DNA from: Candidatus Yanofskybacteria bacterium RIFCSPHIGHO2_01_FULL_41_26
GTDB lineage: Bacteria > Patescibacteriota > Minisyncoccia > 2-02-FULL-40-12 > GWA2-44-9
NCBI GenBank assembly: GCA_001794055.1
Contig: MGJB01000017.1
Span: 21,339 to 85,338 of the forward strand
DNA: 64,000 bases
Direction: 5' to 3'
Notes under the pieces: model-generated
The model's database searches: none
What the model was told of the DNA's origin: nothing
Seen by the model: only the letters and a program-made list of their open reading frames with translations
Position numbers and translations under genes: made by a program
Part shown: piece by piece, positions 1 through 64,000 of the stretch
Numbering within the stretch: the stretch's first letter is position 1
Layout: each line of letters starts with the position of its first letter

Positions 1-509
1 GTGGAAATTTGAAATCCATCAGATCCGTCCTGCCAATTCCTAAATCTGAATGTCCTCTGTAAAAAAGCTCCTATGCCCTGATATGGATCATCTGTGCAGA
101 ATATCGATTTTCCATCATCAATATTTCTATAATCGCTTCCTGAAAACAGATCCGTACCAGTAATAACAGTAAAAGAAGAATTATCAACTATGGGCGAACC
201 GTCTTGGTTATACCCCGTGATTTCATATTTGCGGAGGTCATACCTTAAATCTGCTATGTCTCGGTTCATTTTCTGAGCAATGGCAATAGCACCGTTTGGT
301 TGTTCAACACCATTTGCACATGGAGTTTCGTCGGCTTCAGCCCAAAACTCACCGGTTACAGTAACATTTTGAGCTTCGCCTTGGTTAAATAAAAGAGGAG
401 TAGTTTCCAGTGCTCCCGAAAAGGCTAGGGATTCATTCTTCAGCAACAAAATTCCGGCAAACATTAAAAAGCCTACAAAAAACACTTTAAATAATCCCTG
501 TTTGTTCAT
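1..509 (-). CDS. secreted hypothetical protein, 5' end and start in window, 3' end off window
   Basis: Minus-strand ATG at 507-509. Translation MNKQGLFKVFFVGFLMFAGILLLKNESLAFSG has signal-peptide character. Open to position 1. Absent from ORF track because partial. Confidence 0.4.
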   Translation of the reverse strand, partial: MNKQGLFKVFFVGFLMFAGILLLKNESLAFSGALETTPLLFNQGEAQNVTVTGEFWAEADETPCANGVEQPNGAIAIAQKMNRDIADLRYDLRKYEITGYNQDGSPIVDNSSFTVITGTDLFSGSDYRNIDDGKSIFCTDDPYQGIGAFLQRTFRFRNWQDGSDGFQIS

Positions 510-533
510 TACCTATAATTATAGATCTATTTT

Positions 534-577
534 AAAAAACAAAAAAGGAGGCAATGCACATACGGCATCTGCCTCCT
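534..577 (-). terminator. rho-independent terminator downstream of lipoprotein gene
   Basis: GGAGGCA/TGCCTCC stem 547-577 followed on minus strand by a T-run (plus-strand A-run 534-546). Confidence 0.4.
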
Positions 578-581
578 GTCC

Positions 582-1064
582 TTACTGTTGTATAGTACAG
601 GCGTTCGTCAGGGTGAATCTTGCATATTCACCCCCAAGGTCGCCTGACACCATCTTTGTTAACTCGATCATCTCACCGATCAGTAACCTCCTACCGACAA
701 TGTGGGAACTACTGGACCCGCCGAAAATGAAGCGCGCGTCATCACGGGCCCACATTTCGTACTCTCCTGGGCTGATATTCTCAAACCCAGAGACGCTAAT
801 CCAATGGCCGTTCGGCTCGTTGTCCCCCAAACGGACAACGCCGAACGCCTGCCACTGGAATGCTTGCCCAGTGGCAGTACGCATCTTGATGTCAGGCGTT
901 ACGTTTTTAGACGTAAAGTCTGAAATTTCCTGACGGAAATAATGAACGGGTGCAAGCGTGCACCTCTTGTTAGGATCCGTTGGTTTCGTCGGCGATCCTC
1001 CGCACGCAAGGAGCGTGCCGGACACGACGGCGGCCAAAAAGCCATTCAGCAGATTCTTCGTCAT
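582..1064 (-). CDS. putative lipoprotein, compositionally atypical (GC about 53%)
   Basis: 160 aa ORF. N-terminal signal with LLAC lipobox. GC clearly above surrounding DNA. Confidence 0.5.
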   Translation of the reverse strand: MTKNLLNGFLAAVVSGTLLACGGSPTKPTDPNKRCTLAPVHYFRQEISDFTSKNVTPDIKMRTATGQAFQWQAFGVVRLGDNEPNGHWISVSGFENISPGEYEMWARDDARFIFGGSSSSHIVGRRLLIGEMIELTKMVSGDLGGEYARFTLTNACTIQQ

Positions 1065-1197
1065 TGTCGCACCCTCCTTTCTTCGGGGTTTGAATTGTCA
1101 GGCGGTGCAGCGGAATGCCACACCGGTACATATCTATATTATAACACTTTTGCTACCATAAAGTCAACAGCCAAAAATAAGGGTATTGTTGGCTGTT

Positions 1198-1644
1198 TTA
1201 GTAATTTTGGGGAACATCTATTTTATCCACGAGTTGTTCTGTTTTATCGTAGGGTAAGGTCGAAAAGTATGCCACTATTTTGTCACCAATTTTAATTTCG
1301 GATAATTTTATATTTTGGTAACTGAAACCTTTTTTAGAAAGGCTAGACCAGGTATAAAGAGTTGCGTTACTAGTTATGGCAATTTTCGCCTCATACTTGA
1401 TAACTGTTTGGCCATCTGTTTTATAAGCAACCGGAGCGGTATAGTATATTTTGTTATTTTCTATTTTATCTACCTTACCGCTGACCGAGTATGTTTTAAT
1501 CTTAATATCATCCGGAGGCAAGACAAGCTTCTCTTGTTCTTGAGTAGTTATGTTTATTTTTATGTAATTTAAAAACCAAACCGCCAAAGCCACGACCAAG
1601 ACAGCAATAATAAAAGTTATTTTCCTTTCCAGGTCTTTTTTCAT
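1198..1644 (-). CDS. membrane-anchored hypothetical protein
   Basis: 148 aa ORF with an N-terminal TM helix (FIIAVLVVALAVWFL) and AT-rich codon usage like neighbours. Confidence 0.45.
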   Translation of the reverse strand: MKKDLERKITFIIAVLVVALAVWFLNYIKINITTQEQEKLVLPPDDIKIKTYSVSGKVDKIENNKIYYTAPVAYKTDGQTVIKYEAKIAITSNATLYTWSSLSKKGFSYQNIKLSEIKIGDKIVAYFSTLPYDKTEQLVDKIDVPQNY

Positions 1645-1771
1645 TTGTTTTGTGCCTAAAATTAAAACAAATACCGGCTAATCATAACTGCTGTATTAAT
1701 TATAACAGGTTCAGCAAAAAATACTCGCGACTTGTTCACAACAAAACCCGCCTTAGCGGGTTTACTGTTTA

Positions 1772-2470
1772 CTAAAATATCTTTATTCCTACGCCGATAT
1801 AAAGCACGGGTATTAAATTTCTTTCTTTTTTTGAACTTTGAAAATCCAGGTTGCCGTCATCCGAGAAATAAAACTCATTAACAACAAAACCATTAATTCC
1901 AAACCTAGCGCCGCCTTCAAACATCATCGGTCCGGCTTTTCGACTCAAGCCAGTCTCAAAAAACAGGCCCGCCAAACCGGTACTTTTGATATCAAAGGGC
2001 ACATTGGCATTTCTTTCAAGATACACTCTCTCATAAGAAACAAGCTTGTCACCGGAATATTTAAAGTTGGTGTGCTCAAAACGGGGCGAGGGTTTGCCCC
2101 ACTCCATGCCTACCCCCGGCTTAAAGTCAAACCATCTTGTTTTGAATTTCCAGAATAACTTTCCATTAACAAAGTGGCCGTAATTGGAGCTGGAGAAATC
2201 TTCTTTTTTGTAGCCAAAGGAGAAACCACTGATAGTTAATCGGTTCCGTGCCATATAATGCTCAATCCCGATCCAAAAATCATTAAAGCGGTAATTGTTG
2301 CCGTAAAGATCGAAATTTCCTCGTATTAATTCTGTTTTAACATAAGTTCCGGAATTTTCTTTTTGGAAATTCTTATCTTTCGACGAATCATCCTGCGCAA
2401 ATAACGAGCTACCAAAAAAACCGAACAAAAAGATAATCAAAAACAAACGAGCTTTATTTCTTAGAGACAT
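1772..2470 (-). CDS. secreted hypothetical protein (Tyr/Phe/Gly-rich)
   Basis: 232 aa ORF with N-terminal signal peptide (LFLIIFLFGFFGSSLFAQD). No recognisable motif. Confidence 0.5.
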   Translation of the reverse strand: MSLRNKARLFLIIFLFGFFGSSLFAQDDSSKDKNFQKENSGTYVKTELIRGNFDLYGNNYRFNDFWIGIEHYMARNRLTISGFSFGYKKEDFSSSNYGHFVNGKLFWKFKTRWFDFKPGVGMEWGKPSPRFEHTNFKYSGDKLVSYERVYLERNANVPFDIKSTGLAGLFFETGLSRKAGPMMFEGGARFGINGFVVNEFYFSDDGNLDFQSSKKERNLIPVLYIGVGIKIF

Positions 2471-2472
2471 GC

Positions 2473-3423
2473 CTACTCCGTTCCCGCTAAAGCTTTAAAT
2501 AACGGCGAGTAGGTCTGATTAGGACCGCGCGGATTAAAAATTAAACTAAAACCAGAATCGGGAGGCGTGTCTCCGCTCCAAAGCGCATACCAATATATCC
2601 TTTCCGCCCCCAAGGAACTGGCTAAACGAGGATAGAAAGAACCCACATGATAAATCTGCCTGGCGGGATCAGAAATTCCAGTTTCGGTAACCCAAATCCT
2701 ATATTTACCCCCAAGATAACGATTTATGGCTGAAGCATAGCTAGCCAAAGCGCTATCGGTATAAACATTAATGGCAACTACGACTTTTTGCGGAGAAATC
2801 CTGTCCGGTTTAAGTCCCAGTTCAGACATTTTTCTTAATTCGTCAGCGCCATAGGAACCGGCACCGAACGTAGATTGGGTAACTAATGTCAAATGGGGAT
2901 ATTTTGATTGGACATGATCGTATATTTTCAAGAATGCTTTCATGTAATCCTCGATCGGCATATTACTGAACCCAGCCGATTTGTTAATTGTGCTTACTTC
3001 ATTCCCTATCTGGATAATCTGGACGCCTGGATTGAAAGAAATATACATATCCATCGTCTGCTCTATGTTCGAATCAAATAATCTTTCATTTGGAATCGAA
3101 CCGAACACTTCAATATCAAGAGATTTAATCATTTGCGTAACCCTATTAGGATTCACACCAATTGACAACCTGACTCCCCTTACCATGCCCCTTGACTTGA
3201 GAAGTTTCAGGGCAGTTTCATATCCATTTATGGCGCTCCCATCGTCATGAACAACGATATAAGGCGACCATCCAATTTGACCTTCCGGTGTATCCACCGG
3301 AATCAAGCCGTTACTCGATGTCGATGATATCGATGACGGGGCAGAAGGAGAAGTAAATTTAGAATTACAACCAGCTAAAAATACCACTAGAAAGACTGGA
3401 ACGGCCGCCTTCACTAAATTCAT
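2473..3423 (-). CDS. lipoprotein, putative TIM-barrel glycoside hydrolase
   Basis: 316 aa ORF. Signal with AGC lipobox. IQIGNEV and WVTETG motifs resemble catalytic Glu motifs of clan GH-A hydrolases. Confidence 0.45.
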   Translation of the reverse strand: MNLVKAAVPVFLVVFLAGCNSKFTSPSAPSSISSTSSNGLIPVDTPEGQIGWSPYIVVHDDGSAINGYETALKLLKSRGMVRGVRLSIGVNPNRVTQMIKSLDIEVFGSIPNERLFDSNIEQTMDMYISFNPGVQIIQIGNEVSTINKSAGFSNMPIEDYMKAFLKIYDHVQSKYPHLTLVTQSTFGAGSYGADELRKMSELGLKPDRISPQKVVVAINVYTDSALASYASAINRYLGGKYRIWVTETGISDPARQIYHVGSFYPRLASSLGAERIYWYALWSGDTPPDSGFSLIFNPRGPNQTYSPLFKALAGTE

Positions 3424-3500
3424 TCCATGCCCTTTTTAAAAGGACGATAATAATAATTATTTAACATTAAATCCAACAAAAAACAATTCCAATCCCTTTT

Positions 3501-4802
3501 TTAGTTCAGAAGGCCGTTGATATCCGAAATGATTATTCTTTTCTGTTCCATTGAATCTCTGTCGCGAATAGTGACCGTACCATCTTCAAGCGTTTGGAAA
3601 TCAACTGTAATACAGACTGGCGTGCCAATTTCATCCTGCGAATAGTAGCGTTTTCCGATATTCCCTCGGTCGTCCCAGACAACAGAAAATTCTTTTCGGA
3701 GCGAGTCGTAAATTTCTTTAGCTTTTGAGACCAACTCCGGTTTGTTTTTTAATAACGGAAATACGGCCGCTTTGTAGGGCGCAAGTTTTGGATGGAGCTT
3801 CAGAACCACGCGGTCTTCCTCTTCGCAGTAAGCATCGAGTAAGAAAAATAGTAATGCCCGGTCAACTCCACCCGATGTTTCGATCACCCACGGAATAAAA
3901 CGCTCTTTAGTTTCCGGATCAAAATAAGACAAGTCCTGTCCGGAAAATTTACTGTGTCGCGACAAATCCCAATCGGAGCGATCGTGAATACCTTCGCATT
4001 CTCTCCAGCCAAACGGGGTCTCGTATTCGATGTCCCATGCTTCTCGAGCATAGTGCGCTAATTCTTCCGAATCTTGTTTGCGAAAATGAATCCTGTCTTT
4101 ATCCATGCCCAATGATAAATACCATTTCATCCTCAATTCTTTCCAATAACCAAACCATCTTTTCCATTCTTGTTGATCAGGTTTTATGTACCACTGAAGT
4201 TCCATCTGTTCAAATTCTCTAGATCGATATGTAAAATTTCCGGGGGTAATTTCATTGCGAAAGGCCTTGCCGATTTGAGCAATTCCGAATGGAATTTTTG
4301 GATGCATAGAATCAATAATATTTTTGAAATTAACATGAACGCCTTGTGTAATCTCTCCCCTCAAATAGACGCTCGACTTTTCACTCTCAACAACCCCAAG
4401 TTTTGCTTCAACTAACAAATTGAATTTTTTGGGCTCAGTCCAGTCAATGTTTTCATTTCTTTTTTTGTGCCATTCTTCATGGTGTTTTTTTTCTTCGTTT
4501 TGATCGGACCTTACTCTTTCGTGGCAAACTTTGCACTCAATGAGTGGATCATTAAATGTCTCGGTATGGCCGGAACTCTGCCAAACTTTCGGATTCATCA
4601 GAATAGCGGCTTGGATTCCAAAAATATTTTCATTTGATTTCACAACGCTGTCCCACCACGACTGTTTTAGATTGTGCTTAAGCTCAGCGCCCAACGGTCC
4701 GTAATCCCATGTGCCACGCAATCCGCCATAAATCTCCGACCCCGGAAATATGAACCCGCGCCGCTTGCATAGTGAAACTATTTTTTCCAATTTATCAGAC
4801 AT
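3501..4802 (-). CDS. glyQS: glycyl-tRNA synthetase, alpha2 dimeric type
   Basis: 433 aa. N-terminus KRRGFIFPGSEIYGGLRGTWDYGPLG and class II motifs are typical of GlyQS. Confidence 0.9.
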   Translation of the reverse strand: MSDKLEKIVSLCKRRGFIFPGSEIYGGLRGTWDYGPLGAELKHNLKQSWWDSVVKSNENIFGIQAAILMNPKVWQSSGHTETFNDPLIECKVCHERVRSDQNEEKKHHEEWHKKRNENIDWTEPKKFNLLVEAKLGVVESEKSSVYLRGEITQGVHVNFKNIIDSMHPKIPFGIAQIGKAFRNEITPGNFTYRSREFEQMELQWYIKPDQQEWKRWFGYWKELRMKWYLSLGMDKDRIHFRKQDSEELAHYAREAWDIEYETPFGWRECEGIHDRSDWDLSRHSKFSGQDLSYFDPETKERFIPWVIETSGGVDRALLFFLLDAYCEEEDRVVLKLHPKLAPYKAAVFPLLKNKPELVSKAKEIYDSLRKEFSVVWDDRGNIGKRYYSQDEIGTPVCITVDFQTLEDGTVTIRDRDSMEQKRIIISDINGLLN

Positions 4803-4835
4803 TGGTTTAGAAATTAGTAATTAATAATTAGAAAT

Positions 4836-6584
4836 TTACTGCACTACCCCTTCTCCTGAACGATCGACAAGATCGTTGCTAGAAATATCCCGGACAGGAA
4901 CAATTATATTCTGTTTGGTAAAAGTATCCACCCCTGAAAGTTTGGAATCTTTTACTAGAAAGACTGGGCTTCCTGTTTGGCTGGTTGACGGATTTATACT
5001 TATCTGAAAACTTGCCTCATATTTAGATCCGGTCACGCCAACTCCTTGCGGTAAAACTCCGGGATTCCAAGCCACTTCGGAAATATTTTTATTGAATGTC
5101 GGTTCCGGCTGTCCCGAACCGACACTTACAATGCTTCTCCAATTTACGCCCGCTGACAATAAGCCGGTTATTTTAACTCCGCTCATATCATTTCCAGGGT
5201 TGGTAATCTGCCAATGAATCGTAAAAGAGGTCTCCTTTCCAACTTCCGGCGGCAAAGGGCCGGACGAACCAAAAGCTGTATCATTATAGTAAGCCGTCTG
5301 TTTTAGCGTCGGCTGAGTAGATATTTTAGTAACCAGATTGGATTCCGCAAAAATTTCATCCCCACCAATGTCGGACGGCACATTCGGAGTACTTAATCTT
5401 GTTGAAGCCCTAACAAAAAGATTTTTGGAACCGGTTGAGCCAGAAGGAATACCGTCCTTAAGCTTAATCCTGAAAGATACCTGCCCCTTTTTGTTGGGAG
5501 ACAGATTTGCAAAATCCGATATCGTGCTTGCGTTCCATAAAATTGTACCATTTGAACTGTCGTAATAACCGCCTTTCGTATCTAAGCTTGAAATGTCATA
5601 CATGTCCCCTTCCAATTTGATTAGCAAGTTTACTCCAATAAGATTGTAGTTGGAACTATTGAAATATTTGATTGTATAATTTAAATCATCGCCGGCAAAA
5701 GCAGAGTAATCAGAAGAATCGTTTACCGAGATCGCCGTACCCAATAAAGCATTGGCAACAACTGATGAAGTTTCGGATTTTTCATAATCAATATATTGAT
5801 CGCCTATTTTTCTTTTTAAAGCTACGGAGATATTTTTTGTTTCTCCTTCTTTTCCATTCAAAAGTCCGCTAATGCTTATCCTTCCGCCGTTACCCTTTTT
5901 GAGAACAGGAATGACCCAAACATAATTTTCCGTGTTTGGCGAAGGAGATGATTTCTGAACACTAAACCCATCAGGATACTTAAACTCAAATCTCAAATCA
6001 TAAATATCACCGTTGGACTCGTTTCTGTAATCCAACACATAACTGATCGCTTGGCCGGGAACTGAATTAGGAGGAGCAGATAAAGTGAGAGACACCGGCA
6101 GACTAATCATCGTGGTAGAGAGAGAAGCAGTCTTTTCAAAAACAGTTTTTAAACTTCCCGCCCCAAAAGACAGATCAATTTTTGCTGTTTTGATATTTCC
6201 CCTGTTGCCCACCAAAAAAGCGGTGAAATCTTTTTCTCCGGACTGACCAACGGCCAACTGGTCTAAAGTGAATATTTCTGAAAATGTATCTTTTCCGTCT
6301 AAGACAGGCCCGCCTCCAGATGGCAAAACAACCGAACCGTCAGGATAAGTAAACTTGAAACTAAGGCTGTTCAGGTTCAGCTTGGTGGTATTTGAATACT
6401 TAACCTTATAAACAACCTCGTCTCCCACAGACGCCTGGGTCGGACCTTCTATTTCCAGTTTGACCCCGGATTCAGAAAAAGACGGGCTTCCAAACCAAAA
6501 CGAAAGGAAACTGACGATAGCCAGCAACAAAGCCAGTAAGATCAGCCATTTCAAAAGTTTATTGTGTGAATATAAAAATTCCAT
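4836..6584 (-). CDS. large membrane-anchored surface protein with repeated beta-rich domains (DUF11/CARDB-like)
   Basis: 582 aa with N-terminal TM/signal. Ser/Thr/Asn/Gly-rich repetitive Ig-like segments. Confidence 0.55.
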   Translation of the reverse strand: MEFLYSHNKLLKWLILLALLLAIVSFLSFWFGSPSFSESGVKLEIEGPTQASVGDEVVYKVKYSNTTKLNLNSLSFKFTYPDGSVVLPSGGGPVLDGKDTFSEIFTLDQLAVGQSGEKDFTAFLVGNRGNIKTAKIDLSFGAGSLKTVFEKTASLSTTMISLPVSLTLSAPPNSVPGQAISYVLDYRNESNGDIYDLRFEFKYPDGFSVQKSSPSPNTENYVWVIPVLKKGNGGRISISGLLNGKEGETKNISVALKRKIGDQYIDYEKSETSSVVANALLGTAISVNDSSDYSAFAGDDLNYTIKYFNSSNYNLIGVNLLIKLEGDMYDISSLDTKGGYYDSSNGTILWNASTISDFANLSPNKKGQVSFRIKLKDGIPSGSTGSKNLFVRASTRLSTPNVPSDIGGDEIFAESNLVTKISTQPTLKQTAYYNDTAFGSSGPLPPEVGKETSFTIHWQITNPGNDMSGVKITGLLSAGVNWRSIVSVGSGQPEPTFNKNISEVAWNPGVLPQGVGVTGSKYEASFQISINPSTSQTGSPVFLVKDSKLSGVDTFTKQNIIVPVRDISSNDLVDRSGEGVVQ

Positions 6585-6594
6585 CTGCTCAATC

Positions 6595-7197
6595 TTATCT
6601 TAACACAGAATGGAGAAAATTTAATGACTTTAATCTAAATCCGGCGTTGTATTCAAAAGCGTCATCCAGCATTGTAAATCCGGGCCGAGTTGCGTCAAAA
6701 GAAGCTGAAGCGGCAATTTCGGGAGAATACCCGAGCAATCCCAGCAAAGCAAACTGTTTTTGTCTTAAAAAAGTTAAGCTCGGCTCAAACCGGTTTAACT
6801 TATCAAACAGACCGGTCATAAAATTCCAAAGTTTTTCATCTTTATCCATTTCGGGAACCATCTTATCAATCACTTCGGAGAAAAAACTCGCAACCGCCAA
6901 AGAAAGAATCGAGCTTTTCAAATCCCGGTATGAATTCTCCGACTGGGCTCCGGCAATTACCGGCAAGGACCGCCCTTGTATAAGATCAAACTCCACAAGG
7001 TTTAAGGTATCTAAATGCATGGCTTGAATAGAACTGTGTTTTAAAATACTTTTAGCAATGGCGGTAAGCTTCCCAAGTTCCTGTGTATAGCAAGTCACGA
7101 ACTGATCGAATTCGTTGGTGTTTTGCTTTTTTATAATTATCGCCTTAATCAGCATTTGATATTTGAAACTTTGATATATTGACAGTTTTGCCGCCAT
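6595..7197 (-). CDS. recO: DNA repair protein RecO-like
   Basis: 200 aa. N-terminal OB-fold-like region and C-terminal helical region resemble short RecO. Confidence 0.5.
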   Translation of the reverse strand: MAAKLSIYQSFKYQMLIKAIIIKKQNTNEFDQFVTCYTQELGKLTAIAKSILKHSSIQAMHLDTLNLVEFDLIQGRSLPVIAGAQSENSYRDLKSSILSLAVASFFSEVIDKMVPEMDKDEKLWNFMTGLFDKLNRFEPSLTFLRQKQFALLGLLGYSPEIAASASFDATRPGFTMLDDAFEYNAGFRLKSLNFLHSVLR

Positions 7198-7329
7198 TTA
7201 CTAATATTATACTGGCATTAAACACTTTTCTGGAGGTTTGAAATGAATGCACTTCGCCTCTTGTTCCTTGCAATTTTGACACTCCTGTCATTGCCGTTCC
7301 TCCCTCGTGAATAGCTACATTCAGCAACT

Positions 7330-7482
7330 ATGAAAATTTTTGGTGTTGGTGTTTACACGCCAAACGATGTGGGTATCATGATGCTCCTGGGATTATTCGG
7401 AGTAATAGGGGTCATGGTCATAAACTCAGTAATCTGGGCACTTTTTATCGAACCAGTTTGTTTGCGATTGCGAAAGTAAACT
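7330..7482 (+). CDS. possible small hydrophobic peptide (50 aa)
   Basis: ATG at 7330. MKIFGVGVYTPNDVGIMMLLGLFGVIGVMVINSVIWALFIEP has a single TM helix. Below ORF-track size cutoff and no clear SD. Confidence 0.2.
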
Positions 7483-7559
7483 CATCGTCCGGAACCGTTT
7501 AGCGGCTCCTTTTTTATTCCGCTCTTCAGTTTGTTTAATTTTTTGTTCTAAATTATCCA

Positions 7560-7976
7560 TTACAAATTTGTAAGATAGGTTCTAATAAATTTATCAGTTG
7601 CCATAACCGTTTCTTTTTTTATTTTTGGGTTGCTAGACGCAACCCATTTCGCAAAGTTATACAATTCTGTATTATCAACCCTAATCCACTTATTATTTTT
7701 ATACAAAAAGTAAAACAAAGTAACCATGGCAATTCTTTTGTTGCCGTTTTTAAAAGGATGGTTTTTTATCATCAAATAAAAAAGTACTGCCGCCTTTTCA
7801 ATCAGTCCCTTATATAATTTCTTTCGGCTAAATGTTTGGAATGGCATCGCTAAGCAGCTCTCTAGAATATTCGGATAACGAGAGCCAAAATCGGGAATCG
7901 GCTCATTCCATTCCATAAACTTTTTAGCCAGACGATGGGCCACATATTCTATTTCCAAAATTGATAAAGATTTCAT
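7560..7976 (-). CDS. doc: Doc/Fic family toxin
   Basis: 138 aa. HPFKNGNKRIAM matches the Doc-type Fic motif HxFx(D/N)(A/G)NKR. Confidence 0.75.
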   Translation of the reverse strand: MKSLSILEIEYVAHRLAKKFMEWNEPIPDFGSRYPNILESCLAMPFQTFSRKKLYKGLIEKAAVLFYLMIKNHPFKNGNKRIAMVTLFYFLYKNNKWIRVDNTELYNFAKWVASSNPKIKKETVMATDKFIRTYLTNL

Positions 7977-8224
7977 TCTTGGCCAAGTAACTTTAAGGTT
8001 TCGCCGTATTCCTTAACGGTCCGGTCAATTGCCTCGTCAATCTCGCTCTTTTTTTGGGATGTTAAAAAATTGCTGGATAGGCCAAGCATGTCCTTCTCCG
8101 CAATAATAAAGTTACGGCCGACTTTTTTGGCTTTAATCTGGCCGCTTTTTATTTTCTTGAATACGGCCACTCGACTTATCCCCAGCATCTTGGCCACTTC
8201 GCTTGTTGAAAGATATTTATTCAT
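7973..8224 (-). CDS. HTH DNA-binding protein, likely antitoxin partner of Doc
   Basis: 83 aa. LSTSEVAKMLGISRVAVFKKIKSGQI is a helix-turn-helix. Its stop overlaps the Doc gene start by 4 nt. Confidence 0.6.
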   Translation of the reverse strand: MNKYLSTSEVAKMLGISRVAVFKKIKSGQIKAKKVGRNFIIAEKDMLGLSSNFLTSQKKSEIDEAIDRTVKEYGETLKLLGQE

Positions 8225-8274
8225 AATGATAAGTTATCACATGTTAACCTTATGGTCAATGGTTAACATAGGAT

Positions 8275-8874
8275 TTATTCCGCCATTTTTAATAATTCTT
8301 CCAAAACGACCGAGAGTTCGACAACTCCGTCTTCTTCGGAAATGTGGCCTTTATTTTTCAGAACGATAATCTTCGCGTTTAAATTATTTCTAAACAATTC
8401 CGAGTTAATTAAAGAAACATAGGGGTCATTATCCGAAGCAATCAAGACAAAATTATTTGTATGCTGTTTTGTTTTCTCAAAATCAATTGGTGTGTTTATC
8501 CACTCATCGGCTATTTCTCTAGTATAAGTTTCGTCCCAGACTCCATCAGTTAAATTAAACCATCCGGCTACGAATACTACTCCGCCAACTTTTTGGTCGT
8601 CAGGCAATTGCTCCAAGTACCTCATTATCGCCTGGCAACCGATGCTATGACCAACAAAGTAAGTATTCTCGTCAGTCAACCCTACAACTTCGGACAGCTT
8701 TCTCAACCAAGATTTTATAGTAGGCTTATCTGTGTCGGGCATCTCCGGAATCATTACTTCGAATCCTCTCGTCTCTAATTCGTTCTTAAGCCAAACCAGC
8801 CACTCCTCGTTTGGCCAACCTCCCCAACCGTGAATTATGAGCACTCGTTTTTTCATTTCCTCAGTCCAATCCAA
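8275..8874 (-). CDS. YdeN/RBBP9-family alpha/beta serine hydrolase
   Basis: 199 aa. VGHSIGC nucleophile elbow. Size and layout match the Ser_hydrolase family. Start probably at the internal Met (about 8856), overlapping the ileS stop. Confidence 0.7.
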   Translation of the reverse strand: MDWTEEMKKRVLIIHGWGGWPNEEWLVWLKNELETRGFEVMIPEMPDTDKPTIKSWLRKLSEVVGLTDENTYFVGHSIGCQAIMRYLEQLPDDQKVGGVVFVAGWFNLTDGVWDETYTREIADEWINTPIDFEKTKQHTNNFVLIASDNDPYVSLINSELFRNNLNAKIIVLKNKGHISEEDGVVELSVVLEELLKMAE

Positions 8875-11800
8875 ATTTTACGTTGCGGAGCAAGTTCAAA
8901 TTCTTTCTCAATATCATACGCTTTTTCGTCATGAGGCCCGTTGCGAAATTCTGAAAGCAAGACTTCCTTTTTTATTTCGTCCGACCATTGGCGAATAGCC
9001 TCTGATATTTCTTTGTCATCACTGTGCCATTGGCCAAATATTTCATCATCAACTTTATATTTGGCTTCTTTTCTCATGTCCTGTATTTGTCGCATCAATT
9101 CTCTGGCATAACCCTCATAGACAAGCGTCTGGTCAAGTTCGATATTCAAACAAACCAACTCCTTCTGACTTTTATCATAAACAATTTCTTTTACATTGAG
9201 TTCTTCTTTAACCAAAATCTCCAGATCTTTCGGAAATTCGTTTGAGAGCCCCAGATGTACTGCCCTTAACGGCTGGCGGACTTTGATTTGTTTTTCTTTT
9301 CTTTGGGCTAAACCCAATGTAACAATGTTTTTAATTTCTTCCATCTGCTTCTCCAGTTCTTTGTTTATCTGTTTCTTGTTTACTTGAGGCCAATCGTGAA
9401 GGTGTACGCTTTCAGTCCCCGAGGACCGTCCTCGGTGGAGGCGCATATGGATGTCCTCTGCCATAAAAGGAATGAACGGGGCGATAACTTTGGCAATCTC
9501 CAAAAGCAAAAATCTTAAAAGCCCTAGGGCCTCTTTTCTTTTTCTTGAACGCCTGAGCCACCAGTTAGAAAGGTCCTCCGCAACAAATTTTTCGATCGTT
9601 TTTGCCGCCGAAGTCGGATCGTATTTATCCAAGCCGTCTGATACTTCTCCTAGCAATCTGTTTAATTTTGACAGTATCCACCTATCGAGCAGATTCAGAT
9701 TTTTGCCTTTAGTATCGTGGAAAGAACCGAATTCTCCTTTTCCGTATAATTCATAAAATCTTAAACAATTGTCAAGCGTACTGAAAAATCCTTTCTGTTT
9801 ATCTTCTATTTCTCTAGGGATTACGCTTTTACTTTCACCTATCGTCATTGACGACAAAAAATACCACCTCAACACATCAACGCCGTATTTATCCATAAAT
9901 TCCATGACCGGCACATAATTTCCTTTTGACTTGGACATTTTGGCGCCTTTTTCATCAAGCGTATGCCCAAGCACCATTACATTTTTATATGGCGCACCTT
10001 TTTCAAGCAGAGTTGATATGGCAAGAAGCGTAAAAAACCATCCTCTTGTTTGATCTATCGCTTCAACTATAAAGTCAGCGGGGAATTGCTCTTTGGATAT
10101 TTTTTTATTATCGAAGGGCCAATGCCACTGGGCATAAGGCATAGCGCCGGAATCAAACCAGACATCAATTAAATCAGGCACTTTTTTCATATCTGAACCG
10201 CATTTAGAACACTTGAGAACAACGCTGTCTATATACGGCCGGTGCAAATCCAACTCACCCAATTCGTTGCGCGGAATTTTAGACCAATTAAGGTTTTTAA
10301 TCTCAGCAATGCGCGGATACCATTGTGCCTTCCCTTCTTTATTCAATATCTGATCTCCGGTCAATCCTTCAGCGATTGTGTTCAACAACCAAAGAGGATC
10401 GCCATGGCTCACGATTAAAATATTTTTATTTTTATATTTTGCTTCGAGTTCAAACATAAATTCCGTCATGCGTTTACGAACATCATTTAAACTTTCGGCA
10501 TCGCGCTGGCGTGAATCCATAGTTCGATCTCCTCCGCCACCTGCGATATAACGAGATACCGGCTTACCATCCCAACCAGAAGCAGATCGATACTCATGTA
10601 ATCGTTCGTCAATCACAACTTTTTGATGCAGTATTTTGCCGGCAATTGAGGCTGTTTCGTGAGTTCGAATGAACGGCGAACTAAAAATATAATCAACCCC
10701 CTCCAGTTTTAACAGTTCAATGGACTTCTCAACCATTTTTTCACCTTCGGAGGTAAGGTGGTAAGCATCGTTTTCCTGACGAGTGTTCACGATCGCATCG
10801 CCCCCTTCATTCCGAGTAGAAAAGCCGTGGCGCATAATGTAATATGTATTTTGGGGACTAACTGAAAGTTTCTCGAGTTCTTTAACCGAACCGATCGTAG
10901 TTTTGTTGTCACACCCGCCCGACCGAACACTCTCGGTAGTTCGAACGGGTTGATTGCATTCCCAAATCGGCAATGGAGTCCCCCAATATCTTTCTCTCGA
11001 AAAAGCCCAGTCCTTCCCCTCTTTCAACCACTGGCCAAATCTGCCTTCTTTAATATGTTCGGGAATCCAATTTGTCTTCCGGTTGTTTTCAATAAGTTCT
11101 TTGTTAACCGCCGACATTTTGATGAACCATGATTCTTTGGCGTAATACAGAAGCGGGGTGTCACATCTCCAGCAAAAAGGATAATCATGTTCATAATTGA
11201 AAGTAATAAGTAGTAAGTGGTTAGTAGTAAGGTAGTCGAGAATTAAGTCCTCCGTTTCTTTGGCTTTTACATATTTCCGGTCAAGACCATGGCCAATATT
11301 TATAAATCTGCCCCGTTCATCAACCGTGTGAAATTTGGGAAGTCCTAATTTTGTGCCAAGGTTGTAATCGTCCTCTCCGTACATGACCGCAGTATGAACC
11401 ACACCCGTTCCGTCTTCGGTAGAAACGAAATCGGCATCGTAAATTCTGTATGATTTATCTGATTTAAGTTTTTCGACACTAAACAACGGTTCATATTCTA
11501 GACCAAGAAGATCAGAACCTTTGTAGGTTGTATTTAGTATTTCGTATTTAGTATCTTTGAGAACTCTCCCAACAGCACTTTCGGCTAATATAAAAATTTC
11601 ATCTCCAACTTTTACTGCTGTATAACCAATATCTTTCCCGACAGCCAAGGCAACGTTGCCAGGCAATGTCCACGGAGTTGTCGTCCAAGCAAGTACATAA
11701 AGGTTCGACCTTAAATCTCCAACAAGATTAGACCTTGCAGAATTTTTAACTTTAAATTTAACAAAAACAGATTTATCTGTAACTGTCTTGTATCCCTGGG

Positions 11801-12368
11801 CAACTTCGTGAGATGATAACGGCGTTCCACAGCGTGTGCAGAAAGGCACGACCCGATGAGCCAAATACAATAATTTCCTATCCCAGATCTTTTTTATTAT
11901 CGCCCAGAGCGATTCAATGTATTGGTTTTTGTAAGTAATGTACGGATCATTCATATCGAGCCAGAAGCCCATTTTTTTGGTCATCTGTTCCCATTCGTTC
12001 TTGTATTTCCAAACGCTCTCCTTGGCCTTCTTGTTGAATTTGTCTATCCCATATGTTTCAATATCTTTTTTGTTTTTAAAGCCAAGCTCTTTCTCAACCT
12101 CTATTTCCACCGGCAGGCCGTGAGTATCCCAGCCGGCTTTGCGCAAGACAAAATATCCGCGCATTGTTTTGTAACGGCCAAAAACATCTTTATAGATCCG
12201 AGTTAGAAAGTGTCCGACATGGGGCAGTCCATTGGCGGTCGGCGGACCTTCAAAAAAAACAAAACGCTTCGCTTTTTGACGGTTTTCCAGAGATTTCTTA
12301 AAAATATTATTATCTCTCCAAAAGTCCAGTATCTTCTTTTCTTTATCGACAAAATTAGAATCAGCCAT
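8853..12368 (-). CDS. ileS: isoleucyl-tRNA synthetase with inserted histidine-phosphatase-like domain
   Basis: 1171 aa. PPTANGLPHVGH (HIGH), WTTTPWTLPGN editing domain and KMSKSKGN are present. Residues about 472-715 form an extra domain with RHG, SSPFIRTHETA and VSHGDP motifs. Confidence 0.9.
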   Translation of the reverse strand: MADSNFVDKEKKILDFWRDNNIFKKSLENRQKAKRFVFFEGPPTANGLPHVGHFLTRIYKDVFGRYKTMRGYFVLRKAGWDTHGLPVEIEVEKELGFKNKKDIETYGIDKFNKKAKESVWKYKNEWEQMTKKMGFWLDMNDPYITYKNQYIESLWAIIKKIWDRKLLYLAHRVVPFCTRCGTPLSSHEVAQGYKTVTDKSVFVKFKVKNSARSNLVGDLRSNLYVLAWTTTPWTLPGNVALAVGKDIGYTAVKVGDEIFILAESAVGRVLKDTKYEILNTTYKGSDLLGLEYEPLFSVEKLKSDKSYRIYDADFVSTEDGTGVVHTAVMYGEDDYNLGTKLGLPKFHTVDERGRFINIGHGLDRKYVKAKETEDLILDYLTTNHLLLITFNYEHDYPFCWRCDTPLLYYAKESWFIKMSAVNKELIENNRKTNWIPEHIKEGRFGQWLKEGKDWAFSRERYWGTPLPIWECNQPVRTTESVRSGGCDNKTTIGSVKELEKLSVSPQNTYYIMRHGFSTRNEGGDAIVNTRQENDAYHLTSEGEKMVEKSIELLKLEGVDYIFSSPFIRTHETASIAGKILHQKVVIDERLHEYRSASGWDGKPVSRYIAGGGGDRTMDSRQRDAESLNDVRKRMTEFMFELEAKYKNKNILIVSHGDPLWLLNTIAEGLTGDQILNKEGKAQWYPRIAEIKNLNWSKIPRNELGELDLHRPYIDSVVLKCSKCGSDMKKVPDLIDVWFDSGAMPYAQWHWPFDNKKISKEQFPADFIVEAIDQTRGWFFTLLAISTLLEKGAPYKNVMVLGHTLDEKGAKMSKSKGNYVPVMEFMDKYGVDVLRWYFLSSMTIGESKSVIPREIEDKQKGFFSTLDNCLRFYELYGKGEFGSFHDTKGKNLNLLDRWILSKLNRLLGEVSDGLDKYDPTSAAKTIEKFVAEDLSNWWLRRSRKRKEALGLLRFLLLEIAKVIAPFIPFMAEDIHMRLHRGRSSGTESVHLHDWPQVNKKQINKELEKQMEEIKNIVTLGLAQRKEKQIKVRQPLRAVHLGLSNEFPKDLEILVKEELNVKEIVYDKSQKELVCLNIELDQTLVYEGYARELMRQIQDMRKEAKYKVDDEIFGQWHSDDKEISEAIRQWSDEIKKEVLLSEFRNGPHDEKAYDIEKEFELAPQRKIWIGLRK

Positions 12369-12410
12369 TTTGGTAAATTATCGGATAATTTTTGATGAAA
12401 AGCAATAATT

Positions 12411-12860
12411 ATGATAAGCTGTCAGATAAATATGAAAAAAACTATTTCGTTTTTAATATTAATCTTTATAATAAACCTGATCGGTTTATACAACCAATGG
12501 TATTTGATTTATCCCTGGTTTGACCAAGTTTTACATTTTTCAGGTGGATTTTTAATGGCCATACTTCTCTCGATATATTTAAAAAACCATCTTCTTGAAA
12601 ATGCTAAATTAAAAAACATCCTGATAGTTTTAGGCGCAGTTTCGTTTATAGGAATAACTTGGGAATTCGCTGAATACTTGGCCAGCCAAATCCTTGTTGA
12701 ATCAATTTATAGAAATTTCGGTATAAGAACTTATTTTATAGGCGACTTAAATGATACGATAAATGATCTGCTAATGGACATCCTCGGAGCTGGATTATTT
12801 TTATTTGTCTTACATTTTTTCAGGAATCGAAAGACCCATAAGATTCAAACAAATCCTTAG
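12411..12860 (+). CDS. multi-pass membrane protein (possibly VanZ-like)
   Basis: 149 aa with 4 predicted TM helices. Divergent from ileS. Confidence 0.4.
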   Translation: MISCQINMKKTISFLILIFIINLIGLYNQWYLIYPWFDQVLHFSGGFLMAILLSIYLKNHLLENAKLKNILIVLGAVSFIGITWEFAEYLASQILVESIYRNFGIRTYFIGDLNDTINDLLMDILGAGLFLFVLHFFRNRKTHKIQTNP

Positions 12861-14420
12861 AACCGTGTGCACTCCTTGAGCGAGCAGGAGACGGGCCGAT
12901 TGAAGTTCCGTGTCATTCTCCTGAATTACATGGTGCTTCTCATAGAACTTATGAAAATCTCCGGCGAGATTCAAAGTATACTGACCGAGATTATGAACCT
13001 GATAGTTTTCTGCGACGCCTTCAACAACTTCCGGAAACCTAACAAGATCTTTCAGTAATCGCAGTTCCTCTTTTTCTTTCAATAAATCAAGGTCGTTGGT
13101 CGTTGGTTGTTGGTTGTTGGTTGTTTTAGCAAAAATACTATTCAATCGCGAATGGGCATATTGAATATAGAAAACCGGGTTTTCTTTTGACTGTTTTTTT
13201 GCCAGTTCTATATCGAACTCCATGTGAGTATTCAAATCCCTGGAAAGGAAGAAAAACCTAATGGCATCTTTCCCGATCTCGGACAGCAAGTCGTCCATCA
13301 AAATAAACCGGCCCGTTCTTTTGGACATTTTTTGGATTTCACCGTCTTCTTTGATTGAAACTAATTGATGGAGAAGTATCTCCAGACGGTCGGGATCATA
13401 TCCTAGAGCCGCAACGCCCGTTTTTAATCTGACAACATCTCCATGGTGATCTGCTCCCCAAATATTTATTGTGCTTGTAAATCCCCTTCCAAATTTATTC
13501 TTGGTATAAGCAATGTCGTTCAACAAATAAGTCGTTGAGCCATCACTTTTTACTAAAACAGCTTTTTGCTCATTATTTATTTTTAACCACTTGGCTCCGT
13601 CTTCTTCAATTACAAATCCCTTCGATTCCAATTCGGCAAGAGCCGCTTCAACTTCTCCGCTTTCATGAAGTTTTGATTCAAAAAACCATTCATCAAATTC
13701 AACTCCCATTTTTTTTGAGGAATTTTTGGCTTTATCGATCATGGCATTAATCGCCCACGCCCGAACATGGCCCTCGGGTATCTTCTTATCCAAAAATTCT
13801 TGGGCCATCTCTTTAATATACTCGCCCTGATACATTTCCGAACCAAATTCCACCTTTTCACCTTTCAATTCTTTCATCCTTAACTTCACTGACTCAACAA
13901 GTTTATCCACTTGGTTGCCAACATCATTGATATAATACTCTTTGGTCACTTGATATCCTGTTTTTTCTAAAATATTGCCGAGTGTATCGCCGAATGAAGC
14001 TGCCCGAGCATTGCCGACCGTTAGCGGCCCAGTCGGATTGGCAGAGACGAATTCAAGATTTATCTTGACTCCTTTACCTGGCTCAGAATTACCAAATTTT
14101 TCTCCTCTTTCTACAACCTCAACTAACGAGTTCCTTAAATAATCTTCGCTTAGATAGAAATTAATGAACCCCGGCGGAACAAGCTGGATTTTTCTTAATT
14201 TTTTGCCCAATTCTTTATCGCCTAAAAGTTCTTCCACCAAGTCCTTTCCTGCTTCTATTGGGCTTATTCCTTTTTTCTTTGCCAAAACAAAAGCAAGATT
14301 AGTCGAATAGTCTCCCAACATATCTTCAGAAGGCATCAAAATATCGAACCCTACCCCTGGAATTCTGTCCGAAATTTCTTTTCTTAGCCACTTTTTTATC
14401 ATATCGTTTAAGTTTATCAA
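12810..14420 (-). CDS. argS: arginyl-tRNA synthetase
   Basis: 536 aa. N-terminal Arg_tRNA_synt_N-like region, SANPTGPLTVGNAR class I motif and C-terminal DALR-like domain. Confidence 0.9.
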   Translation of the reverse strand: MINLNDMIKKWLRKEISDRIPGVGFDILMPSEDMLGDYSTNLAFVLAKKKGISPIEAGKDLVEELLGDKELGKKLRKIQLVPPGFINFYLSEDYLRNSLVEVVERGEKFGNSEPGKGVKINLEFVSANPTGPLTVGNARAASFGDTLGNILEKTGYQVTKEYYINDVGNQVDKLVESVKLRMKELKGEKVEFGSEMYQGEYIKEMAQEFLDKKIPEGHVRAWAINAMIDKAKNSSKKMGVEFDEWFFESKLHESGEVEAALAELESKGFVIEEDGAKWLKINNEQKAVLVKSDGSTTYLLNDIAYTKNKFGRGFTSTINIWGADHHGDVVRLKTGVAALGYDPDRLEILLHQLVSIKEDGEIQKMSKRTGRFILMDDLLSEIGKDAIRFFFLSRDLNTHMEFDIELAKKQSKENPVFYIQYAHSRLNSIFAKTTNNQQPTTNDLDLLKEKEELRLLKDLVRFPEVVEGVAENYQVHNLGQYTLNLAGDFHKFYEKHHVIQENDTELQSARLLLAQGVHTVLRICLNLMGLSIPEKM

Positions 14421-14444
14421 AATTAAGAAAATTAAAAAGGGCTT

Positions 14445-14888
14445 TTAGCCCTCTTCTTCTTTGTATCTCTTTCGCGCCTCATCAATGAAGTCCCATAAAA
14501 TTCTTATCTGTTTCTTGTTTAAGGAGAAATAGAAATATTCTTCAAACTCCAATGTTCTGTCCTCCCTCCACTTAAATTCCTTGTCTGCCCTACATCTTCC
14601 TTTCGTTTTTTTTAAATCTTTCCATGGCAGATTTTCCGACATTTTCTCAAGAACAGTTCCGAGTCCAAAATGACATAATTCGTGGATAAGGACTTTGGGG
14701 GTACCCCTCTTTTTATCAAGATAGATAATTTCGTCTTCTTGATCGATCTCTCCTAAAGTAAGCCGGTCGCTTCTTTTTTCTGATTTTTTGAAATCTTTGA
14801 TTATAATTATCCAGCCCGAGTTGACAAAATGTTCCATCAATAAGTAAAAAAACCAATCCCTGAACTTATACAAGGACCTTCGTCTCAT
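14445..14888 (-). CDS. putative HExxH zinc metallopeptidase (SprT/DUF45-like)
   Basis: 147 aa. LIHELCHFGLG HExxH motif. Confidence 0.4.
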   Translation of the reverse strand: MRRRSLYKFRDWFFYLLMEHFVNSGWIIIIKDFKKSEKRSDRLTLGEIDQEDEIIYLDKKRGTPKVLIHELCHFGLGTVLEKMSENLPWKDLKKTKGRCRADKEFKWREDRTLEFEEYFYFSLNKKQIRILWDFIDEARKRYKEEEG

Positions 14889-14963
14889 ATTTGAAACCTC
14901 TTAAAGGAACTTGCTTAAAGAATATCCTAAAAGTCCAAAATTAAAAACGGCTGCTATCAGCCA

Positions 14964-15572
14964 TTAAAACGGGAACTCGGTAACAATCTCGTCAATGAGC
15001 CCGTTGGTTCCGAACCTTTTGGCACTCTGAGCATCCAGCCAGTAATCCTTCTTTTCGCTTAATTTCTTGATTTCATCCAAATCCATTCCCACCCGATCCG
15101 CAATAATTTTCATTGCGATGTCGTTGATGCGGTCCATTTCTTGTTGTCTTTCTCTTCCTTCATTGACTTCTTCCGATTTAAAGAACGGAAGAACTTGTCT
15201 TACCTGATGGACAAGAAATTGAGTATTCGGAAAAGAATACCTCTTTGTTCCGGCCTGCATAATAGCCGTTGCCATTGAAGCAACATATCCGACACCAAGG
15301 ACGTTTACCTCACAACCGGCGGCGGTAAGGGCTTTCATGAGGTCAAAAATAGCAAACCCTTGGCCCACATCTCCACCAGGAGAGTTCAAAAACAACCAAA
15401 TTGGCACATTGGCCTCAAATAAATGCCGATACATAAAATCCAAGGCGACAGAATAAGAAGCAGAACCATCAATCTCGTCGGCCATGATTAATACGCCTCT
15501 TTCCGCCAAAGCATATCTTCGCTCATCGCCAGGCTTAAGCTGCATTACTCTTCGATATTCATTAGCATTCAT
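14964..15572 (-). CDS. clpP: ATP-dependent Clp protease proteolytic subunit
   Basis: 202 aa. LNSPGGDV, GYVASMAT (Ser) and LVHQ (His) catalytic motifs. Confidence 0.9.
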   Translation of the reverse strand: MNANEYRRVMQLKPGDERRYALAERGVLIMADEIDGSASYSVALDFMYRHLFEANVPIWLFLNSPGGDVGQGFAIFDLMKALTAAGCEVNVLGVGYVASMATAIMQAGTKRYSFPNTQFLVHQVRQVLPFFKSEEVNEGRERQQEMDRINDIAMKIIADRVGMDLDEIKKLSEKKDYWLDAQSAKRFGTNGLIDEIVTEFPF

Positions 15573-15628
15573 TACTGTGTCCTTTCAAGGTTCTTCTGAC
15601 AATCAAAATACTATAATCCCAGGAGATG

Positions 15629-16159
15629 TCAAAGATAGAACCGCCACAATTTGTTTTTCCATTTTCCGGCGTAATCCACGCCTATCCGTTTGCCCTTTTT
15701 AATCTGGGATTTTTTAATTTTAATTTTGCTGTTTTCAATCCACAATAAGTCGTTTTTTGTTAAATCAACGGCATTGAGTTTCTTGTCTATTTTCAGTTCT
15801 CTACAAAGTTTCCCTGGTCCATCACAATTTTCATATTCAAGAGCCCTGATTAACACTGCTGACGGGTTACCTTCTTTTTCGGTGACAGTATTCAAACAAT
15901 TATACATTCCATATACAAGATAAACATAAGCGTGCCCCGGCGGACCGAACATTACTTTTGTTCTTTCGGTTAAACCCCGAGAGGCGTGGCAGGCGAGGTC
16001 TCTTATTCCACAGTATGCCTCGGTTTCGATTATTCTGGCTTTAATAATTTTGGCCTGCCCTGAGCGAATCGAAGGGATTTTCCGCACCAAAAACTTTCCC
16101 AAAAGATCTTGGGCAACCAATGCGGTATTTCTATTGAAAAATTTCCTATTTAGCTTCAT
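15629..16159 (-). CDS. mpg: DNA-3-methyladenine glycosylase (AAG/Mpg family)
   Basis: 176 aa. FFNRNTALVAQDLLGKFLV, ETEAY and GHAYVYLVYGMY are typical of Mpg. Confidence 0.85.
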   Translation of the reverse strand: MKLNRKFFNRNTALVAQDLLGKFLVRKIPSIRSGQAKIIKARIIETEAYCGIRDLACHASRGLTERTKVMFGPPGHAYVYLVYGMYNCLNTVTEKEGNPSAVLIRALEYENCDGPGKLCRELKIDKKLNAVDLTKNDLLWIENSKIKIKKSQIKKGKRIGVDYAGKWKNKLWRFYL

Positions 16160-16168
16160 ACTTAAGTC

Positions 16169-17242
16169 ATGACTACACCATCCAATGAATACGACAGGCT
16201 TCCAATCGAAGCGGTAAAGAAGGTCGCTCCTTCGGTCGTCAGTATTGTTATATCAAAATTCCTTCCCAAGATTAAGGGAGTTTGTGGCCTGCCTGGCCAG
16301 GGCATGCCTAGTACTCCTTTTTCAAACCCATTCCTATTCGGAGAAGTTGATCCGTCAGCTGACGGAGGCCAAAAAGAAAAAATAAGCATAGGCGGCGGAT
16401 CGGGTTTTATCGTTCATCCTGACGGTCTTATTCTCACGAACAAACATGTTGTTTTTGATCAGGACGCTGATTACACCATCATAACCACAGACTTGCAGGA
16501 ATATCCGGCAAAAGTTCTTTCCCGAGATCCAATCAATGATATCGCCGTTCTAAAGATCAACGCCAATGGGTTGCCGACTGTTCGTCTCGGAAATTCAAGC
16601 AAACTTGAACTGGGACAAACAGTGCTCGCCATAGGAAATGCTTTAGGCATGTTCTCAAACACTGTTTCAAGGGGAATAATTTCCGGTTTATCAAGAAGTA
16701 TATCTGCTGCCTTAGGCACTGAAGGAGAGATGGAGCACCTAAGGGGCGTACTCCAAACAGACGTAGCTATCAATCAAGGCAACTCGGGTGGTCCATTGAT
16801 TAATGTTGACGGGGAAGTTGTTGCCATCAATACCGCTATTATTTTCGGTGCCCAAAATATCGGATTTTCAATTCCAATCAACTGGGCAAAACAAGACCTT
16901 GAAGACATCATAAAATACGGAAGAATTGTTAAACCATATCTCGGACTTCAATATGTAAAATTAGATAAAAAGCTACAGAAACAATATTCCTTGCCTGTTG
17001 ATTATGGAGCGTTAGTGGTTCGAGATCACCGCCCGGATTCAGTAGCTATTGTTCCTAATTCTCCTGCCGCTCGGGCTGGAATCAAAGAGAACGACATAAT
17101 TCTTGAGTTAGATGGGGAGAAAATATCCGACGAACTCCAAGACATGCTCCAAAAGTTTTCTGCCCAAAGCGAAGTCGAACTTACGGTCTTAAGAAAAGAT
17201 CAGCAGATGAAGATGAAAGTAAAACTAGAAGAAAGAAAATAA
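16169..17242 (+). CDS. htrA: HtrA/DegP-family serine protease with PDZ domain
   Basis: 357 aa. GSGFIV...TNKHVV (His), DIAVLKI (Asp) and GNSGGPLIN (Ser). C-terminal PDZ. Confidence 0.85.
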   Translation: MTTPSNEYDRLPIEAVKKVAPSVVSIVISKFLPKIKGVCGLPGQGMPSTPFSNPFLFGEVDPSADGGQKEKISIGGGSGFIVHPDGLILTNKHVVFDQDADYTIITTDLQEYPAKVLSRDPINDIAVLKINANGLPTVRLGNSSKLELGQTVLAIGNALGMFSNTVSRGIISGLSRSISAALGTEGEMEHLRGVLQTDVAINQGNSGGPLINVDGEVVAINTAIIFGAQNIGFSIPINWAKQDLEDIIKYGRIVKPYLGLQYVKLDKKLQKQYSLPVDYGALVVRDHRPDSVAIVPNSPAARAGIKENDIILELDGEKISDELQDMLQKFSAQSEVELTVLRKDQQMKMKVKLEERK

Positions 17243-17404
17243 GACGCTCGGTCTTGTGATTTTTATAGCTCACACAACATCTATGCATGCTACGTAGTGT
17301 GCTTTTCTGAAATACTACTGATTTCACAAAAGCACGCCCACTCCGCCGGTTGGTTAGGTGGTTAGTTGATATTTGGCAATAAAATATCAAACTCTCTATG
17401 ATGC

Positions 17405-17435
17405 AAAAAAAAATAGCCCTCTGGGCTATTTTTAA
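17405..17435. terminator. bidirectional hairpin terminator between htrA and a minus-strand ORF
   Basis: A-run, AGCCC-tct-GGGCT hairpin, then T-run. Confidence 0.4.
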
Positions 17436-17698
17436 TTCATTTTGCATATGACTTGTTCTCTGTAAAGTATCGGTTTTAGTTTAAAATTTCTATTACTGTT
17501 TACTAAACACCATTTATTGAATTCTTCAATTGCTTGATTCTCATCAACAATTGATTCATACTTTCTCAACAATAAGTTTAATTTTATATCTTCCTCAAAT
17601 TCTCCACCGATGTCTTCATGTCCATAATCTATAAATCTAACAAAAAATGGACAAGTTAAGTCAAGTTCTCGAACAGAAATAATTTTCATTTTCAACAT
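17432..17698 (-). CDS. hypothetical protein
   Basis: 88 aa ORF with no motifs. Confidence 0.3.
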   Translation of the reverse strand: MLKMKIISVRELDLTCPFFVRFIDYGHEDIGGEFEEDIKLNLLLRKYESIVDENQAIEEFNKWCLVNSNRNFKLKPILYREQVICKMN

Positions 17699-17906
17699 TC
17701 CGCCTCACCAAATTATCAATATTCTTAATCCAAGATAGCTGAAAATATTATTTTGGACAACCCCTTGACACTACAAGATTCTAGCCCTACATAGGTCCGT
17801 CCGCCCTATGTAATTGTCTAGGCTGTTGAAATTAAACCAGCTAATCTTGACTTAGATTAACTTTCATGTTAACCTTAAGACCACACTTTTCCCAAAAGAG
17901 GTTTTC

Positions 17907-18110
17907 ATGAAAACACCTGATGTACCACTAAGTGAGATATTCCATTTGGAACTATTCAAACATGGTGAAGAATGGTTTATCAAATATTGTCACCATCACG
18001 AAAAAGGAAATGCCCGACATCGGTCAAGCAAAAGAGACTACGTTTCCTTGCCACCGGAAACTTTAGTCCAAAGAAAAAAACCCGACATCTCCATTCAGTT
18101 TGCCGACTAA
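17907..18110 (+). CDS. small hypothetical protein
   Basis: 67 aa ORF. Its stop lies inside a terminator hairpin. Confidence 0.25.
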   Translation: MKTPDVPLSEIFHLELFKHGEEWFIKYCHHHEKGNARHRSSKRDYVSLPPETLVQRKKPDISIQFAD

Positions 18111-18129
18111 CTGTCGGCTTTTTATTTTT
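18102..18129 (+). terminator. rho-independent terminator
   Basis: GCCGAC-taact-GTCGGC followed by TTTTTATTTTT. Confidence 0.55.
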
Positions 18130-18154
18130 AAAAAGCAAAATTTAAGGATATCAT

Positions 18155-18604
18155 GTGGATATGGCAGAATATGCGAATAATCCAAAAGCGGGGTTTGATT
18201 ATGAAATACTGGAAACACTTGAGGCGGGTATTGTGTTGAAAGGATATGAGGTTAAATCAATCAAAACAGGCAAAGTTTCAATCAAGGGTTCTTATGTGAA
18301 AATACTCAACGGAGAACCATTTTTGGTTGGCGCCATTATTTCACCTTACCAGGCGGCAAACACTCCAGCCGACTACGACCCCCAATCTTCCCGAAAACTT
18401 TTGCTTTCCAAAAAACAAATTTCAGTTCTGGTCGGAACATCCCAAGCCCATGGACTAACGCTTGTGCCCCTGAAACTTTATGACAAAAAGGGCCGAGTAA
18501 AACTCCTCGTTGGTATCGCCAGAGGCAAGAAAAAGTATGACAAACGAGAAACAATCAAGAAAAAAGATATCGCTAGGACCAGACAGAGAGGTATTGACGA
18601 ATAG
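18155..18604 (+). CDS. smpB: SsrA-binding protein
   Basis: 149 aa. YEVKSIKTGKVSIKGSYVKI and C-terminal basic tail are typical of SmpB. tmRNA gene nearby. Confidence 0.9.
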   Translation: MDMAEYANNPKAGFDYEILETLEAGIVLKGYEVKSIKTGKVSIKGSYVKILNGEPFLVGAIISPYQAANTPADYDPQSSRKLLLSKKQISVLVGTSQAHGLTLVPLKLYDKKGRVKLLVGIARGKKKYDKRETIKKKDIARTRQRGIDE

Positions 18605-18660
18605 TCGTTTTAGATATAAAATATTGACATCCTGTTCAAAGGGATAAGGGGTCTCGGAGT

Positions 18661-19311
18661 ATGCGTGCTAAAATGCTTGAACGTTGGATCGCTCTTTTAA
18701 AAAGATTGGGAGTCAATGAAATAACAGCTCAAGAGACGTACCACATGCTGGTTTACTACTACATGCAGCCGCATCGGCATTATCATACCCTGACCCACAT
18801 TTCAAGCGGACTGAAAGAATTTGACGACATCAAGGGCCTGGCTGCAAATCCAGATGAGCTTGAGTTGGCTTGGTATTTACATGATGCAATTTATGAAACT
18901 TGGGCCGAAGACAATGAACATCAAAGCGCCGGGCTAGCTAGGTTTTATATAACAAAAATGATGCACCTTCCTCTGTCCACAACGGGTATCCGTGTTTATC
19001 ATTTAATTCTATCGACACACCATCGCTACGATCCGAATGTTTTATTTAGCGATACAAGATTAATGGTTGATATTGATCTTCATGAACTTGGCAAACCTAC
19101 GGCTGAATTTGATATAAATTCCACCAACATCAGGAGGGAATACTGGTGGATGCCAGAACAAGAATATCGCCACAAGGGAATTGATTTTCTTGAACACTTT
19201 CTCAAGCGCACCGATATTTATCTCACGCCTTACTTTCGCGATAAATATGAAATTCAGGCCAGGTTAAATCTAAAGGCCGAAATTGAAAAATTACAAGCCG
19301 CTACCTTATAG
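18661..19311 (+). CDS. HD-superfamily phosphohydrolase (COG4339-like)
   Basis: 216 aa. HYHTLTH and LHDAIYE motifs match the H..H/HD pattern. Confidence 0.55.
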   Translation: MRAKMLERWIALLKRLGVNEITAQETYHMLVYYYMQPHRHYHTLTHISSGLKEFDDIKGLAANPDELELAWYLHDAIYETWAEDNEHQSAGLARFYITKMMHLPLSTTGIRVYHLILSTHHRYDPNVLFSDTRLMVDIDLHELGKPTAEFDINSTNIRREYWWMPEQEYRHKGIDFLEHFLKRTDIYLTPYFRDKYEIQARLNLKAEIEKLQAATL

Positions 19312-19333
19312 GCAGGCGGTTTTTGATTTAAAA

Positions 19334-19693
19334 GGTGGAGGTGGTGGAAGTCGAATCCACATCCGAGATTTGATCCGAAGAACTTCTACTTAGATAGTCG
19401 GTTTGGTATTTCACCTGAAGCTAAAAAACCAACAAAATAACTTCGAGCTATTTTTCCGTATTCTCAACAGCAAAACAGGAAAAAGATGAATTGCTGTCCA
19501 GCCTACTATATAACATTCCGTAATCCCCTAGCAGGCATCAAGGCGGAATGGCTTACCTAAATAAATTTAGGCGAAAGCGTAATTAGGTTGCGTTTTTGCA
19601 CCTATTAATTTGGTCGAGGTTTTATAGTGGTTAACGGCCATCCACTCTAAGCGTCCAGTCAGTTCATAAATCTCGTCGAAGCCTTTCACCCCC
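19334..19693 (-). ncRNA. ssrA: tmRNA (ssrA), tag peptide AKTQPNYAFA
   Basis: 5' GGGGGTGAAAGGCTTCGACG pairs with 3' CACCTCCACC, giving a tRNA-Ala-like acceptor with G3:U70. T-arm GGATTCGACTTCC. Internal GCA AAA ACG CAA CCT AAT TAC GCT TTC GCC TAA follows a stop-rich region. Confidence 0.85.
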
Positions 19694-19709
19694 CAATTTC
19701 CTGATACAA

Positions 19710-20093
19710 TTATACCACAAAACCTGAATAGAGCAAATAGATTCCCGCCGCTAACCAAACAAGTCCCCAAAGCACAAGCTTCTTTCCGCCGGCAAATTCC
19801 TTACCAAAATGACCAATCTTTGTCGAAACCAAAATTCTTAATCCACCTTTCATTACTCCCATCCAACCCATCAGGGTTACTAATCCCCTGAAGTCTGATG
19901 TCCAGACATTGTGGGCCACCACTATCAAGAGCCCCAAAAACAGATGCATAAAACCGGAGAAAACAACCAGACCCGTGCTTTTTGAGAAATCGTCCAATAT
20001 TTTGGACAAATGTTTTTTGTTTAAAAACTTCGCCACACATGCTACGACCAAGTATATCCCGAATACTCGGGCTAAATAAATTGAAATGTTCAT
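19710..20093 (-). CDS. membrane protein (3-4 TM)
   Basis: 127 aa hydrophobic ORF. Confidence 0.4.
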   Translation of the reverse strand: MNISIYLARVFGIYLVVACVAKFLNKKHLSKILDDFSKSTGLVVFSGFMHLFLGLLIVVAHNVWTSDFRGLVTLMGWMGVMKGGLRILVSTKIGHFGKEFAGGKKLVLWGLVWLAAGIYLLYSGFVV

Positions 20094-20135
20094 ATTTGAA
20101 TTCTAACATATTATATGTTAGAATAACTCATTACT

Positions 20136-20639
20136 TTGTTAAAGAGATTAAGAATAAACAACCAGATAAAAGCCATTGAAGTCCAGGTTATAGATGAAAA
20201 CGGCAAACAGCTTGGGACCATGAAGACTTTTGACGCGCTTAAACTTGCCCGTGAAAAAGATCTTGATTTGGCCGAGGTAGGCCCGAATGTTCAGCCCCCT
20301 ATTGCCAAAATCATGGATTATGGTAAATATATATACCGCAAGAAGCGTCAAGAAAAGAAGTCCGGCCCCAAACAGAAAGAACAGGAAAGAAAGACAGTAA
20401 GGGTAGGATTTAAGACCGGAACCCACGATTTGGAGTTCAAAGCCAAACAGATAAAGGAATTTTTAAATGAGGGCCATATCGTCAAGATAGAATTAACCTT
20501 AAGAGGCAGAGAGAAAGCCCTGGCACATTTGGGCAAAGAAAAACTTAATAATTTTATAAAATTAATCGGTGAAGAATTCGCTGTTCAGGAAGCTGTAAAG
20601 AGATCGCCTTTTGGTTGGACAACCACAATCAAGAAATAA
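20136..20639 (+). CDS. infC: translation initiation factor IF-3 (TTG start)
   Basis: 167 aa. KAIEVQVIDENGKQLG, DLAEV and VKIELTLRGRE are typical of IF-3. A non-ATG start is typical of infC. Confidence 0.9.
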   Translation: MLKRLRINNQIKAIEVQVIDENGKQLGTMKTFDALKLAREKDLDLAEVGPNVQPPIAKIMDYGKYIYRKKRQEKKSGPKQKEQERKTVRVGFKTGTHDLEFKAKQIKEFLNEGHIVKIELTLRGREKALAHLGKEKLNNFIKLIGEEFAVQEAVKRSPFGWTTTIKK

Positions 20640-20646
20640 TTAAACA

Positions 20647-20856
20647 ATGAATATGTCGCATAAAGGAAAAACAAATAAATCGTTTTTGAAGAGAGTAAAA
20701 ATTACCGGAAGAGGTAAAATCATGAAACGTCCGCCCCATCAGGATCATTTTAATGCCAAAGAAGCGGGAAGCGCCGCAAGAAACAAGAAGGGTCATGTAA
20801 TGGCTCCCAGTTCATTGATTAAAAACGCCAAGGCCTTACTTCAAAGTAATATCTAA
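20647..20856 (+). CDS. rpmI: 50S ribosomal protein L35
   Basis: 69 aa basic protein between infC and rplT. KRVKITGRGK motif. Confidence 0.75.
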   Translation: MNMSHKGKTNKSFLKRVKITGRGKIMKRPPHQDHFNAKEAGSAARNKKGHVMAPSSLIKNAKALLQSNI

Positions 20857-20891
20857 TAAAATTTCTAATTACTAATTTTTAATTTCTAAAA

Positions 20892-21233
20892 ATGCCGAGG
20901 GTAAAGAGAGGAACAACTGCAAATGCCAGAAGAAAAAGATTGCTGAAACATGCAAAGGGTTTTATGTGGACCCGAAACACCAAATACCGCCAAGCCAAAG
21001 AAGGCCTACTCCACGCCTGGTCATTCCAATTTGCCGACAGAAAGAAAAAGAAACGGACAATGCGTAATCTCTGGACTATTAAAATAAATGCAGCCGCAAG
21101 AGAAAACGGCCTTACCTACTCCAAACTCATCAACCAACTCAAAAAAGCAAATATAGAATTAGACCGAAAGATACTCTCCGACCTCGCCGCCAACAACCCG
21201 GAAGTATTCAAAAAAATAGTATCGAAACTCTAA
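20892..21233 (+). CDS. rplT: 50S ribosomal protein L20
   Basis: 113 aa. MPRVKRGTTANARRKRLLKHAKGF is typical of L20. Confidence 0.9.
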   Translation: MPRVKRGTTANARRKRLLKHAKGFMWTRNTKYRQAKEGLLHAWSFQFADRKKKKRTMRNLWTIKINAAARENGLTYSKLINQLKKANIELDRKILSDLAANNPEVFKKIVSKL

Positions 21234-21303
21234 CAAGTTGAGCTAGCTAGGGGTGAATCTAAATTAAAACCTACTTTTTATGAAGTAGGTTTTAATTTAT
21301 AAC

Positions 21304-21340
21304 CCTGCAGGGCCAATAGAGAACATTGGAAAACTTTGTT
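21304..21340. repeat. repeat motif A, copy 1 (CAGGGCCAATAGAGAACATTGGAAAACTTTGTT)
   Basis: 34 nt identical to 22273-22308. Contains CCAAT...ATTGG inverted repeat. Confidence 0.7.
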
Positions 21341-21439
21341 CGGTCAAATTTACGGGTATTTTATTAAAGACCCGACTTTCTTTGAATTTAACACGATTTT
21401 TAGAAATTAAAAAGCGACCGAGATCTCGTGCCGCTTATA

Positions 21440-21805
21440 CTAATGAATGCTTTTATGTTTGCCTTGTGCAATTTCAATTAGATACTGATGAAGTTCAGTT
21501 GGCGGCATACATTCATAATCAGGATAAATTTTTATTATCCTATCATATAATTCTTGATCTTCTCTAATCATGCCAATCAATTCTCTTTGATTGAGCGTTT
21601 CGACAGGCCATCTTTGCAATTCATCGACATGTTCTTTAAACCAAGAAGTTATCTTAGAACCGTGTTCAGTAAATTCCCTTAAAAATCGTAAACCTTCTTT
21701 GGACTGCTCCTTGGTTAACTTATTCTTTTTTATACTCCATCTTATTAGAATTACCCCTAATGCGATCAGCACCGATACGACAACATATATGACATTCATG
21801 GCCAC
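21440..21805 (-). CDS. membrane-anchored hypothetical protein (cargo of cassette 1)
   Basis: 121 aa with N-terminal TM helix. Confidence 0.4.
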   Translation of the reverse strand: MAMNVIYVVVSVLIALGVILIRWSIKKNKLTKEQSKEGLRFLREFTEHGSKITSWFKEHVDELQRWPVETLNQRELIGMIREDQELYDRIIKIYPDYECMPPTELHQYLIEIAQGKHKSIH

Positions 21806-21911
21806 ATCCTTTAATCAAAAAGCTGAAAATACTATACAATACTTTCGGTATTATTGCAAAAAAATTGGGGCTAACCAAAAAACCAGCATTTCTGCTTATT
21901 TTTCGTCAAAA

Positions 21912-21936
21912 GTTTTCCATTCCCCTTGGCCCCTAG
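21912..21936. repeat. repeat motif B, copy 1 (AAAGTTTTCCATTCCCCTTGG), imperfect inverted copy of motif A
   Basis: 21 nt identical to 22894-22916. Its reverse complement GGGCCAAGGGGAATGGAAAACTTT resembles motif A. Confidence 0.65.
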
Positions 21937-22187
21937 ATAACTGGCTTACCAAACTTAATTAGATTTAATTTCTTTTCACGTCTCCACCCTTTGATTTGTG
22001 CTTCTCTTTTAAGTGCCCGGGATTTATCATTAAACTTCTCGGTATGTAAAATTTTCACTACTTTTCTTGCTCTAGTATAACGAGCTCCTCTACCAACTTG
22101 GTGCTCGAGAAATCTTCTTTCAACATCTTTGGCAATACCGGTATAAAAAGTGCCATCTCCACATTGAATTAAATATACAAAATACAT
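21933..22187 (-). CDS. GIY-YIG nuclease domain protein
   Basis: 84 aa. MYFVYLIQCGDGTFYTGIAKDVERRFLEH is a GIY-YIG motif (UPF0213-like). Confidence 0.75.
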   Translation of the reverse strand: MYFVYLIQCGDGTFYTGIAKDVERRFLEHQVGRGARYTRARKVVKILHTEKFNDKSRALKREAQIKGWRREKKLNLIKFGKPVI

Positions 22188-22272
22188 AATGATTTTAAGA
22201 AATGCCCTTCGATAAACTCAGGGCACTTCTCCAGCTCTGCTCGCCAAAAATGGCTCGCACTGAGCTTGTCGA

Positions 22273-22308
22273 AGTGCAGGGCCAATAGAGAACATTGGAA
22301 AACTTTGT
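22273..22308. repeat. repeat motif A, copy 2
   Basis: Identical 34 nt to copy 1. Confidence 0.7.
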
Positions 22309-22413
22309 TAGCTGATATTTATATGTATTTTATACAAAATCCATTAGAACTAAAATTTGACATAATTACATTATAGTGATAATATACTGGAACTTAGCAA
22401 AAGGAGGACTGAC

Positions 22414-22866
22414 GTGGCTAGCAGAGACCGAGTCGCAAAGCTCTTTGAAACCCTACAAGTAAGCAAGCAATTCGATGCAATAATCGAAAATACTTCCTCT
22501 GTTATGAGAGATAAGTATAGCACTGAATGTCTTGAGGATGGTATTGATCCAGCCGAATTTCATCGAATTGTTACAGAACCAGTAGGACTTCTGAAAGACG
22601 GCCTACTTGAACTAGTTGCACAAATTTATACAGAAATTTTTACAGACGAAGAAGTTGACGAATTGGTTTCTATTTATTCGTCACCTACGTTCCAAAGATT
22701 GTTGGAACTTACGCCCGAGATTCACAAACGAACAATGACCTTTGTTGTTGATCGTATGGACGAAATCCAAGCTCAGGTAGAAGAAAAAGTCGAAGCTCTT
22801 CTTGAAACAAAGAATCCCACTACAAAACCCCGCAGATCACCGTGGGGGATGGATTCTCTGGACTGA
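22414..22866 (+). CDS. acidic hypothetical protein (cargo of cassette 2)
   Basis: 150 aa ORF preceded by AAGGAGG RBS at 22400-22406. Confidence 0.45.
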   Translation: MASRDRVAKLFETLQVSKQFDAIIENTSSVMRDKYSTECLEDGIDPAEFHRIVTEPVGLLKDGLLELVAQIYTEIFTDEEVDELVSIYSSPTFQRLLELTPEIHKRTMTFVVDRMDEIQAQVEEKVEALLETKNPTTKPRRSPWGMDSLD

Positions 22867-22893
22867 TTAATTCAGTCCTTTTTATTTGAAAGT

Positions 22894-22916
22894 TTTCCAT
22901 TCCCCTTGGGGGTCGA
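22894..22916. repeat. repeat motif B, copy 2
   Basis: Identical 21 nt core. A third degenerate copy (AAAAGTTTTCCTCATTCC) is at 22973-22992. Confidence 0.65.
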
Positions 22917-22997
22917 TAAAAACAGGAATTCGGAAAACTCTCAGTAACCTAGATTCCCTGATGATTCCTGGCTTAAAAAGTTTTCCTCATTCCACTA

Positions 22998-23072
22998 TGG
23001 CAGCGCTACGGGGAGTCGAACCCCGCTTCTATGCTTGAAAAGCATATGTCCTAACCGATAGACGATAGCGCC
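22998..23072 (-). tRNA. tRNA-Glu (anticodon TTC)
   Basis: Manual fold: acceptor GGCGCTA/TAGCGCT, anticodon loop TTTTCAA, T-arm GGGGTTCGACTCCCC, CCA encoded. Confidence 0.85.
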
Positions 23073-23129
23073 AATTTATAAAAAATTTTACATCAAAATC
23101 TGGTAAAAATCAAGAAAACCTGTTAAAAT

Positions 23130-24194
23130 TTGGCAATGAAAATTTTAGGAATTGAAACCTCTTGCGACGAAACAGCGGCGTCGGTAATTGAAGTAACTGG
23201 CAAAAATGGTATTAAAGTTCTATCCAATATCATTTCCTCTCAGGTAAAACTCCATGCCAAATATGGTGGAGTGGTCCCCTCTCTTGCCGCCCGCGAACAT
23301 GTTAAAAATATTGGACATGTTTTTAACTACGCATTAAAGCAGGCCGGTCTGTTGAAGTTTGGCTTTAACAGGCTTGATCTGATTGCTGTAACCCGCGGGC
23401 CCGGCCTCGGGCCCGCTTTGTTGGTCGGTCTAACATTCGCCAAAACAATTTCCTGGCTACATCAAAAACCTATCATCGGAGTAAATCATCTTGAAGGACA
23501 CATATACAGCAACTGGCTATCGCCAGTTGCTGAAATTTCTAAAAAAGATTTTCCGGCACTTAATTTAATAGTGTCAGGCGGACACACAGAACTAGTTCTG
23601 ATGAAAGACCACGGCCAATACAAAATAATTGGAGAAACCATGGACGATGCCGCAGGAGAAGCGTTCGATAAGGTCGCCCGTCTTTTGGATCTTGGATATC
23701 CTGGCGGACCGGCCGTTTCGGCAAGAGCTGAACAATTTTCAATTTCTAATTTTCAATTTCCAATTAAATTTCCTCGGCCAATGAAAAAATCTAAAAATTT
23801 TAACTTCAGCTATTCCGGGTTGAAAACCGCCGTATTATATAAAATTAGGGAGCTGAAAAATGATGGAATCAAACTGACTGTTTCCATCATTGATGAAATA
23901 GCATACGCGTTTCAGGAGGCCGCTATTGACGTCTTAGTACAAAAAACCATACGCGCTGCAAAAGAACATAACGTTGAATCGATTTTGTTGTCGGGCGGGG
24001 TTTCGGCCAATAAATTACTTCGTTCTGAACTTAAAAAAAATGCCACCAAAATGGGTATTAAATATTTTCAACCACCGATGGAATATACAGGCGACAACGC
24101 GGCCATGATAGCAGTTGCCGGATATTTTACTTATTTAAAAAACAAAAAAACCGATTATAAATCGGTTAAAATAGATGCCAATTTGGCCATATAA
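23130..24194 (+). CDS. tsaD: tRNA N6-adenosine threonylcarbamoyltransferase
   Basis: 354 aa. KILGIETSCDETAAS and HxxGH metal motifs of Kae1/TsaD. Confidence 0.9.
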   Translation: MAMKILGIETSCDETAASVIEVTGKNGIKVLSNIISSQVKLHAKYGGVVPSLAAREHVKNIGHVFNYALKQAGLLKFGFNRLDLIAVTRGPGLGPALLVGLTFAKTISWLHQKPIIGVNHLEGHIYSNWLSPVAEISKKDFPALNLIVSGGHTELVLMKDHGQYKIIGETMDDAAGEAFDKVARLLDLGYPGGPAVSARAEQFSISNFQFPIKFPRPMKKSKNFNFSYSGLKTAVLYKIRELKNDGIKLTVSIIDEIAYAFQEAAIDVLVQKTIRAAKEHNVESILLSGGVSANKLLRSELKKNATKMGIKYFQPPMEYTGDNAAMIAVAGYFTYLKNKKTDYKSVKIDANLAI

Positions 24195-24726
24195 AGAAAA
24201 ATATCATAATCATTGACAGGGCCAATAGAACAAGCCCTATGTTCGAAATATTGACCCACAATTTTGAAGTAGGCGGAGAAACAACTCTTTCACGCTTATA
24301 GACATCTTTGTATCTTTTCGGATTAAAAACAATCTCTAATTGGCAATGGCCACACTGGACATATAGACAACCCTTGTGACGATAACCATGGGGATAGTCG
24401 ATGCAGACTTTGCCGCAATTGGAACATTTGAAAAGATAGAATCCCGAATGACCAGTCCAGCCGGGCATTGTAAAGTTTCCAACAAACAACGGCTTTGAAG
24501 TAGCTTGTTCTTTCTGCTCTCTTGGAACTAAAAAGGTTAGAAGTGTTTCTTTGTCCCTAACGAAATTGCATTCTGTGCACACACTATCACGATGCTCTCT
24601 GTGGGGGTTTTCTCTTTCCCAGTCCTCTTTGCTTATAGGATATTGTTTACCATCTTTTACTCCCGCGACTCCATTTGCATCGTGAATCGTATAGTCGTAG
24701 TCACTTGCTTTAGCACTTAAAGCCAT
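24166..24726 (-). CDS. Cys-rich zinc-ribbon protein with C-terminal TM anchor
   Basis: 186 aa. Multiple CxxC pairs (CTEC, CSNCGKVC, CGHC). C-terminal hydrophobic helix. Confidence 0.4.
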   Translation of the reverse strand: MALSAKASDYDYTIHDANGVAGVKDGKQYPISKEDWERENPHREHRDSVCTECNFVRDKETLLTFLVPREQKEQATSKPLFVGNFTMPGWTGHSGFYLFKCSNCGKVCIDYPHGYRHKGCLYVQCGHCQLEIVFNPKRYKDVYKRERVVSPPTSKLWVNISNIGLVLLALSMIMIFFFIWPNWHLF

Positions 24727-24793
24727 TTGTGAAACCTTCTTTTTTAAGATACAATTTAACTAAACTTTTAGAAGTCTACCATTAAATTCGATA

Positions 24794-26956
24794 ATGTCAA
24801 TAGAACTACTCAAGACCTATAACCCCAAAGAGGTTGAAGACAAAATTTATAAACTCTGGAAAGAGAGCGGATTTTTTAATCCCGATAATCTGCCGAAGCG
24901 ACATCAAAATCCATTTACCATCATTATGCCTCCAACTAATGCCAATGGCTCACTTCATGCCGGCCACGGCTTAGTAATGACAATTGAGGATATTATGATC
25001 CGTTATAAACGCATGAGGGGATACAAAACTCTATGGCTCCCCGGCTTAGATCACGCCGGTTTTGAAACACAAGTTGTATATGAAAAACAACTCGAAAAAG
25101 AAGGGCGTTCTCGTTTCCAAATGGATCCAAAAGAACTATACAAAGAAATTTTGGATTTTACCTTAAACAATAAAAAAAATATAAAAGGTCAAATTCCCAA
25201 GATTGGATCCTCTTGTGATTGGTCAAGAGAAAAATTCACACTTGATGGTGATATTGTAAAAACAGTTTATAAAATATTTGAAAAAATGGCCAAAGATGGC
25301 CTTGTATATCGTGGCAAGAAGGTAATAAATTGGTGCCCCAAACATCAAACCTCCTTATCTGACCTTGAAACTGCCGACACAGAACAGGTTGATAATTTTT
25401 ATTACCTTCAATACGGCCCTTTTGTTATTGCTACCGCTCGTCCGGAAACTAAGTTCGGAGATAAATATGTAGTCATGCATCCAAATGACGAAAGGTATAA
25501 AAAATACAAAAACGGACAGAAGATAAAACTTGAATGGATTAATGGACCAATCACCGCTACGATCATCAAAGACGAAGCAATTGATATGACATTTGGTACC
25601 GGTGTTATGACTATTACACCGTGGCACGATTCAACTGACTTTGAAATTGCAGAACGCCATAATTTGGAAAAAGAACAAATCATAGATTTTCGCGGTAAAT
25701 TGCTTCCAATAGCCGGCGAATTTGTGGGGATATCAATAAAAGAAGCCCGTCCGCTAATTATTGAAAAGCTTAAATCAAAAGGCCTCTTGGTCAAGATTGA
25801 TGAGAATTATAAGCATGTGGTCAAGAAGTGCTACAAATGCGAATCAATAATTGAGCCCCAAATAAAAGATCAGTGGTTCATCAAAATGAAACCCCTAGCC
25901 GAACCGGCTATCAAGACAATAGAGGATGGAGATATTGAATACATTCCGGAACACTACAAAAAAATATCTCTACACTGGCTTAAAAATATTATTGACTGGA
26001 ATGTCTCACGCCAGATTGTATGGGGTATCCCTATCCCGGCTAAAATTTGCATCAAATGCGATGAGGGCATTGTTGATATAGATAATAAAATATCCGTTTG
26101 TCCCAAATGTGGAGGAGATGTAAGACAAGAAACGGATACTTTTGATACATGGTTCTCGTCAGGTCAATGGCCATTCGCAAGTCTTGGTTTTCCAGATTCA
26201 AAAGATTATAAAGAATTCTTCCCCACTGATGTCATGGAGACCGCAGGAGAGATAATATTCTTTTGGGTTGCCCGTATGATTATGTTTAGTTTATATGTCA
26301 CGGGAAAAATTCCCTTTAAAACCGTATACCTTCACGGCCTTGTTTTGGATGCTAAGGGACAAAAAATGAGCAAGAGCAAGGGCAATGTTATAAACCCTCT
26401 CGACCTAACAGAAAAGTATGGCACTGATGCTTTTAGGATTGGATTGGTGGTTGGCAATACACCCGGAACATCGCTTGCATTGGCAGAAGATAAGATAAAA
26501 GGCTACAAACATTTTGGAAACAAACTTTGGAATATTGCCCGATTTGTTCTTATGTCTTTACCCGATGATATGTCCACTGTTTTGAAGTCACCACTAACCC
26601 CAGAGGATCAAAAACTAATTGATGAGCTTAATGTCTCTATGAAGGAAATAACCGATGATATGGATCAATACCGATTCTATCTTGCCGCTGAAAAAATTTA
26701 TCATTACACTTGGCATGCATTCGCAGATAAAATAATTGAGGAATCAAAAGCAAAACTTGCCAGTGAAGATGAGAAAATAAGGACATCTGCCCAACGGATG
26801 CTTATAGAAATTTTAACTACATGCCTAAAAACACTCCATCCATTCATGCCGTTTATTACCGAAGAAATATACTCTAAATTGCCTCTCCATCCGCCTCCGC
26901 CAGAAAGGGCGGATGGCGGAAAAAAACTCCTGATGATAGAAGATTGGCCGGTTTAA
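24794..26956 (+). CDS. valS: valyl-tRNA synthetase (short form lacking C-terminal coiled coil)
   Basis: 720 aa. PPTNANGSLHAGHG (HIGH), GTGVMTITPWHDSTDFE editing motif and KMSKSKGN. Confidence 0.85.
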   Translation: MSIELLKTYNPKEVEDKIYKLWKESGFFNPDNLPKRHQNPFTIIMPPTNANGSLHAGHGLVMTIEDIMIRYKRMRGYKTLWLPGLDHAGFETQVVYEKQLEKEGRSRFQMDPKELYKEILDFTLNNKKNIKGQIPKIGSSCDWSREKFTLDGDIVKTVYKIFEKMAKDGLVYRGKKVINWCPKHQTSLSDLETADTEQVDNFYYLQYGPFVIATARPETKFGDKYVVMHPNDERYKKYKNGQKIKLEWINGPITATIIKDEAIDMTFGTGVMTITPWHDSTDFEIAERHNLEKEQIIDFRGKLLPIAGEFVGISIKEARPLIIEKLKSKGLLVKIDENYKHVVKKCYKCESIIEPQIKDQWFIKMKPLAEPAIKTIEDGDIEYIPEHYKKISLHWLKNIIDWNVSRQIVWGIPIPAKICIKCDEGIVDIDNKISVCPKCGGDVRQETDTFDTWFSSGQWPFASLGFPDSKDYKEFFPTDVMETAGEIIFFWVARMIMFSLYVTGKIPFKTVYLHGLVLDAKGQKMSKSKGNVINPLDLTEKYGTDAFRIGLVVGNTPGTSLALAEDKIKGYKHFGNKLWNIARFVLMSLPDDMSTVLKSPLTPEDQKLIDELNVSMKEITDDMDQYRFYLAAEKIYHYTWHAFADKIIEESKAKLASEDEKIRTSAQRMLIEILTTCLKTLHPFMPFITEEIYSKLPLHPPPPERADGGKKLLMIEDWPV

Positions 26957-26980
26957 TAATTAGGAATTAGAAATTAGAAA

Positions 26981-27766
26981 TTGTATAATGGGTATATGTC
27001 ACCATTGACGGTTAACATCATCTTGATAATTCTGGGGTTAACTCCAAGCCTGGTGTGGCTTTATTTTTTTGCCAGAAAAGACTGCCACCCCGAACCGAAA
27101 AACCTTCTTGCTCAAACATTTCTCATGGGCATTATCATCTCTCCAATCGCTATACTTTTACAATTCAGTTTTGCCCAGCTTGCATCAGTACTAATGGGAA
27201 TAAGCCAAGCTTCAACCCAAAACACTTCATATTTTTTTCTCTGGGCCGCTGCTGTTGAAGAAGTTATTAAATTTTACGCTGTCAGAATGTTGATCTTAAG
27301 AAACCCGGAATTCGACGAACCCGTTGATGCCATGATCTACATGATAACAGCTGGATTAGGTTTTGCCGCAATGGAAAACATCCTCGTCATGTTTAGAATT
27401 TTCCCTGACGGAGCCCAGGCTACTTTAGCCACATGGACCCTCCGTTTTACAGGAGCAACCCTGCTTCATGCCTTATCTTCCGGACTGCTTGGCTATTTCC
27501 TTGCCATGTCATGGTTCTTTCGCGATCACAGAAAAAAGTTGATTTTTATCGGACTCATAATGGCGACCATTTTTCACTTCACTTTCAACACCTTCTTGTC
27601 GGTTTTTGATAACCGGGTAACTGGCTTGATTTATTCAACGGCCCTTTTGTTGTTAATGGCTTTTCTTGTTTCAATTTTATTTGATAAAATAAAAGACAGA
27701 CATGCATCAACAACTGCCGGCTTAGCAACTGTTGTTAGCAACAAAACCATAAATTTGTTAAGATAG
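26981..27766 (+). CDS. PrsW-like intramembrane protease family membrane protein
   Basis: 261 aa, multi-TM. EEVIKF (EExxK), FAAMEN and FHFTFN motifs resemble the PrsW/CPBP family. Confidence 0.45.
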   Translation: MYNGYMSPLTVNIILIILGLTPSLVWLYFFARKDCHPEPKNLLAQTFLMGIIISPIAILLQFSFAQLASVLMGISQASTQNTSYFFLWAAAVEEVIKFYAVRMLILRNPEFDEPVDAMIYMITAGLGFAAMENILVMFRIFPDGAQATLATWTLRFTGATLLHALSSGLLGYFLAMSWFFRDHRKKLIFIGLIMATIFHFTFNTFLSVFDNRVTGLIYSTALLLLMAFLVSILFDKIKDRHASTTAGLATVVSNKTINLLR

Positions 27767-27786
27767 GGTCAGATAACGACAATGAC

Positions 27787-28188
27787 ATGGAAGACTATTT
27801 TGAGAAAAACAACAATCTAGAAGCAACATTGGTTTCAACTAAAAAAGAACCCCGTCAAGAAAGCGAGGGCCAGCTTACAATTGACGTCTTTCAAACTGAA
27901 GACGATGTGGTTATTCAGTCAACTATAGCCGGGGTCAGCGATAAAGACCTGGATATATCAGTCGCAAACGATATGGTGACCATAAAAGGAGCAAGGACAC
28001 CCGAACAAAAAATCAAATCTTCGGATTACTATTACCAAGAACTATACTGGGGGCCATTCTCAAGATCCATCATACTGCCCGTTGACATTGATGCCGATAA
28101 CGCCAAAGCATCAATGAAAAACGGGATCCTCACAATCCGACTTCCAAAACTTGACAGAATCAGAACAAAAAAGATAAAGGTCTCTTAA
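27787..28188 (+). CDS. Hsp20/alpha-crystallin small heat-shock protein
   Basis: 133 aa. Alpha-crystallin domain with GILTIRLPK near C-terminus. Confidence 0.85.
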   Translation: MEDYFEKNNNLEATLVSTKKEPRQESEGQLTIDVFQTEDDVVIQSTIAGVSDKDLDISVANDMVTIKGARTPEQKIKSSDYYYQELYWGPFSRSIILPVDIDADNAKASMKNGILTIRLPKLDRIRTKKIKVS

Positions 28189-28207
28189 AAAGCATCCTCC
28201 CTCATCA

Positions 28208-29389
28208 ATGTTCAAGTTGGTTTACGTAGGTCCCAAAGAATTCAATGTTTTAGTTTACCGGTTGATCACAGTCGGTGTTGTTGTCTTGATTGGATTTAAT
28301 TTAGGATCTTGGTTTTATTTGTATACCGTTTCAATTTTCAATCCCAAAGTTCCACTCAGAAACTTTGCATCAATTCTTAGTACCTCAACCCTAAATGACC
28401 TGGAGCTGGATATAGGCAATAATAACAGAATAACAATAAAGAGCGCTGACCTGAAAGGTTGGGTAGAGCCCTACACAAGAGCCTATTCTGGCAAACAAGA
28501 CTTGCGGGTCTCTTCCAAATTTAATGACTATCTAATACGGTTAGCCACTGCCAATAATATTGAGCCGATTGACGCCAGGTTTGAATTCGGACCCAATAAT
28601 AAAGTAATTGTATTTAGCCAGTCAGTTCAAGGTAAAAAAGTTAACATTGCCAAATCCGCCACAGCCATAATAGATTCCCTTCGTGAAGGTAAAACTTCAG
28701 CCCGATTAACAATAGACATCATAGAACCCGAGATAACACTCGAAAAAGCAAACGACTTTGGCATAAAAACCCTCCTGGCCAAGGGCGAATCAAACTTTCT
28801 TGGTTCAAGTAATGCTAGAATCAATAACATTAAAACTGGTTCTTCTAAGTTCAACGGGTCTATTTTAAAACCAGGAGAGGAGTTCTCTTTTAACAATATT
28901 TTAGGAAATATTGACGAAAAGACAGGATATCAACCCGAACTCGTGATAAAAAATGGACAAACCATACCGGAATATGGAGGCGGTCTTTGCCAACTTTCTA
29001 CAACCATCTTCAGAGCCGCTATATTAGCTGGTTTGCCAATTACAGAGAGGAGGCCCCACTCTTTTCCTGTAAAATACTATAGCCCTCAAGGATTTGACGC
29101 TACTATTTATCCTGGGGTTTCCAACTTAAAATTCACTAATGACACGCCGGGGCACATTTTGTTGCAAACCAGAATAGAAGGCACCCGGTTGATCGTGGAA
29201 CTCTACGGCTCCGATGACGGAAGAAAAGTGACACTAGACGGTCCTCACCAATATGACCAAAAGGCCAACGGAGCGATGAAGGCTTACTTCATCCGAACAA
29301 CATCCTACGCAAACGGTGAGAAGAAAAACGAACGTTTTGATTCTAACTACCAGCCGCCTTTCGCTCAAGCCAGAAATCCATTAGAATAA
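28208..29389 (+). CDS. VanW-family protein
   Basis: 393 aa with N-terminal TM. GGGLCQLSTTIFRAAILAGLPITER matches the VanW signature. Confidence 0.75.
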   Translation: MFKLVYVGPKEFNVLVYRLITVGVVVLIGFNLGSWFYLYTVSIFNPKVPLRNFASILSTSTLNDLELDIGNNNRITIKSADLKGWVEPYTRAYSGKQDLRVSSKFNDYLIRLATANNIEPIDARFEFGPNNKVIVFSQSVQGKKVNIAKSATAIIDSLREGKTSARLTIDIIEPEITLEKANDFGIKTLLAKGESNFLGSSNARINNIKTGSSKFNGSILKPGEEFSFNNILGNIDEKTGYQPELVIKNGQTIPEYGGGLCQLSTTIFRAAILAGLPITERRPHSFPVKYYSPQGFDATIYPGVSNLKFTNDTPGHILLQTRIEGTRLIVELYGSDDGRKVTLDGPHQYDQKANGAMKAYFIRTTSYANGEKKNERFDSNYQPPFAQARNPLE

Positions 29390-29641
29390 TGTGGTGTCTC
29401 TATTGTACCAAGCTCGCACCTATTTCCAAAATCGCTGATGTGCCACGCGCGGAGCGCGTGGTGGCTCTGAATTGAATCTTACGCTCCACGAAAGCCCCGC
29501 CACCGCCTCGCTTCACTCGGCAACCCCAAAAAGAAAAAATGTCCTTTCCATTTTAGAAAAATCCACCCCCGCGAAAATCCGGAAAGGCGGCGGAGCCGCA
29601 CCGCTGACAATTTCAAGTTTTTCTTTGGCGGCAAATTTAAG

Positions 29642-30580
29642 TTAATGCTCTTTCTTTAAAACGGGGAGTGTAATACTAATGGTCGTTCCCTTCCCAACTT
29701 CACTAATTATGTCAACTTTTCCATTTAAAACTTTTTCGAAGTATTCTTTCAGTAAAAATAAACCTTTTCCAGTGCCTTGCGTTTTTGTAGTAAACCCGTC
29801 TTCAAAAATTTTCTGTAAATTTTCTTCTGTAATACCCGCACCAGTGTCAGTAATGGTAATCGCTACATTATCTCCATGCTTTTCCGCACTAATTTTTATT
29901 GTCCCACCGTTGGGCATTGCGTCAATAGCATTTCTTATTAATTCATTAATTGATTCAATTGTTAGTCCTAAAAAATGATCAATTTCAATTTTTTCACTAG
30001 GTCTTTCTACTTCAAGTATTATATTTGGTCTCTGCTCGGAACCATGCTTATACTGATAATTCAAGTCGTTAAAAACTTCAGACAGGTCATCTTCTCTGGG
30101 GGTAAAATTTTCCGGATTTATCTCAATATCAGAGATAGTAAAAGCATTAAAAACAGGAACATTTTCTATGGCTTGCTCGTTTTCCTGAAGATCTAAATAA
30201 TCCTTTAGCTTATCAGCGTATTCCTCAAATCGTGAAGAAATTAAACCCTTAATGTCATGTACGTAAGTACCCACTAGAGAGTTTAACAAAAAATCACCTT
30301 CTGTAAAAAAATTATCTTGCATCCTATGAACAATACCAATAAGTTCGACAATTATAGAATCCTGTATTTTTTTGAAAGCATCCAAATCTTCTCGAGTTAT
30401 TTTTTGTCCTCCGTGAATCTTGGTAGTAAGTTCATCACAAAAAAATTTCGCTCGGGCTTGCTTTTCTGCAAATTGAGGTATAATTTGCGATCTCAAAAAT
30501 TCGTTTATCTTCGAACAAACTTCTATAATTGGTCTTGGTATGCCATCTTGCTTTGGAGTAAATTTTCTTTCGTTTTCCAT
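29642..30580 (-). CDS. cytoplasmic sensor histidine kinase (orphan)
   Basis: 312 aa. H-box GTYVHDIKGLIS. N (NELIRNAIDA), G1 (DTGAGI) and G2 (GTGKGL) boxes of HATPase_c. No TM. Confidence 0.7.
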   Translation of the reverse strand: MENERKFTPKQDGIPRPIIEVCSKINEFLRSQIIPQFAEKQARAKFFCDELTTKIHGGQKITREDLDAFKKIQDSIIVELIGIVHRMQDNFFTEGDFLLNSLVGTYVHDIKGLISSRFEEYADKLKDYLDLQENEQAIENVPVFNAFTISDIEINPENFTPREDDLSEVFNDLNYQYKHGSEQRPNIILEVERPSEKIEIDHFLGLTIESINELIRNAIDAMPNGGTIKISAEKHGDNVAITITDTGAGITEENLQKIFEDGFTTKTQGTGKGLFLLKEYFEKVLNGKVDIISEVGKGTTISITLPVLKKEH

Positions 30581-30616
30581 AAAAATTTTTCTTCCCCCAA
30601 AATTAAAATATGGTTC

Positions 30617-30691
30617 TGGTGCGCGCTGTAGGGATTGAGCCTACGACCTTCTCGACGTCAACGAGACGCTCTACCACTGAGCTAAGCGCGC
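30617..30691 (-). tRNA. tRNA-Val (anticodon GAC)
   Basis: Manual fold: acceptor GCGCGCT/AGCGCGC, anticodon loop TTGACGT, CCA encoded. Confidence 0.8.
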
Positions 30692-30702
30692 AATTTCCTC
30701 AA

Positions 30703-30789
30703 TGGTGCGCGGGAGAGGATTTGAACCTCCACGCCCTTGCGGGCACCACCACCTCAAGGTGGCGAGTCTGCCAGTTTCTCCACCCGCGC
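30703..30789 (-). tRNA. tRNA-Leu (anticodon GAG), type II
   Basis: 87 nt. Long variable arm, anticodon loop TTGAGGT, T-loop TTCAAAT, CCA encoded. Confidence 0.8.
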
Positions 30790-30792
30790 ATC

Positions 30793-31179
30793 CTACTCAG
30801 TTTTTTCTAATTTTTCCGTTTGAACCGAGGTGTCTATCTTCGTTTTTCTTCGGATTTCCTTGGCTGTTTTGTCGCGGAGATAATAAAGCTTTGACCGGCG
30901 GACTTTTGATTTTCTGATCACTTCAACCTTGGCTATCGTAGGTAGAAAGACGGGGAAGGTTTTTTCTACGCCGATACCACCGGAGACCTTTCTTACCGTA
31001 ACTGTTCCACCGGCCTGGGCGCCGTGTTTGCGAGCGATTATGATTCCCTCAAAAGCTTGGGTCCGTGTTTTTTCACTCTCTTTGATTTTCTGATAAACTT
31101 TAACAGTCCAACCAGATTTTAGGCCTTCAAATTTATTTTGTCTCAAGTTTTTTGACTGAAATAGTTGAATTTTGTCCAT
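30793..31179 (-). CDS. rplS: 50S ribosomal protein L19
   Basis: 128 aa with typical L19 sequence (VKVYQKIKE...RKHG...VRK). Confidence 0.9.
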   Translation of the reverse strand: MDKIQLFQSKNLRQNKFEGLKSGWTVKVYQKIKESEKTRTQAFEGIIIARKHGAQAGGTVTVRKVSGGIGVEKTFPVFLPTIAKVEVIRKSKVRRSKLYYLRDKTAKEIRRKTKIDTSVQTEKLEKTE

Positions 31180-31204
31180 TTCTGGCTAATTAAATTTAAC
31201 TACT

Positions 31205-31900
31205 CTATTGTAGCTGATTTATGAAATTTTGCAACTCATTGGGTAGGTCAATCTCTATTGTCAACGCTTTACCATCTGGAGAAGTGAATTGTAATTTGTA
31301 GGCGTGAAGAAACAATCTTTCTGGCTGATTTGGGCCATTAGACTTTTGACGGCCATATAAAGAATCTCCGGCAACCGGGGTTCCGATGGACTTTAAATGG
31401 ACCCGGATTTGATGGGTCCGGCCCGTATGAGGGGAAACTTCAAGAAGAGTAAAATCTTTAAAATTCTTTACAGTACTATATTCCGTAACCGCTGTTTTTT
31501 CGTCTTTAAGTTTTTTCTTGCCATGAAGTTGAGTGGTTCGTTTCATGCCTATTCTGCCCAAGGGAGCATCAATGACTCCTTTGGGTTCTTTGGGTTTTTC
31601 GTGAACCAAAGCCAAGTAATATTTCTTTATTTTTTTATCTTGAAATAAGTTTTTTAAACAAAGAAATGAGTCTTGATTTTTTGCTATGACCAAAAGGCCG
31701 GAAGTATCTTTGTCTAAACGATGAACCAGTCCCGGTCTCAATGGATCGTCTCCGACGGTTTTTATTTCGGGATATTTTTTAACCAGCCAGCCAGTAACAC
31801 TTTCTTGTTTGTCGTTAGTATCTTTTGGATGAGTGATAAGTCCGGAGGGCTTGTTTATGACGAGGAGATTATCATCTTCATAGATAATACGTAGATTCAT
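31205..31900 (-). CDS. rluA: RluA-family pseudouridine synthase
   Basis: 231 aa. HRLDKDTSGLLVIAKN catalytic Asp motif. Confidence 0.85.
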   Translation of the reverse strand: MNLRIIYEDDNLLVINKPSGLITHPKDTNDKQESVTGWLVKKYPEIKTVGDDPLRPGLVHRLDKDTSGLLVIAKNQDSFLCLKNLFQDKKIKKYYLALVHEKPKEPKGVIDAPLGRIGMKRTTQLHGKKKLKDEKTAVTEYSTVKNFKDFTLLEVSPHTGRTHQIRVHLKSIGTPVAGDSLYGRQKSNGPNQPERLFLHAYKLQFTSPDGKALTIEIDLPNELQNFINQLQ

Positions 31901-32148
31901 TTTTTAAGTTTTTGTTCGAGATTGTTTGTGAGGTTGCGAAGCTGTTCCACGACTCTCTTTTTGTCTGTTGAGTCCTGAAATAATTTTTGAATTAAACCCG
32001 AAATTGTTTCCATAAGTTCTTCTGATTCTGTATCTGGAAACACAAAGGGTTCTTTCTTTTTTGCTTGTTCAAAATCAACAACATCCGCTGGTTTTTCAGG
32101 TTTTGTTACTCTTTTTATTGATGGTCTAAATTCTTTTATTTCAGCCAT
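31897..32148 (-). CDS. hypothetical protein
   Basis: 83 aa charged ORF overlapping rluA start by 4 nt. Confidence 0.35.
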   Translation of the reverse strand: MAEIKEFRPSIKRVTKPEKPADVVDFEQAKKKEPFVFPDTESEELMETISGLIQKLFQDSTDKKRVVEQLRNLTNNLEQKLKK

Positions 32149-32177
32149 GATTTTTTAAATTTATTTTATTTTTTTAT

Positions 32178-32264
32178 TGGTGCCGAGGGTGGGATTTGAA
32201 CCCACACGGGATTACTCCCAACGGCTTCTAAGGCCGTAATGTCTGCCAGTTCCATCACCTCGGC
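32178..32264 (-). tRNA. tRNA-Leu (anticodon TAG), type II
   Basis: 87 nt. Anticodon loop CTTAGAA, long variable arm, CCA encoded. Confidence 0.8.
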
Positions 32265-32270
32265 ATTTTA

Positions 32271-32942
32271 TCATATAAATTGTCTGGCTATTTGGTACTT
32301 TCTATCTAAGTAAAATTCGGAGTTGTTGTAAATCAATTTAAAAAGCTTAATCGAATCATCTTTTGCAAAAACAAGTTTACAAACCCGACACTTTCCCATT
32401 TCCTCAATCCATCCCCCTTTTAAATCAGAATTCGCGCTAATACTGTCTTTTATCCATTCAAGAAATTTGGGACTTGCTGAATATAATCTTACTCTTAATT
32501 GAGGTTGAGCACTTTCTGGGTGTTTAAAAATACCAATACTACCGTCTCCATCTATACAACCTCTTAAAAAGTGCCAAAAATATTGTTGTGGGATAGATAG
32601 TTTATCCAAGGTTTTTGATTTTCTTGGACTTAAACCTATAGATAACAAGAACTCATAAAAATTTACATCTCCCAATTGAATCCTGAAACACTTTGTTTTT
32701 TGATATTTATCATTACCCCTATATTTTACTCCTATCTTATTTTTAGATCCTAAGCATTCTCTAAATTTCAAAACAAGCTCCTTATCCTTAGAAGTAAAAT
32801 CGATGTGTCTACCATCATTACACAAACAACCATCTGTAGTAATTAAGCCCATTACATATGCAAATTTAGGACTCCACTCAACCTTTATTTTAGACAATCT
32901 ATTCACCATATCTATTATACTAAACCCAATATCGTCTGCCAA
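32271..32942 (-). CDS. double-motif LAGLIDADG homing endonuclease
   Basis: 223 aa. YVMGLITTDGCL and FLRGCIDGDGSIG match the two LAGLIDADG motifs. Ends 6 nt from tRNA-Leu. Confidence 0.65.
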   Translation of the reverse strand: MADDIGFSIIDMVNRLSKIKVEWSPKFAYVMGLITTDGCLCNDGRHIDFTSKDKELVLKFRECLGSKNKIGVKYRGNDKYQKTKCFRIQLGDVNFYEFLLSIGLSPRKSKTLDKLSIPQQYFWHFLRGCIDGDGSIGIFKHPESAQPQLRVRLYSASPKFLEWIKDSISANSDLKGGWIEEMGKCRVCKLVFAKDDSIKLFKLIYNNSEFYLDRKYQIARQFI

Positions 32943-33015
32943 TACCCTTTTCTTCGTCCAACGAAAAACCGACCCAAATGGGTCGGTTTTTCAGACATGT
33001 CTAATTGGTTAATTT

Positions 33016-33402
33016 CTACACATTAAAGAATGACCTTGCGATCAGACCGGCAACGGTCTGTAAAATAACACCGACTGCCAAAACCACCGCAGCTCCGATA
33101 ATTCCGTTCTTTATTCTATCTTTTGCAGCTGTTGATTTTGTTTCATCACCACCGGCAAACATATAGGCGATACCACCCCAAATAATAAATATAACTGCCA
33201 AGATAACACCAACAATAATCAGGAATCTTGCAATTTGCTCTATTCTGTCTTGTATTTCTTGCAAAGTGATGGCACTTCCCGTCACAGGCAGCGTTGGATT
33301 AGGCAGTGCGGCCAAAACCAAAACAGGCACCAATAAAACCAGCGCGGTCATGGAAATATATCCTATCTTTTGTACTTTGTTCATTAATCCACCTCCCTTC
33401 AA
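33016..33402 (-). CDS. VirB2/TrbC-like pilin 1
   Basis: 128 aa. Signal peptide plus two hydrophobic helices split by a short polar loop (GIAYMFAGGDETKSTAAKDRIKNGIIGAAVVLAVG). Confidence 0.55.
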   Translation of the reverse strand: MKGGGLMNKVQKIGYISMTALVLLVPVLVLAALPNPTLPVTGSAITLQEIQDRIEQIARFLIIVGVILAVIFIIWGGIAYMFAGGDETKSTAAKDRIKNGIIGAAVVLAVGVILQTVAGLIARSFFNV

Positions 33403-33464
33403 ATTCTTAAAACTTGAAACTTGAAACCGTTAAGCCCCAGGTTTCATGACTCAAGATTCAAGAT

Positions 33465-33851
33465 TTAATTAATAATACAGATCCCCAGAACCTGGAATCT
33501 GCAGAAAAATCCTCTGGTCACGATTCCGGCCACTGTATTAATAATCACTCCAACCCCCAGAACTATCGCCGCTCCGATTGTGGCATTTTTCAATCTTGTC
33601 TGCGCTTCAGAAACCTTGGTAGCATCAGACCCAGCATACATATAAGTAATACCGCTCCAAACGATCATTATTACCGCAATTAAAACACTTGCCACCAGCA
33701 TAAACTGGGCAATTTGACCAATAAGACTATCGACTTCGGGTAGTGTTATCGGCTGTCCAGGAGGCAAGTCTGCTATCTGGCTAGCCCAACCCGTGTGAGC
33801 TATAGCTAAAAACAGAAGCATCACAAATAAAATTCTTGAAACAATTTTCAT
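33465..33851 (-). CDS. VirB2/TrbC-like pilin 2 (paralog; start trimmed to internal Met)
   Basis: Same architecture (GITYMYAGSDATKVSEAQTRLKNATIGAAIVLGVG). ORF-track upstream extension is probably not translated. Confidence 0.55.
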   Translation of the reverse strand: MKIVSRILFVMLLFLAIAHTGWASQIADLPPGQPITLPEVDSLIGQIAQFMLVASVLIAVIMIVWSGITYMYAGSDATKVSEAQTRLKNATIGAAIVLGVGVIINTVAGIVTRGFFCRFQVLGICIIN

Positions 33852-33859
33852 GTTATAAA

Positions 33860-34201
33860 CTAGCTGCAACGCAACGGGATAATTAGCGTGTAATCGGCTC
33901 CCAAAGCATTGGCGACTGTTGCAATAATAGTATAAGTGCCAAGAATTACTAAAATTCCGACCAGTCCCCATGTAAATGACTTCTTGGCTTCAGTGAACTT
34001 GGTTTCGTTTCCTTGGGCCATCATGAATTTAATTCCGTAAATTATTATATAGACAACAATAAGGATAAGTGCAAATCTTGTAAACCAGCAAGCCAATCCA
34101 GTAATTATACCGAAAACACTCTGGATGGTTAAATCAATCCCTTGATATTCACCGGTTGCTAAGAAAATTGTGATTCCGAAATTTTTTAGTTGGTTTTTCA
34201 T
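33860..34201 (-). CDS. VirB2/TrbC-like pilin 3 (start trimmed)
   Basis: 113 aa from MKNQLKNFG. IKFMMAQGNETKFTEAKKSFTWGLVGILVILG hairpin. Start abuts the upstream stop. Confidence 0.5.
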   Translation of the reverse strand: MKNQLKNFGITIFLATGEYQGIDLTIQSVFGIITGLACWFTRFALILIVVYIIIYGIKFMMAQGNETKFTEAKKSFTWGLVGILVILGTYTIIATVANALGADYTLIIPLRCS

Positions 34202-34203
34202 GT

Positions 34204-35568
34204 TTATTGCGGACGGAAACAACTTCCAAGTTTTTGTCCGTCTATTACCTGCTCGGCAGTCAAATCGCAGGCTAAGCCCGAGGAGCAGTTTACTCCTCCA
34301 ACACAGGCTTCTCCAACAAGGTTTCCTGTTGCTCTTTGACAAATAGAGTTCTTGCATTTCAGGCCTGAAAAACAATTCCTGTCATTGCTACATTTGTTTC
34401 CCACTGCTCCAGTAACCATAGCTCCTCCGGTAGTGCTTCCTGCCGGAAGAGTCGATCGCGAGTTTGCAGAAGGAGCACCCAATTCAAGTACGCTCTGTAT
34501 CAAAGTAACAAATCCGCTTCCGATAAGTATGATGACTAAGCCTACTACTGCCCATTTTAACACATCTCTTGCCTTTGTTATTTTCGCAGGTTCACCGGCA
34601 GCAGTCAAAAACAAAATCCCCGAATACACTATCATAGCAACTGCAATCGGTATTGCCAGATTGAATATCCATTGGGCAAGAATTTTCACCAGGCCCGATA
34701 AATCTTTAACCCCGCCCTTTAGCGGATTCGGAATTTCAAAAGAATATGTTTGTTCTTGGCCTGATTCGCAAGCAGGTTGACCTGAAGTGCCGCAGGTTGT
34801 TCCTCCATCACCGGATTGACAAACGCCTCTGCTGTCGCAAGATATGAGTTGAGATTTGGCCACGTCTGTGCCTTTACATATGATCGTGCCCTGATATGTT
34901 TTGCCGTTCGTCTGGCCGGGTTCATCAAAATCAAATTTATAGTTTGTCTTATCCAACGCGAATTGTCCGTTTCTTACCAGTTTGATCGGATTTATCTCTA
35001 TGGCTCTCCAGAAAGGGTCGGCTCCGCAAAAACTCTTCAACTCACCCGGCCTGGGAATATTTACCAAAAAAGTAAATCTAATAGTGCTCGCATTCAGTTG
35101 CGTCACATTGAAACTCGTAATTGTCGTTCCACCGTTGCTAGATTGAGCTGGATAAAGAAAGATTGGATTTGATTTTATATAACCACTTTGATTTTGAGGG
35201 AGGGCGGTAAAATAAATAGTTCCGGGGTTTTCGCTTCCACCCCTCTCCCAATCCTGAACAGTAAATACGTAATCATAATTAACGGTGCCGGAGGTGCCGG
35301 AAAACCTTTTTACCAAAGGGCCGACTATGCTATCATCGCCAAACACATCACTTTCAAAAATTTGAAGTCCGATGTTTTGATTAGAACAATCGGTCGGATT
35401 TTGGACAGAAATAGTCATTTGAATACTCTCACCCACCTTTACCGTGTTTTTGCTCCACCTTGCACTGGAAACGGTACAAGCAGCCGCTTCGGCTTTTTGA
35501 ACAACCAAAATAGAACCTGTCAAAAATAAAATTGAAAAAAATAATATTTTAATTCTCATAAATTTCAT
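34204..35568 (-). CDS. secreted protein with C-terminal pilin-like TM hairpin and Cys-rich tail
   Basis: About 454 aa. Signal peptide and large extracellular region. VirB2-like hairpin (IAVAMIVYSGILFLTAAGEPAKITKARDVLKWAVVGLVIILIG). Cys-rich C-terminus. ATGA overlap with the upstream gene supports start at 35568. Confidence 0.5.
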   Translation of the reverse strand: MKFMRIKILFFSILFLTGSILVVQKAEAAACTVSSARWSKNTVKVGESIQMTISVQNPTDCSNQNIGLQIFESDVFGDDSIVGPLVKRFSGTSGTVNYDYVFTVQDWERGGSENPGTIYFTALPQNQSGYIKSNPIFLYPAQSSNGGTTITSFNVTQLNASTIRFTFLVNIPRPGELKSFCGADPFWRAIEINPIKLVRNGQFALDKTNYKFDFDEPGQTNGKTYQGTIICKGTDVAKSQLISCDSRGVCQSGDGGTTCGTSGQPACESGQEQTYSFEIPNPLKGGVKDLSGLVKILAQWIFNLAIPIAVAMIVYSGILFLTAAGEPAKITKARDVLKWAVVGLVIILIGSGFVTLIQSVLELGAPSANSRSTLPAGSTTGGAMVTGAVGNKCSNDRNCFSGLKCKNSICQRATGNLVGEACVGGVNCSSGLACDLTAEQVIDGQKLGSCFRPQ

Positions 35569-36212
35569 TGGGTAGATGGATTTCCTTTCCACCTCCGCCA
35601 GATAGCGGATCCACCGTACCAGCCGCCGCTCACAAGTCCAATTCCTATTATAAAGTAAATTATAATTTTTTTCATCCCCCCCAAATCTCCTGCGGACGGT
35701 TCAGTCGATATGACCGGAACAGAAGTTGTCGTTTTGCAATCTGACGGGCAAGTTTTGATGTCTTCTCCAACATTGGAATTGCAAACACCATCATCATTGC
35801 AGAAAGAACTCTCGCTAACAAAAATAGATAGAAGTTGTTTCCCCTGTCCATCATAAAAATTAACTTTTTGGCCGTCTGGGGCATAAGGCGCTTTTACCGA
35901 AAGCGTTCCTTTCAAAAATTGAGGATTGCCTTGACGAGGATCAAAAACAAAGTTATCAGCAATTTGGTTGTTAAATGTTATTATTTCACCCTTAAAGGGG
36001 AACTGGGTATTCACGACCTCGGGAACAAATCTCTCTGAAACGACATCGTACTTAAATTCAGAATCTCGATCAGCAAAAAGCTGTCCATTGTCATAATAGA
36101 GCCGAAAAACATAACTCATCTCATAAGTCGGCGTGTCCAGAACAAATTCTGACGCCAAGACGGGACTGATCATAAAGAAAAGCGTCCCAAAAATGATAAA
36201 TAATATCTTCAT
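35565..36212 (-). CDS. secreted protein with C-terminal TM anchor
   Basis: 215 aa with signal peptide and C-terminal hydrophobic helix (IIIYFIIGIGLVSGGWYGG). Confidence 0.4.
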   Translation of the reverse strand: MKILFIIFGTLFFMISPVLASEFVLDTPTYEMSYVFRLYYDNGQLFADRDSEFKYDVVSERFVPEVVNTQFPFKGEIITFNNQIADNFVFDPRQGNPQFLKGTLSVKAPYAPDGQKVNFYDGQGKQLLSIFVSESSFCNDDGVCNSNVGEDIKTCPSDCKTTTSVPVISTEPSAGDLGGMKKIIIYFIIGIGLVSGGWYGGSAIWRRWKGNPSTQ

Positions 36213-37109
36213 TTAAAAATTAACATGAATATTTCCTCCGGTAGCATTATTTGGCTTACAAGCGGCTACATACTCATCTAGAAAAGAGACAACGGCACCG
36301 GAACTTCTTGCTGCTTGATAGAAATACTGGGAACAGCTGTTATGATCCGGCAGAAGATTAAAATCAGCGCACGTCCCACTTTTGCTGGTGCCGGGCTTGT
36401 GGCACTGCGAAATGCTAGGGCCACTACCCCCTTGAATTGTTGAGGACAGCCTTAAGGTGCATTTTCCACCACTCAAGCTGTTGAAGGATGCTATAAATTT
36501 TTTGGCTTGTTCCGATGCCTCTTGAGAAAGCAGGCATACTCCGTCATGGCTTTCACAGCCATGGGTCGGTGTTATGTTGGAAGCATCAACACAGGCCGTG
36601 CCAGAACATCCACTCGAAGAAACTAGACTAAAACTTTGATTACAGGCACCGGAAGGAAGCGGTCCTTCTGAAGGCTGAGGAACCGGAGGTTGAGACACGG
36701 TTGTAACTCTACACTCAAATTTCCACCATTCGGGAGCGATATTATCTTCAGCTATGCTTCTTATTATAGTATTTGTAATTAGCCATGAAGCCAAAATAAT
36801 GGCAACCCCAATAGCGGTATTCCAAAAAATGCTCCTGCCTTTGGAAATTAAACCGGGATTAGCTCCGCCCATCAAAATTAAAAATCCTCCCCAGACAAAA
36901 AGTATCGCCGCCACAGGAGGCATTAAGCCGATCAAAACAAAATCGATTACATTTTTAAGAAGACGAAATAGATCGCATTGATTACAAGGGGTCGGATTAA
37001 CAGAAGTTCCGCATGGTACAAGAGGCCACCAACTGACAGCGTAAGTAAAAATAGGGAAAAACATAAAAACAAGCACTGTCAGAACTATTATTTTTTTGCC
37101 TATTTTCAT
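36213..37109 (-). CDS. N-terminal pilin-like domain fused to Cys-rich extracellular domain
   Basis: 298 aa. ILFVWGGFLILMGGANPGLISKGRSIFWNTAIGVAIILASWLI hairpin, then about 180 aa with more than 14 Cys. Confidence 0.5.
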   Translation of the reverse strand: MKIGKKIIVLTVLVFMFFPIFTYAVSWWPLVPCGTSVNPTPCNQCDLFRLLKNVIDFVLIGLMPPVAAILFVWGGFLILMGGANPGLISKGRSIFWNTAIGVAIILASWLITNTIIRSIAEDNIAPEWWKFECRVTTVSQPPVPQPSEGPLPSGACNQSFSLVSSSGCSGTACVDASNITPTHGCESHDGVCLLSQEASEQAKKFIASFNSLSGGKCTLRLSSTIQGGSGPSISQCHKPGTSKSGTCADFNLLPDHNSCSQYFYQAARSSGAVVSFLDEYVAACKPNNATGGNIHVNF

Positions 37110-37129
37110 GTTTAGTTGTTGAATTTTAA

Positions 37130-38443
37130 CTATCTTCTGCGTTGCATCAAAACATTTACTCTGGATTCAGCGTTGTTTATTGAGTCTTTAACCGACATCC
37201 TCCCAAAATTTACATCGTCTATCATATCGGCAAATATGCTTTCTATCGCGATATTATCTATCTGATACCAAGAACGGGCAGACAATGCCTGTATGGCAAA
37301 GACTCCAAGATCAAGATCGTTTCTTTGAAGCTCTATCAAGTCTCGGCGGGCGGAAGGACGAAGGGTTGCACTTAGATAATTTTGAGCTCCTTCTTTAGAA
37401 GCAAGATAGGCCACGAATTTCCATGCTTCATTCGGAAATTTAGAACTAGAAGTAACGGCAGCACCCCAATAGTTTGCGTAATTCTTAAGGTCCGTGCTTG
37501 AAACTTGAGGCATAGATGCCACACCAAAATTAAGACGCGAGAATTTATTCTTTAAAACTTCCACCTCATGAGAATAATTGAACATCATCGCGGTTTTCCC
37601 TTCCGTAAAAGCATCAACAGAATAGTGCTGGACATCGTTCCAAGTATAGTTTCTAACCGAAGGATTAGCAAAATCAGTGTAATACTTCAAAGCCAACTCC
37701 CCGACCGGAGTGTTGTTGACCTGTCTAGCAAATGAGGCTCCGATGTTGTCAGCATCTGTCATCCTTACTCCTGTCTGAATCATCAGTGCCGCCAAAATAT
37801 CAGTCGAGCGATTAATGTTCCGGGACGTGCCGATGGCCGCTGCAGATTGGAGAATCTGGCCGCTTCCATCCAGCCGGGTTATGGTTTCCACATCGGAATT
37901 AAACTCTTCCCAGTTCTGGGGTGGACGAGTAATACCGGCACTGTTTAAAATATCTTTATTGTAAAAAAGGGCTAAAGTATCAACATAGAGCGGAAGAGCA
38001 TAAATTTGATTATTAAAAACAAAATCATTGAAAGCCACATCGACAAAATTGGTCTTGTAGTCCTGAATGGTTAACAGAGGTTCTTTTTGTCCGGGAATCG
38101 TGGCCGGAAGAGCCTTTAACTTGTCGCCATGTTTAGGCAGCCAAGAATTATGAATCATGACAATATCCGGTCCAGTACCAGAAGCCAAAGAATCAATCAA
38201 GCTTTTTTCATATTCTTCATAAGAAAAAATCCGGTATAAAACTTTGACCTCCGGATTCTGGGCTTGAAAGCCGGTAATAACTTTATCAAAAGCACTTTTG
38301 TCGTCAAAAACTCCCCAAAATTCAAGAGTAGCAGATTGGGTATTACCTCCGCCACCAATACTTTTTAAAATCAAAATTACCGTCAAAAATACGGCAACAA
38401 CTACTGAACCGACTAAAATGTAGAAGATTTTGTTGGTATTCAT
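37130..38443 (-). CDS. extracellular solute-binding protein (family 1, sugar ABC-type), membrane-anchored
   Basis: 437 aa with N-terminal TM. SBP_bac_1-like sequence. No permease or ATPase adjacent. Confidence 0.7.
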   Translation of the reverse strand: MNTNKIFYILVGSVVVAVFLTVILILKSIGGGGNTQSATLEFWGVFDDKSAFDKVITGFQAQNPEVKVLYRIFSYEEYEKSLIDSLASGTGPDIVMIHNSWLPKHGDKLKALPATIPGQKEPLLTIQDYKTNFVDVAFNDFVFNNQIYALPLYVDTLALFYNKDILNSAGITRPPQNWEEFNSDVETITRLDGSGQILQSAAAIGTSRNINRSTDILAALMIQTGVRMTDADNIGASFARQVNNTPVGELALKYYTDFANPSVRNYTWNDVQHYSVDAFTEGKTAMMFNYSHEVEVLKNKFSRLNFGVASMPQVSSTDLKNYANYWGAAVTSSSKFPNEAWKFVAYLASKEGAQNYLSATLRPSARRDLIELQRNDLDLGVFAIQALSARSWYQIDNIAIESIFADMIDDVNFGRMSVKDSINNAESRVNVLMQRRR

Positions 38444-38458
38444 CCCGCTAAATTCAGC

Positions 38459-39040
38459 TCAAAGTTTTTTAAATCTCATGCCATAGTGAAATTGTCCGGC
38501 ATTAATATCATTTTCAAAAACCAACTTCTCACCGAGAACAAGAGAACGCATCGCAATCTCGTCGATTCTTAAGTTATCGGGTGGCCCAAATCCTCCGGCT
38601 GCTCTTTTCCAGTCAATTACAACCAGTATTCCTCCGTTTTTTAAAACCCTGACGGCTTCTTTAATAATTTCGGGTTTCTGTTGGGATTGAAAAAGAATGT
38701 TGGCGAGAAGCACCATGTCCTGAGAATTATCCGCCAAACCGGAGCTGCCCGCAACTTCAAGATTGCTTCTGATTGTCTCAACATTTTCAAGTCCAGCTGC
38801 TTTGGCTTTGACCCTGACATTATCTAAAGCAGATTCTTGAATATCTAAGGCATAAACTTTTCCACTGATACCGATTCTCTTGGCTAATAAAATAGTAAAA
38901 TAACCCGCCCCTGAACCAAAATCAGCCACTACCATCCCCGGCGCAATTCCAAATCCAGCCGCAATTTTTTCCGGATTCATAAAACCACCTGTCCCAAGAT
39001 TACTACCCAATCCACTCGTAGGCATGTTTACCGGCTCCAT
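38459..39040 (-). CDS. class I SAM-dependent methyltransferase
   Basis: 193 aa. VADFGSGAGYFT motif I. Acidic YALDIQE motif II. Confidence 0.7.
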   Translation of the reverse strand: MEPVNMPTSGLGSNLGTGGFMNPEKIAAGFGIAPGMVVADFGSGAGYFTILLAKRIGISGKVYALDIQESALDNVRVKAKAAGLENVETIRSNLEVAGSSGLADNSQDMVLLANILFQSQQKPEIIKEAVRVLKNGGILVVIDWKRAAGGFGPPDNLRIDEIAMRSLVLGEKLVFENDINAGQFHYGMRFKKL

Positions 39041-39127
39041 ACATCAAATTTTACCACAACAAAAGAATTGAGTTATAAACAAACCTCTCGCCCACAACAA
39101 AAACGGCCGAAGCCGTTTTTTTGATTT

Positions 39128-39550
39128 CTACTGACCCCCACCGGGTCGCCACTCTCCGGTTGTTGGATTCTGCCAAACCCATGTCGAATCAACATTTGCA
39201 GTTGGCATTCTCCATGTCCAACTTGTTTCAACATTCGGCTCAGGCCGGCCATAGCAAGCGGCTGATCCGCCCCGATTCAAACAGGAATTACCGCCGCCGT
39301 CTTCCTCAAGCAATGGCGGTTCGTCTTCGTCAGCAAAAGAATTTAAAAATCCAAACCATGATTTATTTTGTGCTAATGTCGTTCTGGTGGCAACCAAAGC
39401 TGCTACCTTATCAGAATCTTTATTTAAAGCTGACCATGCAGCATTCAGGTCCTTAATAGCTGTTGACCTGGTATTAGCTTTAATCGTCTCATTAACACCG
39501 ATTACAAAAATCAGGGTTAATATAATTGTCAGTATTATTTTTTTGTTCAT
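39128..39550 (-). CDS. secreted hypothetical protein
   Basis: 140 aa with signal peptide. Gly/Trp-rich C-terminus. Confidence 0.4.
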   Translation of the reverse strand: MNKKIILTIILTLIFVIGVNETIKANTRSTAIKDLNAAWSALNKDSDKVAALVATRTTLAQNKSWFGFLNSFADEDEPPLLEEDGGGNSCLNRGGSAACYGRPEPNVETSWTWRMPTANVDSTWVWQNPTTGEWRPGGGQ

Positions 39551-40195
39551 TTAAATATTTAATTTTAAAATTAGTATCCAGGCAATAGCGAAACCGACCA
39601 AGGCAAACAATGCACTGGCAACAAGCCAAATTTTCGCTCTTGCCCTAGATACAAGTATAAACTTCTTATCGAAATTGTTAAGGAAATTGTTGATAACTTC
39701 TTCAACGCGCAGTTGTTCTTGAAACTTGCGGGCATCAATATTCTGCTCACCCATGAATTTGATAATGTCATGTCGACCAATAACGCCGGTCAATATTTTC
39801 TGCTCATTAACCACGGGCAGAGATACATTCATGTTTTTTGAAAATAAATCAATTATTCCAAATATCGAATCCCCTTCTTTTGCAAAATAGGGATCGTCAT
39901 TCATGGCATCTTTCACTTTTAATTCGGATATTTTTTCAAGTTCTTTTTTTACTGGCTCGGCATCGCTCTTATACAATTCGACTGTTTTAAAAATCCTCAA
40001 GAATGTTGGCAAGTGAACTGATGTTCCCCTTATAATCATATCGCTATTTGTAATGCTCCCCACAAGATAACCCCCAATAACAACCGGCAAGCCGTTAAAG
40101 CCATTCTTCAAAATCAAATTAACAGCTTCAATTAAGCTTGTATCAGGAGTAACGGTTACAATGTTTTTGACCATTATATCTGCTGCTGTTTTCAT
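39551..40195 (-). CDS. CBS-domain pair protein with C-terminal TM helix
   Basis: 214 aa. Two CBS motifs (IVTVTPDTSL...GLPVV; ILTGVIGRHDII). C-terminal hydrophobic segment. Confidence 0.65.
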   Translation of the reverse strand: MKTAADIMVKNIVTVTPDTSLIEAVNLILKNGFNGLPVVIGGYLVGSITNSDMIIRGTSVHLPTFLRIFKTVELYKSDAEPVKKELEKISELKVKDAMNDDPYFAKEGDSIFGIIDLFSKNMNVSLPVVNEQKILTGVIGRHDIIKFMGEQNIDARKFQEQLRVEEVINNFLNNFDKKFILVSRARAKIWLVASALFALVGFAIAWILILKLNI

Positions 40196-40202
40196 CGATA
40201 GT

Positions 40203-42629
40203 TTAAACTAATGCCACCGAGGCCAATCCGTCGCCTGATTCTACCCTCATAATCCTGACGCCTTGAGTAGCACGTCCAAGCACGGAGACGCTGTCTATTG
40301 ATGTACGAATTACAACACCTTTGCGCGAAACGGCGATTAATTCTTTATTTTCTTCCGAGGTAATATGGGCTGAAACCAATTTACCAGTTTTTGGTGTAAT
40401 TTTAGCCGTCATAATTCCCCGGCCGCCCCGGTTCTGAACTTTGTAAAATTTCAAATCTGTGCGCTTGCCATAGCCATTGGCCATGACAACCAATATCTTC
40501 AGGCCTTTTTCTACACCGGCAGGAACAACGTCAGCTCCGACAACTTTTTCTTGTTTTTCTAACCTCATACCGATAACCCCCGAAGCGCCCCTGCCCATTG
40601 CCCGCACATCTTTTTCTTTAAAGCGAATAGAATTGCCACCGGAAGAAACCATCATTACTTGGTCATTGCCGGAAGTAGTCACAACCCAACCAAGCTGATC
40701 ATCGCCCTTTAATTTGATCGCCACCATGCCGCTACTTCGAACTTTGGAGAAAGCATCTGTGTCAACTTTTTTAATGATACCGTTGGCAGTGGCCATGAAA
40801 AGAAATCCTTTGGAATCCTTCGGCACTGGGACTACGGCCGTAATTATCTCGCTAGGTGAAATATTCAAAAAATTAACTATCGCTTTGCCCTTGGATTGAC
40901 GGGACGATTCCGGAACTTCGTAACCTTTTGTTTGAAATACTTTTCCTGTATTAGTAAAGAACAACAAACTATCGTGGGTATTGGCCATGAAAAACTGGGA
41001 AATGACATCTTCTTCTTTGGTGGCCATACCGATTAAACCCTTACCGCCTCGTTTTTGAGATTTTAATCCTTCGGGTTGTATTCTCTTTATGTATCCACCG
41101 TGAGTAATCATGAACAAGGAATCCTCCTCCGGCATCAATTCGTCTTCCCCTATCTCTCTCAAGGCCGACTTAACCACTTTTGTCCGTCTTTCATCGCCAA
41201 ATTTTTCTCTGATTTCTTTGAATTCTTCTTTTATTACTCCCAAAATTTTCTTCGGACTTGCCAGCAAGTCTTCGAGATACGCGATAAGATCCAGTTTTTC
41301 TTTCAATTCGTCATTAATTTTCTTCCTCTCTAGACCAGCCAGAGCCTGCAATCTCATATCCAAAATAGCCAAAGCTTGCTTATCGGAAAACTTGAATTTT
41401 TTTATTAAATTATTAAAAGCATCTTCTTTTGATTCAGAAGCTCTGATTGTTTTGATTATCTCGTCAATGTGATCAAGGGCCTTTTTAAGTCCTTCTAAAA
41501 TATGGGCCCTGTCTTTGGCCTTCTGAAGTTCGAATCTAGTCCTTCGAATTACAACTTCGCGACGATGGTCAACAAATTTCTCAAGAAGTCCTTTCAGGCC
41601 TAAAATTTGGGGTTGAGTGCCCCCATCAACCAAGGCTAGCATATTGAAATGAAAAGCTTTCTGAAGCTCTGTGTATTTGAAGAGTTGATTAATAACTTTC
41701 TTGGGAAAAGCGTCTTGTTTCAGGTCAATTGCGATTCTTAGTCCATCTTTATCGGATTCGTCTCGAATATCTCTAATGCCTTCTATTTTCTTTTCTTTCA
41801 CAAGATCGGCTATCTTCATTATCAACTCGGCCTTATTCACCTGATAAGGTATTTCAGAAACTATTATCTGATAACCTTTTTTGTTTTCCACGATATCGGC
41901 CTGGCCTCGCATTATTATGGGACCACGGCCAGTGGCATAAGCGCTGAGGATATCTTTTTCGTTATATATGATTCCCCCAGTCGGAAAGTCCGGTCCTTTT
42001 ATAAATTGAGTTAGGTCTTTTACGTCCGCTTCCTTGTTGTCTATAAGATAAGCCAACGCATCTAAAACTTCGGTTAAATTGTGTGGGGGTATGTTGGTGG
42101 CCATGCCGACAGCAATGCCCATAGAACCGTTTATGAGAAGATTGGGAATTCGAGAGGGCAGTACTGTTGGTTCTTTAACCGATGAATCATAATTATCTTG
42201 AAAATTAACAGTTTCCTTGTCAATATCAGCAAGCAGCGATTCAGATATTGAGGCCAGCCGACATTCTGTATAACGCATGGCAGCCGGAGCGTCAGCATCA
42301 ATCGATCCAAAATTTCCTTGACCTTGAACCAGCGGGTATCTTAAAGAAAAATCCTGGGCCATGCGAACCATAGAATCATAGATGGCCGTATCTCCATGCG
42401 GATGAAAGGAACCCATGGTTGTACCGACAACCTTGGCTGACTTTTGAAATTTTGCGGTCGGTCTTAATCCCATTTCGTGCATCGCATACAAAATCCTCCG
42501 ATGAACCGGTTTTAAACCATCTCTGATATCCGGCAAGGCGCGGGCAACAATAACGCTCATCGCATATTCCAAATAAGCCTGCTGCATTTCCTGGACTATT
42601 TCCCTTTGTTTTATTTGGCCTTCAGCCAT
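40203..42629 (-). CDS. gyrA: DNA gyrase subunit A (type IIA topoisomerase A subunit)
   Basis: 808 aa. [22 protein letters not shown] active-site region. C-terminal beta-pinwheel repeats. Confidence 0.85.
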
Positions 42630-42733
42630 ATGCTTTGCTTCAGCTTATCAAGTAAAAAGTCCATAAAGTTTATCAAGTTTTTAGAACTTAATTATACTTT
42701 ACGAACTTTATTAACTTTACAAACCTTATTAAC

Positions 42734-43087
42734 CTATTTCTTCTCCGACAATGGCAGCGTGTACACCTTTCCTAAATCGTTGGCTTTCGTATTGTCGATA
42801 GTAATGTCTTTTTTGTCGTCGTTGGTCAAATTAAAAATACTAAAAAATGCGGCTTTAAGGTCCTGTCCCGTCTTGCCTATATCTCCCAGCAATGAAGGCA
42901 CATTCTTGTTTTCGGCTAAATTTCTTTGGTCTGTGATTTCTCCAGGATTTAATAGTACATACAAATTCTTCTCAAATGAGTTATACCAAATCATTCCCAC
43001 CAATGAAATAGTTGTAACAACACAAAGACCGAACATTATTTCTCTGTGGTGTCGTGGTTGTTTGCGTATCTCGTCTAAGAAACTCAT
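42734..43087 (-). CDS. membrane-anchored hypothetical protein
   Basis: 117 aa with one TM helix. Confidence 0.35.
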   Translation of the reverse strand: MSFLDEIRKQPRHHREIMFGLCVVTTISLVGMIWYNSFEKNLYVLLNPGEITDQRNLAENKNVPSLLGDIGKTGQDLKAAFFSIFNLTNDDKKDITIDNTKANDLGKVYTLPLSEKK

Positions 43088-43089
43088 CG

Positions 43090-43749
43090 TTACGTTTGAA
43101 ACATTATCAATTTCATTTCTTCCGCTGGAAGAAGTTTTTTTGATATTTTATATTTACCTGCCCCGAGCGAAGTCGAGGAGTCTACCTTTTCCGGCGTCAG
43201 CCCTAATTCTTTCACAAACTTTTCAGGGCCTTCTATCTCAACTCTCAAGTCTTTCAATTTGTAATGCATCGGAATTATTATCTTCGGCTCAATCTGACTG
43301 ATAACTCCGATAGCCTCTTTATAATTAATTGTATAATTTCCTCCGACAGGAACCAAGAGTATATCTACGTCGCCGATATCATCTACCTGGCTCTCGGTCA
43401 ACTTCTCCTGGCCCAAATCACCCAGGTGGCAAATGGTCATTTCTTCAGCTTTGATTACATATATTATATTGAGTCCCCGCTCCTTGCCTTCAGTCTTGTC
43501 ATGATATGAAGAGATCCCCCTGATAGCAATTCCTTTCTTCTCGTATTCACCTGGCGTGTTTATCAAAAAAGCTTCTGGATTTATCTCGTCCACATTGTTG
43601 TGATCATCATGACCGTGAGATACCAAAACAATATCATCCTTAATTTTGGGTGGTTTTAAACCAATTTCCTTAGAAAATGGGTCAATCAAAATACTGCCTT
43701 CTTTGGATTCTATCCTGAAACAGCTATGCCCAAACCAGTTAATCGTCAT
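43090..43749 (-). CDS. MBL-fold metallo-hydrolase
   Basis: 219 aa. LVSHGHDDHNN (HxHxDH) motif. Confidence 0.75.
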   Translation of the reverse strand: MTINWFGHSCFRIESKEGSILIDPFSKEIGLKPPKIKDDIVLVSHGHDDHNNVDEINPEAFLINTPGEYEKKGIAIRGISSYHDKTEGKERGLNIIYVIKAEEMTICHLGDLGQEKLTESQVDDIGDVDILLVPVGGNYTINYKEAIGVISQIEPKIIIPMHYKLKDLRVEIEGPEKFVKELGLTPEKVDSSTSLGAGKYKISKKLLPAEEMKLIMFQT

Positions 43750-43931
43750 GCTCTAATCTTAGCAAATTTTTAGTAGCAAATCAATAGCAAAATCGACACT
43801 CCGCCCCATCGTCTTCGTCAACCATTCGCGTTTCGCAGTTGCAAAATTTGGGGAGTTGAGGTATAGTACTGACTACAAAAGTAAATCTTTAATGCCAAGG
43901 ATCAGGAGCCGGTCGTGAGTTAACGCCGGCC

Positions 43932-45083
43932 ATGACTGATGCTAGGCAAATCAGTTCAATGCAAATCAACAATTCAGATATCAAATCAATGAAAGACCTC
44001 CTTTTCAAGGAGGAGTTTTTTCTGCCTAAGCCGGGAAATATATTAAGTGGACAGATAATTAACATCTCCAAAGCCAATGTTGTTGTGGACTTGGGTCACA
44101 TTGGAATCGGCATAGTTTATCCAGGCGAATTTTATGACAACCCCGACAGAATGAAGGGTTTAAAGCCTGGAGACAAAGTATCGGCAATGCTTATTGAGCT
44201 TGAGAATGATGATGGTTACCGAGAGCTGTCTTTGAGATCTGCTCAAATGACTACCGCCTGGCAGGATATTAAAGAAAAGATGGATGCAAGTGAAGTCATT
44301 ACCACCAAAATAGTTAACATCAACAAAGGCGGTCTTATTGTTGAAGTAAGTGGAATTCAGGGCTTCCTTCCACTCTCGCAATTATCGTCTGAACATTATC
44401 CAAAAATAGACGGCGGAGACACCACCAAAATAGTCCAGGCCCTCCAGAAATTCAAAGGCATGGAATTCCAGGTCAAAATTCTTGATTTTAACGAAACGGA
44501 AAACAAGTTAATTGTTTCTGAAAAAGCAATCAAAGAAGAAGCCGCCAAAGAAGAGCTCTCAAAATTAAAAGTCGGAGATTTGATTGAAGGCAAAATAACC
44601 GAGGTTACCGACTTTGGGGCCTTCGTCAAATTAAGCGACACGTTGGACGGTTTGATACACTCATCTGAGATAGATTGGAAATTTATTGAAGACCCGCGAG
44701 AGGTCCTCCATTCGGGAGATGAAATCACTGCAAAAATAATCAGCTTGGAAGGCGGGCGAGTTTCTCTTTCCTTAAAAGCTTTAAAGGAAGATCCCTGGTT
44801 AAAGGCTGAAGAAAAATATCAACCCGGACATAAAGTCAGCGGCCGAGTCATCAAAATCAGAAACAACGGCGCTTTCGTGGAACTCATCGGAGACATAATC
44901 GCTTTTCTGCCGGTGGCGGAACTAGGCGGACAGAATCTTAATGATGTTTTCGAGCTAAATAAAGAATATGAATTTGCCATCGTCAGCTTGGATCCCAAAG
45001 AACACAAAATGGTTTTAACACTACCAGGCAAAAAACCTGTCCAAGAAACTCATGAGGAACCCAAAGAAGAAACTGTTTCCTAA
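43932..45083 (+). CDS. rpsA: ribosomal protein S1-like (four S1 domains)
   Basis: 383 aa of repeated S1 RNA-binding motifs (GQIINISKANVVVDLG, GKITEVTDFGAFVKL, GRVIKIRNNGAFVEL). Confidence 0.7.
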   Translation: MTDARQISSMQINNSDIKSMKDLLFKEEFFLPKPGNILSGQIINISKANVVVDLGHIGIGIVYPGEFYDNPDRMKGLKPGDKVSAMLIELENDDGYRELSLRSAQMTTAWQDIKEKMDASEVITTKIVNINKGGLIVEVSGIQGFLPLSQLSSEHYPKIDGGDTTKIVQALQKFKGMEFQVKILDFNETENKLIVSEKAIKEEAAKEELSKLKVGDLIEGKITEVTDFGAFVKLSDTLDGLIHSSEIDWKFIEDPREVLHSGDEITAKIISLEGGRVSLSLKALKEDPWLKAEEKYQPGHKVSGRVIKIRNNGAFVELIGDIIAFLPVAELGGQNLNDVFELNKEYEFAIVSLDPKEHKMVLTLPGKKPVQETHEEPKEETVS

Positions 45084-45225
45084 AATAAGAACTCAGATTT
45101 CTGTCCCTCCTTCGCAAGTACACGAAAGTAAAGTTAAGCCTGTCTCAAGGGCAAAGATAAGACGACATTCTCAAAAAGAAATTAAAGAAGGAATAAAAGA
45201 GATGAATTAATCTCGAAGTTTTAGT

Positions 45226-45254
45226 TTGACAATCTATTGTTTTTGCTGTAATAT
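45226..45254 (+). promoter_or_regulatory. consensus sigma70 promoter TTGACA-17-TAATAT
   Basis: Read directly. -35 at 45226-45231. -10 at 45249-45254. Confidence 0.5.
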
Positions 45255-45295
45255 ATATCAACGTTCATTACCAACTAAACAGGAGACCCGCACAC

Positions 45296-45694
45296 TTGTT
45301 GCACAGAGTCACCGACAGAGTCCCAGCCAACATCACTGCCCGCCACACTTTTGGCGGCCATAGCGAAATCATCATCCCCGAGAATGACGGCTGTCTCGGT
45401 TCTTGGAATGGCGGTAATTTCGAACTTGAGATTGAATCCATAACTGGGTTTTTTGTTACCCAAGCAGATGAAAAAGGGGAAATCGTTGAGCTCCCCTCGG
45501 ATGAACGGGGCAGAAGAAAAAGATTTACCGTATCAGTTCCCCTCTTCTGGTCTGAAAAAGTCGGCCTATTAATAACAAGGCCTCCGTCAAATTATGTGAA
45601 ATTGCAAGAATCCACCAAATCTTCCCGTGTTTGGGAAATCGCCATCATAACAAATGAGACAAAATTCTTTCTTTCGATTAGACCTCTCCGCTAA
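45296..45694 (+). CDS. hypothetical protein (TTG start; GC about 48%)
   Basis: 132 aa ORF preceded by AGGAGA RBS. Compositionally richer than flanks. Confidence 0.4.
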   Translation: MLHRVTDRVPANITARHTFGGHSEIIIPENDGCLGSWNGGNFELEIESITGFFVTQADEKGEIVELPSDERGRRKRFTVSVPLFWSEKVGLLITRPPSNYVKLQESTKSSRVWEIAIITNETKFFLSIRPLR

Positions 45695-45720
45695 GAGCAT
45701 GTCCATACAAGTATTTTCTG

Positions 45721-45746
45721 CCTACGCCCATTGCGTAGGTTTTTTG
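45721..45746 (+). terminator. rho-independent terminator
   Basis: CCTACGC-ccatt-GCGTAGG followed by TTTTTTG. Confidence 0.5.
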
Positions 45747-45747
45747 T

Positions 45748-45777
45748 TTGACAATTATCGTATTGTCATGTTATAAT
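45748..45777 (+). promoter_or_regulatory. consensus sigma70 promoter TTGACA-(17/18)-TATAAT
   Basis: -35 at 45748-45753. -10 at 45772-45777. Immediately after the terminator. Confidence 0.5.
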
Positions 45778-45812
45778 ATCAGCACGTTCGTTTCCAACCA
45801 AAGAGGTGACAA

Positions 45813-46553
45813 GTGAAAAAAATCGCAACGCTCAGCCTATCGGTTAGGCTAGTAGTGTTCCAATACCATGTCAAAAACGCGAGTATCCCCGAAGGTATTC
45901 CGAAGTACTCGGATTTCCACAAACCAACAGCTAGTCAATTTGAAGGCACTGGTGTCCAAGTCATGGGACCAACTCCTGATGTCCTATCAGAATTTATTGA
46001 CAACAGCGACTATCAATTGATTGATGCATGGCACGCCACAGAAGAAGACTGGACTCGGAGTGCCGTTCGATTCGTGTTCTGTCACAAAGAATATCTGAAT
46101 CCAGCTGGGCTTCGTCCGGAATTCGTCACCCAGAGAGACGGCTTACTAGAGTCTTTCAACAGACTCGCAGGCAAAAACCTATGGCAGACAATGGCTCATA
46201 TCAATCCATTTTTTGTCGCCGGAAAAGCAACAGACGAGACAGTTCTCGTGTTGGATTGCAACTCCCGTAAAGAAGCAACGAAGTTTATTCGGGTCGAGAC
46301 CGGAGAATTCAATCTTGTTCCGGCCAAGACCGAAGACGAAGAAGAGATTTTTGTAAAAGAACCTGTCACCGTCATGGTGGAAGAACCAGTTATCGTTTTC
46401 CAGGGTGGCCGGGAAAAAGTGGAACGAGGAATCGGTCCTGGCATCGGACCCAAGGTCCTCTTGACCGACAAAGCCAACCGATTAAAGTTGGTCAGCAACG
46501 AGGTCGTTCTCGTTGCTCCTGAACCAATTCCGGCTTCGGCTTCAGCCACCTAA
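45813..46553 (+). CDS. hypothetical protein (GTG start; GC about 52%)
   Basis: 246 aa ORF with AAGAGGTG RBS. No recognisable domain. Confidence 0.45.
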   Translation: MKKIATLSLSVRLVVFQYHVKNASIPEGIPKYSDFHKPTASQFEGTGVQVMGPTPDVLSEFIDNSDYQLIDAWHATEEDWTRSAVRFVFCHKEYLNPAGLRPEFVTQRDGLLESFNRLAGKNLWQTMAHINPFFVAGKATDETVLVLDCNSRKEATKFIRVETGEFNLVPAKTEDEEEIFVKEPVTVMVEEPVIVFQGGREKVERGIGPGIGPKVLLTDKANRLKLVSNEVVLVAPEPIPASASAT

Positions 46554-46578
46554 CTATTTTTAAGGAGTAACACTCCCT

Positions 46579-46611
46579 GGCCCGCACAAAAGTGCGGGCC
46601 CTTGACTTTTT
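46579..46611 (+). terminator. rho-independent terminator
   Basis: GGCCCGCAC-aaaa-GTGCGGGCC then CTTGACTTTTT. Confidence 0.5.
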
Positions 46612-46629
46612 ATACGAAAGGAGTATAAT
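46602..46629 (+). promoter_or_regulatory. sigma70-like promoter TTGACT-16-TATAAT with about 270 nt structured leader
   Basis: -35 at 46602-46607. -10 at 46624-46629. Leader has a 16 bp stem (46672-46687 with 46765-46780) and several GC hairpins before ATG 46897. Confidence 0.4.
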
Positions 46630-46896
46630 GATGATATACAGTAAAAATTTAGTTACTTTAATAACTTACTTAGGAAAGAGCGTTTGAGGAGCGAAGGCGA
46701 CGAAATACTGAGGCCAACAGGCCGAATGTATTCAAAATGATATGGTCTAAGATATCTTCGCAGTTCAAACGCTCTTTCCTAAACTACCGCATTTCCGCGG
46801 GATGCCGTCATACGACGACTGCTCCGCTACGCGGGTTGTTATGGGGATGTTCCCCGGAAGAGCTTACGCCCCAAAGGGGCAATTGGAGAGTGTATC

Positions 46897-47715
46897 ATGG
46901 CGAGACAGAATTACAACCGTGTCGGTGTCGAACGTGTGACCGACGAGCAGATTGCAGCGATGGCAAAAACTGGTGTTAGCGACGCCAGCACAGACCTCTC
47001 GGTCGCCGAGCGCGCAGGCGCCGACGACAAGGTCGCGGCCGTCGTGGCGGAGAACGCTCCGCAGCGTGTCTCGACCTTCACACCCGAAGCGCGGGTGTGG
47101 ATCGAGGGCAACAAGGAGCTGAATACCGAGGGCCTCTACGGCCAGCGGAGTCTCCTGGCTATCCGCCCGGAAGACTTCCAGCAGCGCGCACAGTTCCTCG
47201 GACGCCCCCTCACGGTGGCGGATCTCGAGGAGATCCACGGCGTCGACACGTCAGCACCGGCGTCGATGGACTGCACGACCTGCGGGAAGGCTGTGACGTC
47301 CTTCATCCGTACGGCCATGATCGGCCGTGACGGCGACCTGCGCCGCAACCCGGATGGGAACATCACCTACCGCGGTCAGGCCGTGACCACGGGACGTCCG
47401 CTGGCGGTTCACGCAGCTCACACGGGCACGTGCCTGTACAAGTTGCGCAACAACCTCGAACAGACGAAGAAGCTGACGAGTGGCCGAGAGGTCGCCAAGT
47501 TGCTTCACTCGCACTCGTTCGAGCAGGCCAACGCGCGGTTGGCCGGCATCCAGGGTCACTTCAACGCGAAGGACCAGGAGAAGCAGGCGATGAAACAGCG
47601 CCTGGGCGCCAGGACCGGTGGCGACGCCGCCGGATTCAGCAATGGGGCGAACTTCACGCCCCGCACGCCCCGTGGCAAGTCCCGCAAGGAGTCGCGGAAC
47701 TGGAACGCCGAGTAA
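46897..47715 (+). CDS. hypothetical protein, strongly GC-rich (about 63% GC)
   Basis: 272 aa ORF with GGAGAG RBS. Codon usage unlike the rest of the window. Antisense ORFs are composition artefacts. Confidence 0.5.
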   Translation: MARQNYNRVGVERVTDEQIAAMAKTGVSDASTDLSVAERAGADDKVAAVVAENAPQRVSTFTPEARVWIEGNKELNTEGLYGQRSLLAIRPEDFQQRAQFLGRPLTVADLEEIHGVDTSAPASMDCTTCGKAVTSFIRTAMIGRDGDLRRNPDGNITYRGQAVTTGRPLAVHAAHTGTCLYKLRNNLEQTKKLTSGREVAKLLHSHSFEQANARLAGIQGHFNAKDQEKQAMKQRLGARTGGDAAGFSNGANFTPRTPRGKSRKESRNWNAE

Positions 47716-47736
47716 TATCGACGTCAAGCATCCTTG

Positions 47737-47780
47737 GGGAGGAAGAGACACTGGTCTCTCTCCTCCCCCGGGGTGTTTTT
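47737..47780 (+). terminator. rho-independent terminator
   Basis: GGGGAGGAAGAGACA-ctgg-TCTCTCTCCTCCCC then T-run. Confidence 0.55.
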
Positions 47781-47792
47781 TAATACTTAAAT

Positions 47793-47821
47793 ATTGACTT
47801 ATTTAATGTTTTAGTGTATCA
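47793..47821 (+). promoter_or_regulatory. sigma70-like promoter TTGACT-17-TATCAT with structured about 150 nt leader
   Basis: Leader contains a nested 19 bp stem (CAGGTAGTGAAATTTCCAA ... TTGGAAATTCTACTACCTG) and a GGTACgaaaGGTACC hairpin before ATG 47979. Confidence 0.45.
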
Positions 47822-47978
47822 TATGATCAGTACCAAAATCTCGGGAGAATTCATCAGGTAGTGAAATTTCCAATTCTAGATTTTCCGACAAAGTCGGATT
47901 TGGAAATTCTACTACCTGACGAGCTCTTCTACAATTGAATAGGTACGAAAGGTACCAAGAAAGAGGGAGGAAAGAGCC

Positions 47979-49478
47979 ATGCAGGAGATCAGGTACGAGG
48001 ATTTGGCTGACCATTTGGCCAGCGGTAAAGATTTTATTGTTGAGCTGGGCGAACAGAAAGGTATCGGTTCCAGCAGTCTCTTGGTTCGCAAGTGCGAAAA
48101 AACATTTCTGATTGACCGCGGTGCCGCCTTTGAAGGCATTGGTACAAACAAAATTACCACCTTCCCTGTCGGCGGGAATCTTGAGGAAATCTACATTGAC
48201 CTCATGATTTTCACCCACGTGCATGCCGATCACATTTTACAAATCGTGCCGACCGTGTTGATGCACGGCGAATCACGAGTGGTATTTTCAAAGAAGACAC
48301 TAGAGGAGCTGAAAATCGTTTTGGCCGATTCTTTGTCTATTCAGAGAAAAGAAGCCAAGAAAGCCTACTACTCTGGATTACCGGCACCGAAAGCCGAGTT
48401 CAACGAAGAAGATGTTGCAACTTTTCTAGCTCGAGCCGAAGCCGGTTTTTATGAAATAGTGGACACCGATGAAGAAGATGAATGGATTACCTTTGAAGAT
48501 TGGCCAGGATGGGAATTCGGATTCACATTTTCCGGACATACTAAGGGAGCCTTCATCTCTCTCATAAAGTCGCCCGATGGCGACGGCCTCGTCTTTTCAG
48601 GCGATTTGTCCGGCCACAATCAGGAAACAACGCGAGGCGTGAAAACGTTGAGCGAAAGTTTCTTGGCAATGGCCGAATTCCGAAAATGCCGGCGAATCAT
48701 TCTTGTTACGGAAGCCACCAACGGCAACCGCGATATTGAAGAGAGCCAAGAAGAGATGGACGCCCGACTCAAGGCTGTCCTGAATGAAACCCAGCGCAAG
48801 GGTGGCCACGCTCTGATGCCGGTATTCATGGTCAATCGTGGACCAAATATCGTTACCAAATTGGTTCGTCTCGGATTTAAAGTGTTCGTTGCCGGCGGGG
48901 TCAGAAAAACCCTTGCCGTAGAAGTTGGAGCTGACATCGTTGAAAAATGGAAGGCCGACGGAACAGTCATGTTCATTGAGAACGGGCCGAACTATTCGAG
49001 CCAGATCAAGGCTGCCTCTCGAGGCGAATATGGCTTCCGGCCAATTGTTACTTCTTCGGCTACGTTAGACCAGGGAGCCGGAGTTGAATTCGCAATCGAG
49101 ATGTTGCCAGTTCCGGAAAATGTATTGATTTCGACCGGTCATCGTTTTGATGGGTCGGCCATGAAGGAGTTTTTTGAGATAAAGAACCGGCCAATTGGGC
49201 CCGGTCATACGATTGTATTGAATAGAATGGATAGAGACTTTCATTCAGTAAAACATGCGGTTAATGTCAGATGTGGCGGACACCACTTTGACTATTCCGC
49301 ACACTCAGATCGGAAAGAGTTGGTCGCATTTACAACCAACCTCAATCCTGACATTATCTTCATAAAGCATTGCACCGAAGACGGATTCAATGGTCTGGAA
49401 TCGGCCCTGCGTAGCGAGTTGAGAGAAAAGTGCCCTCCGATCAGTCGGGCGCGCCACCTCCATTTGTTTGAATTCTAA
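47979..49478 (+). CDS. beta-CASP family MBL-fold ribonuclease (RNase J/CPSF73-like)
   Basis: 499 aa. FTHVHADH (HxHxDH), FSGH, SGDLSGH, and C-terminal YSAHSD (beta-CASP motif C). Confidence 0.65.
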   Translation: MQEIRYEDLADHLASGKDFIVELGEQKGIGSSSLLVRKCEKTFLIDRGAAFEGIGTNKITTFPVGGNLEEIYIDLMIFTHVHADHILQIVPTVLMHGESRVVFSKKTLEELKIVLADSLSIQRKEAKKAYYSGLPAPKAEFNEEDVATFLARAEAGFYEIVDTDEEDEWITFEDWPGWEFGFTFSGHTKGAFISLIKSPDGDGLVFSGDLSGHNQETTRGVKTLSESFLAMAEFRKCRRIILVTEATNGNRDIEESQEEMDARLKAVLNETQRKGGHALMPVFMVNRGPNIVTKLVRLGFKVFVAGGVRKTLAVEVGADIVEKWKADGTVMFIENGPNYSSQIKAASRGEYGFRPIVTSSATLDQGAGVEFAIEMLPVPENVLISTGHRFDGSAMKEFFEIKNRPIGPGHTIVLNRMDRDFHSVKHAVNVRCGGHHFDYSAHSDRKELVAFTTNLNPDIIFIKHCTEDGFNGLESALRSELREKCPPISRARHLHLFEF

Positions 49479-49501
49479 ATTAGGGCCTTCTAGTGCCCGG
49501 G

Positions 49502-49533
49502 CCTCACGTCGCTTGACGTGAGGCCTTTTTTGT
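49502..49533 (+). terminator. rho-independent terminator (possible overlapping promoter TTGACG-17-AATAAT)
   Basis: GGCCTCACG-tcgcttg-ACGTGAGGCC + TTTTTT. Confidence 0.6.
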
Positions 49534-49559
49534 GCAATAATTAGCAACAAGGAGGTCTC

Positions 49560-50318
49560 ATGGAGACCGAGCAGACTGAACAGATCTTTGAAGAAACTAC
49601 CACCGAGGAGACTCGGAAGCTAATCCTCACTATTTCTACTATTGCCTTTGATTTCGATTTCGTTACTTCTGACCCATCAAGGTCACGGGCTGACGAAATC
49701 AAGGTTTTATTGGTAAAGAACAAGAAACCTTCCCGCAAAAGCAAAGAAGGTAAGCCGGGTGGGTTTGGACTCCCAACAGGACAAGTAGAGAGCCGTGAAG
49801 CGATACTTCATGCTGTCGAAAGAGAAACCGAGGACGAGTCTGGCTGTTCGGTGAAGAAAATAATCGGCAAACTTTTTGTGATCAAAAAGACCTTAAAGAT
49901 ACCCGGGAAGGAGAATCCGGAAAACCTTCCGAACCATCTTAATTATGAGTCCGTCCCCAACGAGATTCATGTTTTTCTTGTCGAGGCTTCCGAGCCACTA
50001 AGACGGATAAGAGAGGCTGATGAAATCGACGGCTCCGTCGAGCCGTGGAAACCTCTTCGGGAAGTATTTGAAATGCCTCTTGCTCAGGACCGGAGTGGAA
50101 GCAGGAAAAATAGCGACGGCATTTATTTTAGCCACATCAAAAGACTATATACGGCCATTGAGTCGATGATTTACAACCCCGAAGAAGAGCTAGTCGATGG
50201 TGAGGCCATCAAGCGATGGCTTGAGCCTAATCGTCAGGCTCTATACTCGGCAATGTCTGATCTTAGAAAGTCTGGTCTTCTGGAAAACTTTATTACTCCT
50301 GACGAAGCTCAGGAATAA
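49560..50318 (+). CDS. NUDIX hydrolase domain protein
   Basis: 252 aa. GQVESREAILHAVERETEDESG fits the Nudix box GX5EX7REUXEEXGU. Confidence 0.7.
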   Translation: METEQTEQIFEETTTEETRKLILTISTIAFDFDFVTSDPSRSRADEIKVLLVKNKKPSRKSKEGKPGGFGLPTGQVESREAILHAVERETEDESGCSVKKIIGKLFVIKKTLKIPGKENPENLPNHLNYESVPNEIHVFLVEASEPLRRIREADEIDGSVEPWKPLREVFEMPLAQDRSGSRKNSDGIYFSHIKRLYTAIESMIYNPEEELVDGEAIKRWLEPNRQALYSAMSDLRKSGLLENFITPDEAQE

Positions 50319-50351
50319 TAAATACCAGATTTAATTACACACGCGCCCCGC

Positions 50352-50382
50352 AATGGGGCGCTATTTTATTTTTCGAAGGACC
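50352..50382 (+). terminator. rho-independent terminator
   Basis: GCGCCCC-gcaat-GGGGCGC + TATTTTATTTTT. Confidence 0.55.
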
Positions 50383-50456
50383 CAATTAACAATACTCCCC
50401 CCTACAAATAACTCTGTTGAAAAATATTAAAACTTCGGGTATACTCAATCCTAATC

Positions 50457-52280
50457 ATGATCAAACAATTCACAAAATATATTTCAATAGTTTTCTTAAT
50501 CCTGCTTAGCGCAGCTGGTTTAGTTATGGTTTTTCAGTCCCCTTTTGAAAAAGTTGACAGTGTTTCTGTCTCAGAAATAGTAACCAAAATAAATGCCGGC
50601 CAAGTTAAAGACATAACAGTCAAAGGAGATAATCTGGAAATCGTCCTAAAAGATGGTGACAAGAAATTAACATCTCAAAAAGAGTCGGGTATTTCAGCTT
50701 TTGAAACATTGCTGAACTTAGGAACAAATAAAGACAAGCTCTCAGCTTTTAATATTCAAGTTAAAGACGAAACTGGAACAGTGGGTATGATATTGTCTTC
50801 TGTTATTCCAGTCGTTTTACCATTTCTTTTGATAGTTTTAATTTTCTGGTACATGTTTAATAAGGCTCAAAAGGGATCGATGCAAGCCTTTTCTTTCGGC
50901 AAATCTAAGGCCCGTTTGGCCAACCAGAAAAACGGAAAAAAGCAGGTTACCTTCAAAGATGTTGCCGGACTAATTGAGGCCAAGGAAGAAATATCAGAAG
51001 TTGTAGAATTCTTGAAAGACCCGAAGAAATTTCACAAACTTGGAGCCAAAATACCAAGAGGTATTTTATTAGTTGGTTCTCCGGGAACAGGAAAAACACT
51101 TTTAGCTAAAGCAGTTGCCAGCGAAGCCCATGTTCCATTTTATTTCGTTTCCGGTTCAGAATTCGTCGAAATGTTCGTTGGTGTCGGCGCCAACAGGGTC
51201 AGGGACATGTTTGAGCTAGCAAAGAAAACTGCTCCGGCAATTGTATTTATCGATGAAATAGATGCCGTAGGCAGACACCGCGGAGCTGGTCTTGGAGGCG
51301 GACATGACGAAAGAGAACAAACCTTGAACCAAATTTTGGTTGAAATGGACGGTTTTGATACTGATGCCGCCGTAATTGTAATAGCCGCGACCAACCGACC
51401 TGATATTCTTGATCCGGCTCTTTTAAGACCCGGCCGTTTTGACAGACGGATAATTTTAGATGAACCCTCAATGAAAGATCGAGAAGATATTTTAAAAATC
51501 CATGCCTTGGGTAAACCCTTGGCAAAAATGGTAAACCTTAAACTTGTTGCCGAAAGAACTCCGGGATTATCGGGGGCAGATTTGGCAAATTTAATAAATG
51601 AAGCCGCCATTCTTGCCGCAAGAAATAACCAAAAAGAAATTACACAGGATAATCTTTTTGAGGCAATTGAAAAGGTAATCTTGGGACCAGAAAGACGCAG
51701 CCACATATTTTCCAAAAAAGAAAAAGAGATAACCGCCTACCACGAAGCTGGACATGCATTGGTGTCCTTCTCGCTCCCCTTCACAGATCCGATCCACAAG
51801 GTTTCAATCGTTTCACGCGGAAGAGCGGGAGGATACACGCTCAAATTACCAACCGAAGACAAACATCTTCGATCCCGCTCTGAATTTGAGTCAGAATTAG
51901 CTGTTTTACTCGGAGGATTTGCGGCTGAAAAAATGATATTCAAAGATACTACCACCGGCGCTTCAAATGACTTGAGGGTTGCGTCCGATCTTGCCCGTCG
52001 GATGATTACCCAATATGGAATGTCCGATGTCCTCGGCCCAATAACTTTCGGTGAAAAAGAAGAACTGGTTTTTTTGGGAAAAGAAATTTCAAGCAATAAA
52101 AACTACTCCGAAACAATTGCGTTTCAGATTGATGAGGAAATTAAAAAACTGATATCAAAAGGATTAGTTTCCGCCAAAAAAGTTCTTACTCAAAAGATGG
52201 CAGTCCTCCACAAAATCGCCAAAGAATTAATCAGCAAAGAAACTCTGGAACAAAAAGATTTTTACACGTTGGTGAGGTAA
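50457..52280 (+). CDS. ftsH: ATP-dependent zinc metalloprotease FtsH
   Basis: 607 aa. N-terminal TMs. Walker [19 protein letters not shown] zinc motif. Confidence 0.9.
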
Positions 52281-52572
52281 GGCCAGCTCAACCCCGCCCA
52301 TTTTAGGCCTATTGGATTGCGGCCTCCGGCCTTCTTCGGACAAATGCTTAAATTAATCTCAATTTGCTTAACAAATTTTAGCGTCCGTTCCTCTCTTCGG
52401 GATTTTCCGGCTAAAATTTGTTTATTAAGCAAATTATTAGTTAATTTAAGCATTGTGTTGCCCTCGAAACCAAACGGTCTGAAAATAGGCGGGGTTGTCG
52501 CCCCACAAGAGACAGGAGTCAAACTCTGGAATAAAATTCTTAAAAAGCGTAAGATAATACTTAGTTTTCTTT

Positions 52573-52647
52573 GGGCGTGTAGCTCAGTGGTAGAGCACGG
52601 TACTTATAATACCGGGGTCGGAGGCTCGATCCCTCCCACGCCCACCA
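52573..52647 (+). tRNA. tRNA with anticodon TAT (Ile, AUA-reading)
   Basis: Manual fold: GGGCGTG/CACGCCC acceptor, anticodon stem CGGTA/TACCG, loop CTTATAA, T-arm GGAGGCTCGATCCCTCC, CCA encoded. Confidence 0.7.
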
Positions 52648-54130
52648 TAATAAAACTAGACGACTTTTTTGAAGTCAATTGATGGGCGGCACGAAGTGCC
52701 GCCCATTGATTTTCCCCTGACAAATCCTCTCCGCTCGGCGCGCGCAGCCGCGCCTCGCGGTTGGCCAAAACGAGGTTCGAGCCGAAAAGTTTTTCGGCAG
52801 CAACCTTTTTCTCAAAAAGGTTGCTCTCTTGTGCGATTTTAGGCAGAGATTCTGCCTCTTTTATCCATTCCGACATCGGTTCGAGCCAGCCAGTCCGCTT
52901 TTGTTCAAAGTTGATGATTTGCTCCTCCAGCGACTTTTTCTCGCTCATAAAGTTTCGTTTCTTTTCGAGATAAGTTTCTCGTTCAATGTCCTGTTCCAAA
53001 TAGCCATCTAAAAGTCGCTGGAGTTTAACAGTGATAATTTTTACTTTAGTTTCCGATTCTTGAACAAAAGCGGTTGCGGATTGGGCGGATTCCTTTTTGT
53101 CTTTTTCAAGTATTTTATTCATCTGTTCCGCCCAATCCGGTCTCAAAGAAAATTTTTGAAGCAGAGAGGATAACTGCCGATCCAGTTCTTCCTCGCGGAC
53201 ATAAGGTTGGCTACACTGTATGTTTTTCTTGGTGCAACGATAGTAAGTATGACCTTTTTGGATTTCGGCAGTTATCATTCTTCCGCATTCTTCACAACGC
53301 AATAAATTAGTGAAGGGTTTAGCGATTTTAGGATTACCCTTTGGTTTTCCTCTCTGCTTCATTACCTCTCGGACTTTATCAAAAATTTTCTTTGAGACTA
53401 CTGGCTGGTGCTTGCCTTCATACACCTCACCCGCATAACGAAAATGTCCATAGTAAAATGGATTGGAGAGGATAAAAGAAATTCTGTCTCGGTGAAGTTT
53501 CTTGCCGCCAGAGGAGAGAATACCATGTTGCGCCAAAAAGTTTACAATATCTTCCAAACGAGAGCTGTTTTGTCCATATAGCTCAAAGGCCTTGCGAATA
53601 ATAACTGATTTCTTTTTGTCCACAACGATTGATTTAGTACGAACATCGTTTAGATAACCAACTGGCGCAAGGCCGGGATATTCTCCTCGTCTGACTTTTT
53701 GGCGCAACCCTCGTTTGGTATTCTCACTCAAATTGTCCACATAGTATTTGCTTTGCCCAAAAGCGATATTGAGCATGAACTTACCTTGGGCGGTATTTTC
53801 ATACCAAAACTGTGGAAACTTCAGGCCCGCAAGTCCACCTGTGTCCAAAAGATAAATAATCTTTCCACCATCAACAGAATTGCGCGCCAGTCTGTCAGGA
53901 TGCCAAGCCAAAATTCCGTTTGCTTCACCGCGCTCGATGCGAGCAAACATTTCGTTAAAAATCGGTCTGCCAGGAATTTTGGCCGACTGCTTTTCCACCA
54001 ACTCCTCCACTATCTCCAAATTTTCACGCTTGGCAAACTCGCGCAATTCTGTGAGTTGCGCTTCAATCGAGAGGACTTGCTTATCCTCAACATCTGTGGA
54101 TTTGCGGGCATACAAAAAGAATTTTTGCAT
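52604..54130 (-). CDS. large serine recombinase (resolvase/invertase N-domain + recombinase + zinc-ribbon + coiled coil)
   Basis: 508 aa. N-terminal YARKSTDVEDKQVLSIEAQ (catalytic Ser). RLARN motif. C-terminal CxxC...CxxC. The 3' end overlaps the tRNA 3' end. Confidence 0.85.
   Translation of the reverse strand: MQKFFLYARKSTDVEDKQVLSIEAQLTELREFAKRENLEIVEELVEKQSAKIPGRPIFNEMFARIERGEANGILAWHPDRLARNSVDGGKIIYLLDTGGLAGLKFPQFWYENTAQGKFMLNIAFGQSKYYVDNLSENTKRGLRQKVRRGEYPGLAPVGYLNDVRTKSIVVDKKKSVIIRKAFELYGQNSSRLEDIVNFLAQHGILSSGGKKLHRDRISFILSNPFYYGHFRYAGEVYEGKHQPVVSKKIFDKVREVMKQRGKPKGNPKIAKPFTNLLRCEECGRMITAEIQKGHTYYRCTKKNIQCSQPYVREEELDRQLSSLLQKFSLRPDWAEQMNKILEKDKKESAQSATAFVQESETKVKIITVKLQRLLDGYLEQDIERETYLEKKRNFMSEKKSLEEQIINFEQKRTGWLEPMSEWIKEAESLPKIAQESNLFEKKVAAEKLFGSNLVLANREARLRAPSGEDLSGENQWAALRAAHQLTSKKSSSFIMVGVGGIEPPTPVL
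52645..52779. repeat. inverted repeat X, left copy (about 135 bp, GC-rich)
   Basis: Reverse complement matches 54335-54472 with 3 mismatches. Begins within tRNA 3' end. Contains GGGCGGCAC-gaa-GTGCCGCCC palindrome. Confidence 0.8.
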
Positions 54131-54334
54131 AAAATTATTGGTTAAAACTTAAATAGCCGCCCTTGGTGCGACAAACCCAATTGCTCGGATTTATTTCCAA
54201 AGACGGCTATTAAAAAAGCAATTGGCCCGTTTGTCGCAAATTCAGTATACCATTTCCAAAAAGAAAGCAAAAATTCTTTTTGTATATTTTGGGCAAAACA
54301 ATTCACCGAGACAGAATTTAAAATCGCACAAGAG

Positions 54335-54472
54335 CGAACCTCGTTTTGGCCAACCGCGAGGCGCGCCTGCGCGCGCCGAGCGGAGAGGATTTGTCAGGGG
54401 AAAATCAATGGGCGGCACTTCGTGCCGCCCATTGATTGACTTCAAAAAAGTCGTCTAGTTTTATTATGGTGT
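54335..54472. repeat. inverted repeat X, right copy
   Basis: Reverse complement of 52645-52779. Its 16 bp palindrome is perfect here (AATCAATGGGCGGCAC / GTGCCGCCCATTGATT). Confidence 0.8.
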
Positions 54473-54648
54473 GGCTTTACAACCAAGCTCGAAGTTATTT
54501 TAGCAGAAATTTGTAAAAACGGATAGAGTGCCGCGCTACGCGCGGCCTAACGCTTCTGAAATGCGCTCGGACGGGGCGGGAAGAAAAAGGGGTGTAGGGA
54601 AAATGAATTCCCGCCCTGTCCTCGCTATTTTCGCCGCCGCCAATTTCG
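54469..54648. repeat. inverted repeat Y, left copy (180 bp)
   Basis: Perfect reverse-complement match to 56162-56341. ORF-track pairs 54528..54758(+) and 55980..56282(-) give identical peptides because of this repeat. Confidence 0.85.
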
Positions 54649-54772
54649 TATTTCGCAAAGCGAAATACGCCGCAAGAAACAATTTTGGTATTGCCCTTGC
54701 CCCTCCCGCCCATGCGCGGGCAATATCTTTTGAGCTCCCAATTAAGTTAAAAATCTGATAAAATAAAAACAT

Positions 54773-55681
54773 ATGGCAAATTTTTATCAGCATAAAAACT
54801 ATAGTTTCCAAGATTTTGACCTCTTGGTTGATGATGGGGTTATTTATGCTTGTTATATCAAAAAGGCACCTCGCCTAATAGGCGAACATGACTCCCGCCA
54901 GCCCAATATTTATGCAATGGCAAAAAGCAAGGATAGTGTGAATTGGGAAGAAGTCGGAGATATTATTTTGCCCGTTCCAAATTCTTGGGAAGAAAGTATT
55001 TGGGCTGGCGGGATTTCCAAACAAAATGACAAATACGTTATTTACTACACCGGCACAACCATGAAAGGACGCAACGATTTTTGCAAAATAGGCAAAGCAT
55101 ATTCTGAAGACCTCGCTCATTGGGAAAAAGATTTAGAAAATCCAGTTTTTATTTTTGATTCACAAAGTCCTTACTACTCTGATGAGAAAAAATTGGCCTT
55201 TCGCGACCCTTTCTTTTTTGAACACGAGGGTAGAAAGTATATCCTTTTCTGTGCAAAAGATAAAAAACAACCAGCAGGAAAACAAGGATGTATCGGTGTA
55301 GCTGAAGAAACAGAACAAAATAAATTTTGTTGGATGCCGCCAATTTTTTCTCCCGGAATATATTTTGATGGATTAGAATGTCCTGCACTCTATAAAATCA
55401 AGGATAAATGGTATCTACTTTATGGGATTGACATGGAGAATGACGAAAAGGCATTCCGATATGCTGTAGCAGACTCCCCATTCGGGCCATATAAAACTTT
55501 TAAGGATAATCAGCTCTTATCAAGCAATAACTATACTTGCCGAATTATAAATTTTGGAGGTAAAAATTTGCTTTATCATTGGTTTAGAGATAATCAGAAT
55601 GGCAAGACGCGTGAGCGTCTTGCGCCTCCGAAAGGGGTGCACATTTTAGAAGACGGCAGAATTTCACTTTCGGAAATATAA
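54773..55681 (+). CDS. GH32-like (clan GH-J beta-fructosidase-like) five-bladed beta-propeller glycoside hydrolase
   Basis: 302 aa. FRDPFFF (RDP motif) and GLECPALY (EC motif) of GH32/GH68. N-terminal nucleophile motif not clearly seen. Confidence 0.5.
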   Translation: MANFYQHKNYSFQDFDLLVDDGVIYACYIKKAPRLIGEHDSRQPNIYAMAKSKDSVNWEEVGDIILPVPNSWEESIWAGGISKQNDKYVIYYTGTTMKGRNDFCKIGKAYSEDLAHWEKDLENPVFIFDSQSPYYSDEKKLAFRDPFFFEHEGRKYILFCAKDKKQPAGKQGCIGVAEETEQNKFCWMPPIFSPGIYFDGLECPALYKIKDKWYLLYGIDMENDEKAFRYAVADSPFGPYKTFKDNQLLSSNNYTCRIINFGGKNLLYHWFRDNQNGKTRERLAPPKGVHILEDGRISLSEI

Positions 55682-55690
55682 ACGCAAGAT

Positions 55691-56122
55691 ATGTTAATGG
55701 TTAAAACAAAAATTGGGTCGAGCAAAATTCATGGCGTAGGTGTATTCGCTGATGAGTTTATTCCGAAAGGGACAGTGATTTGGAAATTTACGCCTGGATT
55801 TGACATTTTGAGTTTTCCTGATCTTTTACAAATCTACATCTACAAATATTCGTGGAAAAGCAAGAAGAGCAAGCTATATTGTTTTTCTTCCGACAATGGG
55901 AAGTATTTTAATCACTCAAAAAATTCAAATACCATTTCGGAACACAGAGATGGTGAAGAAGAAGTTACCACAACAGCAGTTAAGGATATTCAAATCGGTG
56001 AGGAACTAACTGATAATTATTCATCATTTGAGGCAGACAGTGATGACAAAAACGTCTTAGAGGAAATTGCCAAAAAATATGCTCTTGTTGATGAGTTAGA
56101 TCCTCGTCTAAAGAAACATTGA
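55691..56122 (+). CDS. SET-domain protein (putative lysine methyltransferase)
   Basis: 143 aa. FNHSKNSN (NHSxxPN-like) and EELTDNY (ELxxDY) SET signatures. Confidence 0.6.
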   Translation: MLMVKTKIGSSKIHGVGVFADEFIPKGTVIWKFTPGFDILSFPDLLQIYIYKYSWKSKKSKLYCFSSDNGKYFNHSKNSNTISEHRDGEEEVTTTAVKDIQIGEELTDNYSSFEADSDDKNVLEEIAKKYALVDELDPRLKKH

Positions 56123-56161
56123 AATAAAATTTTTCTTTGCGGCGTGCCAGTTTTACCGGCG

Positions 56162-56341
56162 CGAAATTGGCGGCGGCGAAAATAGCGAGGACAGGGCGGG
56201 AATTCATTTTCCCTACACCCCTTTTTCTTCCCGCCCCGTCCGAGCGCATTTCAGAAGCGTTAGGCCGCGCGTAGCGCGGCACTCTATCCGTTTTTACAAA
56301 TTTCTGCTAAAATAACTTCGAGCTTGGTTGTAAAGCCACAC
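56162..56341. repeat. inverted repeat Y, right copy (180 bp)
   Basis: Perfect reverse complement of 54469-54648. Ends 12 nt before tRNA-Val. Confidence 0.85.
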
Positions 56342-56353
56342 AAGATTTATCAT

Positions 56354-56430
56354 GCGCGCTTAGCTCAGTTGGTTAGAGCGACTCGTTTACACCGAGTAGG
56401 TCGTGGGTTCGAATCCTACAGCGCGCACCA
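56354..56430 (+). tRNA. tRNA-Val (anticodon TAC)
   Basis: GCGCGCT/AGCGCGC acceptor, anticodon loop TTTACAC, T-arm GGGTTCGAATCC, CCA encoded. Confidence 0.85.
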
Positions 56431-56436
56431 GAAACA

Positions 56437-57087
56437 ATGGTGGAGAAAATAAAAAAACCGGAGCCGTTACAAACCGAGGTTGAGAGTGGAGATTTTATGT
56501 CTCCTGAAAAAGTTGCGAGCAGAGGACCAGAACACATGAAGTCTCTGCTCAAAGCAAAAGAGATGCTACTCAACGGGGAGGCGGTGGTAGAGGTTAGAAA
56601 AACAGAGAATGGCAGATACAAATCACTGTCTATTTTTAGAATAGACCCGAACACAAAAGAGAAAAAAGAACGGTTGGTATATTTTGATAATATGCGCGAA
56701 GAAATTGGTCCATTTGAACAACAACTCTGGAAAATGGGAATAGAACCGATTCATATAACGGAACCGGGTACAGAAACAATGGGGCTTAAACAAAAATTCA
56801 CTGATTTCGCACAAGATATCAAGCAATCGAAATTTTCCCGAGAGGAGACCGTCAAAAAATGGGGTACCGAACATGAGGAAATGCTGGCAGCTTTGTTTGA
56901 TTTGTTGAAAAAAGACGCAGTTAGATTAAGAGTGAAGCACAATAAAAACAAAAATACATGGAATGCAGAAATTTATTTTATAGGCACCAATGGGGTTTGG
57001 TATTATACTGATTTTCCCAATGAAATAAAAATTTTAGTTGAAACCATTTCGGATAACGGATACGAACCAGAGTACATCGAAGAGTAG
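56437..57087 (+). CDS. hypothetical cytoplasmic protein
   Basis: 216 aa charged ORF starting 7 nt after the tRNA. Confidence 0.4.
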   Translation: MVEKIKKPEPLQTEVESGDFMSPEKVASRGPEHMKSLLKAKEMLLNGEAVVEVRKTENGRYKSLSIFRIDPNTKEKKERLVYFDNMREEIGPFEQQLWKMGIEPIHITEPGTETMGLKQKFTDFAQDIKQSKFSREETVKKWGTEHEEMLAALFDLLKKDAVRLRVKHNKNKNTWNAEIYFIGTNGVWYYTDFPNEIKILVETISDNGYEPEYIEE

Positions 57088-57090
57088 CAC

Positions 57091-57127
57091 CAATATCAAA
57101 AAGGCCTAGAATGCCTTTTTGATATTG
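57091..57127. terminator. long perfect hairpin (15 bp stem), bidirectional terminator-like
   Basis: CAATATCAAAAAGGC-ctagaat-GCCTTTTTGATATTG. Overlaps the tRNA-Phe 3' end by 2 nt. Confidence 0.4.
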
Positions 57128-57200
57128 GTGCCGCGGGGGTGAATCGAACACCCAACGCCATCCTCTTCAGGGATGCGCTCTACCATTGAGCTACCGCGGC
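57126..57200 (-). tRNA. tRNA-Phe (anticodon GAA)
   Basis: GCCGCGG/CCGCGGC acceptor, anticodon loop CTGAAGA, T-arm GGGTGTTCGATTCACCC, CCA encoded. Confidence 0.85.
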
Positions 57201-57332
57201 AATTTACTTACTCAAAAATTATAGCATTTACAAGCCAATCTTTCAATCTAAATGACGATTATTTTTACGTTATCAACATAATTACCCACAAAAACCGAAC
57301 CCCTGTGATATAATAAAGCTATTACCTGTTAC

Positions 57333-58046
57333 GTGGTACTACTTTGTTATCAACACATGCGAAAAGATCAAGAAAAAGCGTTTGGGTTGCGTCGTCAAAA
57401 GCAAAGCTATAAAACCATCAGCAAAGAGCTTGGCATTCCTAAAAGCACTCTTGCTGGCTGGTTTAAAAATGAGTTGTGGTCACAAGATATTAGAGATGAG
57501 TTGGGTCGAACCGCATCACTAGCTTTTCCTGAAAAATTAAACCGCATCGTTGCGGCTAATAAAAAACGGTGGGCCGATTGGCATCAACAAGCTCGAGATG
57601 AGGCTGTGGTAGAATTTCCGAAACTTAAAGACGACTCCCTATTTTTAGCGGGACTCATGCTCTATTGGGGAGAGGGTAACAAAACACCAACAAGTCCTCA
57701 AGTAAAATTAGCCAACAGCGACCCCGCCATGATTCGCCTTTTTTGTCTCTTCTTGAAAAAAACTCTCTTGGTGCCAGATGAAAAAATAAAGATTTGGCTA
57801 CTTCTTTATCCTGATCTTATTGATTCTGTTCAGAAAAATTTCTGGAGCAAAGCCACAGGCATACCTCTTACGCAATTTAACAAGTCTATTTACATTAAAG
57901 GAAGACGCTCGACAAGAAGACTATCATATGGAGTATGTAATGTAACAGTTTCAAGCCGACAATTAAAAGAAAAAATCGTTAAATGGATCGAGCTTTTTCA
58001 GTTAAACTTACAAGAATCCGCTTTCTTGAAAAAAACTTTAAAATAA
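57333..58046 (+). CDS. HTH + single LAGLIDADG-like motif protein (homing-endonuclease-like)
   Basis: 237 aa. N-terminal HTH (YKTISKELGIPKSTLAGWFKN). FLAGLMLYWGEGNK resembles a LAGLIDADG motif. Confidence 0.4.
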   Translation: MVLLCYQHMRKDQEKAFGLRRQKQSYKTISKELGIPKSTLAGWFKNELWSQDIRDELGRTASLAFPEKLNRIVAANKKRWADWHQQARDEAVVEFPKLKDDSLFLAGLMLYWGEGNKTPTSPQVKLANSDPAMIRLFCLFLKKTLLVPDEKIKIWLLLYPDLIDSVQKNFWSKATGIPLTQFNKSIYIKGRRSTRRLSYGVCNVTVSSRQLKEKIVKWIELFQLNLQESAFLKKTLK

Positions 58047-58072
58047 GCTATAGTATAGATTAGATTTGACAC

Positions 58073-58146
58073 GCGGGTATAATATAGCAGTAGTATATTT
58101 CCTTGCCAAGGAAAAAGCACGGGTGCAAATCCCGTTACCCGCTCCA
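58073..58146 (+). tRNA. tRNA-Gly (anticodon GCC)
   Basis: GCGGGTA/TACCCGC acceptor, anticodon stem TTTCC/GGAAA, loop TTGCCAA, CCA encoded. Confidence 0.8.
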
Positions 58147-58614
58147 ATGTGGAAATTACTGTCAAAGATTACTGGAAAAAACATAATTCGCAACAAAATC
58201 GAACACAGTGAAGCCGGACTGTATTTTTATCTTGTCTTTCCTATCGCTTTTGCGTTTCTTTTAACCTTTGTTGGCGCCAGAATTTTTAGTCTTTTAGCTC
58301 CCAATTTTTATTTATTAGACATCGCTTTGAACCGCGTCCATCATTATGTCTATGGTTTTTTTGTTTTGGCTGTTTCCGGGTACCTTGCTCTAATTTTTAA
58401 CGGCCCCCGAGCAAAATACCTGATATCGCTTCTTCATGGTTTTGGTTTGGGCTTGGCTTTTGATGAATTCGCCTTTTGGCTTAAATTAACTGACACCGAC
58501 CCGGCCCGTTGGAGCTATGACGGCTTTCTTATAATTATGGGGCTGTTTTTTTTCATTATTTCAGCCAAAAAGGGATTCAGAATGCTCAAGGTTTTGTGGC
58601 CTTTTGGGGGTTGA
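58147..58614 (+). CDS. membrane protein (4 TM)
   Basis: ATG at 58147 directly after the tRNA. The ORF-track start 58066 would overlap the tRNA and is rejected. Confidence 0.4.
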   Translation: MWKLLSKITGKNIIRNKIEHSEAGLYFYLVFPIAFAFLLTFVGARIFSLLAPNFYLLDIALNRVHHYVYGFFVLAVSGYLALIFNGPRAKYLISLLHGFGLGLAFDEFAFWLKLTDTDPARWSYDGFLIIMGLFFFIISAKKGFRMLKVLWPFGG

Positions 58615-58733
58615 CTTTTTGACCCCGATTTGCTATACTTATAGCATAACCTGAATATCGTAGTAGATGGCTTGATAGGCCGTTTTTTTGTGCCTAAAAG
58701 ACCATTTCTATCTCATTTTTTCAGGTCAAAAAA

Positions 58734-59288
58734 ATGATTAAAAAACTTACAATTTCAGCAATAATTTTGACGGTTTTTATTACAGTCCCAACTTCGGCAA
58801 ATGCAGCCTTCTTCGACTGGGCTGATCCTGGCAGTGATAATGCCCATCCCTTTATCGATGGTGGGTCCGAATGGTCAATAAGTAATTTGGCTAAATTCGA
58901 ATTAATCAAAAAAAGGGTACCCGATGAAGCAACGGAACCAGTCGCAAGTCCTACTCCAATACCCAAAACCAAAACAATCAGAACCAATTCTATTGCAACA
59001 CATACAATAATGGCCAGTGCGTATTCCTCAACCCCAGATCAAACAGACAGCACTCCTTTCATTACCGCTTGGAATACTCGGGTTAGAGACGGCATTATCG
59101 CTGCAAACTTTTTGCCTTTTGGTACTCAGATAAAAATACCGGAATTATACGGCGATAAAATATTCGTTGTTGAGGACAGAATGAATCGAAGATATACTTA
59201 TAAAATTGACATCTGGTTCCCGGAACGAGAACAAGCATTAGAATTCGGAAATAAAAAAGTAAAAATAGAGGTTGTTGCCAGACTGTAA
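58734..59288 (+). CDS. secreted 3D-domain protein (MltA/YabE-like C-terminal domain)
   Basis: 184 aa with signal peptide. C-terminus has conserved Asp pattern (DQTDSTPFITAW...RDGIIAAN...VEDRMNRRY...IDIWF). Confidence 0.6.
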   Translation: MIKKLTISAIILTVFITVPTSANAAFFDWADPGSDNAHPFIDGGSEWSISNLAKFELIKKRVPDEATEPVASPTPIPKTKTIRTNSIATHTIMASAYSSTPDQTDSTPFITAWNTRVRDGIIAANFLPFGTQIKIPELYGDKIFVVEDRMNRRYTYKIDIWFPEREQALEFGNKKVKIEVVARL

Positions 59289-59349
59289 CTTCCCAAATCA
59301 AAAACACCCGTAGGGGTGTTTTTGATTTGGTGTACCCGGTTGAAGAAAG

Positions 59350-59808
59350 TTAAAACAACTGTTGAGGGTTAATCCAGTCTCCAAAAACATCAAGAAAAAG
59401 ATTTTGTGCTTTTGCTCGGTCGACTTGATTCTTAAGAAGATAACCCTTAATCATTTCGTCTTTTTCTTCCTCGCTAATTCCTTCAGCTTGAATAATTGGC
59501 TTTATAAAAAATTCTTCTACGGCCCAGTCACTTTGAAAAACCACTTTAACTGCTCTTAGTTTTTCGGCAACAACTTTGGTGCTTTCTCCGTGTGAGTATA
59601 AAAAAAGAATATTTTTAACAATTGAAACTATTCTTTCCTTGGGGAAACCATAATCTCTCGAAATGTGTTCTGCCGTAAGTTCAATGGAATCAAATGGCAA
59701 AGCTTCGATAATTCCGTTAGTATGTGCATGAGACTCCCCAATCTGCCGCATTGCCGTCTTTAAGCCTAGTTTTAATATTATCAATTGTATGGTCAAGCGG
59801 ATTTGCAA
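59350..59808 (-). CDS. hypothetical protein (possibly 3' part of a frameshifted gene)
   Basis: 152 aa ORF. Upstream overlapping ORF 59717..59965 in another frame. Confidence 0.35.
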   Translation of the reverse strand: MQIRLTIQLIILKLGLKTAMRQIGESHAHTNGIIEALPFDSIELTAEHISRDYGFPKERIVSIVKNILFLYSHGESTKVVAEKLRAVKVVFQSDWAVEEFFIKPIIQAEGISEEEKDEMIKGYLLKNQVDRAKAQNLFLDVFGDWINPQQLF

Positions 59809-59965
59809 ATTTATCTAAGGCTAATTCATTTACCCTACCTCCACAAACTCTATCATAGATAATTAAAACCTCTCTTAACGTTTCTGTATTAAGTTGAGAC
59901 ATTAACATCCCTAGCCTAGGAAGCTTTTCTTTAGTTTCTAACTTTTTTGGACTTTCATTAATCAT
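59717..59965 (-). CDS. hypothetical protein (possibly 5' part of a frameshifted gene)
   Basis: 82 aa ORF overlapping 59350..59808 by 92 nt in a different frame. Confidence 0.3.
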   Translation of the reverse strand: MINESPKKLETKEKLPRLGMLMSQLNTETLREVLIIYDRVCGGRVNELALDKFANPLDHTIDNIKTRLKDGNAADWGVSCTY

Positions 59966-60270
59966 TTTGTCCGCCCACTCACCCTTGGATGGAACACTTT
60001 GGAAAAGATGATTTTAACTTGGAAACAGGTTTTTGGGAGTTTTGCGTCTGTGACTAGTATTGGAAGTAGTTAAGTGCAATTAAAAAATCCGACATTTGGT
60101 CAATGTCGGATTTTCTATTCACAATTCACAATTTTTGCTATGCCGTTGGTAACGACAGTAATTCCTACACAAATACAGTAAATCGGAAAGTATAAACCAA
60201 GTGCAAGCAATACTGAACCCAACTAGCGTGATTAAAATAATCCTGACAAAGCAGGATTATTTTAATGTTG

Positions 60271-60343
60271 TCCGCCCCCCGCGACTCGAACGCGGAACAT
60301 TCACCTTAAGAGGGTGCTGCTCTACCAATTGAGCTAGGGGCGG
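60271..60343 (-). tRNA. tRNA-Lys (anticodon CTT), CCA not encoded
   Basis: CCGCCCC/GGGGCGG acceptor, D-arm GCTCAATTGGTAGAGC, anticodon loop CTCTTAA, T-arm CCGCGTTCGAGTCGCGG. Confidence 0.75.
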
Positions 60344-60353
60344 ATATATTGTG

Positions 60354-60428
60354 TGTCCCCGGAGGGAATCGAACCCCCATCAACAGCTTCGAAGGCTGCT
60401 GCTTTATCCGTTAAGCTACGGGGACATA
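60354..60428 (-). tRNA. tRNA-Arg (anticodon TCG), CCA not encoded
   Basis: GTCCCCG/CGGGGAC acceptor, anticodon loop CTTCGAA, T-arm GGGGGTTCGATTCCCTC. Confidence 0.8.
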
Positions 60429-60472
60429 TCCCACCGTTAAACATTAAAATTTTACCACAAATTAGATTTTTT

Positions 60473-61648
60473 TCAATTATTTTCGTATCTCTTTTTTAAA
60501 TCTGAAATTACCTTCGGTAAAACCCTAAGCACATAATCCAAGTCCTTTTTCGTTGTTTGCTTGCCCATAGAAAACCTCAACACACCCAACAAATGTTTTT
60601 TATTTACACCGATGGCCTTGAGAACATGTGAAGGTTCAACAGAATGAGATGTACAGGCCGAACCGCTTCCAGCATGGATACCATATTTATCAAGTTCCAA
60701 AAGCAGGTTCTCACTATCTAACCCTGGTATTGATATATTTATATTATTCGCAAGTCGCTCTTTGCCAGTTGGACCATTTAATCTTATTTCTGAATCTATT
60801 TTCTTAATCTTACCAATAAAGTAATCTCTCAATTTCATAACTCGGGCTGACTCCTTGGTATCAATCAATTCAATTGCCTTAGCCAAACCAAGTATGGCCG
60901 ACAAGTTCTCTGTCCCCGCCCGCATTCCTCTCTCCTGCCCACCGCCTAAAACACAGGGGGTTAAGGCAACATCATGACGAATATACAAAACACCAATTCC
61001 TCTGGGTCCGCCTAATTTAGAGCCATTAAAAGTTACGAGATCAGCCTGCAAATTATTAACATTCATATTAAGATACCCCGCCGCTTGGCAGGCATCGACA
61101 TGAAACAAGACCCGCCTTGTTTTATCAATTTCCAATTTTTTGTTAAACTCTTTGATTATCTTTCCGATCTTATTTATTGACTCTATCGTACCAATCTCGT
61201 TATTGGCATACATAATCGAAACTAAAGCCGTTTCCTTTCGCAAAGAATTTTGAAATTCTTTAAGGTCAACAAACCCCTCTTTGTTTACGGGAAGATAGGA
61301 TACCTCAACACCCTCTCTTGCTAAAAGTTTTATTGGTTCAAGAACAGAAGGGTGCTCTATTTGCATTGTGATAATATGGGGTTTTAAAACCAGAAGCTGC
61401 CTGACCGTTCCCTGAATAGCGAGATTATTTGATTCTGTTCCCGAAGAAGTAAAAATTATTTCGTTACTATGCGCACCCAAAAAACGGGCCACTTTTATTC
61501 GTACTCTGCTTAATTCTCTAGCTGCCTCTCGGCCTGAGTCATTATAAGAAGACGGGTTGCCGTAAATCTTCATGGCTCGAACCACCTCTCTTTGGACTTC
61601 AGGATCTATCGGAGCCGCTGCTGCATTATCTAGATATATCTCTTTCAT
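60473..61648 (-). CDS. iscS: cysteine desulfurase (IscS/NifS class V aminotransferase)
   Basis: 391 aa. PLP-Lys region and active-site loop SGSACTS. Confidence 0.85.
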   Translation of the reverse strand: MKEIYLDNAAAAPIDPEVQREVVRAMKIYGNPSSYNDSGREAARELSRVRIKVARFLGAHSNEIIFTSSGTESNNLAIQGTVRQLLVLKPHIITMQIEHPSVLEPIKLLAREGVEVSYLPVNKEGFVDLKEFQNSLRKETALVSIMYANNEIGTIESINKIGKIIKEFNKKLEIDKTRRVLFHVDACQAAGYLNMNVNNLQADLVTFNGSKLGGPRGIGVLYIRHDVALTPCVLGGGQERGMRAGTENLSAILGLAKAIELIDTKESARVMKLRDYFIGKIKKIDSEIRLNGPTGKERLANNINISIPGLDSENLLLELDKYGIHAGSGSACTSHSVEPSHVLKAIGVNKKHLLGVLRFSMGKQTTKKDLDYVLRVLPKVISDLKKRYENN

Positions 61649-61705
61649 ACAAAAACAGCCTTGTGGCTGTTTATTTATACTATCATAATGTTTTAGTATT
61701 TTCTA

Positions 61706-62080
61706 CTAATAATTTCTCTGTCGGGGCCAAAAAACCAAAGACAGCAATGCACCTGCCAATCCGATGTCTCTCACGAGAATTTCGCTAAATCCTAGAAAAA
61801 ACATGATGCTTGCCAGAAAAAGAACCGCCAGTGACGAAAAGAGTGGAACAAATATATTTGTGATGAGGCTGATTCCGACAAGAACCTCAAAAACACCGGA
61901 AATATAAATAATATCTATCGGCCTAATATTAAAATTTGCCGCAAACAAAGAAACAGATTGGGGAACCCAAGCATTAATCCAATAATTCGGGTGAAAAAAC
62001 TTGTCTATACCAAACCAAAAAAATACGATTGCCAGACCGATACGAAGAACCGAATTGGAATACCTTGGGGATTGTAACAT
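61706..62080 (-). CDS. membrane protein (4 TM, DoxX-like)
   Basis: 124 aa hydrophobic ORF. Confidence 0.4.
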   Translation of the reverse strand: MLQSPRYSNSVLRIGLAIVFFWFGIDKFFHPNYWINAWVPQSVSLFAANFNIRPIDIIYISGVFEVLVGISLITNIFVPLFSSLAVLFLASIMFFLGFSEILVRDIGLAGALLSLVFWPRQRNY

Positions 62081-62309
62081 GTTTGAGGCCTACTTATAGT
62101 GGGATTGTCAAACTATTGACAATCTGGTTAAATTAGTGTATAATACAATCATGGTCTACTGTCGACTGCGTGTCGCTTGTGACATCAAAAGTTACCCTTA
62201 GGGGTAACTCCACTTCTTTATTATAATAAAGAAATAATTCGCCACAAGAGGATATCGGGTCGACGGTTAAAATATAAAAGCGCCTTAAGGCGCTTTTATA
62301 TTTTAACCA

Positions 62310-63614
62310 TTAAGTAGAACAATTTTTCTCCAAAAAATCAAGAACTTTTTCATTCGTTATACGACTAGAAATATTATCACGAAGACTCTTAATATCCAAA
62401 CTTGACTTATCAGTTTCCCCCTTCATTAACATTGACTGGACGGCCGCACTCACTGATTCATCTACTTCTTCGTGTGAAGCTAAGATGTTGTTGTCTTTTG
62501 CTATCTTGTGCAGAACCAAGACTATTTTAACCTGTTTTTCCGCTTCTTCTCGCCATTGTTTTCTCAAATCGTCCTGGGTCTTGCCCATCTGCGCCAAATA
62601 CAATCCCAATTCCATTCCATTGGCATGTAAATCGCTGTCAAGATTGCTTATCATAGAGTCCAACTGCTGATTTAAGAGAATCTCCGGTGCCATTATGCTA
62701 GAATTATTTACGATATGATTAATTATTTCCAGACGGACCCTTTGCTTTTCTTTTAGTCTTTTCTCTTCCATAATTCCTCCTCTGATGTTGTCGATCAACT
62801 GATCCAAGTTCTGAAAATTACCCAAGCCCCTAACAAATTCGTCATCAATTTTGGGAAGTTCCACCGACTTAATATTATTTATCTTTACGGTAAAATCCAA
62901 TTTTTGGCCGGCAATCTTTTTTACATAATAATCTTTTGGAGCAACCAACGAGAAGGTTTTTTCCTCGTCCTTCTTCATCCCCAAAAGGCTATCCTCGAAA
63001 CCAGGCATAAAATTCTTGCTTCCGATAATTAAAGGATGATTTTTACTTACTCCGCCTTCCAACATTTCCCTGTTATGTCTTACTTCAAAATCAACCTCAA
63101 CCCTGTCACCCTTTTCAACTACTCCTTCTTTGTCACGGAGAATACTCCTTGATGCTTTAATTGTTGCAAGAGTATCATCTATATCTTTCTGCTCTACTTG
63201 GACATCTCGCTTAGCCACCTTAACCTTAGAAAAATCTCGAATATTAATTTCGGGAAAAAGGGTAAGTATAACTTTATAAACAAGTTTGACCGGGGTGTTT
63301 TCTTTAATCTCAAGCTTAGAAACATTCAAAACATCCAACTTTTCTTTTTCAATAACCTTGGCTAAACTGTCCTTCATGGCCAAGTCCAACGCCGATTCAA
63401 GAACCTGCTTTGCATCCAAGCTCTTTTTTATCAAATCCTTTGGAACTTTTCCTTTCCTGAATCCGTCCAATTGGAAATCTTTTCCGATTTCGACTTCGGT
63501 TTTTTCTACATATTCCTTAAGATCATTTCTGTCCAATTCAACGGTCAATTCTGTCTGATTTTGATCAATTTTTTTAAGAGTGTGGCTCATCTTGTAATTC
63601 GTCTTGTGCCTCAA
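62310..63614 (-). CDS. tig: trigger factor
   Basis: 434 aa. Ribosome-binding signature GFRKGKVP. PPIase-like middle domain. Confidence 0.85.
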   Translation of the reverse strand: MRHKTNYKMSHTLKKIDQNQTELTVELDRNDLKEYVEKTEVEIGKDFQLDGFRKGKVPKDLIKKSLDAKQVLESALDLAMKDSLAKVIEKEKLDVLNVSKLEIKENTPVKLVYKVILTLFPEINIRDFSKVKVAKRDVQVEQKDIDDTLATIKASRSILRDKEGVVEKGDRVEVDFEVRHNREMLEGGVSKNHPLIIGSKNFMPGFEDSLLGMKKDEEKTFSLVAPKDYYVKKIAGQKLDFTVKINNIKSVELPKIDDEFVRGLGNFQNLDQLIDNIRGGIMEEKRLKEKQRVRLEIINHIVNNSSIMAPEILLNQQLDSMISNLDSDLHANGMELGLYLAQMGKTQDDLRKQWREEAEKQVKIVLVLHKIAKDNNILASHEEVDESVSAAVQSMLMKGETDKSSLDIKSLRDNISSRITNEKVLDFLEKNCST

Positions 63615-64000
63615 TTTCTTTGTGGCTTAAGTCTTCTCTGGGCGAACGAACATCTATTTTCCATCCGGTAAGCTTCGCGGCTAAGCGGACATTCTGTCCT
63701 CTTTTTCCGATAGCAAGCGAGAACTGATCATCGGAAACCTCAACCAAAGCATGCCTTCTGGATTCATCAATAATTGTAACTCCTAAAACCTTGGCCGGAG
63801 AAAAAGAATTGGATATAAAATCCTTTGCCTTATCATTCCATAAAATTATATCAATTTTTTCTCCAGACAGTTCATTTATTACAGTCTGAACGCGAACCCC
63901 TTTTTGGCCAACCAAAGAACCGATGGGATCCACCCCTTCTTCTTTTGACACAACTGCTATTTTGGTTCTGGAACCGGCCTCTCTGGCAATGGCTTTCACC
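63574..64000 (-). CDS. nusA: transcription termination/antitermination factor NusA, 3' part (5' end off window)
   Basis: KH-domain sequence (GSLVGQKGVRVQTVINEL...LAIGKRGQNVRLAAKLTGWKIDV). Open to the window edge. Confidence 0.75.
   Translation of the reverse strand, partial: VKAIAREAGSRTKIAVVSKEEGVDPIGSLVGQKGVRVQTVINELSGEKIDIILWNDKAKDFISNSFSPAKVLGVTIIDESRRHALVEVSDDQFSLAIGKRGQNVRLAAKLTGWKIDVRSPREDLSHKEIEAQDELQDEPHS

Follow-up and report, generated by a model that had tools for sequence, protein, structure and literature searches.

In Bacillus subtilis, the RppH/RNase J pathway carries out 5'-end-dependent mRNA decay, and ribonucleases may also control their own mRNAs, as RNase E does via a stem-loop in its 5' UTR (reviewed in PMC3997798). 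As for base composition, bacterial genes that recombine have a higher GC3, according to a study on GC-biased gene conversion (PMC4450053). We describe a gene cluster in a stretch of 64,000 nucleotides (hereafter, the window) from a Candidatus Yanofskybacteria bacterium, a group reported to be parasites of methanogens (PMC9600506, PMC10936435). This cluster is probably a vertically inherited RNA-decay module specific to Yanofskybacteria, with cis-regulatory leaders and a compositional anomaly in one gene, g3, and not an acquired island.

Gene order and transcription signals

Five plus-strand genes, g1 to g5, occupy positions 45296-50318 of the window, each with a near-consensus promoter and a terminator. 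The features are as follows:

43932..45083, + strand: upstream anchor gene, encoding a protein like ribosomal bS1 with four S1 domains (Pfam S1 7e-44, 4 stretches)
45226..45254, + strand: g1 promoter, TTGACA-17-TAATAT, 10/12 (consensus match)
45296..45694, + strand: g1, 132-aa orphan ORF with a TTG start, lineage-specific, coding status uncertain
45720..45740, + strand: terminator after g1 (hairpin search)
45748..45777, + strand: g2 promoter, TTGACA-18-TATAAT, 12/12 consensus, followed by a short 5' UTR and a GTG start, both conserved
45813..46553, + strand: g2, 246-aa beta-rich protein confined to Yanofskybacteria
46579..46600, + strand: terminator after g2 (hairpin search)
46602..46629, + strand: g3 promoter, TTGACT-16-TATAAT, 11/12, TTGACTTTTTAT..GGAGTATAAT, the same promoter in 16 loci
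46636..46896, + strand: g3 5' leader, conserved structured RNA (folding, covariation, covariance model)
46897..47715, + strand: g3, 272 aa, 64.8% GC, lineage-restricted protein; CxxC...HxxHxxxC motif and disordered, basic tail
47736..47781, + strand: terminator after g3, 14-bp GC-rich stem and T6 (read from sequence)
47794..47822, + strand: g4 promoter, TTGACT-17-TATCAT, 10/12, conserved in 11 loci
47822..47990, + strand: g4 5' leader (folding, covariation, covariance model)
47979..49478, + strand: g4, 499-aa beta-CASP metallo-beta-lactamase ribonuclease, COG1236/CPSF73-like, without KH domains (RMMBL 2.5e-7; HVHADH)
49499..49526, + strand: terminator after g4, overlapping the -35 box of the g5 promoter (hairpin search)
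49513..49541, + strand: g5 promoter, TTGACG-17-AATAAT (promoter search)
49560..50318, + strand: g5, 252-aa Nudix hydrolase, its Nudix box GQVESREAILHAVERETEDESG intact as read from sequence (Pfam NUDIX 3.2e-7, above the gathering score)
50343..50361, + strand: terminator after g5 (hairpin search)
50457..52280, + strand: downstream anchor gene FtsH, position conserved in relatives

The first-pass annotation had listed four genes with near-consensus promoters, most of them with a dedicated terminator hairpin. All four promoters were recovered, a fifth was found upstream of g5, and hairpins follow all five genes. Shuffled sequence yields 6.7 ± 2.0 promoter-like sites, whereas the region holds 12. 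On these sequence signals, each gene appears to be transcribed separately, from a conserved sigma70-type promoter to an intrinsic terminator. By alignment, the g1 promoter and the 5' UTR that follows it are a diverged copy of those of g2; the two proteins are unrelated (hhalign probability 0.1). Family searches with g1 gave no matches, its GC1/2/3 is flat (0.47/0.43/0.47), and a single weak tblastn match was obtained in relatives (L043, E 6e-4).

The order S1-g2-g3-g4-g5-FtsH is repeated in more than 15 related Candidatus Yanofskybacteria loci (including L016, L018, L021, L023, L027, L029, L031, L032, L034, L041 and L045), within a comparison set of only ~25 loci from a handful of environments. 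The S1 protein, always upstream of the cluster, is 72-92% identical among relatives. As judged from these comparisons, the region is a gene cluster conserved within one CPR group (ultra-small bacteria) and not foreign DNA. The intergenic spacers take insertions in relatives: a GIY-YIG ORF (L023), a repeat element (L010) and extra DNA (L034). A serine recombinase gene adjoins tRNA-Ile 2.3 kb downstream.

Structured leaders of g3 and g4

Both leaders, already described as long and structured in the first-pass annotation, fold beyond chance. Positions 46636-46900 reach -94.7 kcal/mol against -68.1 ± 4.3 when shuffled (z -6.2), with a 19-bp long-range stem, and positions 47829-47985 reach -49.9 against -32.2 ± 3.4 (z -5.3), as an imperfect hairpin of ~36 bp. 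The g3 leader consists of the long stem P1 (46670-46688/46764-46782), the P2 hairpin, a GGGGAU..CCCC hairpin and a GCCCC..GGGGC hairpin before the Shine-Dalgarno sequence GGAGAG. In the g4 leader, whose stem spans 47843-47930 in the window, a conserved GGAGAAUUCACCAAU is followed by a variable hairpin, by AUyGGyGAGCUCUUCACAAUUnAAU and then by a purine-rich Shine-Dalgarno sequence.

Both structures show covariation. For P1 and a 4-pair downstream hairpin (25 pairs counted jointly), 93% of cells are paired, versus 37-55% in slid controls, and 12 pairs show changes on both sides, a result found in 0/500 shuffles. The corresponding values for the g4 stem are 82.5% versus 32-46%, with changes on both sides in 14 pairs (0/500 shuffles). 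The covariance model of the g3 leader (R2) matched 20 loci, once in each and always upstream of g3, with nothing elsewhere in the window; that of the g4 leader (R1) matched 15 loci and the window, again once in each and upstream of g4, with no second copy. Matches to both models extend to loci outside those used for model building. A search of Rfam with both leaders matched no family, although covariation is present; they are two previously undescribed structured mRNA leaders. Regulation in cis by RNA, raised earlier as a possibility, is supported by leaders that are both conserved and covarying.

A pyrimidine-rich strand in each leader (GCUCUUUCCU for g3, GAGCUCUUC for g4) is predicted to have two possible partners, one inside the leader and one in purine-rich sequence near the ribosome-binding site. 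Both predicted alternatives fall in nearly invariant sequence; the one for g3 is missing in L018 and L044, the two leaders that have diverged most.

It is very unlikely that the leaders are DNA-level elements, such as recombination junctions, operators or palindromic mobile-element relics, and not functional RNA structures. G-U pairs are frequent in the stems (GU:10, UG:9 in the g4 stem) and many are conserved; since the other strand, or a DNA hairpin, would have A-C mismatches in their place, they fit plus-strand RNA only. The P1 arms are near-invariant (AGGAAAGAGC/GCUCUUUCCU in 12/14 loci), which pairing alone does not require, whereas the inner stem halves are free to vary in sequence and length yet stay paired (6/9 and 13/14 pairs changed on both sides). 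R2 also matches the minus strand because P1 is palindromic, and the spacers are prone to insertions, as a DNA element might be expected to show; however, in every locus both leaders have a conserved promoter on one side and the Shine-Dalgarno sequence on the other, and they are present in a single copy and not dispersed.

Composition of g3 and origin of the cluster

The overall GC content is 40.8% in the window and 46-48% in g1, g2, g4 and g5, against 64.8% in g3. The GC1/2/3 of g3 is 0.63/0.49/0.82, and its GC3 stands 7.6 sd above the 61 other window ORFs of at least 120 aa (mean 0.392, sd 0.057). Among these 62 ORFs, g4, g2, g5 and g1 rank 3rd to 7th in GC3. The composition shift reported by the first-pass annotation is thus real and exceeds within-window variance. 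The same holds in relatives: 21 distinct g3 orthologs have a GC of 0.62-0.68 and a GC3 of 0.75-0.89, compared to 0.31-0.54 for S1/FtsH. The codon usage of g3 is the inverse of the genome's (CAI-like index 0.551 versus 0.748 ± 0.028); in every relative, g3 retains such GC-rich usage while the rest of the genome leans the other way.

g3 is protein-coding: its per-position differences are 0.34/0.29/0.50, its protein alignment is conserved, and the core of its AF2 model has a pLDDT >85. The family is confined to this lineage; searches of 5.8e9 proteins and of 1.84e9 representatives gave 24 and 20 matches, respectively. The protein resembles a zinc-ribbon protein with a basic tail and possibly binds RNA. 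Moreover, the g3 mRNA is more folded than synonymous shuffles (z -3.5 to -5.8) and dinucleotide-preserving shuffles (z -2.6 to -6.5 in 8/8 orthologs; background -0.55 ± 1.5). Within the coding sequence no consensus structure was found, so that selection for structure would need to act on overall foldedness.

The best reading is that the high GC is specific to g3 and is maintained, by selection or by biased conversion. Selection on the transcript itself, which is A/U-poor, unusually base-paired and written in minority codons, would be the best-supported cause. That GC-biased gene conversion at a recombination hot spot raised the GC3 as a neutral side effect is rather unlikely. Pairwise identities of g3 do not track those of the neighbouring genes (rho -0.11 to 0.26; S1-FtsH, 0.88), which shows allele exchange and keeps biased conversion a live explanation. 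GC1 and GC2 are raised too, as expected from a pervasive bias, and g2, g4 and g5 are mildly enriched in GC3. A comparable case is mouse Fxy, in which relocation to the recombining pseudoautosomal region was followed by a rise in GC3. However, the anomaly in g3 is a step restricted to the coding sequence: the adjoining leaders are at background GC, and the GC3 of g2 and g4 has no gradient towards g3. g2 is as decoupled from the flanks as g3, yet its GC3 is only ~0.5. The order of synonymous codons in g3 is not random as regards folding, and GC3 is lower (0.66) in the first 10 codons. Furthermore, the GC3 gap between recombining and non-recombining bacterial genes, as reportedly found by Lassalle et al. 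in 2015, looks much smaller than the +0.4 of g3.

Horizontal acquisition, proposed in the first-pass annotation together with a phage or defence origin, does not fit these data. A recently acquired island of GC-rich DNA, not yet ameliorated, would account for the outlying composition (z 7.6), the nearby recombinase and the insertions in spacers, but gene order is identical in relatives and all g3 orthologs share the high GC3. With synonymous sites of the flanking genes saturated (median pS 0.75-0.78), an import of old date would have lost its foreign composition. The recombinase element is on the far side of FtsH, relatives that still carry the cluster lack it, and the g3 family does not leave the lineage. 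Viral searches (IMG/VR, BFVD, PHROGs) gave nothing beyond generic MBL/Nudix matches, with no relatives in IMG/VR or BFVD, and a PADLOC search gave no significant matches (E 0.002 or worse, generic). The island reading is thereby largely refuted, and we give it hardly any credence. Somewhat less improbable, though still quite unlikely, is a chromosomally fixed system for defence or host interaction, in which g2 and g3 would be diversifying sensor/specificity subunits and the beta-CASP nuclease and Nudix enzyme the effectors. Evolution is several-fold faster in g2 and g3 than in the flanks (median pN 0.35 and 0.32 versus 0.08 for S1 and 0.15 for FtsH), and closest-pair dN/dS is 0.28 for g3 and 0.03-0.11 for the others; these values are nevertheless below 1. 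The allele classes of g2 (≥50% or ≤39% identity) and of g3 (defined by indels) are discrete and independent of genome relatedness, each gene is an autonomous cassette, g4 and g5 are weakly similar to Cas14 (59 bits) and PDC-S07, respectively, and the reported parasitism on methanogens would suit such a role. Against this, no defence-family model was significant, the cluster holds one conserved housekeeping position in all members and is not patchy, no SNPs occur within it among same-population contigs, and no signal peptide was evident by eye in the N-termini of g2 and g3.

A candidate RNA-decay module and its known counterparts

The beta-CASP and NUDIX assignments of the first-pass annotation hold. 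g4 matches TIGR03675 at 3.7e-23, yet far below the cut-off, and in structure databases PDB 2xr1 (3e-11), CPSF73, IntS11 and TTHA0252; it has 55 homologs, under the JGI name 'Cft2 family RNA processing exonuclease'. Against the equivalogs for aCPSF1, RNase Z and RppH, g4 and g5 score far short of the cut-offs. The RNA or nucleotide-metabolism module proposed earlier would fit g4 and g5; the models of g2 and g3 match no solved structure.

Under the preferred reading of an RNA-decay module, the layout bS1 - (small ORF) - [g1] - g2 - g3 - g4 - g5 - FtsH would have been inherited vertically. By analogy with RppH and RNase J, g4 and g5 may form a 5'-end-dependent RNA decay pair, in which the Nudix enzyme would convert 5'-PPP to 5'-P and the beta-CASP enzyme would then degrade the RNA, with g2 and g3 as putative fast-evolving partners. 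The leaders of g3 and g4 would act in cis on their mRNA, on translation initiation and/or 5'-end-dependent decay, and the long stem near the 5' end could protect the transcript or serve as a processing site.

Like composition-detected genomic islands, the cluster has atypical GC and codon usage; unlike them, it occupies one and the same place in all relatives, contains no mobility genes and shows no amelioration. With GC-biased gene conversion in bacteria (PMC4450053), g3 shares a local GC3 rise and evidence of recombination or allele exchange, but its shift is extreme (GC3 0.82 versus 0.39), confined to a single coding sequence with sharp edges and no flanking gradient, and accompanied by excess mRNA folding. 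The closest counterpart of g4 and g5 is RppH with RNase J (PMC3997798), given the joint presence of a Nudix hydrolase and a beta-CASP RNase, with the HxHxDH motif, RMMBL domain and Nudix box. However, g4 is closer to CPSF73/aCPSF1/TTHA0252-type enzymes, RNase J-specific matches being absent; g5 is a predicted hydrolase distant from RppH by equivalog score; and here the genes lie side by side, each with a promoter of its own. The leaders have no sequence or Rfam relationship to the E. coli rne 5' UTR stem-loop or the RNase III-cleaved pnp/rnc leaders (PMC3997798), and the alternative pairing that would sequester the ribosome-binding site in the g4 leader is a prediction. Nonetheless, g4 is likewise a ribonuclease gene with a long conserved 5' UTR stem-loop; as in ribonuclease autoregulatory 5' UTRs, the flanks are conserved in sequence and the apical part is variable, and a second such leader precedes the neighbouring g3.

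Gene order and surroundings of the cluster

Five plus-strand genes, here called g1 to g5, lie between the genes of an S1 protein and of FtsH.

Features of the cluster and its boundaries
43932-45083: gene of a four-domain S1 protein, upstream boundary of the cluster
45296-45694, plus strand: g1
45813-46553, plus strand: g2
46897-47715, plus strand: g3
47979-49478, plus strand: g4
49560-50318, plus strand: g5
50457-52280: FtsH gene, downstream boundary of the cluster

The four near-consensus promoters proposed in the first-pass annotation were all recovered in place by a promoter scan, with 10-12 of 12 consensus matches, together with a fifth one for g5; the cluster region as a whole contains 12 promoter-like sites, compared to 6.7 +/- 2.0 expected. 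Terminator hairpins are present 3' of g1, g2, g4 and g5, and g3 is followed by a 14-bp stem with a T-run (47736-47781). The particulars of that first description, namely promoters, terminators, foldable leaders and a shift in GC content, were all borne out.

Its proposal that the cluster had been acquired horizontally was not supported. We assembled about 25 distinct loci from contig look-ups and scans of metagenomes and GTDB genomes, all of this evidence being metagenomic. The order S1-g2-g3-g4-g5-FtsH is retained wherever the contig is long enough, and the cluster occupies the same position in all loci spanning it, so the distribution is not the patchy one of an acquired island. The g3 promoter (TTGACTTTTTAT..GGAGTATAAT) was found in 16 loci and that of g4 in 11. 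Only 24 homologs of g3 were found among 5.8 billion proteins, a profile built from them and run against 1.84 billion cluster representatives retrieved only 20, and the named sources of these homologs are exclusively Candidatus Yanofskybacteria MAGs. The composition of g3 is indeed atypical, as in an island, but this feature is common to all of its orthologs: the 21 distinct ones (21/21) have a GC content of 0.62-0.68 and a GC at third codon positions (GC3) of 0.75-0.89, compared to 0.31-0.54 for S1 and FtsH of the same loci. Moreover, synonymous sites are saturated between these genomes in S1, g4, g5 and FtsH (median pS 0.75-0.78), indicating that a single ancient import would have ameliorated long ago. 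Thus, as the first-pass annotation had said would refute its proposal, relatives keep the orphan proteins at similar GC, along with the gene order and the g3 GC3.

A phage-derived or defence island, also suggested at first, is likewise unsupported. Scans of IMG/VR, for which an alignment of g3 and a pair of distant homologs were used, found no relatives, and BFVD contained none either; PHROGs returned generic MBL/Nudix matches only, and PADLOC-DB 2.0 gave no significant component match (best E 0.002-0.02, generic MBL/Nudix segments). A tRNA-Ile gene and a serine recombinase lie outside the cluster, beyond FtsH, and therefore do not bound it as island ends; this element is missing from relatives that still carry the cluster. 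The locus is a module specific to its lineage and conserved there, with a role probably in RNA decay. With consensus promoters and a composition 7.6 sd out of line, it resembles foreign DNA although it is native and conserved, which means that calling islands by GC content can be misleading in CPR genomes.

The region of the tRNA and recombinase (52573-56341) has the appearance of an element that is integrated or invertible. Here, tRNA-Ile(TAT) is overlapped on the opposite strand by the 3' end of the gene of a 508-aa serine recombinase (52604-54130), and nested inverted repeats occur at 52640-52779/54335-54475 (97%) and 54469-54648/56162-56341 (100%). Sequence differences among contigs of the same population are concentrated almost entirely at 52871-53089, and relatives carry a pseudouridine synthase and L19 at this position instead. 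Within the cluster, the spacers are insertion-prone. In locus L023, the stretch from the g2 terminator to the g3 promoter contains an inserted small ORF of a GIY-YIG nuclease (~5450-5705; Pfam 6e-18), and in L034 ~640 extra nt separate g3 from g4, of which ~220 nt lie inside the g4 leader. A repeat of ~190 nt with internal inverted repeats, lacking any Rfam match, was observed at different intergenic sites of related genomes (L010:1-234, L023:2872-3060, L037:1271-1389 and L034:4736-4806) and, in one strain variant, directly upstream of the g4 promoter.

The first gene, g1, is a lineage-specific addition whose coding status is uncertain: it has no protein family match and one weak match only in relatives, and its GC is flat across codon positions. 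In its promoter and 5' UTR it duplicates g2; a paralogous relationship to g2 was ruled out at the protein level. For g2, the structural model has an overall pLDDT of 88.9 with no match among solved structures, and sequence and profile searches of the PDB returned nothing for either g2 or g3. Upstream, an unannotated basic ORF of 52 aa (MRNPKKKLFPKIRTQISVPPSQVHESKVKPVSRAKIRRHSQKEIKEGIKEMN; 45052-45210, plus strand) begins within the 3' end of the S1 gene but is read in a different frame. Most of 9 aligned loci preserve this ORF together with its ATG and stop codon, the changes being of synonymous type; DNA identity is 82-84%, conservation does not extend past the stop codon, and Pfam gave no match.

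Composition and allelic history of g3

The window as a whole has a GC content of 40.8%, compared to 64.8% for g3, whose GC3 is 0.82. This GC3 lies 7.6 sd above that of 61 other ORFs; g4, g2, g5 and g1 rank 3rd to 7th. After g3, the highest GC3 in the window is that of the ORF at 582-1064 (minus strand; GC 0.53, GC3 0.615), which has the second-lowest codon-adaptation index and no Pfam match. Along g3, GC3 stays at 0.79-0.87, with 0.66 in the first ten codons. Given that the leaders beside it have a GC content of 0.40-0.45, equal to other intergenic DNA, and that GC3 of g2 and g4 shows no gradient toward g3, the anomaly is confined to the g3 coding sequence. Its codon preferences are inverted relative to the genome (AAG 84% vs 26%, GAC 85% vs 35% and CAG 100% vs 37% genome-wide), and the CAI-like index of 0.551 is the lowest among 62 ORFs (0.748 +/- 0.028).

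The g3 mRNA also folds unusually well. It was more stable than synonymous-codon shuffles in 6/6 orthologs (z -3.5 to -5.8), and than shuffles also preserving dinucleotides in 8/8 (z -2.6 to -6.5), compared to a background of 18 other window genes with a mean of -0.55 to -0.63, an sd of 1.5 and a minimum of -3.9; S1 and FtsH gave +0.2 to -1.7 across both tests. The strongest of the background genes, with z of about -3.7 to -3.9, are those at 23130-24194 and 54773-55681 (both plus strand). No common structure was found in the aligned g3 coding sequences (RNAalifold, 23 pairs, -10 kcal/mol). We rejected the possibility that g3 is a non-coding structured RNA, as the third codon position is the most variable, the protein sequences align with clear conservation, and AF2 models the core confidently (pLDDT above 85); this core resembles no solved structure. 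A conserved antisense ORF was rejected as well: frame -1 is fully open in only 7/16 orthologs, as expected from the high GC3.

The g3 protein evolves fast (median pN 0.32; closest-pair dN/dS 0.28), and its pairwise identities are uncorrelated with those of its neighbours (rho -0.11 to 0.26, compared to 0.88 for S1-FtsH and 0.54-0.77 for S1-g4, S1-g5, g4-g5, g4-FtsH and g5-FtsH). For example, g3 of L029 is 59% identical to that of the window, with FtsH at 74%, and in L045 and L023 g3 is only 46-49% identical, with FtsH at 91%. Two indel-defined g3 allele classes each occur in both near and far genome groups, and g2, which has two identity classes, is likewise decoupled from its neighbours. This decoupling from the flanking genes indicates that g2 and g3 alleles have been exchanged between lineages, presumably via recombination in conserved spacers. 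Within the population, contig MGKG01000020.1 (Rifle groundwater MAG GCA_001794675.1) agrees with the window at 99.995% of positions over 20.8 kb. The stretch 36.9-52.8 kb is the same in all contigs of this population, which excludes within-population g3 hypervariability as the cause of contig breaks in or after g3; we infer that coverage or repeats during assembly are the more likely cause.

Two explanations for the GC-richness of g3 were weighed, neither of them proven. GC-biased gene conversion, described for bacteria in PMC4450053, could have raised GC3 along with allele exchange, and the lack of correlation between the g3 identity matrix and those of its neighbours is the recombination signal that it requires. 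However, it should also spread GC into flanking non-coding DNA, decaying with distance, and no such spread was seen: the shift has sharp edges at the coding sequence. Moreover, g2 is equally decoupled and has ordinary GC3. We therefore favour selection on the transcript, for an mRNA that is A/U-poor, highly paired and rich in minority codons, which fits these sharp limits, the drop of GC3 at the start codon and the excess of folding.

Transcript selection could go as far as making g3 a "codon-usage island", held by RNA-level selection and A/U-poor, self-paired, written in minority codons, lineage-wide and vertically syntenic; we put this forward tentatively, as a rather doubtful reading. A possible cause is a need of the g3 transcript to escape, or be metered by, the A/U-directed decay machinery of the cell, including the neighbouring g4 RNase; alternatively, slow translation could be part of g3 function. 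If true, this island and the two leaders would represent an undescribed insulation of one gene from genome-wide rules. With a single gene lying ~25 GC points (~40 at third codon positions) off its genome after synonymous saturation, g3 offers a clean natural test, relevant to whether selection or biased gene conversion drives the evolution of GC content in bacteria, which is debated.

Structured leaders of g3 and g4

The regulation of the locus by cis-acting RNA, the other possibility raised initially, is supported by the conservation of the two leaders and by compensatory changes in them. Both fold more stably than dinucleotide shuffles (z -6.2 for the g3 leader and -5.3 for the g4 leader). 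The g3 leader (alignments A2 and A6) has four elements: a long stem P1, whose arms AGGAAAGAGC/GCUCUUUCCU are nearly invariant and whose inner half is variable; a small hairpin, P2; a hairpin around the conserved GAUGGGGAU; and a GC hairpin directly 5' of the Shine-Dalgarno sequence. Counted over P1 and a 4-pair downstream hairpin (25 pairs together), pairing is found in 93% of cells, compared to 37-55% with partners slid, and 12 pairs are changed on both sides. A helix GCUUUUCC:GGAAGAGC was dropped, as it is not conserved. The g4 leader has the form GGAGAAUUCACCAAU - variable hairpin - AUyGGyGAGCUCUUCACAAUUnAAU, with pairing in 82.5% of cells (32-46% when slid) and 14 pairs with changes on both sides. 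For both leaders, the observed values were reached in 0/500 shuffles, and conserved G-U pairs, compatible with plus-strand RNA only, are abundant.

Covariance models of the two leaders, whose E-values are rough, gave exactly one plus-strand match per locus, directly upstream of g3 or g4, including in loci left out of model building; no other copies occur in the 64-kb window. The g4 motif is retained in L032 and L042, although the g4 homologs there (6848-8350 and 766-2157, respectively) are only 35-37% identical, compared to 65-82% in other loci, indicating that the leader has diverged less than the protein encoded downstream of it. The Rfam scan suggested by the first reading placed neither leader at a gathering score in Rfam 15 (best E 0.15-5.7, unrelated families), so no curated family matches, yet covariation is present. 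No terminator was found within the leaders.

RNAalifold predicts a pairing between GCUCUU of the g4 leader and an AAGAGC immediately before the start codon, the bases being invariant. In addition, the decamer AGGAAAGAGC occurs at two sites only on the plus strand of the window, the 5' arm of P1 in the g3 leader and the g4 ribosome-binding site. These observations suggest the hypothesis that leader pairing competes with ribosome access. With a conserved fold, compensatory changes and a position between promoter and start codon, both leaders fit, by their sequence, the generic class of cis-regulatory structured 5' leaders. The two new motifs are thus candidate cis-regulatory RNAs, one of them on an RNase gene; to our knowledge, almost no RNA regulation has been characterised in CPR bacteria.

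Predicted enzymes of g4 and g5 and known systems

The HxHxDH sequence is motif 2 of the metallo-beta-lactamase (MBL) / beta-CASP ribonuclease family, and the g4 translation contains it as THVHADH. A C-terminal RMMBL domain (PF07521, residues 428-481) scores 31 bits against a Pfam gathering cut-off of 21.6, and similarity to solved beta-CASP RNases of CPSF type extends over the full length (2xr1, 3e-11 over residues 20-482), with further matches to Ysh1, CPSF73, IntS11, FttA and TTHA0252. Relatives go by the JGI name "Cft2 family RNA processing exonuclease". The score of 81.6 bits for the aCPSF1/FttA equivalog TIGR03675 is far below its cut-off of 580, and the match begins at model position 177, g4 being without the N-terminal KH region. 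By its sequence, g4 is a member of the beta-CASP metallo-beta-lactamase ribonucleases (CPSF73/RNase J/COG1236), with a predicted activity.

The g5 protein reaches 30.9 bits for Pfam NUDIX (gathering score 21.1), and its Nudix box (GQVESREAILHAVERETEDESG), compared with the pattern GX5EX7REUXEEXGU, is intact, with Asp in place of one Glu. Scores for RppH-type equivalogs are far below cut-off (PRK00714, 11.7 vs 116; YtkD, 15.3 vs 154); despite this, its function may be analogous to that of RppH. As two lineage-restricted families beside a putative RNA-decay pair, g2 and g3 are candidates for new RNase partners.

The closest precedent for the proposed control by leader pairing is RNase E, which autoregulates via a stem-loop formed by the 5' UTR of its own mRNA (PMC3997798). 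In the RppH/RNase J pathway, the removal of pyrophosphate licenses 5'-exonucleolytic decay (PMC3997798). Here, similarly, the gene of a Nudix enzyme adjoins that of a beta-CASP RNase, and we infer by analogy that g4 and g5 may work together like RNase J and RppH.

Follow-up and report, generated by a model that had tools for sequence, protein, structure and literature searches.

A small tRNA-associated element of Patescibacteria, probably moved by its own large serine recombinase and carrying a second, inverted attP site

Introduction

In the window analyzed here (64,000 nt, positions 21,339 to 85,338 of contig MGJB01000017.1 from Candidatus Yanofskybacteria bacterium RIFCSPHIGHO2_01_FULL_41_26, assembly GCA_001794055.1), a recombinase gene and two further genes lie between two tRNA genes, enclosed by two adjoining pairs of long, nearly perfect inverted repeats. 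What kind of unit is this, and why are its repeats long and inverted? The reading that we favour, at a probability of roughly 0.6, is an integrated small mobile element that is moved by its own large serine recombinase and holds a second, inverted attP site inside. The type of recombinase is known; no description of an element of such design, with an internal inverted attP and generic targeting of tRNA ends, was found in the literature searched.

Organization of the locus

An earlier note on this DNA, made from the sequence alone, gave the order tRNA, X, recombinase, X', Y, cargo, Y', tRNA, which holds with small corrections to its coordinates (Table 1). The integrated form takes up positions 52643-56341 of the window (3.7 kb). 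X and X' do differ at three positions (52680, 52681 and 52748), but over 137 nt and not the 135 bp first given, and Y and Y' are, as described, 100% identical across 180 nt. The two pairs, thought to meet at 54469-54472, are indeed in close contact and overlap by 3 nt (GTG, 54469-54471). X was also correctly placed as starting within the 3' end of the tRNA: its first 5 nt are the last 5 nt of tRNA-Ile(UAU), CACCA, and it supplies the CCA end of that tRNA. An overlap of 5 nt between X and the tRNA is found in most loci of the family described below. The repeats are richer in GC than the window (40.8%), but with 55.5% for X and 52.2% for Y they fall short of the 60% estimated before. Patterns drawn from both repeats gave no match in 100 shuffles. 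If the element were removed, the expected product would be tRNA-Ile, 12 nt and tRNA-Val, and a distant genome has tRNA-Ile(tat), 16 nt and tRNA-Val(tac) with no element (L045).

Table 1. Features of the locus, with positions in the window
Feature	Position	Strand	Description	Basis
tRNA-Ile(UAU), anticodon TAT	52573-52647	+	apparent integration target	ARAGORN; Rfam 69.3 bits
Recombinase	52604-54130	-	large serine recombinase, 508 aa	Resolvase PF00239, Recombinase PF07508, Zn_ribbon_recom PF13408
J1 core CAC	52643-52645	+	tRNA positions 72-74; apparent attL crossover region	sole sequence common to J1, reverse complement of J2, and J3
IR-X	52643-52779	+	137 nt; P arm of attP, now apparently part of attL	repeat search and family alignment
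P-arm hairpin	52684-52704	+	conserved 9-bp GC hairpin GGGCGGCAC-GAA-GTGCCGCCC, then ATTGATTTT	alignment folding
Recombinase 5' region	54131-54334	-	candidate own promoter (TGnTATACT type) and putative long 5'-UTR hairpin	
IR-X'	54335-54471	+	inverted copy of P arm	
J2 core GTG	54469-54471	+	X'/Y junction	
IR-Y	54469-54648	+	180 nt; Q arm of attP, inverted orientation	repeat search
Cargo gene 1	54773-55681	+	GH43/GH32/GH68-type beta-propeller glycosidase	profile matches
Cargo gene 2	55691-56122	+	SET-domain protein	SET 1.6e-13
IR-Y'	56162-56341	+	Q' arm of attP, now apparently part of attR	
J3 core CAC	56339-56341	+	apparent attR crossover region	
Right flank (B')	56342-56430	+	12-nt spacer and tRNA-Val(UAC)	
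tRNA-Val(UAC), anticodon TAC	56354-56430	+		ARAGORN

The recombinase

The catalytic serine and arginine and the recombinase and zinc-ribbon domains of an integrase-type large serine recombinase are all present (PF00239, 7.9e-22; PF07508, 1.3e-14; PF13408, 8.1e-10). Across 18 aligned sequences the catalytic residues Y7-A-R-K-S11 and D79-R-L-A-R83, R9 and S11 included, are invariant, as are C279, C282, C299 and C306. PDB matches are to the A118 and SPbeta integrases, with residues 193-355 aligning to structures 4kis and 6dnw of the A118 integrase, and identity to any phage or plasmid relative is at most 29%. The reading frame has no stop within the element; it crosses all of X and 44 nt of the tRNA gene in antisense before ending. 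The last ~45 codons are encoded on the minus strand of X, the C-terminal tail is conserved, and X' read in the recombinase frame has an in-frame TGA where X reads CAA. The candidate promoter and 5'-UTR hairpin upstream of the gene were read from this sequence and the homologous regions of two other loci (L109 and L111). No conserved small gene that could be a candidate directionality factor was noticed in the element, and no replication gene is present in it.

Junctions and attachment sites

When J2 is reverse-complemented and set beside J1 and J3, the three junctions have only CAC in common in the window; another 14 loci that carry both pairs of repeats have 3-9 nt in common at the corresponding place. 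Recombination of J1 with J3 (excision) would rebuild an attP to which the X'/Y junction is exactly reverse-complementary, and the repeats are therefore two attP arms, each present twice. Judged by these junctions, tRNA/X appears to behave as attL and Y'/flank as attR. As with large serine recombinases, attP and attB share a short central core alone, and the hybrids are attL and attR. This bears out the earlier view that these are not ordinary direct att repeats: they are the arms of attP, carried once split and once intact and inverted. The T-arm and acceptor 3' strand of tRNA-Ile form the left (B) half of attB; the right half, downstream of the tRNA, has no evident conservation.

The spacing of motifs around the core follows a similar logic. 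Counted back from position 72, the GTTCGAGC motif of the Y-side arm starts at 23 nt in 33 of 43 Q' arms and the T-loop motif at 19 nt in 28 of 34 target tRNAs. At this locus the T-loop motif of tRNA-Ile (GCTCGA) also starts 19 nt before position 72, TTCGAGC in Y' (56317-56323) lies 23 nt before the core, and the minus strand of Y carries the motif TTCGAGC-N6-GTAAAGCCAC at 54471-54493. LI integrase has its zinc-ribbon motif at bp 16-24 of attP and at bp 11-19 of attB (PMC3783163), and the outward shift of 4 bp seen here (23 versus 19 nt) is close to this serine-integrase offset rule, for which the LI reference gives 5 bp (PMC3783163). The attP core is identical to target-tRNA positions 72-73 in all 38 scored loci, the dinucleotide being CA in 20, CT in 8 (Gly/Thr) and TA in 5; the core of the element matches the discriminator of its target tRNA.

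The arms also hold motifs that may serve expression. The P-arm hairpin has compensatory changes at 6 of 9 pairs (20 loci aligned) and, lying just downstream of the tRNA, looks like a terminator. Y' contains GC hairpins and an extended -10-like motif, TGCTAAAAT, directed outward at 56305-56313. Simple terminator and promoter scans called neither the P-arm hairpin nor the promoter-like motif, and the terminator and promoter roles of the arms are put forward from their sequence as putative.

A family of elements across Patescibacteria

A recombinase 58-89% identical to this one occurs in at least 513 species genomes, almost all of them from Patescibacteria (candidate phyla radiation). Most of the 80 loci examined have the recombinase within a 135-147 nt inverted repeat and converging on a tRNA gene, with target tRNAs of more than 10 isotypes. 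In loci whose flank could be inspected, X' adjoins a second pair of repeats, 83-360 nt long, between which 1.2-4.5 kb of cargo is found. Elements with 82-89% DNA identity occupy Val-CAC, Gly-TCC, Lys-TTT and Arg-GCG tRNAs with different cargo, in bins labelled as different phyla; like machinery at different chromosomal sites with different cargo is what characterizes integrative elements.

Proposed mechanism

We propose that the recombinase would join attP (Q' arm, core, P arm) to the tRNA 3' end, serving as attB, by a crossover within tRNA positions 72-74. On the tRNA side it most likely reads the universal T-loop GTTCGA and on the element side the same motif 4 bp further out, and the core would have to match tRNA position 72 and the discriminator; T-loop reading together with a matching core would explain why close relatives are found at many different tRNAs. 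After insertion, the CCA end of the tRNA and a terminator-like hairpin would come from the P arm, and a promoter-like motif in the Q' arm would face the genes displaced downstream, at this locus tRNA-Val. The second attP (X'/Y) would stay intact and inverted between the recombinase and cargo segments. The long inverted repeats would thus exist because attP is carried twice, one copy split into attL (tRNA/X) and attR (Y'/flank) and one intact. From the doubled attP we infer a free form that is a circle of two unique segments and two inverted attP-containing repeats of ~317 bp, in which each segment may take either orientation. No circle junction or empty attB was found for this organism, with only the integrated state in its contigs and two metagenome pattern scans empty, and there was no closed circular contig among the small whole-contig loci. 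One locus (L047) keeps a fossil junction of recombinase 3' end, X and Y', as expected for a circle or a tandem copy.

Canonical large serine recombinases integrate in one direction, need a directionality factor for excision and are not known to recombine attP with attP, attL or attR. A long shot is that the internal attP and near-perfect arms are key to the life cycle, either through single-stranded DNA folding into a double-stranded attP and promoter or through the internal attP replacing a directionality factor in cis by drawing attL and attR close to each other. If true, the first version would give integron attC and CTX-phage attP a counterpart among serine recombinases, and either version would be a new control of serine-integrase mobility, coupled to a generic tRNA-end target picked by discriminator match.

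Alternative explanations

The locus could instead be a resident phase-variation device in which the recombinase flips repeat-bounded segments to switch expression, as in Hin/Gin/Cin or multiple-inversion systems, without moving. There are indeed three sites in alternating orientation, which delimit two neighbouring segments, the recombinase lying in one of them, and the orientations vary. In 106 classifiable database homologues the recombinase reads into the tRNA in antisense 93 times and into the Q arm 13 times (~88:12), the latter 12% being the other context, and in three integrated copies (L111, L049 and L075) the recombinase segment is turned round. The cargo is opposite in 2 of 9 contigs that cross its boundaries (L006/L021 and L009). 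These cargo-inverted contigs span a 180-nt repeat beyond the resolution of short reads, however, and may be assembler ambiguity for that reason. The machinery moreover recurs at many different tRNAs with unrelated cargo, the arms of each pair are equivalent so that the junction sequences stay unaltered by flipping, the cargo genes seem to be preceded by promoter-like sequence of their own, and the enzyme is a large integrase type and not a small invertase. We therefore consider phase variation unlikely. The earlier suggestion of a recombinase-driven invertible or mobilizable module stands as to mobility, and inversion of the segments is plausible but weakly shown by the 2 of 9 contigs and 13 of 106 homologues. 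A symmetric circle with two attP sites predicts about equal use of both sites, whereas the observed bias favours the tRNA-convergent orientation and would need selection or some asymmetry. A Hin/Gin-type serine invertase switch, with its small recombinase ending in a helix-turn-helix, its fixed locus and both orientations in one population, was rejected as a class for this 508-aa integrase-type enzyme at a variable locus, where the evidence for both orientations in this population is ambiguous.

It is also conceivable, if improbable, that the element travels as single-stranded DNA, with X/X' and Y/Y' pairing to rebuild a double-stranded attP and promoter like those of integron attC, CTX phage attP and the single-strand promoters of conjugative plasmids. 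The arms are often perfectly identical, they hold exactly attP and the promoter-like TGnTAAAAT motif, and geometric reasoning has the promoter template strand of the folded tRNA-sense strand continue into that of the recombinase gene. A serine recombinase cuts both strands, however, and recombination of a stem of such a folded single-stranded circle with attB would leave hairpin-capped chromosome ends that need replication and a second recombination to yield the observed product; a double-stranded circle reaches it in one step.

Two separate elements side by side, an IS-like recombinase unit (X to X') and a passenger cassette (Y to Y'), are a far less probable reading. Each unit does end in near-perfect repeats of its own, and at 1829 and 1873 bp the two are of comparable size, but the core inverts with the arms (CAC at J1 and J3, GTG at J2), whereas it would remain a direct repeat if the circle had a site with palindromic arms. 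Furthermore, the conserved Q' arm precedes X' in ~45 loci, including loci without a Y' partner within 6 kb, and none of these ~45 evaluable loci has a recombinase unit without a Q arm beside X'. A novel element bounded by terminal inverted repeats, as the earlier note had suggested, does not fit either: such an element would end in inverted repeats of each other beside a direct target duplication, but X and Y', the outermost sequences here, bear no relation to each other and the core is inverted at J2. Finally, an artefact of assembly or amplification, whether a collapsed repeat or a chimeric inverted join, can be practically dismissed, since many contigs break at the repeats but X and X' differ at three positions and the layout recurs in several samples with different assembler naming styles, in dozens of unrelated genome bins with contigs of 200-600 kb among them, and in independent contigs that run tRNA-X-rec-X'-Y (L011), rec-X'-Y-cargo-Y'-flank (L001, L005) and X'-Y-cargo-Y'-tRNA-Val (L007).

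Comparison with known systems

The A118/LI, phiC31, Bxb1 and SPbeta SprA integrases resemble the enzyme of the element in their resolvase, recombinase and zinc-ribbon domains and catalytic Ser/Arg. Phage-type large serine integrases also have an attP longer than attB, an outer motif shifted outward in attP and a very short identical core between sites. They target one specific locus, whereas the element uses generic tRNA 3' ends, keeps an intact inverted attP, has a recombinase frame without its own stop and shows no evident directionality-factor gene. The Tn4451/Tn5397 elements (TnpX/TndX) are likewise small and mobilizable with a large serine recombinase, presumably via a circle, but their end repeats are short and imperfect, and GA recurs as a direct repeat at either end. 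Here, by contrast, repeats of 137-360 nt accompany insertion at a tRNA end, and a joint of the Tn4451 type is excluded because the core trinucleotide inverts together with the arms. Hin/Gin/Cin/Pin and Min share a serine recombinase acting at repeat-bounded segments, with alternating sites that permit separate inversion of neighbours. These are small invertases with an enhancer and Fis that switch specific genes at fixed loci, in contrast to this mobile element with unrelated cargo and a large integrase-type enzyme.

In its layout the inferred circle resembles the yeast 2-micron plasmid (FLP/FRT, 599-bp inverted repeats), with two segments, a target in each repeat and the recombinase gene in one segment. 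FLP is a tyrosine recombinase and 2-micron a replicating plasmid with equimolar isomers, unlike the present element, which lacks a replication gene, is found integrated and has an orientation ratio of ~88:12. Accessory-gene islands at tRNA or tmRNA 3' ends are a further parallel, among them the ssrA islands of Dehalococcoides, where a serine recombinase is reportedly used too. Such islands leave direct repeats of the gene 3' end at a single target gene, whereas in the present case the overlap amounts to just 3-5 nt, the targets are many different tRNAs and the repeats are in inverse orientation. An attachment site within the recombinase reading frame is shared with SSV1-type archaeal integrases, which are tyrosine recombinases with attP inside the integrase gene. 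In both, integration alters the product because the site lies within the frame; the SSV1-type gene is split in two, whereas here only the stop codon and the final 10-20 residues change.

Cargo

The earlier note saw a GH32-like gene and a SET-domain gene as unusual cargo. Cargo differs widely from element to element within the family, so neither gene is special to it. Cargo gene 1 does encode a propeller glycosidase, but GH32 is not its best family: GH43 scores highest (4e-20), followed by GH32N (6.5e-15) and GH68, and with scores in this order we describe it as a five-bladed propeller glycosidase of uncertain family.

Organization of the element and soundness of the assembly

The 3.7 kb element lies between two tRNA genes and is built from two adjoining pairs of long inverted repeats, IR-X (arms X and X′) around a recombinase gene and IR-Y (arms Y and Y′) around the cargo. 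The cargo consists of two genes, one for a GH43/GH32/GH68-type propeller glycosidase and one for a SET-domain protein. Contigs and loci compared with the window carry L numbers, and come from the same organism in other assemblies or from other genomes.

Features of the element in the window
Feature	Position	Strand or orientation	Details	Source
tRNA-Ile(TAT)	52573-52647	+		ARAGORN
IR-X pair	52643-52779 / 54335-54471	inverted	137 nt, 98% identical	repeat search
Recombinase ORF	52604-54130	-	508 aa; Resolvase, Recombinase and zinc-ribbon domains; sole ORF between the X arms	
IR-Y pair	54469-54648 / 56162-56341	inverted	180 nt, 100% identical	repeat search
tRNA-Val(TAC)	56354-56430	+		ARAGORN

The repeat search recovered both pairs that the earlier note had picked out from the sequence alone, with the three X/X′ differences (52680, 52681 and 52748) and the identical Y arms, though X is 137 nt long and not 135. 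The repeats are also richer in GC than the window (55.5% for X and 52.2% for Y against 40.8%), but fall short of the 60% or so first estimated. Patterns drawn from each repeat had 0 matches in 100 shuffles of the sequence. The same layout was seen in four contigs of this organism from public assemblies, L011 (55 kb), L001 (41 kb), L005 and L007, which together span all three junctions. The layout is not an artefact of assembly, a concern the earlier note had raised and that these four independent contigs settle. Further contigs of the same organism end at the repeats, at distances that resemble the assembler word length.

Junctions and attachment sites

Three junctions were compared in the direction of the tRNA: J1, where the tRNA meets X; J2, where X′ meets Y; and J3, where Y′ meets the flank. 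J1 reads ...cacgcc CAC cataataaaact..., the reverse complement of J2 reads ...gtaaagcca CAC cataataaaact..., and J3 reads ...gtaaagcca CAC aagatttatcat-tRNA-Val. Common to the three is CAC only, which corresponds to tRNA positions 72, 73 and 74, while the right arm of the J2 reverse complement recurs at J1 and its left arm at J3. This shared core and the distribution of the arms give the pattern of attL, attP and attR. Judged from these sequences, J1 and J3 are what would be expected if a site of the form Q′ arm-CAC-P arm had inserted into tRNA-CAC-spacer, and J2 is the same site, intact and inverted; IR-X thus consists of two copies of the P arm and IR-Y of two copies of the Q arm.

Models in which the recombinase and the cargo moved as separate circles with palindromic sites were rejected, as they would leave the core directly repeated and the observed core is inverted. 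Two separate elements, each with terminal inverted repeats, were rejected as well, since the core at J2 is inverted along with the arms and is not a direct repeat. The inverted core likewise argues against the suggestion of the earlier note that this is a novel element bounded by terminal inverted repeats.

Removing 52646-56341 from the window leaves tRNA-Ile, 12 nt and tRNA-Val, and a Saccharibacteria locus (L045) has tRNA-Ile(tat), 16 nt and tRNA-Val(tac), with a tRNA-Ile that ends ...cgcccaCtg and does not encode CCA. The CCA of the interrupted tRNA is supplied by the P arm. Upstream of X′, about 45 loci carry the Q′ arm in the form TTTTTGATAAAATA-aGTTCGAGC-N6-GTAAAGACA followed by the core, even where there is no Y′ partner within 6 kb, and no recombinase unit lacking a Q arm was found among these roughly 45 loci.

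The start of the GTTCGAGC motif lies 23 nt before position 72 in 33 of 43 Q′ arms, and that of the T-loop motif lies 19 nt before position 72 in 28 of 34 target tRNAs. In LI integrase, the zinc-ribbon domain contacts a single motif that lies at bp 16-24 of attP and at bp 11-19 of attB (PMC3783163); with these offsets, the family obeys the attP/attB rule with a 4-bp shift. The motif is carried by every tRNA gene, and we infer that this is why so many tRNAs are targeted. The core of the element attP equals positions 72-73 of its own target tRNA in all 38 loci scored, being CA in 20, CT in 8 (Gly or Thr tRNAs without exception) and TA in 5 (Arg or Glu without exception). Where the sequence after J3 does not start with CA, identity ends after position 74, placing the crossover within positions 72-74. 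No evident conservation was seen across loci in the sequence 3′ of the target tRNA.

Recombinase reading frame and segment orientation

The recombinase ORF of the window has no stop codon in X and reads through J1 into the tRNA gene. At nearly every scorable locus the ORF ends 9-470 nt past J1, in the antisense strand of the tRNA; in the few loci that differ, L049, L050 and L063 among them, the ORF is disrupted. In the coding copy, X encodes roughly 45 codons without a stop, and the same codons are stop-free in 44 of 45 X′ copies. X′ of the window contains a TGA, which is due to a TG/CA difference from X. Conservation of the protein tail (NQWAALRAAH) is in part that of a translated hairpin.

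Since the last residues of the recombinase are set by the sequence past the core, it was possible to take a census of recombinase contexts by sorting the 120 best database homologues by their C-terminal residues. A translated T-arm (G-I/V-E-P) ends 93 of them, and a translated Q arm (Y-L-Y-N-x-A-R-T-Y-F) ends another 13, which are spread over lineages; the end could not be classified in the remaining 14. Contigs were compared for three of these 13, and each shows another situation: L111 is an integrated copy with a flipped recombinase segment (tRNA-Leu, X, recombinase, X′, Q), Q arms stand on either side of the recombinase in L110, and both contig ends of L109 fall within the second repeat copy. 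Additional copies flipped in the manner of L111 are present in L049, L060 and L075. A third X copy in L047, with a decayed recombinase 3′ end before it and Y′ after it, forms the junction that would be expected of a circle or tandem copy.

The earlier note had also proposed an invertible module, a plausible reading for which these data give weak support. In its favour are the 13 homologues with a Q-arm end and two contigs of this organism (L006/L021 and L009) in which the cargo runs opposite to its usual direction with respect to the two flanks, while the junction keeps the X′ alleles. However, words shorter than 180 nt are identical in both cargo orientations and an assembler could make the join without any inversion, leaving these contigs as weak evidence. 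X and X′ alleles always fit their own copy in contigs from other samples, so there is no sign of flipping of the recombinase segment in this population.

Element family, targets and cargo

The recombinase has thousands of database relatives, of which the best 120 are 62-100% identical to it (mostly 66-90%) and come from sources named as Doudna-, Harrison-, Moran-, Pace- and Staskawiczbacteria and Parcubacteria. When one genome was scanned for each species, at least 513 loci that encode a relative were found, the 80 best being 58-89% identical. Record titles are nearly all Patescibacteria, and the few that name Delta- or Gammaproteobacteria are suspected to be binning labels. Among these 80 best, the recombinase lies between inverted repeats of 135-147 nt wherever the sequence suffices, and is convergent, at its 3′ end, with a tRNA gene (Tyr, Leu, Val, Lys, Gly, Arg, Ile, Met, Glu, Thr or Phe), the repeat-tRNA overlap being mostly 5 nt. 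A second repeat pair of 83-360 nt, adjoining X′ and enclosing 1.2-4.5 kb, was present at 15 loci with enough upstream sequence. Several of the 80 loci are on contigs of 200-600 kb and many others are at contig ends, which fits repeats breaking the assemblies.

Cargo varies between elements and includes a HaeII-type restriction system with Vsr, LemA/DUF2207/RDD membrane proteins, a GT2 glycosyltransferase, an ABC transporter with NMT1 and a methyltransferase, a radical SAM enzyme with a sulfotransferase and an aldo-keto reductase, a large surface protein, and an inositol monophosphatase. The glycosidase and SET-domain genes, at first singled out as unusual cargo, are therefore one load among many. 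Elements that are 82-89% identical in DNA have in common only the outer 45-55 nt of Q′, X′, the recombinase and X; their inner Y and cargo differ, and they occupy different tRNAs in bins labelled as different phyla.

Two loci have additional features. L046 has a tRNA-Ala(tgc) within the recombinase segment (5871-5943), between X′ and the recombinase start, and it encodes, at positions 2-1309, an additional large serine recombinase that is unrelated (24% identical). L072 carries two family members 5 kb apart (6001-7551 and 12735-13550) that converge on each other in one genome, one located at tRNA-Arg(tcg) and one at tRNA-Gly(tcc).

Features carried by the arms

The P arm holds a 9-bp GC hairpin about 41 nt past the core, followed by ATTGnTTTT, with compensatory changes in 6 of the 9 pairs across 20 loci. 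At J1 this hairpin lies directly 3′ of the tRNA and in its direction, resembling a terminator. In the Q′ arm, the motif TGnTAAAAT is conserved about 10 nt ahead of the GTTCGAGC motif; it is directed toward the core and at J3 faces the displaced downstream genes (in the window, tRNA-Val, 12 nt away), and a similar TTTTTGCTATACT motif is found in the upstream region of the recombinase itself. We infer that the hairpin may serve as a terminator and the motif as a promoter, which together would lessen the harm of insertion into a tRNA operon. Simple promoter and terminator scans called neither the conserved hairpin nor TGnTAAAAT, so these roles are argued from family conservation and covariation only. 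No known RNA family was matched in the arms in Rfam, at gathering thresholds or at E<=1. The 5′ UTR of the recombinase (54150-54240, minus strand) contains a hairpin of about 17 bp (gcgacaaacccaattgc ... gcaattggcccgtttgtcgc) between the promoter-like motif and the start codon, with counterparts in L109 and L111, and this may be a regulatory structure.

Proposed mechanism

We propose that the recombinase would use as its target the 3′ end of a tRNA gene that agrees with the core at positions 72-73, and join attP to it. Recombination of J1 with J3 implies a circular free form, made of a recombinase segment of 1555 bp and a cargo segment of 1513 bp that would be divided by two inverted Y′-X units of about 317 bp, each holding a full attP. 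If integration used either attP, or if the arms recombined later, each segment would come to occur in both orientations. Gene conversion would maintain the similarity of the arms and leave the inner Y boundary free to drift, which fits its range of 83-360 nt, while the X boundary would be pinned by coding sequence on one side and the recombinase upstream region on the other.

No circle junction or empty site was found among the contigs of this organism in public assemblies, and small whole-contig loci showed no terminal overlaps that would indicate a closed circle. Pattern scans of metagenomes (junctions by flank, X against X′ alleles) had no match, the collection evidently being without these contigs. 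Classifiable homologues show an 88:12 bias in the orientation of the recombinase segment, a bias that a symmetric circle would not predict. Without a directionality factor, canonical serine integrases recombine attP with attB only, and no such factor is evident in the element. Candidate roles for the internal attP are the second site of a flip-flop circle, a switch turning the recombinase gene toward or away from a strongly transcribed tRNA, a fold-back site of a single-stranded transfer form, and a cis-acting aid to excision.

Comparison with known elements

By its sequence and the logic of its sites the enzyme is a large serine integrase, and the element is a tRNA-associated integrative island. 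No close relative of the recombinase turned up in viral contigs or in phage and plasmid records, the best being 29% identical. The yeast 2-micron plasmid has the same layout as the inferred circle, whereas here the enzyme is a serine recombinase and there is no replication gene. A Tn4451-like circle with a palindromic-arm site would leave a direct-repeat core, unlike the core here, which is inverted with the arms. In contrast to known islands, the target is a generic tRNA end chosen through the discriminator, the overlap is 3-5 nt and not a duplicated tRNA end, an inverted attP is retained (giving the two pairs of long inverted repeats), the recombinase gene has no stop codon of its own, and the element is very small. 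We found no prior description of the element, of a retained inverted attP or of a recombinase gene with a target-supplied stop codon in the full-text literature searched, which leaves out most subscription journals, and an earlier description may exist.

Genomes are tiny in bacteria of the candidate phyla radiation (CPR), and few mobile elements have been recognised in them. This element family is widespread and appears to be a common way for CPR bacteria to acquire restriction systems, surface proteins, transporters and enzymes that act on sugars. Its repeats mean that assemblies of CPR genomes often break beside tRNA genes. The enzyme is of practical interest. What it recognises seems to be a universal feature, the T-loop sequence and 3′ end of tRNA. 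Its choice among targets seems to depend on a core of 2-3 nt matching the discriminator, and if so, this would be a simple natural retargeting of a serine integrase.

Neighbouring observations

A tRNA-Ile with anticodon UAU is encoded in the window and in L039, L045 and L053, and its T-loop is CTCGATC as opposed to the usual TTCGAAT. Between ftsH and this tRNA, 218 nt (52283-52500, plus strand) fold into a single long rod-like hairpin (-85 kcal/mol, z = -8.8 against shuffles) that has no Rfam match, E<=1 included; a 6S-like RNA and a miniature repeat element are both possible identities. L014, a 98.9% relative, has changes on both sides of the apical stem of this hairpin. In this closely related strain the ftsH block and hairpin (L014 339-2871, window 49953-52478) have another context, with a different gene upstream, a GC-rich structured region with rpsT (S20) downstream, and neither tRNA-Ile nor the element; the break falls at about 52478, at the foot of the hairpin. 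A 44-nt perfect palindrome at 62265-62308 matched itself in reverse complement in every contig comparison. Near the element, between tRNA-Phe and tRNA-Gly, a 237-aa ORF (57333-58046) has weak matches to helix-turn-helix domains, among them the HTH of the Sleeping Beauty transposase (E 0.0017, which does not reach the family cut-off), and might be a remnant of another mobile element.
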